A stretch of 56,920 nucleotides of DNA, the filler included, from Sphacelaria rigidula (lineage: Eukaryota), in NCBI GenBank assembly GCA_964200075.2. It is 8 parts of 8 records of this genome, joined end to end, with 100 filler letters (N's around TTAATTAATTAA, not from the genome) between each part and the next. Parts side by side here need not be neighbours in the genome. Positions count along the whole stretch, not along the records: positions 21,386 to 28,412 come from CAXNAA020016882.1; 7 more parts are not named here. One strand, 5' to 3'. Both the position numbers and the translations under genes were made by a program. Of the stretch, positions 1 through 56,920 are shown in pieces; within the stretch, counting starts at the first letter, position 1, and each line of letters opens with the position of its first letter. Below the pieces are notes generated by a model that saw only the letters and a program-made list of their open reading frames with translations, was not told the DNA's origin and searched no databases.

Positions 1-180
1 GATGCAGCTCACCCTTCATGCGACTCGCCGAACACACCACGGCGCTTCGCGCTTCGCGCTTGGTGATTGAGTGCGAGCCTGGTCCGGCGAAAACCCGGCG
101 TGGTCCGTCCCGGCTTTGTAGGGATGAGAGGTCAATGGTCTTATGACTATGGCATGCATGATCATGAGTACACCCCCCCT
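1..180 (+). repeat. 3' part of dispersed non-autonomous retroelement (family B), ending GAGTAC + poly(C)
   Basis: Same sequence at 8465-8540 (+), 5961-6045 (-) and 28513-28590 (+); ends GGTCAATGGTC..GACT..GGCATGCATGATCATGAGTAC followed by a C-run. Confidence 0.75.
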
Positions 181-655
181 CTACAGACACACAGGATTAT
201 GACAACTTTACGTGTGTGTGACAAACAGCTGTCGAGCACAATTCCGACGTTTCTCCCTCTTCACGTTTAGCTGCCCTTAAATGTTCAGGTACAGCTTGGG
301 TAGAAGAGTAGGGTATTCCAGGTAATGCATGCATGCCGGGTTTGCAGTCATGATCAGGTACCGTGCTGTGTCGGCCAATCAGGTGGTCGTACTCGAGATA
401 GTTTATATCGCTATCGGAGCTGTGCCCAAAGCCAAAGTTTATTCCAAAGGTGCTCATGCATATACCTGAACCTTAACCTGATCACTTTCTCATGTTTTGT
501 ACTGCGGCAGATGTACGGAGGCTTTATTTTCTGTGTTGGCGGCCCACCAACCACATTGTACACAAGCTCGCGGTGTGTCGTTTTTTCTCTCGTGTTGTTG
601 GCTTTTTCAAGAATGAATGTCAACAATTTTTATTACTACTATTCGTTTTTACTCT

Positions 656-1048
656 CCCAGGTGGCTCAGTTGGTAACCCCTCGAAAAACCTGCTGACGGT
701 CGAGTCGTGGGGTTCGAATTTGAGAATGACCTGAGTTTTTTCTGACACAATGCCCAACGATGGAGGGCGACTACTATATGTTGTGGGTATACAAAACTCG
801 ACTGAATGCTCGACGAGGGAACGGGGCTGCTAATTCCTTCTCGCGATAAAAAAAATAAAGGTAAGCACCGCAAAAGGAAGGTGGAGAACTCAAACAAGCA
901 AAAAAGAAAGAAAACTCCCGTGTTGACTTTCTTCCTGTGTGACCCCGGCTGGTGCGCCCATATATACCGAATGGAGTAGACCGGCGTCCAGAATAGATGG
1001 GACGACAACACACACTCACACACACACACACATACACACACACACACA

Positions 1049-1128
<80 letters not shown>
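656..1128 (+). mobile_element. tRNA-derived SINE with (CA)n tail
   Basis: Pol III A box TGGCTCAGTTGG (662-673) and B box GGTTCGAAT (~711-719); 3' end GTAGACCGGCGTCCAGAATAGATGGGACGACAA(CA)n recurs on the minus strand at ~46830-46908. Confidence 0.7.

Positions 1129-1129
<1 letters not shown>
1007..1129. repeat. (CA)n microsatellite
   Basis: Direct reading, ~120 bp of nearly pure CA. Confidence 0.98.
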
Positions 1130-1132
<3 letters not shown>

Positions 1133-1171
1133 TTTCGTTTCGTTTCGTTTCTTCACTAAAAACAAAATCAG

Positions 1172-1282
1172 GTGGAGCGGGACAGGGGCATCACGGTGAA
1201 AGCGCAGACGGCTAGCATGTTGCACGATGGCCACCTGTTAAATCTCATCGACACCCCAGGGCACGTTGACTTCAGCTACGAG
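1172..1282 (+). CDS. GUF1: Internal exon of translation factor GUF1/LepA (EF4) GTPase
   Basis: CAG| acceptor, |GTGATG donor, 111 nt, phase 0-0. Encodes [37 protein letters not shown], with G2 (RGITxK) and G3 (DTPGH) and the LepA-typical AQTAS and DFSYE. No other exon found in this contig. Confidence 0.9.
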
Positions 1283-1547
1283 GTGATGATGAATGGTCAT
1301 ACGATTGTGGGTGGGGGGAGGGGGGTAATTGCACGGAAAGCAGGGGCTTGAATTAAAGGTGTGTCAAACGACCTGACATACCCACGGTGCGCTCGAAGTC
1401 GGGTGTAAACGATGTGAAGAGCAGTATGAATGGGTGTCTTATTGGTACTAATCGCGTTCGAACAACCGTTGCTGCTTTTAACGACGATTTGAAGCGACTT
1501 TTGCAAAAAATGCCCCCCCCCCCGGGCTATTCTACCCCCCCCCCCTA

Positions 1548-4500
1548 CATGCTACATGGACTAAAAAATCAAAGACGAGAGAGAACGCTCCGTTCTTGAC
1601 TATACAGTTGTGGACTATGAAAATAATTAATTAGGACATGGAGGTACGTGTATGCGCAGAGGACGTGGGAATTACAGATCATTGCCTCCTCTGGACAGAA
1701 AGCCAACATATGAGAGCCAGAAGAAATAGGCGGGGTAGACAGTTGTACAAATGGAGAATAGATAAACTAGAAGTTGAAGAAGAACAACAAGAGTTCCGAA
1801 AAGATATGTAAAAAAATGCAGTCAAAGTTTCCGAGCCGTTGAAAAGTGCAGATACAAGAACATACAGAAATAGGAAGGGATAGAGCAAAAGCGAAGATCA
1901 GAGAAGGATGAGAGTAGTCGGTCAAGAACACAGCGAGTAAGCCATAAGGAAGAAACGGATCGTATGCAACGGAGCAGCATAATGATGCGGTGAGGAAGTA
2001 AAATAGGCTATGAGAGTAAGGCGAGAGGCCCACGCAAGATATTTATATTTCGAGTAAAACTACTGTAGGATGGGAAGAGTACCCGAGAGCTAGAAATGAG
2101 GTAAAATAGATCGTAAAGAAGAAAAAAAGGGGAAAATGGGAAGACGTAGTTGAGAACAGAAATGAAGATTTCGATGACGGGATGAAACAAATGTGGGTAG
2201 GGATAAAGGGGATAATGGGCAAACAGGCAGGAGAGACAGGCAAGGGGATATCCGCCTTAGGAGCACCGGACGGTACAATGGTCAGTAGTTTGAAGGGAAG
2301 AGAAAAGCACTAGTAGAGCACTACCGTAAACTAGGAACACCAACAGCTAACGAGAGGTTCAACGCGAAATTCGAGAAATAAATCACTATATACTTTTTAG
2401 TTTGTTTATTTATTTATTATATCTTATTTCTTAATTATTCATGTATGGGATTCAAAAAAGGGGCATAGGGTCTAGGATTGTTTTTTTCGGCACTGAGCAG
2501 AGGCGAATGTGCAGGCATCAGTTCACAAGAGAGGAAGTGAAATAGTGTGTAGCCGAAGTTGAAAACAAAAGGCAGCAGGGCCAGACGAAATAGTAAACGA
2601 ATTTCTGAAGCATTGGGGAGAGAGCATGATTTGCCATTATGGTTATGCTGTATAATTGGATATGGGAAAACGAGTACACACCGAAGAAGTGGAGAGAACG
2701 AGTAGTCGTCAATCTTTTCCAAAAAAAGAGACAAGGCTGACCCAGGAAGTTATAGAGGGATAACGCTACTGAGAACGGTAGAGAAGACATTATAGAAGAT
2801 TATGAACGATAGAGTAGGAACGATACCAGAAAAGGAAGAAAAAATCAGCGAGGGGCAAGCAGGTTTTAGACTAAACCGTAGTTGCGTAGACCATGTGTAC
2901 ACATTGGGTAAGATTATTCAAGGTAGGAAAGACGCCGGGCTGACAACGTACTGTCTCTTTCTGGACGAAGAAAAAGGCTTGTGATACAGTATGGAGAAAT
3001 GGGCTCTGGAAGAAGCTGTGGGAAGCTAAAATCAGAGGAAAGATGTGGAGAATGGTGAAGAAGATGACAGAATGTGCCAAAAGTGCCATGATGCTGGACG
3101 GGGAAATATCGAAATATTTCGATATTTTGCAAGGAGTTGCACACGGGTGTACGTCATCACCCACTTTATTCAAGGTAGTCGTAAATGACCTGATAATAGC
3201 AATAGAAGCAGCGAAGTAACGAGTCAAGGTGGGTGAAGATATGGTATCAGGATTAATGTTCGCGGATGATTTTGTGAGGATATGAGGAACACCAGGAGGA
3301 TTGCAACAGCAAGTAGACAAGGCGCTAGAATACACTAGGAAATGGAGGGTGACAGCGAACGTTGACAAATGCGCGGTACTCGTCTGTAACGAAGACAAGA
3401 AACATCCGGTAGAATTCCAATGGAAGTGGGGAGAAGAGGAGCTGCCGATCGTAGACCAGTATACATACCTTGGCATAGATATAAAAAAAATGTTCTAGGA
3501 ATGCCCATTTTTTTTCCCCTCACACTTTGAACCCCTCCCCTTTCTCGGGATGAGTCCGTGGTCACTAGGGATCAACCCACCTCTCCCCCGGTACGCGCCT
3601 TACATTTTGGTCTCGTGGATTGTGTCAGCACCCCCGCGCCGCGTCAACTCACGTCACACAAATCCAGTCGACTACTTTGTGTACTCACGTTCTCACGCTT
3701 TCCACGGTGGGATTTCTACATTACGAAGAGAAAACCCAACGCATCGGGAATCAAACCCTCGTTTTCTCCACCCTAATAGTGACAGTCGGGCCATTACACC
3801 ACCGGGGCGCAGCGGCGCATGTAAACAAAGTAATTAAAAAGGGTAAGGCACAGGTAGGCAGGTTGGAGGTGATCCTCAGAGACCCGCACCTAAACACGAA
3901 GATGAAGAGATGTATCCTGATGAACGTGATCGTACCAACGCTAGAAGATACAGGAGAAACGTGGGAGGGGAACGTGAAGTTGGTGAAGAAGTTGGAAACA
4001 GTACAGATGGCAGCAGCTAAGAAAATACGTAGATTCTCGAATACGACGAGAAATACAGCATCGAGATCAGCGTTGAGAATGTACTCGCTTAAAACAAACA
4101 GAGACTTGAGAAAATTGAGGTGGCAATATAGCTTGAAGAATATGCAGAGAAAGAGGTTGCCACCCATAACTGAAAGGGCTGTATGGAGAAAAGTACGAAA
4201 GGGAAGGCTGGAGTAAGGTGGGATAGAGTAGTCAAGAAAGTGTGGAAGGAGATGGGAGGAAAACAAGACGAGATAATCTTTATAGGTGAAGGCGGGGGGT
4301 ACAAGACAAAAGTAAGAGACATGATGAAAATGAGGGGGAAAGAAGCGCTCAGACGGCAAGTAGACGAGGAAGAGCACCTGAAGATATGCGGCGGGTTGAG
4401 AGAAGGGATAGGGATGAAAACGTATCTGCATGGCCCAATGGAATGCCCGAAAAAGTTGTAGAACTTATATAGTGACAGAGTGTGAAATATACAAGGAGGA

Positions 4501-4798
4501 ACTGCACGTGCTAGAGGGGGAGATGGGGGAAGTAAACGAAGGTGGCATGGAATCGTTTGATGCATTGGACAGTAGGGAGAAAAAGATGGCTATCCTAGGA
4601 GATAGATGGTGGCCACAGACGGCGAAACAGGATAGGGACAAGATATGCTAGAGGTTTTATGTGTAACGCATGGAAGAAAAGTAATGAGCGCCCAAGTGTT
4701 GGTTGGAGTTGTCTCCATTAAGAGTAGGAGCGGTGCTCCGTCTCGAAAGGGATGCATGGCCAATGGTCAAACGACGAAGGCAAGCGACAAATAAGTAC
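1548..4798 (+). mobile_element. 5'-truncated decayed LINE (ORF2: APE C-terminus + reverse transcriptase), in the GUF1 intron
   Basis: APE end motifs SVLDY...TDH near 1590-1690; RT motifs EGQAGFR, CLFLD, QGVAHG, LMFADD (~3255-3270), YTYLG. Stops and frameshifts present. C-runs at both ends. Confidence 0.9.
3508..3810 (-). mobile_element. tRNA-derived SINE nested in the LINE
   Basis: Minus strand reads GCGCCCCGGTGGTGTAATGG (A box)...GGTTTGATTCC (B box)...A-tail; closely similar copy at 30794-31090; the LINE reading frame resumes on both sides. Confidence 0.85.
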
Positions 4799-4829
<31 letters not shown>

Positions 4830-5639
4830 CACTCCCCCACACCCCCCGCCCACACANNNNNNNNNNACCAAAGAAGACAGCCCCCCCCCCCCCCCCCCTC
4901 CCCATTGTAGGATGACTCTGATGATGACAAAAAAAACAAACATTTTTTCCCCTGTATCATGTCCGTACACCAAGTAAATCCACTGGATTATGACGTACTC
5001 TAATCAGCATGTGCACACACGCGTACACTTCATGTCTTTTGTACGTGGACACTTGTACCCAGTGCAGTGTTCCAGACCCCATATGATGAGCCGAACAGCC
5101 CACGCATAGCATTCATTCATTTTACATTGACCTTTACATGCACAACTAAGGTTTTCCTCCATTGCTCGAAATAAAATATTTGGTATGACTACTTTGTTGA
5201 GCATATGCTTCAAAAGTGCGCTGAGCACAGATTCATTAGCCCCGAAACCAATCAGGAGGATCAATAACGTGAATTGTCACAACCACGCTCGAAATCAACA
5301 GTTTGTCCTCATTTTGTTTTTTCGTCTCGATGAAACCAAGCCGTTTACCGTATAGAATGATGAATCGCCCCCATGTTTAATATTTTTCCTTCGTCCGTAT
5401 ACTACAGTATGGGTCGTGCGATGTTTTTGGTTTGTTCATGTGTACACAGACAGGCAGATGGGGTGGTGCGGAAGTCTCCTGAAGCACTTCCTTGGTCGGC
5501 TACATGGGTGGTGAATCGGATAGACAAATTACTTGCTTCGCAGACTGTCCGGAAAAGTAGTATCCGTTAGTCTTTAGTCATCATCCAAATAAAAGTACTT
5601 GTTGATTTATTTGATGTTGCTTCATTTATTTATTTTCAT

Positions 5640-5722
5640 GTTATTTGTCGCACTTTGAACCCCTCCCCTTCCTCGGGAGGAGCCCGTGGTCTCGAGGGAT
5701 CAACCCATCTCTCCCCCGGTAC
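5640..5722 (-). repeat. 3' tail shared with the tRNA-SINE family
   Basis: CACTTTGAACCCCTCCCCTTCCTCGGGA...GGGATCAACCCATCTCTCCCCCGGTAC matches 3523-3594; the sequence further 5' differs. Confidence 0.75.
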
Positions 5723-5960
5723 AGTACTCGTAGTATAATTCCCGTAACACCGTTCTGGTCTTTTTGCCCAGGGCCTCGATAAGCGTGCATACCCACTCCG
5801 CACGTCCTTCACTGTGGGAACGCACCTAAAGAAGGGAAAAGGCTTTCGACATGTTTTACTCAACGGCCACTTCAATTTCCGGGAGACCTAGAAACTCGGT
5901 GAAATGTAAGAAAGCACCGCACCTCGTTTGTTTTCTGGTCGGCGCAGAAGGTGGCACGAC

Positions 5961-6147
5961 GGACCAGGCTCGCAATCAATCACAAAGCGCGAAGCACCGT
6001 GATGTGTTCGGCAAGTTAGTCGCATGAAGGGTAAGCTGCATCCTGCTTAGACTGTTCGGCGCAAAGCCTACTGAATGTCTTGCATTTGGATGACAGCCTC
6101 CACTGAGTTGCTTCGTTTTCTGGTATCGTCATTTCCAGAGATAGCTA
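5961..6147 (-). repeat. Family B fragment
   Basis: Reverse complement matches 1-85 and 8365-8540. Confidence 0.75.
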
Positions 6148-6180
6148 CGGGTTACACTGCCTCATGGGCGAGGGGGGGGT

Positions 6181-6240
6181 GTACTCATTTGTTCCTTGCC
6201 TTAGTCGTTTGACTATTGACCACGCATCCCTTCCGAGACG
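6181..6240 (-). repeat. Very short 5'-truncated LINE tail between G-runs
   Basis: Reverse complement matches 4739-4798; G-runs on both sides. Confidence 0.85.
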
Positions 6241-7029
6241 GGGGAGGGGTGGGGGGGCGGGGGGGGGGTACCCAAAATCCATGTATTCCAGCTGCCGGAT
6301 GTAGTCAGAGCGCTGAAACTGCAGTTGGTTCACACATTGAGAGCATGATATTGTCATCGGAGCAAGGATATACTGTCACAAACACACAGGTTAATGCATT
6401 AGCTATGCATGATGGAGTGCCCACGTAGGGAGAAGATGTGCTACATAACGTATCTGTAAGGTCCGCATGCTAACCGTGACTACGTACACGCGCCGAAATA
6501 CTATGCAATGGATCCTGCCTGTTGCGTTCGATTTGCTGCAATGAAGTGGCACGCACGCACAGCGTTCAGCAGGTAGGTCATTCCTTGGTGGAGGATGGGG
6601 GGCGTCGTATTCAGGGGTCAGCAGTAGTAGAGTGCAGTTCATCATCGGGTGGCGATGATGGCTCTCGGAGATTATTTGGTAGTCTGCTCTTTCTTCTGAG
6701 CTCTTGTGGGCCGACCTTCGGATGGCTGTCTTCCTTTTTTTATTCTGATCATTGGGCTGGAGAGGGAGTGAGTACGACCCGTAATTAAATTGCCCCATAG
6801 CCTTCTATACAGGGTCATAATCTACCCTGCAGCAGTACACTTGTGTCGAAAGGACGTCGAGAGATTGGTACGAGTTGACCGTGGGTCATGAAGGTCGGAC
6901 TGATGTGATGCAAAAAACAATCGGCAAGGCCTGTGCCTGACTTTTGGTGTTGGGGGGGGGGGGGGGGGTTGTTTGCTGATCCAAGCATGCAGTGGTACAA
7001 ACGCCGTTGACACCAAAGGGGAAGGGGGT

Positions 7030-7129
7030 NNNNNNNNNNNNNNNNNNNNNNNNNNNNNNNNNNNNNNNNNNNNTTAATTAATTAANNNNNNNNNNNNNNN
7101 NNNNNNNNNNNNNNNNNNNNNNNNNNNNN
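7030..7129. other. Artificial contig spacer N44-TTAATTAATTAA-N44 (also 14158-14257, 21286-21385, 28413-28512, 35540-35639, 42667-42766, 49794-49893)
   Basis: Identical 100-nt six-frame-stop linker every 7127-7128 bp. Confidence 0.97.
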
Positions 7130-8172
7130 GGGAGAAAAAAGTCGATCGCTGGTCCAATGGGTATCCACGCAATTTTTGCGTCATTCCACGTGTCTGGGCT
7201 GCGTGTACCTGGGTTGCAACGCTGAAAACAAAGCCCAAGGATTAATTCGTACGATTCGAATCAATTACACGAAAGTCAAGTAATTTCCAGACGAATCATT
7301 GATTTGTCCGACCCTTGCAATCCTTGCGAATACCCGCACTTGGTCTGCACATTTTTATTTTTATTTTTTAGAACTCGCGGAAAACAGTACAAACTGCTAT
7401 ATACGAGCTTTCGTAACCGGGAAAACGTCACTTGGAGTTCGGTGCACGAATCTATCACATTGGCATACTTGAACTTAGAGTTGTTCACCGTTTTGGTGGG
7501 CTGCATCATCAACAATTGCAGAAAACAACCACATCTTGCCCAAGGAAACGTGAATTGTAAATCGTCACTTTTCCACCAACGGTTCTACGAGGGTTAACGG
7601 AAACGTTGATTGTTCATTTCTCGATCGTGGCTGGACTCACCCCCTTGAAACGTGGTGCACTAGTCGGACACAATACAGGCAGTATGTGTACCGGAGAAGA
7701 ACTCCTTTTGGCTTCCAAGCAAATTAAACAAAGCGAAAACGGCAATCAATACCGTGAACACGCCCTCAAAATGGCTATCTCGCAGCCCAGATTCTGTGAA
7801 CTGCGAGTGAAAGCATATGTGGGCATGGTGGTGTACTCACTTCCACGTCATGGGCGCCTGGGAGTGTGCAGTGCTGGCACAGGTACTTCAGCAGTGGCAC
7901 GCCCTCTGGATAATGACAGCCTGTACAAAAGTCGCTCTGTTATCGCCTGTAGGGATGCTCAGCGCGGGAGGCACGGTCGTACGCGCGCTGTCGTCGCCTC
8001 AAGGCGCTGAAACTTCGGTCACATGCCATGTGAACCATAATCAACAAGCCTGTGTGTCTGGATCTGGGATTGGGCGTTGTAACAGTGCGCGAGAGGATAT
8101 AAACAGCTCAAATTCTGTTTCAATAGAATTTTATTATTTCATCTTGGCGCAGGACTGAAGGATGTAAAGCAT

Positions 8173-8540
8173 GCCACTGACTACGTAAGCTAGGCAGCCA
8201 GGTTACTGTTTTTGTTTTTGCACGCTCGCATTTGTTTCGCGGTAACCATGATGGTGGTCGAGCTACGTCATATTGTGCGGGGTGGGAGAACCTCAATTCC
8301 GCGCAAAAGGGATGATCATATTACGTGGTGTTGAAATGGTGAGACACCCATGAGGCAGTGGTTGTCTATGGAAGGGGCGATGCCAGAAAATGAAGCAACT
8401 CATTCGTAGGTTGTCATCCAAATGCAAGGTAATCAGTACGCTTCGCACCGAACAATCATAGTAGAATGCAGCTCACCCTTCATGCGACTCGGCGAACACG
8501 TCAAACCGCTTAGCGCTTGGTGATTGATTGCGAGCCTCTG
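8173..8540 (+). repeat. Family B body
   Basis: GCGGTAACCATG..GTGGTCGAGCTA..GGAGAACCT..GAGACACCCATGA matches 44560-44770 (-) and 14085-14157; its 3' part matches 1-80. Confidence 0.75.
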
Positions 8541-8669
8541 CCGATTGCTGCTACCTTGCCAACTCCCCCGACACCATGGCTGACCCCATACCCGACGGCG
8601 CTACATCATAATCACTGTTGCTGACTTTGTTCTTCCTCGCAGCCGTCGCCACCTCTGCTCGCTTGCGCT

Positions 8670-10366
8670 TCATCTCTTTTTGGACAAGCGGTCAGGTAAC
8701 GTTTTGACCGAAAACTGCCATGCACACGACGGGTCGTTCACCACCCTCTCGTTACCAGCGGCGTCTACTTGCTCACCCAAGTCGCACAGGTTGTCTATTA
8801 TCGACAGCCGCACGCTGCTGATCATCTGTTTGAGGTGCTCGGCGCCGTACAAGCACGCCGAATGGACCTCCTTGTGCAGACATGCGTCGCGGATTGAGCA
8901 AAGAGGATATTTTGCTCGGACCCTGCTTCGACGCAGCAGACGCGCCCGGCAACCTGTACGATGTTATCAAAGCACGACTCCTCCACTTCAATATACATGG
9001 CGATAGGGTGGTGTTCGTGCTACAGGCCACAGACAGACCTCCCCTTGTTGGTTGGTCATTCCCGCCCGACGACGACGGACTTGAGGAATCCGTTCAGGCC
9101 CAGTTCGTCAAGTGTTTCGATCTGGAAATGTGATCAGGCTCGGGTGATCACTCACACACTTCTTCGCCTTCGTGAATCTGTAGTGGATGACTCCGTGGTC
9201 GTCGATGTCCCTTCTCATCGCCGTTGGCGCACTGTCCAGGGCCTTTTGAATCGCCGCCGCCGACGTGATGACGTCCAATTCGCCGGCGCTCCAGAATATG
9301 GTGACCAATCCTCTCGTGCTCCTGTACTTGACCGCCGTGCGATGCGCTTCGTCGACCCGCCCGCGTTTGCCGGTATCCATGGTGGCGTAGATGAGAGCCG
9401 CCCAGGGTTCTGGAGAGGCGGATATAAACTCGTAGAAGTCTTGGCGACTCCCTTCTCCGTGGGCGATATCGTTGAATTCTCTGACTGAGTCGACCTGTCC
9501 GAGTATCCACGGTAGTTGCTCGACGGCGGAATGTGGGGGTAGGTTGTTTTTCTGCCGCACAACGGGTCATCGTTCGGCAGCGGCTCAGGGATCGTCGCGG
9601 TCACAAACACCACCGATGACGCGAAGTCGAGCAAGCTTTGATCGTTGCCCAGGCTGTGTAGTTTTATCTCCGCTTTCGTGGTGCTATCACTCGACTTAGT
9701 CGAGAGATTAGCCTCGTTCAGGATAAACTGTGTTTTGACGCGGCTCTCGTCGTCGTCGCTGCCCAGGATGGAGTCGGTGATCGCCACGAGAGCTTTCACG
9801 TGGTCGATTTGGTGAGGGTTGAGTAGGACGAGGTAGGCCAGGATGTCTTGAGAGGCGCCAGAATACCATCTTCGGAGGCACCTTTTGAAGTCCCCCACTC
9901 GGTCGTCGGTCCCGCTTGGGACGAACGTCTGGAGACTAGGCCGAGATGATGATCCAATGGACGTGGAGCACTTGTCGAAGATGTCGACGTCTTTCAGACT
10001 CTGCGCCAATCGAGGCATCTCTGATATCTCGTTATGTGTGAAGATGACGGACGATATCCCGGTCCTGACTCCCGCATATGTCCCGATGTGCGCAATCACA
10101 CCACTTTTCGCTCCCTGTGGGTCGCCCTCGATAGCCGTCCGCGTGCTCAATCCGCTTGTCAGGTTGCCACACGGATTTGGCTGATACTTGTGCGTGCTCC
10201 TGGCTACTTCCAGGAGAGCGGTCAAGGATGATACACCAGTGCGTCCTCCCGTCACCGTGTCGAAGAAGTCGTGGACATTCTTCTTTTCGAGGTCAAGCTA
10301 TCCACACAGTTGAAGGGCACGGATGGGTGTCGTCTGCTCCTGTGGCGTGCGTGGGCCGGTGTTCAT
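8670..10366 (-). pseudogene. Intronless, decayed SF2/Z1-type ATPase-helicase-like gene, probably of giant-virus origin
   Basis: ATG at 10366 after an AT-rich tract. Joining frames gives IEGDPQGAKS (Walker A-like), FILNEAN (decayed DEAD-like Walker B), FVTAT (motif III), SVVVGRE..NKGRS (motif V-like) and DNIVQVAGR (motif VI). Several stops and frameshifts. Confidence 0.6.
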
Positions 10367-10369
10367 TTG

Positions 10370-10579
10370 TTATACTCTCATATTATATATGATGCACTCG
10401 TCTTCTTCACTATTGTCAACAAAAACAATCAGAAGCCACATCAAGTGAAACAACAGAGAAATGCCTGAAAGAGAACCAATCACCTGTATGTTACCGCAGC
10501 AGAATGGGTCTGCCGCGTTCGCGGAGGCATCCTCGGGATGATCTTGATATGAGCGCACGAATTCGGCCTCCTCCTCCAT
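10370..10579 (-). CDS. Small intronless ORF with one hydrophobic segment, head-to-tail with the ATPase
   Basis: MEEEAEFVRSYQDHPEDA...SLSGISLLFHLMWLLIVFVD; stop lies immediately upstream of the ATPase ATG. Confidence 0.3.
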   Translation of the reverse strand: MEEEAEFVRSYQDHPEDASANAADPFCCGNIQVIGSLSGISLLFHLMWLLIVFVDNSEEDECIIYNMRV

Positions 10580-11699
10580 TGTTGTGCTGAGGAGGGGCGG
10601 CGATTCGCGAGCCAGCGACAACAGAGAGTTCCTGAAAATGTTATTTCGCATTTTTGAGTCAGAGTGGAAGGGGAAACAGTTGGTAACAAACGGTACACGT
10701 TCCACTACAAAAAATATTTTCAAGTCGACACACCAGATTGATAGTCCAGTTGGAGTACTACACTCTGGAAACCGATGTGCCTCTTCAGACTTCATAGCGG
10801 AGCGGAAAAGGAACCACCCCCCCCCCCCCCCCCACGGTCACAGTCAGTTCACAATCAATATACCCTAACACGCAAAGTGGGGCATCCATCACAACTGTCG
10901 TGCTCATCACAATGGACCAGTCCCGAAGTAGCAACGCTTCCTGGCATCGCAATCAGAGGACCTCCCTGACGCCGCCGTGGTATCGTCAGCATTCGCTTGA
11001 TTGTGTTGCGTGAAATTTGAAATGCTCGGCGGGTGCAAGGCGTTACCTTGGGTACAGCTCTTCACTCTCGCCAACCTCAGCTGGAAGAAGACGATGTGAA
11101 TAATTCGTAGTCTACGGCGCACAAGCAGTGGTACACCTGGCTGCATTTCCATTCCGTGAGAGGTCATGACATCTTGCACCGCCGTTATGGGTGACATGTT
11201 GGAAATCATTGCAATGCGGCTTTGTCTGTTGTTTGGAAGTGCTACCGTACTGTCTGTACGGTATCGTTGCACTTCACCGTACCGCGATGTACTGCAGGGT
11301 TCTGCATTGCTGAACCCCTCTGTCGCTCAGTCATCGCTTTAGCGCACAGGGCAGCCATGTGGAGACAAAACTACTCTGCAGGGCGTCGGCAACGGAGCGA
11401 ACACTTCCGCACTATCTACGGCAATAACGGCGAGAAAGATGGTGGTTGGAGATGCCCTTGAAAACCCGCGAGGGTTGAAGGCTGTCGTGGCATAACTCAA
11501 CTTCTGTTTTGTGTTTCCTCCGTAGTCACCAAAGTGTTCGTTGCTCGTTCAGGCAAGCTCCTTTGCGTGCTCCTTTATGGCTTCTTCTATCGCCTCGATA
11601 GTCACTGCCGTTCATATATCGGAAAAATCAGGGACCTTCACGGTTCGGACAAATCAAATCGTGATTCAACTCGTGTTCACCATTTGAACGAATAAATCA

Positions 11700-12800
11700 T
11701 ACGATCCGTACACCATTTGTGGTTTGTAAATGTTTTGAGTTTGTGGTTCGTACGACACAAATTGAAGTGTACACATTCAGAGTTTGTGATTCGTGCTGCA
11801 CACCGTGGAAGGTACATGTTTCCTAACTTCCCTTCATACGGGGTAAATCATGGGCACACAATAATATCCTTTAGGTCATGTGGGACGAATCATGTGTACA
11901 TATCGCCCAACGCTTAATTCCTCCGATATGAATCGCATGTACATCTGCCCACCCTTGAGTTCATGTGGGACGAATCACGTGTACATGTCGCCCGATGCTT
12001 GGTTCATTCGGCATGAATCGTATGTACATCTGCCCGCCCTTGAGTTCATGGGGACTGAATCATATGTGCATGCCGCTCAACGCTTAGTTCATTCGGCATG
12101 GACCGCATGTACATCTGCCCTGGGGTATCACGGTGTGGATGACGCCCGGAAATATTTGTGGGGAAATGGGGGGGATACGCGAACTAGTATCGTACCTTAA
12201 GTTGTGTGGTCTGAGGTGTGTCTTTGGAACACCCAACACGTGTGTAGTGACTTCTTGATTCAAACATGAAACAAATCGTACGGTCCTGCAGAGGGCTGCG
12301 GTTTGTTCCCGCTTTCCACCCGTGGTTCACGAGTCATGAATCGTGGGCAAGTCATATTCACCTTGCTTTCATACTACAAGAATCAATCATATGTACCTGG
12401 TAAATGTTTTTCACCTTCCCGTCATCCCGCATGAATCAAGGCTACGTATCCCTCCCTTTTCATAATGAATCCATGAATCATGGATACATGTTTTCCACAT
12501 TGCCTTCATATGGCATGAATCATGGGTACGCATGTATTTATTTCCTTTTGTTCATGCGGGATTAATCATATGTACATGTCATCCACCCTTGCGTTCATGC
12601 GGCAGGAATCATTGATACATGTCTCCTATATACCTTTATTTCACACGGTATGAATCACTGATACCTGTCTCGTACCCTTCAGTTCATGCGGAATAAATCG
12701 TGAGTACATATTCGTCCCGTCAAGTTTGTGCGGGATGAGTCATGGGTACATATTTCCCCCCTTGTTTTCATGCGGGATGACTCATGGATACATGTGGGTT
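11700..12800. repeat. Degenerate minisatellite of 42/43-bp units (85-bp dimer)
   Basis: GTTCAT..GAATCA..GTACAT units start at 11959, 12002, 12044 and 12087; more decayed units at 12330-12800. Confidence 0.8.
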
Positions 12801-12979
12801 TCCAACAGCGCTTATATCACCAAGAGCAGTGACCTACATGTTGCACGTGAATCGGGAGTTCAGACACGTGAACACGACAAATAGCTGCATAACATATACA
12901 TGTTCACCCGCTTACTCTCGCATGTCTCTTCTTAACTTGAGGTTACCAAACAAAATAATGCCGATACCACCAAAACTGC

Positions 12980-14040
12980 CATGAACAACTCGACGAATTG
13001 ACACTACAAATACAAGAGTATGTTGCGGAATACCCCTTCCTCCGGCAAGTGCACCACCGTGTTTACAACCTGGGAGAAGCGGCCCGTCGTACTCGCTTTT
13101 ATTGAAGCCAGAGGAGGCACGGCAACTCCATCTCGCCATAATACAGCGCGGTTGCTGGTCGACGGTTGGCATGTTGTTCTCAGGCTTTTGACAGTCGCCG
13201 ACAGCCGTCGAGCGACTATTGCTAAGTTCCACCGCGGCGATACCGCGGTCGACGATGGAGGCGGCTGTGATCTCGCACGAAGCACGACTAGCCAGCCCCG
13301 CCGACGCCACGAATCATCGGTGGGTGTCAGGCCTTCTTCGAGGCTGGTGCTTGGACCTCTTCTACCGTATCGTGACGTTCTGCGCCTTACTTTCCGGTAC
13401 AGACTTGAAGCCAAAGGGCGGACGAAAACCATTGTCATACGTAAAAGCATCAAACCATACAGGACTAAGAACGTGCGAATCAAAGCGCTCTCAGTACGTA
13501 AAAAGGCAGTGACCCAGCCCCACCACATGATGGCGCCGAACAACGTCAAAAGCATCACGACGAAAACCATTCCTATCGATTCCGTGCACATGACGCTTTG
13601 TGTATTGGATCCTGCAGATGTCCGCTGCTGTTCGCGGTTTGTCCTGTGTCGCCGCACGGACGTGTTCCGTTCCCGGGAGCACCCCAAGAGCGAGCCTATG
13701 CAGTGGTGAAGCAAACAGGAAAACGGGGTGGGCTCCGTGAGTACGACGAGTATAAATCAATAATATAAGCGTTGTGGGCCACGCTGCTCACCACGAAAAG
13801 TACCACACACAAACAAAATAGGGCGTCCATCGGTTTTGAGGCTAGTCGGTCTTGGAGCGTATGATCTGTTCGCACGATGGGTCTTCGGCTCACTTGTGCA
13901 CCTGCAGCCGGCGATCGTGCGAGTCACGTTGTACGGTTTTGCTTCACGTTTACATCATCTCGTAGTCCTACTGTCGGGTGCCCATCCTTTCATCGAGAGT
14001 ATGAATTTGAACAATCGGATCAGCCTGCCGCAGGTACGTA
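12980..14040 (-). pseudogene. Frameshifted intronless putative membrane-protein gene
   Basis: Hydrophobic segments ALFCLCVVLFVVSSV, IGMVFVVMLLTLFGAIMWWGWV and TFLVLYGLMLLRMTMVFV in successive overlapping minus-strand frames. Confidence 0.3.
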
Positions 14041-16899
14041 GATGACCCGCATTCTATCCCTAACTCCATCGCAGGGCACACTAGTTGGACACCCGTGAGG
14101 CAGTGTATAAGCTGTGGCTGTCTCTGGAAGTGGCGATACCACAGAATAAAGCAACTCNNNNNNNNNNNNNNNNNNNNNNNNNNNNNNNNNNNNNNNNNNN
14201 NTTAATTAATTAANNNNNNNNNNNNNNNNNNNNNNNNNNNNNNNNNNNNNNNNNNNNGGAGCGATGTCTGACACACTTATGAGCCTCTTTTTCGTGCAAC
14301 CAAATACCCCCCCCCCCTGTCGTAGGATGACTCGATTGTACTGATCCAAGACGTACTGATACCAGCGTTTTTACGTCTTCGGCGCCGTCGAAAGCACACA
14401 CGAAGACTGTTTCAACACCACCCGCGGAAGGGGTGACAAAACGTTCCCGCTCAGTCTCCCCGACCCTATGCAGGAGCACTAATGACGACCGCTCATATCG
14501 ACCACCGCCTTCACCTCTTCGCACACAGCGTAACAGTTGCGTTAACGCACAGCTTAGCTCTACGCTCGGCTCTGGACTTGGTCCTCCAGAACTGAATGTA
14601 AATGTGAGGTGTGGGAATACCAACTTCCCGTCCCTGAGGCAAAGCCTTCCCTCAGCGACCGCGCGCATAGGCAGTAGTGTGCTCCACTCGACTGTATCAG
14701 GTGTCGCTGGTCTGAATTTCACCACTTCGGGTCAATTAACACCCATCCAGCTCGAACGAGTTCGTTCTTCGCGTTCATTGCACCACGCGAAGCTACCCCT
14801 GAATGATTCTCACAAGAAGCGTCCTAATTTACATTCTGCTATGACTCCTCAGCCAAGCTTGCCAACGGAAAGTCGACAAGCTTCGCCCGAGCATGCCCCC
14901 AATGCGGACACCATCCACCCAACTGGACGCAGTTGAGGTTTCCCCAAACACTTCGGAAGTTTCCCGCCCGTTGCCATGGCGAGAGAGGGAGCCCCGTGAA
15001 CATGCCCGCACAATAGCGCGCGCATTAACACGTATACCTCCCTCGACTGGAACGCCTTGACTTCATTCTCTCCAAAATGTGATGACTTTGGGCTTGATGA
15101 ATTCATCAGGCATCATAGAAGAATTCAAATCAGATGTTTCTGATGTTTTTGCCTATTCTATGGACGAACCTAGCATCAAACAACACGGATCCCCCAAGAC
15201 GTTGACCCCTGTCTTCCCAACACGGTCATCTATGAAATTGCTAATGACCAGCCGAGCTGTGCAAACCCTGGGGATCACATACCATCCACCATACTTTCTG
15301 GTGAGAGACCCAACCGCCGGCGGATCACCCGCCGTCCGTTTTCGCTGTCAGCACTGCTGTTCCCGATCAATTACCTTGGGTGAACATGGTTCGGATCTTG
15401 TCGGAGGTAAAGTGTATGTTGATCCTGCCACTTCTATACTCCACAACGCCTGCCAAGCTTGCCTTTCTGTTAGATAGTGGCAGCCCACAAACATGTGTTC
15501 GTGAATCAATGTGGCAAAACATGAAACGGACTGGCGCTGCTTCAGAAGTTTGCGAAATCACCACCCAGCCTCGAGTATGGGGCGGTTTTGGTGACACCTT
15601 CGACCACACGAAAATCAGTACGTCTCAGTGTGCAATTCTTTCACGACACAACTCGTTTTGCCAGCCTTGCAGTCTAGGCATATATCGTCCCCGACAGCAC
15701 CATAGCTCACGCCTTGGTACTGGGCAGAGATATTTACATGCGGTTTGATCAACGCACCTACCTCACGCTACCACAGTTATCGCCACAGTCTGTGCCTCGT
15801 GGAGAATGTAACATGAACATTTCGATACTCTTCACGGCGCTTTAGCGTATCGAAAAATGAACAAGCTACCGGAGCTGCTAAGCACCTACGATACGATGGT
15901 TGTGCTGGTGTTACCCTCTCCGATAAACTCAACATCGAGATTTTGCCCTCGTTCGACGAAACGGTATGCCTATCTTTACGGGACATTACCTCGCCGAAAT
16001 ACTTCCTCGAGTTGGTGCGCCCGCCGGCACCGAGCACTTTGTCTCAGCAGGCACACAACTTTTACCCCTCATCGGTCATGTTAACGTGGAACCCGGTGAT
16101 GTTTTGGGTATCGCTGCTGCTCCCTTGATATACACTTCACTTGAGACATATGTTACTGAACCCTCGGCGTCCAACTCGGCGTCTTCGACAGGCTGTTCTA
16201 TCAATTGCGTCGATGAGCCTTATTTCGACATAGCCTTTTCGTCTCCATCACGTATCCCCACCGTAGACCCTGCTCAATCAACTTACCACCCTCCTGCTGG
16301 AGTGCTTCAACACATATCACCAGAATTTCGGGAAAGTTTCTTGCACATGTGGAATCAACTTCCATCCCATTTACGTGACATCAACTTTGACCTACATGGA
16401 CACGGTTGGGAACCCGCAGTCGTTAGACAGTTGAGCGATGTTTCTTTGGAGTACTAAGACCGATTTTCTCAATCCAAAACGGATCTTGGGCATTACAAAA
16501 TGCCGCCCTTTGAAAGTACACTTCAACCTGGCGTTTCAACCATCTCTTCCCGACCGTATCGGACAAATCCCACCCTTACCAAAACGAAAACACCATCTCA
16601 GATGCGTACTTAGGTGCCGGATTAATCCGACACTCCACTTCTCCATGGGCCTCACCCCTAGTGGTAGTCCCCAAAACGGATAGACTCTCTAGGCGAAGGC
16701 AAAATATTCAGTACCTTCGATTTCGCTCCTGGATTTTTCCAGAATGCCATTCACCCTGACGCAGTCTCACTGACAGCGTTCCGTACATCTTTCGGGCTCT
16801 GCGAATGGCTCCGTAGGCCACAAGCACCGTCATTGGACCAGTTTGTTTCCCATGCTTAATGCAACGCGTCACAGAGAATCTCGAAAACGTCATCATGTA

Positions 16900-17309
16900 A
16901 TAGAGGATTCTATAAAATGAGGTTCATCAATGAAATGAGATTCGAGCTCAAAACAGTGCTTTCTCCACGCTTTCAGCGATGGTGGCCAATGACTTTCTTG
17001 TCGGCCTAATGCCCCTCGATCGCGTAGATACTTCTTCAGCGCAGTTTATCGACTCTGTGAGCTTACAGCGCTGTCCGAAACCGCCATTTCTACTCATTTT
17101 TTAGGGGGGGGGATATCAGGGAAACAGCAGTTCCGGTCAGCGCTGTAAGCTCACAGAGTCGGTAAAATGCGCTGAAAAAGTATCTACGCGATCGAGGGGC
17201 ATTGGGCCGACAAAAAGGTCGTTGGGCACNNNNNNNNNNGTGGAGAAAGTACTGTTTTGGGCTCGAACCTCATTTCATTGATGAACTTCATTTTATAGAA
17301 TGCTATGTT
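16900..17309. mobile_element. Foldback MITE (~180-bp inverted arms) with candidate 5-bp TSD ATGTA
   Basis: ATTCTATAAAATGAGGTTCATCAATGAAATGAG... pairs with ...CTCATTTCATTGATGAACTTCATTTTATAGAAT; ATGTA at 16895-16899 and 17310-17314; removing it restores the RT frame. Confidence 0.85.
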
Positions 17310-18637
17310 ATGTACATGGTCGACGCTATCGCCTTCGATGCCTCCCCTATTGCGCATGTGCGCATCTTACGAGAGTTTCTTTCTCGCCTACGGACGTACG
17401 ATTTGAAACTGTCTCCATCCAAAGCTTGCCTTGGCGGGACTGAATTGGATTTCCTGGGACTTCCAATATCACCGGCGGGCCTACACCCGGAAACCAACAA
17501 CGTCAGAGCAATGGCTGAACTGTCGACACCCACGAACATCACTCAGCTCCGCTCATTATCGGGTGGACTTTCTTACTATCGCAGTTTATTACCTAACCTG
17601 TCAAAACGGATTTGCTCCATTACTTACTTGCTTCAAATGGGCGACGCGTTTGTCTCCACCAAAGACGTGAAAGCTACCGTTCGCGATTTGCTGAAGACGC
17701 TTGCCGAAAAACAGACTATCTGTTTTCCAGACTGGGAGGCGGCGCAAGATGGCCCTCGTCTCTTTCAAATGCATACAGACGCCAGCATCGACGGGTTCGG
17801 CGCGGTTCTGAATCAACCTCAACTCGATGGCTCTGTTGGACCCATTCTCTACATCAGCCGCGCCACCCTGCCAAACGAGGTCAACTGCAGCCCACCGAAG
17901 TTGGACGGCGGGGTCATCACTTGGGCCATAAAGCGCCTTCGACAATATTTGTTCCACGTGCCTTTCCAAATCTACACGGATCACGGACCACTCGAACAAC
18001 TCGCTAAGGTTGGCGAACATAATTCGCGTGTGCAACGCTGGTTGGAGTTCCTGACAGCTTGTCAGTATACTGTCGAACACCGCCCAGGCGAAACCAATGG
18101 GAATGCCGACCTTCTCTCCTGCCTGCCCCATCTTCCAACGGCCGTAGACTTTAGCCCAGCTTGCCGATTAGCTGAACCCGATGAACCAGGCGTGTACCCT
18201 ATCCGGCGTTGCTCAACGCCTACTTGCGCCCTTGACCTTCATCGCCCAGACACCGATATGCACACGGCCGGCCCTAGCCCCCTACCGTATGATGAAGTCT
18301 TGGGTGGGCTAAGGCCCACAAATGCCGATTTCGTCGATTTCCGCACTATCGATCCTCGCGCAAATATTTCAGTTCCGCCACCTCCAATTGTCCATCTCAT
18401 TTCCGACAACACGCGCTCTCGACCTGCCGCCCGCGCCAGCCCTCCCTGCGCCCCGCCGCCACCAACAACACCTCCTGCCCCCACGAGTAGAGTAGCACCG
18501 ACTCTCCGCAACAGCGGTTCACGAGCCTTATCGACACATGCAACGCGCAATGCTCGTAACAAGGGCCGAGAACGCTCTCCGGCGCGCACTACTTCGACAA
18601 TGCCACCCTCCGCGGCATCGTTAGTACCAAACCCTTC

Positions 18638-20226
18638 CAAGGGTAGGTTGAGTAGAGTATGTACTTTTTAGTACTCGAGTAAAACACTTGAGTATTTACT
18701 CTACTCGACGTTTGAGTACGTTGAGTATGGCCTCAAATACTCTACTCCAATTTTGAGTAGGTGGAGTACAATTTCAAATACTCTACTCAAAGATTGAGTA
18801 AGCACTCTCAGTAATACTCGAGTATAGAGTATCGCTTGAGTACGACCTCAATACTCTACTCAAATTTCGAGTAGGTCGAGTACGGCCTCAAATACTCTAC
18901 TCAATTTTCGAGTAGGTTGAGTATGGTTTCAAATACTCTACTCAAATTTTGAGTAGGTCAAGTACGACCTCCGATACTCTACTCAAATATTGAGTAAGTA
19001 CTCCCAATAATATTCGAGTATAGAGTATCACTTGAATATGAGCTCAATACTCTAATCAAATTTTGAGTAGGTTGAGTGTGGTCTCAAATACGCTACTCAA
19101 ATATTGAGTAACCACTCTCAGTAATACTTGAGTATAGAGTACCCCTTGGGTATGGTGAGTACCCCTGACAGTCGGCGACTTCGTGACGTCAGTTCACAGA
19201 CTATGTTGAATGCATGGGCGAACGATGGCCATCAATTAGATGGGCGGCATTACACCACCGCCAACAAGGAGTACGAGCGAATGATGGGCCATAAAAATTT
19301 CAAGAAGCATGCAGGTGAACGAGCCTACTTGCCCCAGCGCCCCATCTCACCAGCCCCCGCCCACGGCAGTTCATACTCGATACCTCTTCACGCCTTCGAT
19401 ATTACCTATTTCAGTACAGAGCGCTACTCATCATCATCGAGTAATCGAGTAATCGAGTAATCGAGTAATCGAGTAGGTATTATCAAAATGAGCGACTCTA
19501 CTGGCCACGGTTTGACAAGACAGTTTGACCTTGAATCAACACTCATCATGAATGGGCAACTCTAGGAATATCTCGGTATTTCTTCCACCCGAGTTTGAAT
19601 ATCTTACCTACGAACTTGAATATTGAAGTTGAAGTTATACGTTTTCGGTACATCCGATCCGGCCTCAGATACTCCACTCAAATTTTGAGTAGGTCGAGTA
19701 TGATCTCCGATGCTCTTCTCAAATTTCGAGTAGGCCGAGTACGGCCTCAAATACTCTACTCAAATTTTAAGTACGTTGAGTACGGCCTCAAATACTTTAC
19801 TCAAATTTTGAGTAGGTGGAGTACGACCTCAAAGACTCTCTACTCAAAGATTGAGTGAGCACTCTCAGTAATACTCGAGTATAGAGTATCACTTGAGTAT
19901 GACCTCAATACTCCACTCAAATTTCGAGTAGGTCGAGTACGGCCTCAAATACTCTACTCAATTTTCGAGTAGGTTGAGTATGGTCTCAAGTACTCTACTC
20001 AAATTGAGTAGGTTGAGTATGGTCTCAAATACTCTACTCAAAAATTGAGTAAGCACTCTCAGTGATACTTGAGTATATAGTATCACTTGAGTATGACCTC
20101 AATACTCTACTCAAATTTTGAGTAGGTTGAGTATGGTCTCAAATACTCTACTCAAATTTTGAGTACTAAAAGTATGACTCTTCAAAAATACTGAGTATTG
20201 AGTATACTCTACTCGATCTGCCCTTG
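18638..20226. mobile_element. Non-autonomous hAT-like TIR element with ~41-bp subterminal repeat arrays
   Basis: TIR CAAGGGTAGGTTGAGTAGAGTAT / ATACTCTACTCGATCTGCCCTTG; 8-bp TSD AACCCTTC / AACCCTGC; arrays of GAGTAGGTTGAGTATGGTCTCAAATACTCTACTCAAATTTT at 18700-19140 and 19660-20165. Confidence 0.85.
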
Positions 20227-20890
20227 AACCCTGCTGATGATCCCGATGTACATATCGACGTTGGCACCCTCACCCCGCCGCCTGTCCCACCGATGCCTGA
20301 GCCATCATGCCTGGTCAGCTCTCCGGCGGAAAGCCAACTGCGTGAATTCCTCGTCAGTTACTCCCATCGTGATTGGGCTCGTGAATAACAAGCGGAATAA
20401 TTATGCCACGCAACCATACGATACTTACATGGTCTCGTATTCCGTAGGACCGGGGCCACTGCCGATGGTAAAATACAGTACGAGCTGGCCGAGGAAGAGT
20501 CGGCCTGGATCGTTGTCGAGTAGGGTCTCACTTTGATTTCCACGCTGTTGATGGGTAGTGTGAGGAATGGCTGCGTGAGAGCAGCGGAGCACCTTGCACG
20601 GGGTGTGGGGCCTGGGGAGGTCCCTAATGATCGGCGGCAGCCACGACCGGTCATGGTCTTGGAGGTGCAAGCGAGCCAACGTTGTCGGAGCTACGGAAGT
20701 AGGCGGTGGTGTGGAAGCGGCTGCCGGCGTAAAAGGACGCGCAGCCATGGCGGGCGTGGGAGGGTGTGCCGTAGCCGAGGCGACCGCCGCAGCACAGGTA
20801 GGGTGGTGGACCTTCCGGGGAATGCGGTACTCAGTACCATGCCGCAGCACCCGCGCGGAAGTCGGCGTTCGGATATGGGAGGGGGGGGGC

Positions 20891-20953
20891 GTACTCATTT
20901 GTTGCTTGCCTTAGTCGTTTGACCATTGACCACGCATCCCTTTCGAGACGGAG
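20891..20953 (-). repeat. Short LINE-tail copy next to a G-run
   Basis: Reverse complement matches 4736-4800; G-run at 20881-20889. Confidence 0.85.
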
Positions 20954-22327
20954 TTCGGATAGGGGGGAGGTGGCAGTTCGCTTCCAACGAGCTAAGACTT
21001 CGCTCCTCCGCGGCCATGTCATTAGTGTAGTCGCGCACTCTTTGTTCATCCTATCTGATAAGGTCGCGAAGTGTACGAGCTTCAAGGTGTTTAGCCTGAC
21101 CGATATGTCGCAAGACGTGCGATCGGCAGCCTCTGTCGGTGTGGGTAACGTAGGGGCGGGGGCTGGGAGCGCGGCCAGTGCGGGATATTCTTGCAGGAGT
21201 TTATTCTACTCGGCCGGCGGCTCGGTCAAATAGATGCGTAGTATAGCCTCTGCCAGACGATCTGGACAAGAGGGCTATTCAGTGANNNNNNNNNNNNNNN
21301 NNNNNNNNNNNNNNNNNNNNNNNNNNNNNTTAATTAATTAANNNNNNNNNNNNNNNNNNNNNNNNNNNNNNNNNNNNNNNNNNNNATGGAGGGATGGGAC
21401 TTCAACCTCATATTATGTTTCAACCCCAAAAATTAGGATCGGCTGTTAATTAGTTATTCCATCTCCTCGCGGAATATTTTGTCGGCCTTATTTTTTTTTT
21501 TATATATACATATACATCGCATGAACACGAACGGATCCGGGGGGGGGGTCAGTGCAGGCGACACCATTAACCAAATTAATCAAGAAATCACCCATACTGT
21601 AGCAAGGATCCGGTTTGAAAAATTGACTAGTTTTATATATGAGAAGCAACGCATATCATGTGCCACAGCCTACATCGCAGCAGCCATTCACCCATTTGTT
21701 TCAGAATGTACCATAAATCGCCGGACAACATACAACCATCGACGAACGTTACATCACATAACACATGGTAACTTCTGGACCCCCAAGGACAACGAGACAA
21801 ATGGCCAGTTTCTTGAACCGACGAAAGGCCACAAAGTAACTATCACCACATGCTTATCACAGCGACCCAAAGATGACTAGACCGACATAACTCGGAGTGA
21901 GACTGGTTGCCGACATTGGTAAAGATGATAAGTCGACCGTGAAGTGGTGGACCCGCTCCCTTCAGTGCCCGCGATCATTTTTTACAGCGCACGGTTGGAA
22001 CCGAACACGATATGGCGATAACCAGAGAATGATATAAGAAAAGAAGTATACGGCGTATATAAAAAAAGTATTTGAAAGTTCATGTCCATATCGACCTGAA
22101 GCACAACATCGCTCAGCATTTATGAACATGAATCCCCATATGTTAACACGGACTAATTAGACCGGATAGCAGAATGTAATTAACATCCACCAACAATTGC
22201 ACATCATTCGAGTCGTGAAATCCAAGACGAACCTACCGCCCAAACGCCGGTTCGCAAAACCGACGACGAGACAAACATGATGCATCAGTTACCCAATATT
22301 GTTGCAATTGGACATCATATACGCAGT

Positions 22328-25300
22328 ATGGACCCTGCGTCATCAGCCGCACCAACACGCAGACATTCTAGATCCGATGCTATACAGCGAAAAAAATCTT
22401 GGAATCTATCGACAACGCCGTAGCGACCCTACGTGAAAGGAATGAGGATGGCGAATCAGAGGAGGATGATGCCATCCGAGATAGGGTTATCAAGACGCTC
22501 ATCGACCACAGATACTTGAAGAAATTTCGCATGAAGGGTGTAATCCATGCCGATGGGTCATCGAATGAAGATATGGTGGCGATCGTCGAGGCCATCAAGG
22601 AGATGCACCAATGGCTATCTACTCCCGCCATTGTAGCCTCGAAGGAAGGGTCACGTGCTCGTCGAGTACTCGGCGCAGCAATATCGGCGAGTGGAGTATC
22701 ACACGGAGCCCTCACCCAAGCAATCGGGCCACTACAGAGAACTTTCGTGGGAGAGTGTTCAACCAGAAGAAAACGAGCACTGACTGCCGGAAACGGCGAT
22801 GAATTGTAAGTGCAAGTACAAAAGATATACACTAGCGGCATCCGATATCGCGTACGGAAACAGTGGCGAGTGTGTGGAAAGAGGTCGACACTAGAATAGC
22901 GAGCGATGGCTACCCATGACATGTACGCGTTCGTCAATAGATACATCGGCTATATTTCGGTATCATGCCAATGACATTGTTTCTCTCACTGTCTATCGTA
23001 TATGGACCTTCTCAAAAAGACCCCTTTCATTCGAGACAGGATGGGAAAACGGCGGAGACGTTGTGACGGCTTCGACATCCGGAATCCCAAGGCAACAGCG
23101 ATGATAGCCGACGTCATCGACGATAACACGCAACCATCTCCCTGGGACACGAAGACGAAACACGACTTCAGTGCAGGACGGCATCGCCGATCCCCTGTAG
23201 ACCGGTCCCTCCAATGCCTCCAACCCGACAGATGCCCTACGTCGGGCGTGCGGTTTCTGCTGGGCTCCGGGACGGACCTACACGAGAAAGTTAACAACTC
23301 CCTACAAGAGGCGGTAAGCTCGACATATTCATCACGTAGAACATATACAGTGCAGCATACTTGTAACATTCGACGTCACCGCCCGATATCAAATATAACG
23401 TCGTTGTTCGCTTCGGAGCGTATGAGAATGCAGCTTAGTGTCGACACTCCACTAGTGAACGAGGATAGGACGCCCTATGTCCACAACGCATGGACGAGCT
23501 TACGTAACAAAGTTTAACAGAGTTGATGCAGCAGCATGTGACACTCGACCTGCGAGTCCATCATATGCTAACCCGCGTGGAAGGAGTGTCATACCATGTT
23601 AGACCAGCCCTCCCGCACTGGACCTCATGTGAAGCATCTGTTACTGTCCCACGCTGCCGCCTCCGCGATGACCACATAGTTCCGGGAGGGAAAAGTGGAG
23701 ACTGGTCACATATCAAGATCTATCTTTGCGAAGTTGATGCCATTCAATGTAGTCAAACAGACTGCGAGATGCTGTCTGTGCCCACATTGCTACAAGGGTA
23801 AGTTGATCATGAGACCGCTCGTGCGAATGTGGCCACGACTTCACTGCGGCGAGACTGCTGGGTCGCCATGCACATGCCGGTGTGACCTTTGCGCCAATGG
23901 CGGATGCAGAGCTTTCCTGCCAACCATGAGCGTCAAAGACGTCCACAGCATGGGAGTGCTCTGCGACAAGCTCCTATGTGAGAAGGTGAAGCGATACAAG
24001 ACCACGGGAGGGAGTGAGGTCACAGCACACCTGAACACATGTGTAATGGGATCATGCGGAGAATGCGACAAACATCAACGGCGCTTCTTCGACTGCCCTC
24101 GTCATCGACAGTCTGCGGAAGATGTGGAGAGTATACCGGACATCGTTCGAAGAACAGAAATGAAATGGGAGGCGTTCGTCCCTGTGGATGAGAAGGGGAA
24201 CGAGATTCGGCGACCGCAACGGCAGGGCAGACATCCCCGAGCCAACGATGACAACGACGGCGATGAGTCATGGGAGCCTCAAGGAACGGGGACGCGAACA
24301 CAATCTCGACTGGTGTGTTTGACGTTAATGTGATCCAGATGGAGAGAGTGTAGAGAAGGGGGGGGGGGGTCTTGGGCGTCTTCCTGCTTCACGAAAACAA
24401 AAGTCGAACCGTGCTCAACAGCAGCAACGGTTTTTAGATTATTGACCTCATCAGACACCCATATACACCGTTTGAAGTCGAATACAAGCGCACCGCGAGT
24501 GTTGCAGGTCGTCAGCCACATACATGAGACTGTTCTGTCATGCCATAAACCCCACCCCCCTTTCGTAGTAAGATTCCACATACGATGGTGTCATCACAAT
24601 GTGTAAACCGCTGGTACGCAGCTGCTGGGACGGATCAATCGCAGACCTTCAAAAGCGACCACTCCAAATCTCGCCACACGCGCCAATGCTCGAGACGGCC
24701 ACCCGTCGAGGGAAACGATCGTCACCACCCCCGATCGTTCAAGCAACATTCGTTTCCTTGGTATCCGTCGAGAATTGCCCGCACGGCCAAATTAACTACG
24801 TAGATCAACATTCATCGCATCCAGACTCTGTCGATAATGCATGGTGGTATCACCAAATATACGTATTCCCGCTCGCGTAGTATCTCGGGAGTTTCACCAC
24901 TGAGAATAAGGAAAACAAACGCAGTGCATAGTCCGACACATAATCACCACATACACCGCATTTATCAAAGCCATCCAAGCCTGTAATCGTTCAATACGTT
25001 TCCGCTCGCCCAGCTTACCCCCCTGAGGCCAGTTTTCGAAACCGGGAATGACGACATCACACATGAATATCGACATGAATTAGCACGAGAATGAACACGG
25101 GAGAAGCGTAGCTGCAATCCCTTCCTTAGTGGCGGTTACCGTGAACGATGATAAAGTGAGGTACACATTCCCTGCAGACCCTGGCCTACGAGACGAACGT
25201 ACTGGAACCCATCTCACGATCGTCTCTACCACATACCGTTTGTCTGTGAACTTTCTTTGGTCGAATCAGGCGGTGGTGTGGAGGGGTGGTTCTGTGACTG

Positions 25301-27682
25301 AATTGTTCAAGGATGTGAGGTCCACTGCGGAACGCCTATTCCCTCATCGACGACAAAAACAGCTCCAGCGTGTGACCATCAATGAGTTGATCGCGACTCT
25401 CGAAGATGGACACGTGATCATGGTGGCAGACTTCCAAGAGCGCTATACACATGACGAGCAGGATAAGGTTCGATCCCAACACTGGAATCGCGATTCCACA
25501 ACGCTGTTTCCGGTTCCAGTTTTTTTCAAGCTCAACGGTAAGGTATGGGTATACTCGTTTGTTGTGCTGAGCGACGACAAATTGCAAGACAATACCTGGG
25601 TGCAACGCACCTTCACCCGACTACTACAGACAGAAATACCATCCATGCTTGAGAGAGTCGGAGCCACACCCATGACGCGTGTGACTGTTGTGACGGATAA
25701 TTGCGGGAAACAGTTCAAGTGTGCGACGTCATTCGGGCATATCGGTGACTGTAAAGTGTACGTCATCGACCAACCGGGCAGCCGTATCCACATCGAAGCA
25801 CACTACTTTGCCGCCTGCCACGGCAAGAGCGTGTCGGGCAGCGAAGGCGGCGTGGTGAAGACATTCGCCAGGAATCAGGTCCTTAGAGGGCGAATGCGGA
25901 TCCTGAGCTCCTTTGATCTCTTCGAGAAACTTGCGCTCGAGCTAGACTTCGAACTTCGAGAAGTGGACAAGACTACAGCGCAGGACTCCTCCGGGAAGAT
26001 AGGTGGTGGGTAGCTGCTGATGTCGAATACCAGAAAGGTGAGTGTCATTGTCACATCGCCTGCTGCAAAGGGTACAATGCCGTGCATTTCTGCACATGAA
26101 GTACGAGTCCGCAGTGGGGTAGCGCTCGCGTGCGTATTACGTGCATTAGTGATGCGAGAGGCCGTGCACGACCCAAAGCCTCGCCATTTGATTGACAGTG
26201 CCATCATTATATGAAGTGGCACTGATCCCAATCATACGCCCCGTGTTGTCTGCTCGTGTGTATGTGCAACCCAGGGCGCGAACGACCCCAACGACGAAAC
26301 GACAACATTCGCGCTGACAAAACAGAAGAATACACTCCTCGGACGGAAGATGATCTTCGTCCGAGAAACGGTGAGAAACGGATGTAGCGGCAACACGCCA
26401 ATCTGCACAGTCGCCACTTCGGGCTATCCACGTGACCGGTTGCATGTCGCAATCTCGGATCGCCGCAACGTCCACCCCGGGAGTGGTGGCAGCATACCAG
26501 CTATCTTGCGGGTGAGACTCTAGCCGCAGAAGCGTAGGGGATGTGCTAAAAAACGTTTCTGCCTGAGATGACGTGATGAATAGTAGATAGGAAATTGTGT
26601 CGACTAATACATGAGATTAGGCGAAAAGCAACCACAACCGGGCGCCACACAAAGAGCACATGGGCTGCTATCCGTGAATAGCGACTGTCTCTCGCCACTT
26701 GCTATCAACAGGCAAACAACAGGAGGAGGACTCCTACTGACTCTGAGGACCACTCGATCCACCTTGACTGCTTCCCTGTTCTCGGAGAAGGTGCCACAGA
26801 TGCCGCACTGGCCAGGGGCACATGTGTCCACTGATCCGGCAAGGAGTGATTCCGGTACCAGTGGAATGGGCGCGGCGCACAGACCGGGATGAGCCAGTCA
26901 GTACACGGGAGCTGGAACTGAAAGACACTTTCCGGTGCATGCAGTGTCACCTAGCTTACGGTTCTACCGCGCTCATGCGCGTTAATCCTAGCGAAAACGG
27001 GGGCCGGAACCTTGTACCTGTTGTGATCGCGCGAAGATCGCCATGCCCATGGGAGAGGGCGTTCTCGTCCTACGGTACTTTCACTCCTGGGGACATCATG
27101 GTTTGGACTCACGTTATACATCCAATGTCGAGTGACAGACAAGTGCCACGGTTCCGCGTGTCGTCTGATACCGTGAGCAACGACAACCAGCGAGCCGTCC
27201 CCCTCGTGACCGTCGCCGCCCAGGGGGTGCCCATGTCTGCATACATGAAGCAGAGCACGAAGAATCCTTCGATGTGGAAGATGAAGACGTCAGCGATCAA
27301 GAATGCACGCAGCAATGCCGTATTGATTTCCTTAAATCCTTCACAGGCCCTCATCAACCATGCTGAGGTCGTTCTCGAGGCATGCGATACCCACAGTTCC
27401 CCCGTCCTCGCGCGCGGCATATACCCCGAGGGAACGTTGCTACAGAGGAAGGTTCGCGCACCGACAGTGTACATAGAGTGCCAACGCCGTGCGAGGCCAG
27501 CTTGGCAAGGGGCCAAAGATTTCGCGGGGGAGATTGTGGGGCAACAGTTCGACGCGAAATCTCGCCGGTACTCATACGAGGTAAAATGGAGCGGGGGTAC
27601 GCCAGGAGAGATAGCCTTAGCGGGTCTTGAGGGCGTGATCGACGAGGGCGCAGTTCAGCGGGTGCTTCTGGACCATCGGTGA
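22328..27682 (+). pseudogene. Spliced Sola2-type DDD transposase. Exons ~22328-22805, 23040-23313, 23680-24312, 25270-26037, 26275-26511, 26791-27682
   Basis: Five phase-compatible GT-AG introns. Motifs CCLCPHC, ADFQERY..QD..SQHW, SFVVLSDD, TDNCGKQFK, HYFAACHGKS.SGSEGGVVK, and spliced LSCG|CHRC..G. Lesions: frameshift near 22395, TAG at 26011, 10-bp duplication near 26365. Confidence 0.85.
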
Positions 27683-28512
27683 TTGCGATCACGACTCGAG
27701 CTTCATTACAGTTGCCCAGGTGATGTGTACATCTCGATAAGTCACACCCGTGCAATGCTGTGTGAATGAAATCCCCTCTTCAATAGTGTAACTACCCGAC
27801 AACGACGATTCAGGGCACATGCACAGCACGCTACTATGTACTAACGACATTTCTACGTCTTCTAAGGTTCGTTATGCTTTTACCCTCTTCTCATTACATT
27901 GATTACTTCGACATGGCACATACGTCGACAACTTGGTATGCGCGACCATCGCCGGACGAGCGCGTGGTGATGCAGGTTTAAGAAAAAATATCCTCAGTGG
28001 GACTATGGTTATGTGGCTGACCCGGTTTCAAAACCAGCCACCAACGGCGTCTGGAGGAACATATGTCGTTTCGCAAAAGCGATGGCGAGCCCAAAGCAAC
28101 TGTCCCGAACCAGCACATAGGCCCGAAACTACCACATCGACATATATGATGAACACACGCCATGTCACCCGTTGATGGACTGTCTCCGGTGCACTTATTT
28201 GTGGGTGGGGCAGTCGCAGCGTCACAAAATGCTGCACATGCAGGGCTATTTTTTCATAGCTGGGTTATCGATATAGCCATATTCCTCTCAACTGCAAGTT
28301 TTTTACTCCATAATAGGCTATGTGTCGCTGCATGTAATTTTCAATAAACAACAACAAATTGTGCGAATTGAGGTTTAACTCCGAGATGAGGTTCAAGCCT
28401 AAAACAGTACTTNNNNNNNNNNNNNNNNNNNNNNNNNNNNNNNNNNNNNNNNNNNNTTAATTAATTAANNNNNNNNNNNNNNNNNNNNNNNNNNNNNNNN
28501 NNNNNNNNNNNN

Positions 28513-28590
28513 CCGGGTTTGTAGGGATGCGAGGTCAATGGTCTGATGACTAGGGCATGCATGATCATGAGTACACCGCCCCCCCCCCCC
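28513..28590 (+). repeat. Family B 3' end + poly(C)
   Basis: Matches 110-180. Confidence 0.85.
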
Positions 28591-29169
28591 TCCTTGCTAT
28601 GCAGAGCTCGGTTGGGCAATTTCCGTAGTTGGGTACTGATCTAGACCTTCTCGTATGACGTCCTCCCCTCTTAATGAACAGTCACGGCATCGATAGATAT
28701 TGCGGGGAAAAGGCAGGTCGTGCTTAGAACACAATACTCAATTTGTGTTGTCGGGGTGATACGGGGTAAACACCATACTTATCAAGGGGTGTCATCGACC
28801 GTCACTGGAACAGACAGGTTTTCGTCTCAAGAGCAATGAATAGGTATGGCTTTGAAAAGATACACCCTTCCACATTGTTCACGAGAACGATCGGCATTGC
28901 TTGAAACGGGTAATAATGCCCACAAGGATCAGAATTCTGGGAATGGGTAGTTGTTGAATTTGGGCGTCTAATAATAAGTGTACGGATGATTTTGTTTCCG
29001 AATGCAGACAGCATGCCTAGCAGCCCCTAATCCTCGAAATTGTGGAACCAACGTTCACCGGGATGAGGGACAGCATAGGAAAACTCAAGAGAAAATTACG
29101 ATAAAGTTATAGAATTCCTGTATATTACATAAAGAGTTCGACCGCATGCCTGATGAGGCACGGTTGTGT

Positions 29170-30315
29170 GCTTGTACGTGGGCGAGAGTGGCCCGCTAGC
29201 TTCACAAGGTTTGTCGGAGGATGCTGGGTTTCGAAAATGTTTGGTAATCATGGATGATTTGAGAAACTTTGTGGCTCTGGAACCAGTAGCAGTGAGTACT
29301 GCTGAATCGACTGCTGCGTCTTTGCTGAATTGGTGCAGACCTTTGAAAGTGCCCCGTGTGTGGGTGAGTGATACCGATAGGCATTTCAAGAATGCGGTCT
29401 TAGCCCGATTGCGAGAGGTTTTGCGCGTTGATCACCAGTTTGCGGTAGCGTATTCTCCGTGGTCGAACGGTACGTGCGAATGCATGGTCAAGGAAGTAGT
29501 TCGTGCTTTTTGCTCTATTCTTCTCGAGCAGCGTAGAGCGGTTTCCGAGTGGATGGACGTGTTGCCGGCGGTGCAATGGGCGCTTAATATAGCGTACCGT
29601 CGTCGTTACGATAGTACGCCGTACCACGTGATGTTCGGTCATGCCCCTTGGACGTCTTTCTCGGTGCTGGCATCTTCGTCGGCGGGGGAATGGAAGCGTG
29701 ATGTTTTGGACGATGTTAAAATTAAGAGTGCATTGCTAGGAGTCTTAAACTTGCAAGAACGTTTCCACGTTCAAGTGCAGGATCATGTCGCCGCTGAACG
29801 TGCGCGTAGACGTGAGGGGGTCCTCGTCGGGGCTGAAATTGCCGAATTTTGAGGTAGGCGACCATGTCTTGTATGCACGCGTGCGTCGTCCCGGTGTTAC
29901 GCCCAGATTGATGGCGACGTGGACTGGTCCATGGAGAGTGGTTGGTGCTCACCACCCGCACGTGTTTGAGATTCAGAACATTGTTTCGGGTCGTGTTCAG
30001 ACCGCCCATGCAGCTCATTTGTGTATTTTTGCAGACTCGCAGCTTAATGTTACGGCTGATGTTAAGGACGTTTTCCGGCATGCTTTCAATCAGGGGCAAT
30101 TTCAGATTGCTGGGAATGTCCGAGTGGCAGAAGCAGATGATCGTTCGTTGATCGTGGTGGTGGACTGGGTTGGAATCGAAGTTAAGGAGCGTACGTGGGA
30201 GCCTTTCAAGATATTTTTGAGGCCGCTGCGGAATTTCTCACGAAGGAGTTGCGTGAATTGCGCGTGACTGGTGGTGTTGCTGCTCGTTTGACGAGTGAGT
30301 TTGGTATTCAATTAT
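29170..30315 (+). mobile_element. Ty3/Gypsy (chromovirus-type) integrase core, GPY/F region and chromodomain, frameshifted
   Basis: VWVSDTDRHF, AYSPWSNGTCE, QWALN, TPYHVMFG, WTGPWRVV; chromodomain-like LIVVVDWVG.E..ERTWEP. Confidence 0.88.
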
Positions 30316-30393
30316 GACTTACTCATCGTTTTGGCGGTTTTTTTATATGTCAAGCTTGTTGATCGATTTTCGTCCAACGCGTTTTGGGGGTGC

Positions 30394-30640
30394 TGTGACG
30401 AAAATACGCCGTTACGTTGAGTTGGTAATAATGATATGGATCATGACCGTTGGTAGTGATGATCAGGAAAATGACCGGAGTCGCTAGGTTGATACTCTGG
30501 CGTGTCTAGGTGGGTGCCTTGGAAGGGCATTCCTGAATAGTGAGAATGTTGTAAAGGCTGGCAACTGAAACCGAGGCCAGTAAGACTGGGGAGTCCTCAG
30601 CAGCAGTGATCCAACAGTACTTCCACTGGCTGGCGTCACA
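30394..30640 (+). repeat. 3' LTR of the chromovirus (247 bp)
   Basis: Perfect 7-bp inverted termini TGTGACG...CGTCACA, immediately after a G-rich PPT-like GGGGGTGC. Confidence 0.8.
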
Positions 30641-30754
30641 TGCCATTTCAGTGTAAATTGTGTTGAGGTGTCCTCGGAGGCATTGAAGCAACAGGATATA
30701 ATTCTCGTGTCATGATCATAAAGTAGTGCACGACAACATGTATTGGACATTTGC

Positions 30755-31853
30755 CCCGGGAACAGAACATTCAATAAATATTGCGCATGCTTTGCGCCCC
30801 AGTGGTGTAATGGTCCAACTGTCGCCAATAGGGTGGAGAGAACGGGGGTTCGATTCCTGATGCATTGGGGTTTTTCGTCATGTATGAATTCTACCGTGGA
30901 AAGTGCGAGAACGTGAGTAAACAAAGTAGTCGACTGGGTTTGTGTGACGTGAGTTGACGCGGTGCGGGAGTGCTGACCCAATCCACGAGGCCAAAATTAC
31001 AGGCACGTACCGGGGGAGAGATGGGTTGATCCCTGAGACCACGGACTCATCCCGAGGAAGTGGAGGGGTTCAAAGTGTGAGGGGAAAAAACATGCCGGCC
31101 GTGTATGTATTGAAGTGTCAATATATATTGAGTCGAAGCGATGTGTGACATTTTGTCATCAAAATATGTACTGAACGAAAACCATGCACAAGTATTGTTT
31201 TTCAGATATATTGCACACTCTCGTTGCATAGCTGTTGTGCAGCCAATATACATTGAACACGCTCGCGGAGGAATATATCAAGCGTTTTTCGCATGTGGTG
31301 ATACATATTTCAATGGCGCCCGCGAACATAGAACTACCCGCCATACTAATTTCAATACAATTTCCAGACTACATGTTGGAAATCAATATTCATATATTGC
31401 TATTCCAATGTGTATTGTGACCGTCCGTTCCCTCGTGTATTGTCCGCCCAATATATATTGGGTGCATTGACGCACGACATATTGGGGCGGCAATATATAT
31501 ATATATATATATATATTGGCGCTTCGGGTGTTGAGTATGTTGAATCATCAATACATATTGATCTCGTGTGGCAGCCAATATATTACTCGACAAAAATATG
31601 TATCAGTGCCTTACCGCACCAACATGGTACTCGATCAATATATATATTGAGGTGGCGCGTGTCGTGATATATTGTTCGGTCGATATGTATTGCATGTCGC
31701 GAGACTTCACATATTGATGGCACAAAATATTTTGATCCTCTCTCATACCATCATATTGCTCGTCCAGTATATATTGACCACCCGACGCGTTGACAACTTG
31801 AGCGGGCAATATATATATGTATATATATATATTACATATTGTATTGTCCAGGG
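30755..31853. repeat. AT-rich element with many AATATATATTG motifs and weak terminal inverted repeats
   Basis: Recurring CAATATATATTG/ATATTG motifs; ends CCCGGGAACAGAACA and TGTATTGTCCAGGG are loosely complementary. Confidence 0.4.
30794..31090 (+). mobile_element. tRNA-derived SINE, full length
   Basis: A box TGGTGTAATGG, B box GGTTCGATTCC, A-tail, CATGC near both flanks; homologous to 3508-3810. Confidence 0.87.
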
Positions 31854-32395
31854 TATGAAATGTTTCCGAACTAGATATATAGTAGGGTGATCGGAGCTTC
31901 GCATGAATACAGGGGTCTGAGTACTTGGGTTGAACTTCATCTATCATGCCTTTAGGTTCGAGAAAGCATTGTATTGGAGTCAAACCTCATCCTCATTTCA
32001 CAAACGAGTAATGCCATGCAGAGTGATGCAACCGAGTAAACGTGAAGTACATATTGTCCGGGATCGAACCAATCACGGTACTCTTGTCAGAATCACAACA
32101 ACACCCAAAGATCAATCGACCTAGGTGTTTACAGCTTCAGATTGACTCCTCGACTAGTCGACGAGGTGTTTCCAAGCGTGACTCAATCTGTCGGGGCAGT
32201 ATCGAGTACGTTGCCATTCGGCGCGTGGTGTCTTACCGTCTGGATACTTGAATGAGTTGTTTTCTAATATCTTCTCGCGTATGTATCCTACAATTTCCCG
32301 TCAACAACTTTGGGTTCGGCGGCACTGTCACTTTACCTTCCATGACACCACCTTGCATCCTGCTGTGGATGTTCCTGGGCTGCATTGTGTCTCAC

Positions 32396-32476
32396 CTCCA
32401 TTTTCTTCTGCACTGTTGCTGACAAAAGTCGTATTACCGCCAGTGGTGACGTCGCCCTCATACACACCGATAGCAC
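32396..32476 (-). CDS. Symmetric phase-1 exon encoding one GGAI/FxxN (Pmp-like beta-helix) repeat
   Basis: CCCCGCAG| acceptor, |GTGAGA donor, 81 nt: GAIGVYEGDVTTGGNTTFVSNSAEENGG. Confidence 0.8.
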
Positions 32477-33791
32477 CTGCGGGGAGAGCAAGAAGGACCC
32501 ACCGAGCTTTCAAATGCGCATGAGGGACGGGTGGTCACACGTGCGTCGATGTCTTCACGCTAGACAGATGTAAAGTGCCGCCGTGGTGGTTACGTACGCC
32601 ACGACGGTAACGCTTGTCTCTGGATGCCCTTTTCTGTATACCGGTGCTGTCGTGAAGATAATACGGCAGCTGCACATCCGGATCAAATAAATACGGTTGC
32701 AAATATTTCCGGACAGGATATATGGTAGGGTGATCGGAGCTTTAAATCACATGGATGTATACACGAATATCACCCGTTGTGGTCTTAGATAAGGGGAAGT
32801 AGTGTTTGGGAGTCAACCCTTATCTTCATTTTAAAACCATATCTGTCAGTATCTTCTGTTCATAGACGTGCGGCAAGACATTACGGTGTTGCTTCCCCTC
32901 TGCTATTTATCTTCTTCATCGTCTGTTTCCACCAAAATAAGGGCATCAGCTATGTTCTGCATCACCATGAAGCTACAGGGAGTGCTGGCTGTTGCATTCA
33001 GTACGAAACGTGACTTGTTCCATAAGAGAGGCACTTGGAGTGGACCGACCACTTCTGATCATGAAGGAGAGCTTGCGGCTACGGACGCCGAGCAAAGGTG
33101 ACCTTGCAGCCGAACACTCACGATGTGGGGTTGCTCAGTCACGTTCGTAACCAACACCCCCAAAACGGTAGGAACGTACAATCGTCAGAACGCAACACAC
33201 ACTACGCCACGACTCTGCAGTGCTTCGTAGATCCCCGCATTGTGGCGGATCCTGGCCATTGCCTTGTTTACACGACAGAAGTTTACCGACGCAACCATCA
33301 TCATCAGGTTACAGGTTGTCAGCACAAGACGTACCTCAAACATTACGGATAGGGGCTGCCCGTCATGGCACAAAACCTCTCTCAAACGAGTAATGCCACC
33401 CAGAGCTTACACGATACTGATACCCAACCGAGCGAACATGAACCAGATGTGGTTCGGTATCGACACCATCACCGTGCTCCTTTCAGAATCAAAGCACCTC
33501 ACAAACAATCATCGATCTAGGTCTTTACAGCCATAGATTGAACCTTCGAGTAGTCGACGAGGTGTTTCCAAGCGTGACTTAATCTGGCGGTGCAGCATCG
33601 AGTACGTTGCCATTCAGCGTATGGTATCGCGGCGTCCGGGTGCTTGAATGAGTTGTTTCTCCACACCTTCCCTCACATAAGTTCTACCATTTATCTTAAA
33701 CAACCTTGGGTTCGGTAGCATTGTCGCTTTGCCTTCCATGACCACCACTTTGCTCCTTACTAGAGGTGCCTAAGGCTGCATTGTGTCTCAC

Positions 33792-33869
33792 CTCCCGTCG
33801 TCGCGCTGTTGCTGACGAACGTTGAAGTGCCGTGAGTGGTGACGTCGCTGCCAAACACAACGATAGCAC
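33792..33869 (-). CDS. Second symmetric phase-1 GGAI/FxxN repeat exon
   Basis: CCCCCCAG| acceptor, |GTGAGA donor, 78 nt: GAIVVFGSDVTTHGTSTFVSNSATTGG. Confidence 0.8.
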
Positions 33870-35423
33870 CTGGGGGGAGAGCAAGAAGGACGCACCGAGC
33901 CTTCAAAAGCGCGTGAGGGACGTTTTGTCACACCTGCACCAATTTCTTCATGCAAAAGCACTCGGAACACGTGCCGCTTCGGAGGTTACGTACGCAACGA
34001 AAACAACGCTTGCCTTGCGATGCTCCACTCTGTACACCGGTGCTGTCTTGGAGATAGACGGCAGCGGCACAACAGTACCAAATATATACGGTTGTGAATG
34101 TTTCCGTACTAGATATATGGGAGGGTGATCGGAGCTTTGCATGAAGCAGAGGATTCTCAGTAATGGGCATTGAACATAAAAATGAGGTTCAACACCCAAA
34201 CAGTGCTCTTCCTGACCTTGAGTCACGATGAATGACTATCATATGGTCGGCCGCATCCCCCCCTGATATCCTTCAACTATTTGGGGGGATTCCCGTCTCC
34301 ACTTCCCCCGTTACCCCAGAGGGTATAAGCATATGCACGATCTTTGGTATTCGAAGCGTCCCTCTTTTTCACCTCGAAATCGAGGCAAAATCATTGCTTT
34401 CGCACATACCCTTCGGGGGTATGGAAGTCTGGAACCACCTCAAAAACATTTTTAGGGAGGTCTGGGGGGATATGAACATAATCTGTTATGCCTTTAGGTC
34501 CGATAAAGTACTGTTTAGGAGTCAAACCTCATCTTCATTCGTCAGCCATAGTTTTTTCAGGATCTTTTGTTTGTTGACGTGCGGCGAGACATAACGGTGT
34601 TGCTCTGCCTCGCTCTGATACCCCTCCTCTTCATTCCACATTCGCAAAAAAATGAGGGCATCAGCTATGTTCCACATCACCATGAAGCTACGTGAAGTGC
34701 TGACTATCAGATAAACACACAGGGTAGGCTTGTCGTTCGACAAGTGAGACGCTTGGAGTGGTTCTACCATGTTTGACCATGAAGGAGGGCTTGCAGCTAC
34801 GGATGCCGAGCAGAGGTGAGCTTGCAGTCGAGCGCACACAGGGTGGGGTGTGCGCGTTCACGTTCGTCACCAACACACCCAACATGGTAGGAAGATGCAA
34901 CCGTCAACACACAACACACACTACGCCACCACTCTGCGGTGCACGGCGGATCCCCGCATCGTGGTGGATCCTACTCATTGCCCTGTTTACACGAATGTGA
35001 TTTACCGACCCAACCATGCATCATCAACTCACAGTTTGTCGGCACCACACGTACGTACTTCATACGTGACGAACGAGTGCTGCCTGTCACGGCACAGTAC
35101 CTCTTCCAGACGAGGAACGCCATTCAGAGCTCAGAGGGCATCAGTACTCAACCGAGCGAACATGAAACATCTATAGTCCGGGACGGAAACTATCACGGCA
35201 CTCCAGGAGGCGCACCAGACTTATCTGTCCTTGTCAGTGTTCGTTCATCAATTTCATACACGGTTGTGAGTTTTATTCCAGGTCTATTTTGCTTTTGGGG
35301 TTTTGTTTGATTTCTTCATACCATATTATATGAGTAGCTAGCCTGTGACCACGGAAGGCGTCCACATCAGATGCCCAGTACGAATGTATCGCGCAGATAT
35401 CGGGACGGTTTTAAATGTGAAGA

Positions 35424-35469
35424 CAACAACAACAACAACAACAGCAACAACAACAACAACAGCAACAAA
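35424..35469. repeat. (ACA)n microsatellite
   Basis: Direct reading. Confidence 0.9.
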
Positions 35470-35639
35470 GGAACTGACGGAACAATTTGAAAAAGTCATG
35501 AAATTTTCCGGAGAAATGCCCTCCGGTATGGGGGGGGGGNNNNNNNNNNNNNNNNNNNNNNNNNNNNNNNNNNNNNNNNNNNNTTAATTAATTAANNNNN
35601 NNNNNNNNNNNNNNNNNNNNNNNNNNNNNNNNNNNNNNN

Positions 35640-38600
35640 CTCCGAGGATGCCACACAGGTAAATGCCTTGTTTTGCGCAAGAGCTCATGGCAATCAGCTC
35701 CGCTTCGGTGGTAGATTGGGCTGAGATTTTCTGAACGCTAGCCGAGAAGTGTATGATACCCCCAGCAAGGAAGTAGATGCTCCCCGATGTAGACCTAGCC
35801 TTCTCCGGGTTGCCCGTACCGTAAGAGGCGTCACAGAACCCAGTGAGCTCGAAGCTGCTGTTCCGGCCGTAGGTGATGCGAATGTCAGGGGTGCCGCGCA
35901 GGTATCGCAGAATGCGGTTCACGGCCCCCATGTGTACTGAGGTTGGCTTGCTCATGAACCGTGCCGCCTGTGACACTGCGAAGCAGATGTCCACGCGGGT
36001 ACACTGGCACAGGGAGATGAGGGATCCCACGATGTTCTGGTAGTCGAGAGTATCATCCTTGTCGAGCGGTACGCTGCCTCCGGGCTCCGCGGTCAGCTCG
36101 TTGCCGATTCCAGGTGTGTGTACTGCGTTGCAGTCGGACATGCCGCACTTTTGCAGTAGCGACATTACGTAGGGCCCTTGGCTGATGCCGGTGGTGCCTA
36201 GCTGCTTGTCCTGGATGACGTCGATCCCCAAGAGTTTAGTGGCGTCGCCAAAATCCGTCATAGAAAACTTGTCCATGAGTGCTTTCCGGAGTTTAGCCAC
36301 GATTGCTGAGTTGGGTCCCGTGATGAGGAGGTCGTCCACGTACAGAGTGAGCATAATGTAGTCGTCTCCGCTGCCCTTGACGTATACGCACGCGTCGCTC
36401 ACGGTCGGTTCGAAGCCGAGTGCTCGCAGATCGCCGTCGATGGTGCTGTTCCATGCTTTTAGTGACTGCCGCAGCCCGTAGATGTACTTGTGCAGCTTCA
36501 TGATGAACGGTCGCCCCCGCGAGTTCTTCTTTTCGAATCCCGGCGCCTGCCGCATGTAGACTTCTTCCTCAAGCTTCCCGTTGAGAAATACTTTTGAAAC
36601 GTCCATGGCTGAGACGCTCCATCCGTTGGCAGCGGCGATGGCAAGAAGGAGGCGTTGACTCTCGATCCGGCAGACCGACGCAAACGTGCTGCCGCAGTCT
36701 ATGCTGTGCCTCTGCGACCAGCCCGTTCCGACGACTCTGCCTTTGAGTCGCCCATCCGTTTTTACCTTGAACACCCAGCGTGAGCCGATGATGTTATGGC
36801 CTGGAGGAACTGCTTCCGGAGGGACTAACTCGAAAACCTGGAGGTGGATAAGGCTCTGGTGCTCCTTCCGGGCGGCCGTCAGCCATTCCGCAGAATGAGG
36901 TGAGGCCATTGCCTCCTTGAAAGTGTTGGGTACAGAGATGGCCCCTGGAGTAGTGACCTTGTGTAGCCCCACAACGCCGATGTAGTGACTCACTTGTTGC
37001 ATAAGCGAGTACGACTCTTGGCGTGCAGCGAAGTCCACGGCAAGCGCCAGCTGGCGTAGCGCCCGCGCTTGGTTCAGGCCGGAGGGAGAAAAATTACTTG
37101 TGGCGGTAGCCGCGGGTTTCGGAGATGAGGATGTTGCCGATCGTAGTTGCCACGTAGAGCCGAGCGGTGAATTATTCTAGTCGTCTGCTGCGTCCAAATT
37201 GCTGATGCCATTGAAAAAGCGGTCGCTGGTGTTGTCGTTGATGATGTCGATACTGTCATCGGCACTACTGCTGCCCAGCGCGAAGTCCTCATAAATTGGG
37301 TCGTCGCTGTAATCTTGCCCCCGGGCGCCGGTTGTGGTGCGAACAGCGACCGGCGGCGTCTCTATGAAAGTGACGTTGCGGGTGGCGGTCGTAGATTCGG
37401 TAGGTAGGCTTGTCGTTGTCGTAGCCGATGAGAACTCCTTCGCGCGCCCTAGGATCTAGCTTGCGTAGATGCCCCTCATGGTGGACGAAGACGCGCGCCC
37501 CGATGGTGCGCAGGAAGGATAAATCGGCGTGCTTGCCGAACATACGGTAGCAGGGGGTGTTTCCGCCGATAGTCTTGTTCGGCAGGCGGTTCAGGAGAAA
37601 AACCGCAGTGGCCGCCATTTCCCCCCAGAGGGACTTTAGGAGGGCTGCGCCGTTGAGAAGGCACCGGGCCACGTCCATGATTGTGCGCCCGTCGCGCTCG
37701 TTGAGGCCGTTTTTCTCCGGCGTATTGGGCGAGATGAACTGTTGGACGATCGCGGTGGTCTCGCAGTACTCGCGGTAGTAGGCGGCGATAAACACGCCAC
37801 CACCGTCGACCCGTAGGTGCTGAATTCGGAGTCCCAGCGGCATAGCCAAGTCTTGCACAAATTTAACGAGCGTTGTGAGTGCTTTGTCCTTGGTGGAAAT
37901 GAAGTAGACGGCTTTGAAGTTGCTGTAGTGGTCGGAGTACTTGGACATGTACCTGAAATTCTCACGCGCCGGGGGCGTCACGGGTCCCAGTAGGTCCGTG
38001 CTGACCAATTGCAGCCTTTCGGAGATGACGGTTGGAGCCGCCTTGTTCCGAATCGGCTGTCTGACGCCCTTGTTGATTTGGCAGACCTCGCACGAGGTCA
38101 GCGAGCCGGTAAACTGAACACCCGTCTCGGCGATGTCCCGCGCCGCCTGCATAGTGCGCTCGTTGGGATGTCCAAGGCGCTGGTGCCACGTGTTTGCCCC
38201 CGCCGCCGGCATGGCGGTAGCCGGTTGAACCGGCAAAGGGGTAGTTGAAGTGGCCGGCAACCCCGGCGTGGCCGTCAGAGCCGGCGGTGTTGCTGTGGAA
38301 GCTGTAGGTGCCGCTGTGGCCCCGCTACGAATTAGACGTGAGGCCATTGCTCTTCCGATCGGAAGAGTATGTCCAGAGATGACTCTAGTTGGAAAGGCTG
38401 CCTCCGCACGGGTCTTGATGGTAGGGGCTAGCTTGAGATCGACATAATCGATAGTGGGGCAGTCGATGTCCTTTCGAAGTGGAATCTTGAACGGTCCGAC
38501 GTCCAAGTACGACTGCTTGGCGACAACCGTGTTAACCCCCTTGAGTGCTGCCGTACCTCCCGAAAACAGGTGACGCCCTAGCCCCGGCACGTTTATGGCC

Positions 38601-40449
38601 GGCAGGTAGATGGGTGGGCCGTGCTGCGGTCGTCGATGGCGCTCAGGGTGAGAGTGCCCATGCTGACTCCGGCGAGAGTGTTGTTGCCGGCGACGACGAT
38701 CGTCACCGGCGGATCGAGCTGGACGAAGTCGGACATGCTCGATTCGATGTCCTTGGTAAGGTGGCTGTCAACGAAGTGTGACGAAGCTCCGCAGTCCGAC
38801 ATCATGGTTAACTGGACTGGGTCTGGCTTAGGAGAGCCGGCTGCCAGGAAAGAGTAGCCAATGCCGGACGGGGGGGCGGTAGATAGGTTGTTATATGTTG
38901 TAGTCGTCGCTTACGGCGCGGGTGTAGCCGCTGCCGCTGGAGGTGGAGCCGGAGGTGGAGCTGTTGCTGTAGTCGTAGAGTCCACGGTGACAGCCGTGTT
39001 GGCCTGTCCTGAGGTCGATCCTCCGCCACCCCGGCGTCCGATCTTGTTGCTGCAGTTCCGGCCTCCGCCGCCGCCGTTGTTGTTGTTGTTGTTGTTGTTG
39101 TTGTTATCATTCCGGCCTCCGCCGCCGTCGCAGCTGCCGCCGTTGCGACCGGCTCCGTCGGTCCCGTTGGAGCCGCCGTTCCTTTGTCGTTGCTACTTCA
39201 TGCAGTCGGCGTTGTCGTGGAGATGCGTTTTGTGGTAGCTGCACCACCAGTTGCTTCTCCGGCCAGATGTGGATGACGAGCCAGCGTCGCGATTGCGTTG
39301 CAGGATGAAACAGGACGATTTGTTGTGTCCAGGCTTGGTGCAGTAATCGCACGTGCCCCGAAACCATGCAGTCGCAGTCATAGCGGACTCGCGCCCTTTT
39401 GTACGCGATGGCGCTGACGATTCGCCGCGCGCCAAACGATCGGCGAACATGTTCCGAGCAGTGGTCTCGATCTCTTCGAGCGTCATCTCGGGGTCCCTCT
39501 CCGCCGCAAAGCGAAGTGTCTCGTATTCACCAGTCAGGCCCTCGAGAATGGGGTCCTGCATGCGGGCGTCCGATACGGGCTCGTTGATCTGTTCGAGCTC
39601 GTCCCGCTTTTGATGCATGGCCAGGATGTACTCGTCCGGGTCTTGATTGGGCACCATAAGATGTTGCTGGAGACCCCGCATCAAAATGCGCCGTCTTTGT
39701 GACGAAGAATTGAAGTATTTCTTGTTCAAAGCAATCCACGCAGCTTGGCCGTTCGGCTTTTGGCCCTCGCGCGCGGCAAGGCTACTGACCAAGCTGTTGG
39801 CCGCTCCCTTGGTGGACAGCAGGAGGACGCTGAAGATCTGCCTGTTGTAGCCATCCCAAGCGTCCAAATCTGTTTGGTTGCTGATCGTCGTATCGGCGAA
39901 CAGGTCGTCGGTAGGGACTGTTGACGCGGGAATTTCCGCGGAGCGCCCGCCGGGCAGGCCGTCTTCAGCTTCGCTGGCCTCGGTTCCTCCGGTCCTCCCG
40001 GAGTCAGCCCTGGCGCCAGTGTCGCCCCCTGAGTCTCTCGTTCTGCTGGTTGAGACGACTGGGGTGATCGCAGTCCTCTGCAGAGTCCTGCGCTCGTAGG
40101 TGACGGCGGGTCGAGGCTTGCCGTCCAGAATCCGAGAAATTTCGGGATGAAGAAGGTCAGCCGTTGCGCGGAGTGTCCTCCGCCACGGCACAAAGTGATG
40201 GCCATCAAACTTGCTGATACTCTTGATGAGTTGACCAGCCGCCGAAGTGGACTCTCCCATGATAGGCACTGGCGGCTGAACTACAAGTAGTCGAAGATGG
40301 AGATGATATCTCGTTGAAATTATTCTAGACGAAAATCTTCGGAGCATTGCGGTGATCCTCGGAGGTGCTCCCTCGGAGGATGCGGCTTGAAGTGACGGAC
40401 CTAGAAGAACGTCGATGCGGTGTGCTGATCACGATCGAGGCTCATAACC
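35640..40449 (-). mobile_element. Ty1/Copia element copy 1, internal region (gag, protease, integrase, RT, RNase H), several frameshifts, cut by contig end
   Basis: gag 39193-40260 with zinc knuckle CDYCTKPGHNKSSC; protease SDCGASSH (38593-38805); WHQRLGH...CEVC and integrase STDLLGP/RVDGGG/NGLNER (37289-38590); RT YVDD and RNase H FCDAS, STTEAE (35640-37038). Domain order is Copia. Confidence 0.95.
40438..40449 (-). promoter_or_regulatory. Primer-binding site GGTTATGAGCCT, complementary to the tRNA-Met anticodon arm
   Basis: Directly after the LTR-terminal CA; complement GGCTCATAACC contains the CAT anticodon loop. Confidence 0.8.
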
Positions 40450-40904
40450 TGAAAGAACGAGGTAGTTCTTGATGTGGCGTGATATCTCAAGGAGATGCAC
40501 AGAGCCAGCACGAAGTGGCGGTAAAGCACACTTGCTTGTCGAAAAGACTGATGTTGGAAATTGGCGCTTATGTGGCCGAGAATCTCAGTGAAGAGAGTGA
40601 AGAAGAAAAAGAGAGTGAGAGGGTGTGGGGGCAACCCACAAGTACCCTCGGATCAATGCGCTACGCCTAAGTTCTTACTTATGAGAATATTCTTACTTAT
40701 GAGAATCCTACGACTAACCCGACAGAACTCTAGAACAAAGTAATGAGAATCCTAGAACTTTACATCAGCCCGACAGAGACGGAAGCTCCACTACCAATCT
40801 TAGAACAGTTGCAGTCCTCTGAGGATGCGGAAGTTGTACTGCTATTTACCCGATATGAGCGACTATCGAAATAAGAGATCAATAACAAATATGTTGTTCT
40901 AACA
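40450..40904 (-). repeat. Copia LTR (455 bp) shared by two tandem copies
   Basis: Minus strand TGTTAGAAC...GTTCTTTCA; preceded by PPT-like GCGGGGGCG (40905-40913) and followed by the PBS. Confidence 0.85.
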
Positions 40905-42666
40905 CGCCCCCGCGATGGAAGCCTATTTCGATGAATGCTACGAAGTGCGCCACCGTGATGGAAGCTTTCTACAGAGAAGGTTGAACAGGCACGCTGACAA
41001 ATATAATTACCGATGTCCTGACCGTCCGAAGAAAAGAAGGAAAGGCGAAGCAGAAACAAAGTATGCTCATAATGCAGCCGTCATTACGCTACATACACAA
41101 AAAGGAAACCGTTGATACAGTCCGCTAAGTAAGTAGTCCAAGCTAAACCATCCTGGTAATCCAGGAAAAGCAAACAAAAAAGTAGAACCGCGAAGAAAAG
41201 CTGTGGAATTCCTCAAACTGAAAAGTGGTGACGTGGTAGCTTGCCCTGCTGGAGGTCCGGTCCCCTGAGGATGGCCGCAAGTATCTCCGTGAAGAGGGGC
41301 CTAGGCAGGAACTTGGTGAGGATGTCGCTGAGCTGACCCTTCGTGGAGACGTGGTCGATGATAATCTTGTCATCGGTGATCCAATCGCGAAGGCCGGCGA
41401 ACCTGATCGCGAGGTGTTTGCTCCTGCTGCTGTACGAGCCTTGTCCCGCGAGTAGCGGGGCGCCCTTGTTGTCGCAAAATATGCGGGCGCTGCGAAAGGT
41501 CCTCCATCCGAGCTCTCCGGGGATGCCACACAGGTAAATGCCTAGTTTTGCGCAAGAGTTCATGGCAATCAGCTCTGCTTCGGTGGTAGACTGGGCTGAG
41601 CTTTTCTGAACGCTAGCCGAGAAGTGTATGACGCCCCCCGCAAGGAAGTAGATGCTCCCCGATGTAGACCTAGCCTGCTCCGGGTCGCCCGTGCCGTAAG
41701 AGGCGTCACAGAACCCAGTGATCTCGAAGCTGCTGTTCCGGCTGTGGGTGATGCGAATGTCAGGGGTGCCGCGCAGGTATCGCAGAATACGTTTCACGGC
41801 CCCCATGTGTACTGAGGTTGGCTTGCATCGTGCCGCCTGTGAGACTTCGAAGCAGATGTCCACGCGGGTACACTGGCACAGGAAGATGAGGGACCCCACG
41901 ATGCTCTGGTAGTCGAGAGTGTCATCCTTGTCGAGCGGTACGCTGCCTTCGGGCTCCGCGGTCAGCTCGTTGTCGATTCCAGGTGTGTGTACTGCGTTGC
42001 AGTCGGACATGCCGCACTTTTGCAGTAGCGACATTACGTGGGTCCCTTGGCTGATGCTGATGGTGCCTAGCTGCTTGTCGTTGATGATGTCGATACTGTC
42101 ATCGGTACTGTTGCTGTCCAGCGCGAATTCCTCATAAATTGGGTCGTCGCTGTGATCTTGCCCCCGGGCGCCGGTTTTGGTGTGAACAGCGACCGGCGGC
42201 GTCTCTATGAAAGTGACGTTGCGGGTGCTGATGACCTGCTCTGTGTGGCGGTCGTAGATTCGTTAGGTAGGCTTGTCGTTGTCGTGGCCGATGAAAAATC
42301 CTTCGCGCGCCCTAGGATCTAGCTTGCGTAGATGCCCCTCAAGGTGGACGAAGGCGCGCGCCCCGATGGTGCGCAGGAGGGATAGATCGGCGTGCTTGCC
42401 GAACATCCTGTAGCAGGGGATGTTTCCGCCGGTAGTCTTGTCTGGCAGGCGGTTCAGGAGAAAAACCGCAGTGGCCGCCATTTCCCCCCAGAGGGACTTT
42501 GGGAGGGCTGCGCCGTTGAGAAGGCACCGGGCCACGTCCATGATTGTGCGCCCGTCGCGCTCGCTGAGGCCGTTTTGCTCCGGCGTATTGGGCGAGCTGA
42601 ACTGTTGGACGATCGCGGTGGTCTTGCAGTACTCGCGGTAGTAGCCGGCGATAAACTCGCCACCAC
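40905..42666 (-). mobile_element. Ty1/Copia copy 2, internally deleted (integrase end fused to RT C-terminus and RNase H)
   Basis: 41514-42079 nearly identical to 35640-36210; 42075-42666 nearly identical to 37232-37803; RNase H end SKHLAIRF...QLSDILTK. Confidence 0.93.
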
Positions 42667-42766
42667 NNNNNNNNNNNNNNNNNNNNNNNNNNNNNNNNNN
42701 NNNNNNNNNNTTAATTAATTAANNNNNNNNNNNNNNNNNNNNNNNNNNNNNNNNNNNNNNNNNNNN

Positions 42767-43460
42767 TGTCTAGTAATTCCTACACCTGAGGGAGATAGCG
42801 CCAATTGTGAAATCTCTATGAAACTCCCGATCGATGCATTTAGCGGCTGGCGACAATTTTTGGTGTGGAGAACCACGAAAGAGTGCCGAAAAAAAAAATA
42901 GGCCTTCACTTTTTTTTTTCATAGAGGTCAGGTCGTTCTCGTGGAGAAATGGTCGTTACCATAGTAGAACGCCCTAAACCAGTGAAAAAAATGAAGAAAA
43001 GTGACCTGACCCACTCTGTTTTGTTAATCATGCTTTAGAGAGCGCCCACCCAAAATTTTAAGACACCAAAACCAAACATGGGCCGGTGAGTGGCCAGCGA
43101 AATACTGCTCCGAATTTCTACCGACCCGGATTTTTGAAGGCCCACGCTCCCGCCAATATTTAGAGTTGGACCCTGAAATTTGGTATAGACAATGCGTAGG
43201 GCATGAAAAAAAAATTACATCGGCACCAAAAGTTTTATTTTTATTTTTTCATGAGTTAGGCGCAATAATCAGTTTTCAGGTATCAGTAAAATGCCCTCAA
43301 GTCATAAAAAATTACATCGGCACCAATATGTAATATGTATATATATATCTTCGTGCCCTCTGCGTTGTCCATACCAAATTTCAGGATCCAACTCTAAATA
43401 TTGGCGGGAGCATGGGCCTGCAGACTTCAAATCCGCCTCTAGGCTGGCCCAGCTCGTATC
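42767..43460. mobile_element. Non-autonomous TIR element with a long internal hairpin (copy 1, shorter derivative)
   Basis: Aligns with 50055-50150 and 51045-51590; inverted arms ~43138-43220 / 43329-43420; ends AGGCTGGCCCAGCTCGTATC. Confidence 0.7.
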
Positions 43461-44559
43461 AAAATTGCGTTTTTTTGGCCTCCTTTGATGTGGACATGAA
43501 AAGTAAGCATCAGTTAATCGAGTTTGGCCGCGAAACTTTGTGGGGCTCTTCCTTGGATTTCGCGGCGACAGGGCGTTTGCGGGAAAAATGAAAAAAAAGT
43601 CGCAGTGCCGGTTTTCCGGGGTCCCATAATGAAGACGACTTCGAATAAACGACTTGGATCCCGTCGGACCCCCGAAAACGGTAGAAATTCTAGAAATAGA
43701 ACAACCTCGTCGATCGAAACTTTCGTAATGACCCATGGCACATCTATGCAAAGGTCTAACTCCTAATAACTGCGTGAAAGCTTGCGCGTTTGTGCGAGGA
43801 CGTGAGCTTGAAACGTGCAAACTCCTAACTACTTGGTTTTAGTATGAAAACGTTTTGGTGTGAATTTTACGTCAAGGCAAGAAAAACTGTATGAGATTTT
43901 CGAGTTTCTCGACCGAAATGTGTACGTGTTTTCCTTGGACTATCCAGGGACGCATCATACTATACTTTTTTTTTTCTCTAGGCATTCTGTACTGCCTTCC
44001 GGGGGTCTTTATACTGGGAACCCCGAAAGCCGGTAGAGAACGGAGAAGCTTTGAAATTTTGCCAAAGATATAATTTTCCATTTGGAGCATCAATACTTAC
44101 GGAACTGCCAAGTTTGAGGATGATATGAGCTTTTCTACATGAGGGAAATCGTCACAAGGCTCTCCCTGGGTCTTTCGTACGTATTATGAGGGGAAATTAG
44201 ACGACGCCAAAACTCCACGTCACCGAAACATAACGGTTTTGGGCACAAATCTTCCCCGTTGAAACCCTTTTCAAATATGTTCCTCCCGTTAGATTCTTGA
44301 GTTGAACTTCGGTGGAAATTGGGCTTGGAATTCGTGTTTTCAATTTCAGAACAATTTGAAAGGCGCTGATTGGTCGAGACACATTTTTATCCATAGCGCC
44401 ACCACTATAGCCTTGAACAGAAATCCGACTATGTCACCCTCTTCGTCTGTTCATTGCGGTCAGTATGATACCATGTATGCGATTATTGGGTGCGTATTAC
44501 GGAAGTCATTTGCTGATGACAGAATTTCGGGTCTTTTGCGTGAACCAGCCCGTGCTTTT

Positions 44560-44850
44560 GGAGACAGCCACGGGTTAAATACTGCATCATGGGTGTCTCA
44601 CTACATAAACGCTACGTATAGTCGTGAAATAATCCCCTTCGCACATAATTCAGGTTCTCCATTTCTCACGATGTGATCTAGCTCGACCACCACCATGGTT
44701 ACCGCAAAAAAAAACAAGCAAGAGGAAAAAACGATTACCCGGTTGCCTAGTTTGTGCAGCGAGTGGCGAGCGTTACAGTGCCGTTGCCAACCGACGCCAA
44801 CCCTGAAAGAGGGGGTGAGCAGGGGGGTTGAGGGGGGGGTGTACTCATGA
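44560..44850 (-). repeat. Family B 5' part plus a tiny family B tail, in a G-run cluster
   Basis: Reverse complement matches 8173-8370; GTACTCATGA next to a G-run at 44832-44850. Confidence 0.7.
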
Positions 44851-46257
44851 TAGCAGTGGGGCGGAGGGGGGAGCGTACAAATAATATGATGAATATAAAG
44901 GAAACGAATGAATGAATAAAGACTCGTATAGCAAAGGGAACGGAACGGAGCAAAAGAGACAAACAAATGAAGCGACAGAAGGCGACAGACTACCAACGGT
45001 TCCGATATGCACGACAGACCCCCGAATTTTAACGCCTTGCTGAGGAGAATAGGCAAAATAGACTAAATCCCCCCGTGGTTTCCAAGGACAAAATGGGATG
45101 GCGCACTTTCGGAATCGATTGCTCATGAAGGGGGTATGTGTATGAACAAATTTCAGGGGTACCACATGGCTTTTGAGCGTAAATGGCGGTGTACCCCGTG
45201 GGTTTGTTGGCAAAATGGGACTCTCGAACAACCTCACGTTTCCCACGCCCCAGTCTACTCTTGGGTATAGAGCTGAGGCGCTGGAACGTGTTTTGGAGCT
45301 TCCCAGCCGGAGTGCAACGCTGCACCTGGCACCGAAAAGTGCGCTGCCTCATTTTGTCCCTGAAACGAGGGGGTTATTCCCCGTTTTCTCTTTCCCCCCC
45401 TCATCACGTGTAGTGACGGTACTGCTTTGGGCGTCATACCTTAAACCGTTTTTGCATCCACGGATATATGTGTAGAGCGTTCGAGTACAAGAACTTGTGT
45501 GCGAAGACTAGAGTGTCTGTAACTTCGAAGTATTATTGATTTATGTATTTATGTATGTATTTATTTCATTATTTCATTATTTCATTTGTTTTATTTATTC
45601 ATTCATTCGTTCATTCATCCATGGTATTCCTACCTTGTACCTCCTCGACTAGTAGTCTTGTGGTGTGTTCAATACCGAGCGGGGTTGCTCTGCAGCAAAG
45701 AGCTGTTTTTGTTGTTTTTTCTCTGCCTCATGTTGCAGGTTTTTGTGGGTGCAGCATATGCGACAGACCATGGCTTTGGCGTCCGGCCAGGCCAGGCGTG
45801 GTTCCAAAGCGGTGAGGGAAGACATATCCGCTTTAATACATGTAAACATTCTTCTGAATACTGAGGGGTGTTATTTGGCGTGACCAACAAAATTCGGGCC
45901 GCATTGGCGAATTCCACGGCTCCGTAGCCGGTAGGGTCTCGTCCCCTAAGCGTATATTGCACGATGTAATGGTCATCATTGAGGTGTGTCCCTCGTTCGC
46001 GGCGAAGTTACCAACCACGTTTTGAATGCATGCGCTGTATGTTGTAGCTTCTGGACTTGAGCTGCTGATACGGCAGACGAAGTAACACTCGCATGCATCA
46101 CGTAAATAAAGTTCCGAGACGAAGCACAAGAGCAGCCAGCAATGCTATACTGTCCTCCCTACGTGGAAACGAGCAAACCAATTGGCACATGTGTGCGTAA
46201 CTGTACCTTGCTCTGGTCCCCACACCCGTCACCGCCCTAAACTTGACCCTAACCGTT

Positions 46258-46557
46258 GCACACCGGTGGTGTCATCTCCCAAGTGACACGTGAGGATGGA
46301 AAGAACGCGGGTTCGATTCCCCGCAAGGTGCGTTTGGATTTTTTGTGAACGCATCTGATTTCTGCCGTTTGAAGCGTGAGGACGTGACTGGGGTCGTTTG
46401 ACGAGAGTTGACGCGGTGCGGGAGTGTTGGTCATGATCCAATCCGCGAGACGAAAGTGTAAGGCGTTTGTCCGGGGAGAGATGCGTTGGTTGGTCCCGTG
46501 AGACAACGGATTCATCCCGAGGAAGGGGAGGCTTTGGAACTGTGACGAGAAAAAAAG
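46258..46557 (+). mobile_element. Diverged tRNA-SINE subfamily member
   Basis: B box GGTTCGATTCC; core GAGTTGACGCGGTGCGGGAGTG and tail TCATCCCGAGGAAG..A-run shared with 30794-31090. Confidence 0.8.
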
Positions 46558-46825
46558 CGAAAGCGCAGGTTTGATCCGGTCACTTCATCGGGGTTTTGGT
46601 AGGCACAAGAGACGTGAAGAGAGCCCGGATCCAGGATCCAAGGTACCGGCTTGTCTGTGTCTGAGGCGGATAAAAAATGGTGGTTATGGCTCGTGTGATG
46701 AATTCCATTGTCCACGCGTGCGATCCACGTGGCATGAAATATTTGTTGTGTTGTCAGCTCGCTACCCAGGGGTTATCAAGTATAGTAGTTTTCATCTGAA
46801 ATAGGAGGTGTTGGTATCTTTTTCG

Positions 46826-46828
46826 TGC

Positions 46829-46875
<47 letters not shown>

Positions 46876-46908
46876 GTCGTCCTATCTATCCTGGACGCCG
46901 GTCTACAC
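46826..46908 (-). repeat. (CA)n-tailed SINE 3' end
   Basis: Reverse complement GTAGACCGGCGTCCAGGATAGATAGGACGACAA(CA)n matches 976-1128. Confidence 0.85.
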
Positions 46909-49767
46909 CTTTCGTAGTTGGCGATGTTTAATGTTTTTTTCGCGTGCCAACCATCATCCCAGCGAGGGGTTGATCCCCAGGTTCGGGAGTCGAGAGATAC
47001 TAGGCATCCGCTCCACATTCCAAAACAAAATCGTCTCTACGCTCAATATTGAACGACTTTCGAGCTGAATTGACAGGGGAATACATTGACCGTGTTTGGC
47101 CTAAACACATTTCGTTTGGGCTCTAGCGCAATTAATATCATAGAATTGGTACAGTATCGCGGATTGGATGATGACCACTTCCGCACCATGTTGGTTCTCG
47201 TCAAATAGAATGACTATTTGTTGCTTGTCACATTCCAACATTTTCGACGACAGAAATCTAGATTCTCTCTTTTGAGAAAAAAAAGAAAAGATCCATCTGC
47301 CCGGGCATCGAACCGAACCCGCGTTTATCTGACCTAACGATGTGAGTGAGCTGTACCATTTACATGCGTTAGAGCACAGGGGCGCTGTGGCAAATATGTT
47401 CAAGTGTTTGATTGAGGTGGGATTCGAAACCGAGGTTATTTTCAAACGAGTCCCTCTAACTAGAATTTGGTCATCAATACTTGCTTTCAGCCGGCACATT
47501 GCTCACTCGTCTACCGGACCCCACCTACCCTAGCACTTTATCATGAGCGCGGATCCTAACCTGGATCCGTTTCCGCGATCGATTCCTCTCCGCAGCCTCC
47601 AGATCCTGTTTTCCCGAGCATCACGGACACCGATGACAAGTTGATGGCTGAGCTCATGGAGGGTGGGAGATCTAAGGTGCAGGCCGACAGGACGCTGGGA
47701 GAGCTGGCTGATGCGTGTCGGGAGTCAGCCGCTGAGCTCGAAGCATTCCTCGAGGTGAGGATCCGCGGTCTGCCGTGTCGTGGCGTAGTCACGGAGAGTA
47801 GATCGCTCCGTTGTCCAGTTTTCCAGGTGTGTGCGTACTCCAGCTGGGGAACAGACTGTATATGAATCACACATCTAACATATTTTCTCGTAGAACATTC
47901 TTGGAACATTCCACCCGTTGGGCAGCAAATGATGGCACATATATATTGAATTAATGGCGCTCAGAGAAGTAGCTCTTGAAAAAAAACACTCGTTCATCCC
48001 CGGTGTAGTCATGATGTTGTGTTCGTCATCTCTTTCAGTTATTGAATCCGTTGTAGCAGGTGTCGAGCGATTTCGGAACAGTTGTTTTTCCCCTCATATT
48101 TTCCCAATATCGTGGGGAGCCTTGCTGCAACTTTACAATTCATGAGGTTTTCGGCGAAAGCGATGGTGCATAAAAACCGCATGGCGGAGGGGGGCGTCAC
48201 ATCGTCAAGCCTACAAGTCGAAACGAAGCACTTACCGTCGAGTTGTGCCCACCTATTGGATATTTGCAGCTTGCAGCCGCAGTAGCCAAAGTCGCCCATC
48301 TTCCAGCTTTGACCCTCTGAACACGAATAGTGTAGGACCGTCGCTGCGGGAGCGACCGTAGGAAAAAAGTGATACACAACATGGTGCCGTTGCATACATG
48401 AGCTGACGTGGACTGCCTGCCTTGACGTTAAATGGCTTAGCATCGATATTCCGTAAAAAGGCGTCGCCTTACAAAAAAATGTCTTCTTTACAGTATGCGA
48501 CATGTTCCGGAGTTCCCTTCAAGAACTGTTTTTTCCAGACGGTTCCGAGAAACAAGCCCAGAAGAATACCTTCACGAGAAGATGGAAAATGGTGCTTGTT
48601 TTCATTTACAAAACTTTGCCCTGACCGAAACATGTATGATTCGTAGCAAATGAATTAAATTTTACATTGCTTCCTAGCCGTGATTCGTGCTGCACGAATC
48701 GGATTACATTTTGCCTACAACTAGTAAATGACTCGTTAGTGACCGATCTACGTACGAATAGTGATTCGTCCAATGTGCGTCACTGTTGTGGGAACGCTAT
48801 GCCACAATGCGATGAGGAAAAATCATGCTAACATGGCGCCGTCATGACATCCATGAATACATGACGACAGGCGGAGCTGCCCGGAGTGTCTCGGCACATC
48901 GTTACACTCGAAGAGGAGGTATCGGCGGCCAAAGGTATACTCGTACGTACGGTTGTCAGTAGGTTCTGTACGTCATGACCGCTATTGAAAGGGAGGCTGG
49001 AGCCGTGGGAGTTACGTAGGACGATGTTTTTCATGACTGATAAATTCGCCTACTTCGCACGGGCGGGTGGGTGGGTTCCCCTTCGTGTGATTATACTAGT
49101 TTTGGTGTCATACGTTGTTCGAGGGTCATTTACTGCATTAAATTGTGTCTTGTTCCGTTTATTTGTTGGAGAGCTGGCTTCTTGATAACCGTAGCGTCCG
49201 TAGATTCAGTCTCCTTGACACCCAGGAGGGCCACTTCTCACAACCAACAGCTTCCTAGCTGTGTGGTCCCCGTCGAGAGACTGACTCTGTCGAGGATCAT
49301 CAACCTGTGTGCCCCCCACACTACATTCGTGAACCCAGGCTTTACAAGTGGAGCTTTAGCACCGACACAGCGCCCACGGTAGCTAGTTTCCCGTGGCAAC
49401 ATGAAAGTTTATTTCATCCACGAATTGACCGCCTTCATGCAGGATTCAGCATTGAAGTGGATTGGGCATTGCCGTCTATCATACGACCACGGCTAGATTC
49501 CTGGGGGGGCAGTTCAAGTGCGACGATCAATCAATCAAATCAACGTTCCGCTGGAGTAATGGTTGAAGCCGGATTATACCGCAGTAAAGTGGAACTTCGC
49601 CTTGAAAACAATCGCCTCACAGTGGGGGCATCACTGTTCGTGTGCCTGTGTGTACATCCATCTTGACTACTCGAAAAATCGCACGAGCATACGCTCCGAG
49701 GAACATGTGAGGCGACCTGAGGAAATGTACGTAAACAATGGTTGGTACTATGGAGATGCCGCCAATT

Positions 49768-49793
49768 CTAACGCTAACCCTAACCCTAACCCC
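49768..49793. repeat. Short (CCCTAA)n telomere-type repeat at contig end
   Basis: CTAACGCTAACCCTAACCCTAACCCC, cut by the gap. Confidence 0.6.
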
Positions 49794-49893
49794 NNNNNNN
49801 NNNNNNNNNNNNNNNNNNNNNNNNNNNNNNNNNNNNNTTAATTAATTAANNNNNNNNNNNNNNNNNNNNNNNNNNNNNNNNNNNNNNNNNNNN

Positions 49894-51590
49894 GGGCCAG
49901 CCTAAAAACGGATTTGAGCTCTGAAAGCAATATCTCATCGACACAGACGAGTTGGGCCGTGATCCGCATATCGTATTAATCGTGTAATCAAGGGAGATAT
50001 GTCCATCTGCTAAAAAATCTGGGCCAATATTTTCTCGTTGATTAACCCCCACGTGTAGTATTTCCTATACCGTACGGCGATAGCGTCCACACTAGAATCT
50101 ATATGAAACCCTGAACGATACATTCAGCGGGTGATGACGATTTTCGGTGTGGGCCTTCCCTGGAGAATGGGGAGACGATATTTATCCTCACCTTCACCTA
50201 ATTCGTAATCTATCTCGAAATATGGCGCGCACAAGGTTCCATACTAGAATCAATATGTTACGAGCAGAAGCACTAGATGCCCTAGATCTGGATATCGCGT
50301 CTCAGTTTTGGAGAGTTGTTCTTTGAAATTTCGTATGGAGAACCGCTAGTGCATACTTTTTTCGTTTTTTTCATTTTGATTTCTTTCGTGTTTTTAGTGG
50401 TGTTTTGAGGAAAAATGAACATTGCTCTTAAGCCTTATGTGAATGTTTTAGCCCAAAATTTAGAATTGTGATTTGAAACTTACAGTAGTGGACGGTCTAA
50501 TAACTATTCATTTTGTGGCATTTTGTGACTTTTGCGTAATTGGCGGTTTTCTCGGGCTCTTTCGCTTGCCACCGCTTATCATATTGGGGGTCTGAAAATA
50601 TTTGTATCCGCTCCACATTCCTAGAAAAAAAATCATCTGTACCCAATATTGACAGACTTACGGGCTGACCGGTCATCGAGGGTCCTGCCACGTTTCAGCC
50701 CAGATCCTTACTATTCTGTATTTTCGGTCGACTGAGCCTGTTCCGATCATATTTGTGAAGAAGTACACAGTTTTATTTTCCAGAAATTCTGCCTACCCAT
50801 TGCACTAGGGCCGAAAATCTGTGTTTCACGGTCAATAACACCGTCCTGATAAACAGGGTATTTACTCGTTTCGCACGATAACACCAATTGACACTGATTT
50901 GGGCACTGCGTTTCGAGAATGATCTATTTATTGCACCAAAATCTACCGACGCTAGTAATCTCGAGTTATATCGAAGAGTAGTACGCGAGGAAATGCCCAA
51001 AACACCCCTAATAGTCAGACCGCCCACCACTGTAGCATGGGGAACCAAAAAAAAATGGCCTTCACTTTTTTTTCATAGAGGTTACGGCGTTCTCGTGAAG
51101 ACATTGTCTTTACCATACTACAACGCCCTAAACCAGTGAACAACAAAACTGACCCACTGAGTTTTGTCAATTATGCCCTAGCGAGGGCCCACACAAAATT
51201 TCGATGCACATAAACCAAACGTCGTCGTGTGTGGCCTGCGAAATACTGTTCCGAATTTTTACCGATCCGGTTTTTAAAAGGCGAATGCGCCGGCCAATAT
51301 TTAGAGGTGAAGCGTAAATTTGGTATGGACAATGCATAGGGCATAAAAACAAATTACAGAAGCACCAGAAGTTTTTTCGTTTTTTCGTGAGTTGAGGGCA
51401 TTTTACTGATACCTGAAAACTGATTATTGCCCTTACCTCATGAAGAGAAAAATAACTTCTGGTGCTTCTGGATTTTTTTTTGATGCCTCATGCATTGTCT
51501 ATACCAATTTTTGCGCTCTAACTCTGAATATTGGCCGGCGCATTCGCCTGCAAACTTCGAATCCGCCTCTAGGCTGGCCCAGCTCGTATC
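49894..51590. mobile_element. Non-autonomous TIR element with a long internal hairpin (copy 2)
   Basis: Left end GGCCAGCCTAAAAACGGATTTGA is inversely similar to right end TCGAATCCGCCTCTAGGCTGGCC; hairpin arms ~51279-51400 / 51428-51549. Confidence 0.7.
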
Positions 51591-51765
51591 TGCCGCAAGC
51601 TCCCCGGCTACGGAATATTACCTCACCATTCGCCGCCCTCGGCACATTTTTGCCTTCACACGTCCCGTCGTCCGCCGTATTCACTTCCGTGGTTTTCTGT
51701 CGCTATCGTTGTCGAACCTTCGTCTGCGATTCGTCGTCTGCTCGCACTGGTGGAACAAGATAACG

Positions 51766-54700
51766 ATGGGCACCCACGCTCACGCCCAGTTGTTGTCGTT
51801 GCTAGGTCGGCAACTGAACGCAGAGCTTCGTCCGGATACGGAAGTTCTACATCAGGTGACGGGGATATCAGGACAGATGGTCGTGTCTTCACCCGTCCGC
51901 TACTGTACGGGGAACACGAGGAAAAATCCTCTGTAACGTGGTTGTTGAAACCCATGTGCTGCCGTGCCGGAATATTCTTGCTGCTTGTGTAAATGGTGTT
52001 CGTGGTTGTGCACAGGATCATGAAAAGTGCACTTGTTGCTCGAGTGCCAATGGACTTGCGCGCTAACAGCATTGCGACATATGGTGCCTCGTGCAGTCAT
52101 GGTAGTTCCTAATCCAGACCCTTTTTTCTGCGCTCACGAGAAACAAATGTCCGAATACTGCGAGAAAGATTCCGGGGAGGCAGAAACTGGTCGATATATA
52201 CCAATACGCCCTTCCTCCTTGTGTTATTTTCCCCACAGATGTCACTAGAGGCTTTGTTGGCACTTCTAGAGAACGGACCTCCTGCGGGCGCCATGCCGCA
52301 GGTGGCAGTCGATTGTCTACGATTGGCGGGCCACGCGCTAGTCCCGCGCGAACACGAGAACGAAGGAGGCAGGGGGACGGATGAACGTACGTTCAGGCAC
52401 TTGCCGGCAGTCCAGGTGAGATATTTTGTTGGCAGTTACAAGTCTAAGTGTGTCGGCTTGTCGCGGAGACCTGTGTACGCGCATACAAATTTATGCGCAC
52501 CTGAACACACTAAATTTTTTCGTATTGGGGGAATTTTTTGCCGTATCTCGTGAACGAACCACTGGGAACAGAAGGAGAAACCTTCTTATCCAACAATTAG
52601 CTGGTCATTACCGTGATCTTTTCTCCTCGCAGGAGTCGCATACCCTCCTAACGACCCACTGTTCTGCTCTTGGCCGCATACTTCAACGCTTCTGCTATAT
52701 CCAGGAACTCATCGCGAAATGTCTCCGCCGGATTTTTTCAAAACCCAACAGTGGTGCTACTTCTCAAACCACCGGCGCCACCCCAAACTGTGGCCTAGAG
52801 GCGCATGCAGGCTACCTCGCTTCCCTCACGGCAACCCTCCCGCGCATATCTCAATGGTGGGCTGATTGCTGCCGGAAGCGGCAAAGTGGCGGGGAGGAAG
52901 TGCCCTCTTCAACCCTCCCCCTGGACAACGATCGCTACCACCAGGGAGGGGTCTCCCTCGCAAGAGAAGTGGCAGCCGCCTACGCGGCCGCTGTAGAAGC
53001 CCACCTGTTGTGCCCGTCTATATCGCGGGCGTCGACGGCGCCTGCAGGTTTCTCCGGAGGAAAGAACATCCACGGGACACCCGGCGCTGTTGGCAGTAGA
53101 CGCCGTGAGGGTACATACGGAGCGGGGTTCACCCCGCGAAGAAGGCGCCATGGTGGTAGTAACGCGGCGCTCGGAACTAGCGCACAACATGCCCACTGTC
53201 ACGCAAACACCGTGCCTCGTCATTTTAGAGCTGCCGTAGGGGCGCTGAAATCCGTGCCTTGTGTGCAACCAGAGCTGGTGCGCGTTCTCCGTGCGCTGCT
53301 AGAACGGTTCGTTAGGGTGCCGATTAGGGTCTTGCAGCGGAGTGAGCTGGACGGATGGAGCCGCGGTGGCGACGGCGACGGGCGACGAGATGTGCACTCG
53401 TCTTCGTCAGCGGCTGAAGGAGCTCGGAGTGAGGTAGGGGGTGATCGGGACGGGGAAGATTCACATGGAAGTGGAGATATGGCTCCGCCGCCGCCCCGCG
53501 CCCCGCCGGTGAAGAAACGAAGGGTGACTCTCGAAGGGGGGAGTCTGAGGGCGGCTGCGGCTGGGGGCGACAGCGATGAGGCATCGGTTTTGTCGCGGCG
53601 AGGTGCTGCGCGAGGCGTGATCGGCGCCATGGGGCATCAGCGGTCGGGGGCGATTGCCTTGTTCTCGGGTTCCGAGCGCCTGCCGCTGTACTCTGGAGAG
53701 AGGGTCGCATGCGAGGTTCTCGACATTATTTTGTCGAGCGCTAGCGCGGCGGCCGATTATTTCGAAACTACCGCTGTCGACGAAATGTTTTCGACAGGTA
53801 GAGCCAATACCGCTTGCATTCAGGCGACAAGTCCTGCTGTCAACGTTGATCCTGCTGTCGGCACCGGTGAGTTGGGACCGAGTGATGTGGACCACCGTGG
53901 CGAAATGGCAACGAAGCACGTCTGTACATTGCTGCAACATACAGCTGCTATTACTTGTGCAATTCGGGTGCTTGCGCCCTTCGCCGATGGCGTTGGTCGG
54001 TCCGCGGTAACCCGGGGTTCGCTAGAATCTCCTAGAGCACATGTTCCGGGTGGGGGAGATCTGAGTCGCGATCCTACTGGAGCAAAACAGGCCAGCAAGG
54101 GAATCAATGGTAACAAGACAAATAAATGGCATGTGTGTACGGAATTGCCTCCAGTCCTTGTTCAACTGGCCGATGGATTCGCAGCATCGGTGAAGGCCGC
54201 CGAACGCTACGGTGCACACGGAAAATCCGGAGGAGATGACAGCGAAAACCGCAAGGCAATCAATTACAAGACTTCATCGCCTGCCACCTGGTCCCCAGGT
54301 GCCGCGGCACGGCTCTCCGACATGCTGGTGACTTGTGCGGGAGCGCTTCCCTTGACCATGGTCGCGCTACCGACGGAAACGGTGCATTCCGGGGCTGGCG
54401 GAGGTGGGGAGCAACATCACGCCGTGTCTCACTTGACGGCAGCCGCGAGATCGACGGCGGAGAGATCTTTGGAGATGCTTCTGGCCCCAGAATCGAAGGC
54501 CTTGGTTGCTACGTCTTTTGAAGGGACGGATAGCCTGCCAGCGGCGGCGGCAGACGCTGTCACTACTGGCGCTGGCCAGCCTCGAGGCGTGCGCGCTCTG
54601 TCCTTGTGGAGACCGGGGCTGATTAGCCTGCGAGATGGTGGCGGCGGTATGAGATCAAGCGATGTTGATGCTGGTGGCGAGTTTGCCTCGAGGCCGGGAC

Positions 54701-55898
54701 AGGGCCGTGCTGGAGTGGTACCTACAATACTTGGGTCGGCCGCGCCCGAAGCGCCGTTGGTCTTGAAATGCTTCTTGTTGGCAGCTGCTACTGCGTCAAA
54801 GCTACCTGCGGGCAGTGCGACTGGGGGACACCACGGAGATGAGCCGAAAAAGAGTGGGGAGGGGGGTCTTGGGGGAGGCGAGGGTGACGGAAAGGGTGGC
54901 CGGGACAATGCTCAAAATAGTGGCAGTGAAGGCGGAAGTTCTAATGGTGGTGTTTTCGACGCGCCCTTCAACACTCACGACGCTTTCTTGGCAGGACTTA
55001 AGCACGACAGTCCCCTTGTGCGACAGTGTGCCGTGGCTGCGTTACCGTTGTTAGTTTCGAGGCTCGGTGATGAAGGGCGCTCAGATGACGACTCCGCCAA
55101 CATTGGACCATGGGAGCGTCGATGGCTTCCCGTCTTACTCGCCCTTGCCGTGGACAAAAACAACCCCGAAGGTGTCCGCCTTGAGCTCGCGGCGGCGCTT
55201 CCTCGTCTCGGAGCATCCTTGTTCCGCGCGCGTGAACAGCGGCAGAAAGAAAAACCGCCACCCCATCTGCCAGCAACGATAACGACTCATGTACACGGCA
55301 ACATCAACACCGGTAAACCTACCGAACTACAAGTCGAACAACCTCTTGGACCGAACGCGTTCGCCGACCTCTTGCCACTGTGGCCGTCGCTGCTCGAAGA
55401 CAAATCCGCCCACACGCGCGCAGCAGCGGCGCGCGGCGTCCTGGCCGCCGCCTCCGCGGCGCCGTTGGAGCAACTCCGAGCGACTGGCGCCGCCGGCGCC
55501 AGAGTGCTCCGCTCTCTCGCTGACATGCTTGCATGCGGAGACCCCGAAGTGGCATGGGTTGTCGCCGGCGGTGCGGGGCAATTTGTGGCGGACGGTGGGA
55601 AGATATTGCGCGCCCTGTATGCCGGTGGCGGCAGGAGTGGTGGAGAAGGAGGCGGGAACGGGGACAGTGAAGGTGCGGACGATCAACAGGATACTTGCGA
55701 TGACGAGTACGATGGTGAAGATGATGAGGATACGCTGGGAGAGGATGAGGAGCGGGAGCGGGAGCGGCGGCTGCGGGAGCGTGCCGTGGATCGATTCATC
55801 GAGGCCGTCAACGCGCTTCTGCAGAAGCATGGCGACAGCCTGCGTGAAGGCCGGTGGCAGTCGCTGCACGAGTTCACCGCGCTGCTGCGGGCTTTGGG
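51766..55898 (+). CDS. 5' part of a large HEAT-repeat protein gene, probably an ATR-like PI3K-related kinase. Exons 51766-51855, 52016-52101, 52239-52415, 52633-55898
   Basis: Canonical splice sites; 3.27-kb open exon; HEAT units GLKHDSPLVRQCAVAALPLL, DKNNPEGVRLELAAAL, LLEDKSAHTRAAAARGV, LACGDPEVAWVV and ALLRALG resemble the order of mid-region ATR HEAT repeats as I recall them. No kinase domain in the window. Exon 2 is 1 nt short. Confidence 0.65.
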
Positions 55899-56681
55899 GT
55901 GAGAGAGAGTGTGGCGCTATACGCAGTCCCCTTGGACTCACAACGATATCTTGACATGTGTGTTGGCTTGATGTTGACGATTTATCGGTTGTCCTGCTAT
56001 GATTTTGGCGCAGGGGATCGTCGGGTACGTATCGTCCACGTTACTACTACTACTACTACTAGTACTACTCTCCTGCGATCACTTTTAGTACTACAGTCTG
56101 TCGTCTGGGGTTTGGACCGCAGCCGGGCGTACCGTTTGAAAGAACACTCCGGGTGGTGCTTGTATGTATACTTGCGGTTATATGTTGATCTTATGGGGTA
56201 TTAGATTCAGTGAAGGCAGGGCAAGCTGCTTATCAGCATCTAACCTACCGCTTGTCTCGAGGGAACAGGCTGCCAGCGGTACCGACACGGACTACCCCAA
56301 ACGCGTTCTGACGCGTTCTTGATCATGAATAGAAAATGCTGCTCCAGTGACCATTCGTGCATGCAAGGACACCACTCTGTCTCGTCACGAGTTTTAGCCG
56401 CTGGGCACCAACGCTCGCGCATTCCATTTAGTTCACGAGGCATGGCTCATTCCCGACTGGAGTTGTTGAACGGACTACAGCACTGACTATCCCCAATCGT
56501 CCGAAACGTATTGGACGTGGTGAAGTACACACCCTTCCTGTGTTCGTTTTCCGACACTGTTTTGGTAAAAGCGTGGCGCATGTGGAGTCCTCTCTTCTCT
56601 TCGATTTCCAGTTTCCGCGATGGTTTTCAAAAACCTTCGGCGCGCGCATATTTTTAATTGCCCGCCTCCCCCCCCTCTCCC

Positions 56682-56920
56682 TCCGTCTCGAAAGGGATAC
56701 GTGGTCATTGGTCAAACGACTGAGACAAGTAACATGTGAGTAGCCCCCCCCCTCCCCCCCCCTCCGCAGACATGTAAAAGGTTTTTGTGCAATTTATGGG
56801 AGAAACATAATAAGCGCCGGAATGTTGGAGGTGTCTCTATTAGGAGTAGGAACGGTGCTCCGTCTCGAGAGGGATGTGTGGTTAATGGTCAAACGACTAA
56901 GGCAAGCAACCAATAAGTAC
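56682..56920 (+). repeat. Two tandem 5'-truncated LINE tails separated by C-runs
   Basis: 56682-56742 and 56765-56920 match 4640-4798; C-runs at 56660-56682 and 56744-56765. Confidence 0.88.

What the first reader, a model, noticed from the sequence alone, without database searches (positions are those of the whole stretch)
22328..27682. Six-exon Sola2-type transposase (~1090 aa) that the ORF track does not show
Seen: five GT-AG introns (22806-23039, 23314-23679, 24313-25269, 26038-26274, 26512-26790) join in phase, and splicing rebuilds motifs split between exons (DEL|MGKRRRRCD, QEA|FREGK, LSCG|CHRC). Known: the DF.E.Y..QD..S.HW / SDD / D...QFK / HGK...GG.VK series is the Sola2 transposase signature. 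Inference: an intron-rich Sola2 lineage in this alga, longer than the catalytic core needs.
Basis: partly seen in the sequence, partly recalled or inferred. Interest (0 to 1): 0.75.

Follow-up and report, generated by a model that had tools for sequence, protein, structure and literature searches.

The report
Broken six-exon Sola2 transposase gene
This is a six-exon gene for the cutting enzyme of a Sola2-type jumping DNA element in an alga; the exon structure is real, but this copy is broken in several places, so it is an ordinary dead transposon copy.

Summary
All five introns are GT..AG. Contigs of two runs guessed to be RNA join the exons with net skips of 234, 366, 957, 237 and 279 nt, while two DNA-like runs read through the introns. 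Brown-algal proteins of 864 to 1192 aa align colinearly to the exons.

In this window the spliced sequence is not one ORF. The ATG at 22328 is out of frame because of 2 extra A at 22390. There is a TAG at 26011, and a 10-nt tandem duplication at 26363 shifts exon 5. GGC at 25837 replaces an Asp that is invariant across the family. With the first three set to the states seen in the laid contigs, the exons give one ORF of 1089 codons.

The Sola2 assignment holds. A published Sola2 profile has the consensus D-f-a-e-n-y ... q-d-e-v-q-s-k-h-w ... t-l-h-p and h-F-f-a-t-s-h. The parts I read of the Sola1 and Sola3 profiles lack these motifs. The core folds as an RNase H-like transposase/integrase domain. 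I found no terminal repeats or target duplication.

Sola2 elements, and intron-rich transposase genes, are already described in Ectocarpus. This is a new member of a known kind.

The parts
22328..22805 (+). Exon 1. The ATG at 22328 is out of frame with the exon-1 ORF (22372-22805) in this copy.
   Evidence: frames. Weak homology of 22399-22806 to P0200, P0201 and P0207 (E 2e-4 to 9e-7). The joint at its 3' end appears in X6 and X7 contigs.
22390..22396 (+). Lesion 1: a run of 7 A. All four laid runs have 2 letters fewer here, which puts ATG 22328 in frame.
   Evidence: table 4 ('22390 left out 2': X6 13.9/13.9, X7 18/18, X1 21.3/21.3, X3 540.2/540.2)..
22806..23039 (+). Intron 1 (234 nt, GT..AG)
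   Evidence: Joint 22806>23043 with 2 letters between (net 234) in 2 contigs each of X6 and X7.
23040..23313 (+). Exon 2
   Evidence: tblastn of P0157 aa 77-170 and P0201 aa 237-334.
23314..23679 (+). Intron 2 (366 nt, GT..AG)
   Evidence: Joint 23312>23679, skip 366, GT..AG with cut +1, in X6 and X7.
23680..24312 (+). Exon 3: Cys/His-rich region upstream of the catalytic core. It holds conserved Cys columns; a DNA-binding role is inferred only.
   Evidence: 42% identity to P0157 aa 156-374. Invariant C199, C201, C288, C293 and C296 in A2. No Pfam match.
24313..25269 (+). Intron 3 (957 nt, GT..AG), holding a moderately repeated insert around 24441-24675.
   Evidence: Joint 24309>25268 with 1 letter between (net 957) in one X6 contig. 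In the 24441-24675 bin, depth is 29555 in X3 against about 700 beside it, and 883 in X1 against about 20.
25270..26037 (+). Exon 4: catalytic core with an RNase H-like fold.
   Evidence: P0001 has 1211 relatives at E<=1e-3. Model pLDDT 86.9. VIA Z 11.6 to SIV integrase, 11.0 to Mos1, 10.7 to Metnase.
25429..25431 (+). First catalytic Asp (D54 of P0001, in ADFQERY), just after strand 1.
   Evidence: Nearly invariant in A1; invariant D438 in A2. Capital D at state 32 of the Sola2 HMM. Secondary structure.
25696..25698 (+). Second catalytic Asp (D143, in VVTDNCGKQFK), at the end of strand 4.
   Evidence: (D527 invariant).
25837..25839 (+). Lesion 2: GGC (Gly) at the column of the third conserved Asp (HGKxxxD). 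All four laid runs read A at 25838, giving GAC = Asp.
   Evidence: column D190 is at least 90% Asp. (D578 invariant in 48 of 48). table 3 (25838 G>A: X6 77.9/77.9, X7 101.4/101.4, X1 37.9/37.9, X3 753.3/753.3).
26011..26013 (+). Lesion 3: in-frame TAG, aligned to the Gln of Ectocarpus 'GGDQLLM'.
   Evidence: C at 26011 in X1 (48.4/48.4) and X3 (753.3/753.3), but in only 19.4 of 77.9 in X6 and 16.4 of 80.8 in X7.
26038..26274 (+). Intron 4 (237 nt, GT..AG)
   Evidence: Joint 26035>26273, skip 237, cut +2, sides 118 and 49 nt.
26275..26511 (+). Exon 5, read in two frames in this copy.
   Evidence: tblastn: P0157 aa 648-689 in frame 3 and aa 683-726 in frame 1.
26363..26382 (+). Lesion 4: 10-nt tandem duplication (GAGAAACGGT/GAGAAACGGA) that shifts the frame.
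   Evidence: table 4 ('26363 left out 10': X6 123.2/123.2, X7 54.6/54.6, X1 28.7/34.9, X3 753.3/897.9).
26512..26790 (+). Intron 5 (279 nt, GT..AG)
   Evidence: Joint 26510>26790, skip 279, cut +1, sides 160 and 219 nt. Depth 0.19 and 0.23 in X6 and X7 across 26556-26790.
26791..27682 (+). Exon 6, ending in TGA. It starts with the conserved SC.C..C motif that the exon 5/6 join rebuilds. The last ~85 aa (about 27416-27670) may form a small beta barrel.
   Evidence: P0200 aa 891-1178 and P0203 aa 600-892 align to 26792-27670. A3. pLDDT 70-88 for residues 209-293 only, with SH3/Tudor-like matches at Z 4-6, which is weak.
21386..21448 (.). Left flank: the end of a very high-copy repeat, not shown to belong to the element.
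   Evidence: depth 5.6e5 in X3 in the first bin. At 21447-21451 there are loose ends that agree poorly with one another (agreement 0.36-0.40).
28350..28412 (.). Right flank: the start of a very high-copy repeat, about 70% reverse-complementary to part of the left flank. Not shown to belong to the element.
   Evidence: 135 X3 contigs with unlike sequence before 28350., I1 (30 nt, 70%).

Best explanation
The region holds a decayed copy of the transposase gene of a Sola2-superfamily cut-and-paste DNA transposon, in an alga whose closest named relatives for this gene are Ectocarpales brown algae.

In intact relatives the gene has six exons and five GT-AG introns and encodes a protein of about 1089 aa. 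That protein has a Cys/His-rich N-terminal half (presumed to bind DNA or the element's ends; inferred), an RNase H-like catalytic core with three conserved Asp (DDD), a Cys-rich motif just after the core, and a C-terminal extension conserved among brown algae.

Such an enzyme would bind the element's ends, cut them with the metal-binding DDD site and paste them into a new site, leaving a 4-bp target duplication. This last step is taken from the literature on Sola2 and was not seen here.

The copy in the window cannot make this enzyme. It has 2 extra bases in an A-run after the start codon, a nonsense codon in the core exon, a 10-nt duplication in exon 5, and Gly in place of the third catalytic Asp. 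Related copies that lack the two insertions, and some that lack the stop, exist in sequencing runs of the same coded organism. Those copies appear to be transcribed and spliced.
For: Exon structure:
- All five introns are GT..AG.
- Five joints with the predicted net lengths occur only in contigs of X6 and X7, the runs guessed to be RNA. Depth is near zero over introns 1 and 5.
- Ectocarpus and Pylaiella proteins align colinearly.

Family:
- The core has 1211 relatives at E<=1e-3, 120 at <=1e-10 and 15 at <=1e-30.
- No Pfam family matches: 0 families for 6 of the 7 window pieces, with only two E=0.13 rows for exon 1; 0 relevant families among the 55 members. PMC5751038 reports the same lack of Pfam match for Sola.
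- The consensus matches the published Sola2 HMM letter series. It does not match the parts read of Sola1 and Sola3.

Fold and catalytic residues:
- Core model pLDDT 86.9, pTM 0.82.
- Best structural matches are retroviral integrase cores, Mos1, Metnase, IstA and Sleeping Beauty, Z 9.5-11.6.
- D54 follows strand 1, D143 ends strand 4, and column 190 opens the helix after strand 5.

Decay:
- Frames and the stop are shown.
- All four lesions differ from the state in laid contigs.
- Setting the three ORF-breaking ones to that state gives one ORF of 1089 codons.

Transposon rather than host gene:
- Several diverged lineages occur within single Ectocarpus genomes. In Ectocarpus sp. 6, P0199, P0200 and P0208 are 98%, 50% and 52% identical to P0157.
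- Near-identical paralogues lie on one E. siliculosus chromosome.
- A curated Ectocarpus family, Sola2-1_Ec32, has a 26-bp TIR, a 4-bp TSD and 48 copies.
Against: - No terminal inverted repeat above chance was found between the two ends of the 7-kb piece. The best local score was 22, against a shuffle mean of 21.6 and maximum of 32. No target-site duplication or empty site could be shown.
- Copy number in the laid DNA-like runs looks low. Usually one contig covers a given place, with depth rising only 2-3 fold over the core and exon 6.
- X6 and X7 are only guessed to be RNA. If they were DNA, the joints would show an intron-less retrocopy instead of splicing.
- The TAG at 26011 is also the majority state in X6 and X7 (58.5 of 77.9; 64.4 of 80.8). 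Part of what is transcribed there is therefore also broken.
- The Sola2 match rests on reading consensus letters of 73 of the profile's 218 states (16-66 and 144-168, of which the report quotes 26-66 and 144-150), not on a score. States 151-168 of that profile did not show the HGK...D motif.
- I could not show that the Ectocarpus proteins found here are the products of the curated Sola2-1_Ec32 family.
Confidence: 0.8

Rival explanations
1. It is a host gene domesticated from a Sola2 transposase, spliced, expressed and low-copy. The window holds a pseudogenised paralogue of it.
For: No TIR above chance in the piece. Low apparent copy number in X1 and X3. Five introns and transcription. The whole length, including the C-terminal extension, is conserved among Ectocarpales.
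Against: Several diverged lineages plus near-identical copies occur within single Ectocarpus genomes. The catalytic DDD is kept in 48 of 48 full-length members. A curated mobile Sola2 family with TIR and TSD exists in Ectocarpus. The existence of a decayed copy like this one is typical of transposons. In all four runs, similarity between the laid contigs and the window stops at 28312 and the contigs run on into unlike sequence (table 8), so the copies may sit in different surroundings.
Confidence: 0.12
2. The copy is in fact intact and autonomous, and the four lesions are assembly or sequencing errors.
For: The 2-base excess lies in a homopolymer (7 A), a classic error site in long-read assemblies. 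No served run holds the window's exact sequence (best share of words 0.38), so the lesions cannot be checked against the source reads.
Against: A 10-nt tandem duplication, a C>T nonsense change and a G-for-A change at a catalytic codon are not typical assembly errors. The TAG is independently present in the majority of X6 and X7 contig depth, so it is a real variant.
Confidence: 0.05
3. It belongs to another DDE/D superfamily without a Pfam model (Sola1, Sola3, KDZ/Zisupton, Dada, Kolobok, Academ, or an unnamed one).
For: No Pfam hit. The feature-based atlas search put DUF7869 and ISAzo13-type clusters near the Ectocarpus protein at 0.93. Only parts of the three Sola HMMs were read.
Against: 41 consecutive consensus states of the Sola2 HMM reproduce the family's motif series, and a second block (hFfatsh) matches too. 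The parts read of Sola1 and Sola3 do not.
Confidence: 0.03

Closest known systems
Sola2 superfamily as captured by the RNase_H_Sola2 profile (supplement of Muszewska et al. 2017, PMC5751038; built from alignments of Majorek et al. 2014)
   Same: The same motif series around the first catalytic Asp (DFaENY ... QDEvQSkHW ... TLHP) and the block HFFatsH. No Pfam model. RNase H-like fold.
   Different: The window's copy is diverged in the motifs (ADFQERY, QDKVRSQHW, TLFP) and has lost the third Asp. The gene has five introns, whereas the animal relatives found here are single ORFs of 814-875 aa on 3-5 kb contigs.
Sola2-1_Ec32 of Ectocarpus (PMC12477816; Table 1 passage, supplementary tables)
   Same: A brown-algal Sola2 whose curators noted 'possible introns'. 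The closest named homologues of the window's protein are Ectocarpus proteins.
   Different: Sola2-1_Ec32 is 4606 bp with GGCGG-CCGCC termini, a 26-bp imperfect TIR and a 4-bp TSD. Here ATG to stop alone spans 5355 bp and no such termini were found. Protein identity to the Ectocarpus relatives is only 36-48%. I could not link the NCBI proteins to that curated family. The curators had no expression data; here joints in RNA-like contigs support the splicing.
Sola2-Fanzor chimeric elements of dictyostelids (DFa-2, PPa-1/4/5; Bao and Jurka 2013, PMC3627910; passages read)
   Same: Sola2-type transposase of similar size (888 aa reported).
   Different: Those elements carry a Fanzor1 gene, 12-21-bp TIRs and AT-rich 4-bp TSDs. 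No second gene is evident in the 7-kb piece, and no TIR or TSD was found.
Sola1 and Sola3
   Same: Sister groups under the historical 'Sola' name. They also lack Pfam models.
   Different: The parts of their profiles that I read show other motifs: Sola3 has l-l-D-W-a-q-K-v-l-P, and Sola1 has v-l-s-l-P ... f-y-y-k-r-k.
Mos1/mariner transposase and retroviral integrase catalytic cores (solved structures 4mdb, 3hos, 6rwl and others)
   Same: RNase H-like fold, with acidic residues after strand 1, after strand 4 and on the following helix. Z 10-11.6 over 133-176 residues.
   Different: Sequence identity is 7-14%. There is a long insertion between strands 1 and 2. This is likeness of fold only, not family membership.

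Membership tests
Sola2 DNA transposon superfamily | Catalytic core matches the Sola2 sequence profile | tested here: met
   Consensus letters of the published RNase_H_Sola2 HMM (states 26-66 and 144-150) were compared by eye with the A1/A2 consensus and the window. No bit score could be computed because the profile cannot be loaded into the tools.
Sola2 DNA transposon superfamily | Three conserved acidic residues on an RNase H-like fold. That the triad is DDD for Sola is my recollection of Bao et al. 2009, a paper that is not held. | tested here: met
   Met for the family: D438, D527 and D578 are invariant in 48 of 48, and they sit after strand 1, after strand 4 and at the start of the next helix in the model; the fold matches are. 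The window copy itself has Gly at the third position.
Sola2 DNA transposon superfamily | 4-bp target-site duplication (PMC3627910; PMC12477816) | tested here: inconclusive
   The element's ends were not located, so no duplication could be read. The few joints 21447-21451>28346-28362 in X3 have sides of only 22-30 nt and lie in a high-copy repeat.
Sola2 DNA transposon superfamily | Terminal inverted repeats | tested here: inconclusive
   Best inverted local match between 21386-22327 and 27683-28412 scores 22, against a shuffle mean of 21.6 and maximum of 32. The ends may be decayed or may lie outside the 7027-nt piece.
Sola2 DNA transposon superfamily | Several copies at different genomic sites (mobility) | tested here: inconclusive
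   Only one copy in the window. The laid runs show at least two variants (C/T at 26011, with or without the 10 nt) and 2-3 fold higher depth over the core and exon 6. All long contigs leave the window's sequence at 28312. Copy number and sites were not resolved.
Sola1 | Match to the Sola1 core profile | tested here: not met
   States 14-39 of 124 read: v l s l P r l n v g q f y y k r k l s v y n l t i y. There is no counterpart of the QDE.QS.HW / TLHP series. The rest of the profile was not read.
Sola3 | Match to the Sola3 core profile | tested here: not met
   States 1-25 of 131 read. The first Asp sits in a-l-i-l-l-D-W-a-q-K-v-l-P, not in DF.ENY. The rest of the profile was not read.
Intact autonomous transposase gene | One uninterrupted reading frame after splicing, with all catalytic residues | tested here: not met
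   Stops in all three frames of the joined exons. The four lesions are listed under parts.

The most novel reading that the evidence does not exclude
Brown algae and their relatives carry a distinct long form of Sola2 (about 1090-1190 aa). Its five-intron gene structure and its roughly 200-aa conserved C-terminal extension, possibly ending in a small SH3/Tudor-like barrel that could steer insertion towards chromatin marks, are shared across genera. The source species still holds an active, transcribed copy. This would be the first transcript-supported gene model for an algal Sola2.
Probability: 0.3. Interest if true: 0.4.

Novelty: new member of a known kind. Interest (0 to 1): 0.25.

Why it matters
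It gives a checked six-exon gene model, with exact splice sites, for an algal Sola2 transposase. [quoted passage not shown] Such a model helps annotators avoid calling these loci host genes or missing them altogether. It does not change what is known about transposons: Sola2 in brown algae and intron-rich transposase genes are already in print, and this copy is dead.

Tried and rejected
Searches that gave nothing useful:
- Pfam gave no usable hit for any exon or for 26 long relatives, nor for the 55 members of A1.
- PDB sequence search gave only chance rows.
- The phage collection had no match.
- The first word-based homologue search (lengths 'longer') found none. The last one, with A2, returned only 12 brown-algal proteins, so the dictyostelid Sola2 proteins of PMC3627910 could not be looked for.

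Resources not available:
- No whole genome is held for this window.
- Yuan and Wessler 2011 and Bao et al. 2009 are not held. What I say of them is recalled.

Literature routes that failed:
- The Majorek et al. supplement is cut and held no Sola entry in the part searched.
- The bivalve paper's Sola2 consensus DNAs are cut at 400 letters.
- A full-text search for the motif DFSENY found 0 papers.

Sequencing runs:
- No RNA holder is listed for the stretch. X6-X9 are only guessed to be RNA.
- No run holds more than 0.38 of the window's words.

Termini:
- No inverted repeat above chance.
- The 63-nt high-copy stretches at both ends of the piece were considered as long TIRs shared with deletion derivatives, or as unrelated flanking repeats. 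I could not decide between the two.

Other ideas considered:
- TAG read as Gln by a variant code. Rejected because three other lesions are present and the DNA-like runs have CAG at that site.
- Window-wide tandem repeat of about 7.1 kb. Rejected: the periodic N runs are spacers between unrelated pieces.
- C-terminal chromo or Tudor domain. There is no sequence hit. The fold matches are only Z 4-6 on a 5-sequence alignment, too weak to claim.
- The atlas lead to DUF7869/ISAzo13 was not followed.

Full report
What the window is. The 56920-base window is not one locus. Runs of 44 N, TTAATTAATTAA and 44 N recur every 7127-7128 bases, and there is no similarity at that offset. A copia-type pol gene is cut off at one spacer, with nothing continuing on the other side. 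The finding therefore sits in a free-standing piece, 21386-28412. Only that piece is real context. No whole genome is held.

Checking the observation. All five proposed introns begin with GT and end with AG at the stated coordinates. However, the joined 3282 bases are not one reading frame. The ATG at 22328 is in frame 0. Exons 1 to 5a are open in frame 2. Exon 4 has a TAG at 26011-26013. From about 26377 onward the open frame is frame 0. So the splice sites and rebuilt motifs are right, and the claim of an in-phase ~1090-aa product is wrong for this copy.

Independent support for the exons. The exon-4 peptide (P0001, 247 aa) has 1211 relatives at E<=0.001 among 1.84 billion representatives. 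The closest named ones are Ectocarpus siliculosus 'conserved unknown proteins' CBJ33599.1 and CBJ32683.1. Of 193 stored proteins compared with the piece by tblastn, 177 alignments fell on the core exon. The other 22 fell mostly on the remaining exons, in order. CBJ32683.1 (P0157, 864 aa) aligns to exons 2, 3, 4, 5 and 6 at 36-49% identity. Its Gln in 'GGDQLLM' lies over the window's TAG, and its residues 648-689 and 683-726 lie in two different frames of exon 5. Longer models from Ectocarpus sp. 6 (P0200, 1192 aa), E. fasciculatus (P0201, 1189 aa) and Pylaiella littoralis (P0203, 892 aa) extend the match to exon 1 (weakly, E 2e-4 to 2e-5) and to within a few codons of the stop at 27680. Their protein coordinates abut at every exon border.

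Reads. No run holds the window's exact sequence; the best share of sampled words is 0.38. I laid contigs of two runs guessed to be RNA (X6, X7) and two that look like DNA (X1, X3) at 88% likeness or more. Only X6 and X7 show joints: 22806>23043 (net 234), 23312>23679 (366), 24309>25268 (net 957; X6 only, one contig), 26035>26273 (237) and 26510>26790 (279). Three of the joints are reported as GT..AG. In the same two runs depth falls to 0.19 and 0.23 over intron 5, and to 1.1 and 7.5 over intron 1, against 35-100 over exons. X1 and X3 contigs cover intron DNA and have no such joint. This is what spliced RNA looks like. The caveat is that the RNA label is the tool's guess.

The four lesions. The same table shows that each defect of the window copy differs from the state in the laid contigs.
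- Two letters fewer at the A-run at 22390, in all four runs.
- A instead of G at 25838, in all four runs.
- Ten letters fewer at 26363: all of X6 and X7, 28.7 of 34.9 in X1, and 753.3 of 897.9 in X3.
- C instead of T at 26011: all of X1 and X3, but only 19.4 of 77.9 in X6 and 16.4 of 80.8 in X7.

So the stop-bearing variant is itself transcribed in X6 and X7. The 10 extra letters are a tandem duplication, GAGAAACGGT/GAGAAACGGA. With the three frame-breaking positions set to the contigs' state, the six exons give 3270 bases: 1089 codons, one terminal stop and none inside. The window holds a decayed copy of it.

What the protein is. No Pfam family matches any exon, any of 26 long relatives, or any of 55 aligned members. 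An alignment of 55 relatives gives the consensus DFxENYxxxxQDExQSxHW ... TLHP ... SDD ... SDGCxxQYKN ... HFFxxxHGKxPCDGxGG. In 48 full-length members three Asp residues (D438, D527 and D578 in Ectocarpus numbering) are invariant, as are five Cys columns and an HGK motif.

The core folds with confidence (pLDDT 86.9, pTM 0.82). It is closest to retroviral integrase cores (Z 11.6, 138 residues aligned, rmsd 3.5), Mos1 (Z 11.0, 166 aligned), Metnase, IstA and Sleeping Beauty. Foldseek agrees, more weakly. The three Asp columns sit after strand 1, at the end of strand 4 and at the start of the helix after strand 5. These are the usual places for the catalytic triad of this fold. In the window the third is Gly (GGC at 25837-25839).

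Is it Sola2? The tools hold no Repbase or Dfam library, and the two founding papers are not held. The supplement of Muszewska et al. 2017 (PMC5751038) prints their HMMs for Sola1, Sola2 and Sola3 as text. States 26-66 of RNase_H_Sola2 have the consensus e v l i l g D f a e n y q l v v q d e v q s k h w e k e q a t l h p v v a y v k e. States 144-150 read h F f a t s h. This is the family's motif series, position for position.

As controls I read Sola1 states 14-39 and Sola3 states 1-25. Neither has the series. Sola3 places its first Asp in l-l-D-W-a-q-K-v-l-P. States 151-168 of the Sola2 profile look as if built from very few sequences and do not show HGK...D, so the third Asp could not be checked against the profile. 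I read 73 of its 218 states in all (16-66 and 144-168). The comparison is by eye, not by score, but 41 consecutive positions leave little room for doubt.

Fit with the literature. The Ectocarpus mobilome paper (PMC12477816; Table 1 passage, supplementary tables, other passages) lists one Sola-2 family, Sola2-1_Ec32. It is 4606 bp with GGCGG-CCGCC termini, a 26-bp imperfect TIR, a 4-bp TSD, 48 copies of which 14 are intact, and best blastp hit Sola2-1_HM. [quoted passage not shown] Bao and Jurka 2013 (PMC3627910, passages) report an 888-aa Sola2 transposase, short TIRs and AT-rich 4-bp duplications in dictyostelids. I could not prove that the Ectocarpus proteins found here are the products of Sola2-1_Ec32.

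What could not be shown. I found no terminal inverted repeat above chance between the two ends of the piece, and no target duplication.

The first and last 63 bases of the piece belong to a very high-copy repeat. In X3 the depth is 5.6e5 and 9.9e5, against about 600 inside. More than 100 contigs run into unlike sequence just inside 21448 and 28350. The two stretches are about 70% reverse-complementary over 30 nt. They may be unrelated flanking repeats, or the inner parts of long termini shared with many deletion derivatives. The few direct joints 21448>28350 have sides of only 22-30 nt. I leave this open.

All long contigs of the four runs stop matching the window at 28312 and continue into unlike sequence. 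On the left, similarity fades near 21570. The shared unit is therefore about 6.7 kb. Copy number in X1 and X3 looks low. A moderately repeated insert sits in intron 3 (24441-24675), which may explain that intron's length.

C-terminal part. Exon 6 is conserved to its end among the brown-algal proteins. With only five sequences the model is poor overall (pLDDT 47). The last 85 residues reach pLDDT 70-88 and resemble small SH3/Tudor/chromo-type barrels at Z 4-6. That is within the range of chance likeness, and there is no sequence match to such domains. I record it as a lead only.

Verdict. The region is a pseudogenised copy of a six-exon Sola2 transposase gene. The claim of an intact in-phase gene does not hold for this copy. 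Related copies in the same coded organism lack the two insertions and have Asp at the third catalytic position. Some of them also lack the stop, and they appear to be transcribed and spliced. This is a new member of a known kind, of modest interest. Its main value is a transcript-supported gene model for an algal Sola2.

Noticed in passing
window 4857-49893 (N runs listed): The window is eight pieces of 7027/7028 nt joined by N44-TTAATTAATTAA-N44 spacers, plus two 10-N runs at 4857 and 17230. The pieces are not contiguous, so features that seem to span a spacer are artefacts.
   Followed up: yes
window 35641-40428, minus strand: Ty1/copia-type retrotransposon genes: gag (39193-40428), integrase (37289-38767) and reverse transcriptase RVT_2 (35641-37176, E 9e-63). 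The pol gene is cut off by the piece boundary.
   Followed up: partly
window 17241-18668, plus strand: An ORF with the RNase H domain of LTR-retrotransposon reverse transcriptases (RT_RNaseH, E 7e-23).
   Followed up: partly
window 18638-20226: Arrays of a 41-nt unit (about 18 copies at 60-88% identity) arranged in higher-order blocks of about 196 nt and flanked by a 23-nt inverted repeat. Possibly a satellite or the inside of a non-autonomous element.
   Followed up: no
window 52420-55899, plus strand: An open frame of 1160 codons in a GC-rich stretch (58-61%) with no Pfam match. The feature search points loosely to HEAT/ARM-repeat proteins, with low recognition. Unresolved.
   Followed up: partly
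window 21386-21448 and 28350-28412: Very high-copy sequence at both ends of the piece (depth about 1000 times that of the gene in run X3). The two ends are partly reverse-complementary to each other. Weaker relatives lie at 16915-16961 and 17247-17314.
   Followed up: partly
window 24441-24675 (inside intron 3): A repeat about 40 times deeper than its surroundings in both DNA-like runs, with a sharp edge at 24520. Distant copies lie at 1360-1492 and 14266-14333. Probably a small element nested in the intron.
   Followed up: no
window 27416-27670 (end of exon 6): The last ~85 residues are conserved among brown-algal relatives and are predicted with fair confidence as a small beta barrel resembling Tudor/chromo/SH3 folds (Z 4-6 only).
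   Followed up: partly
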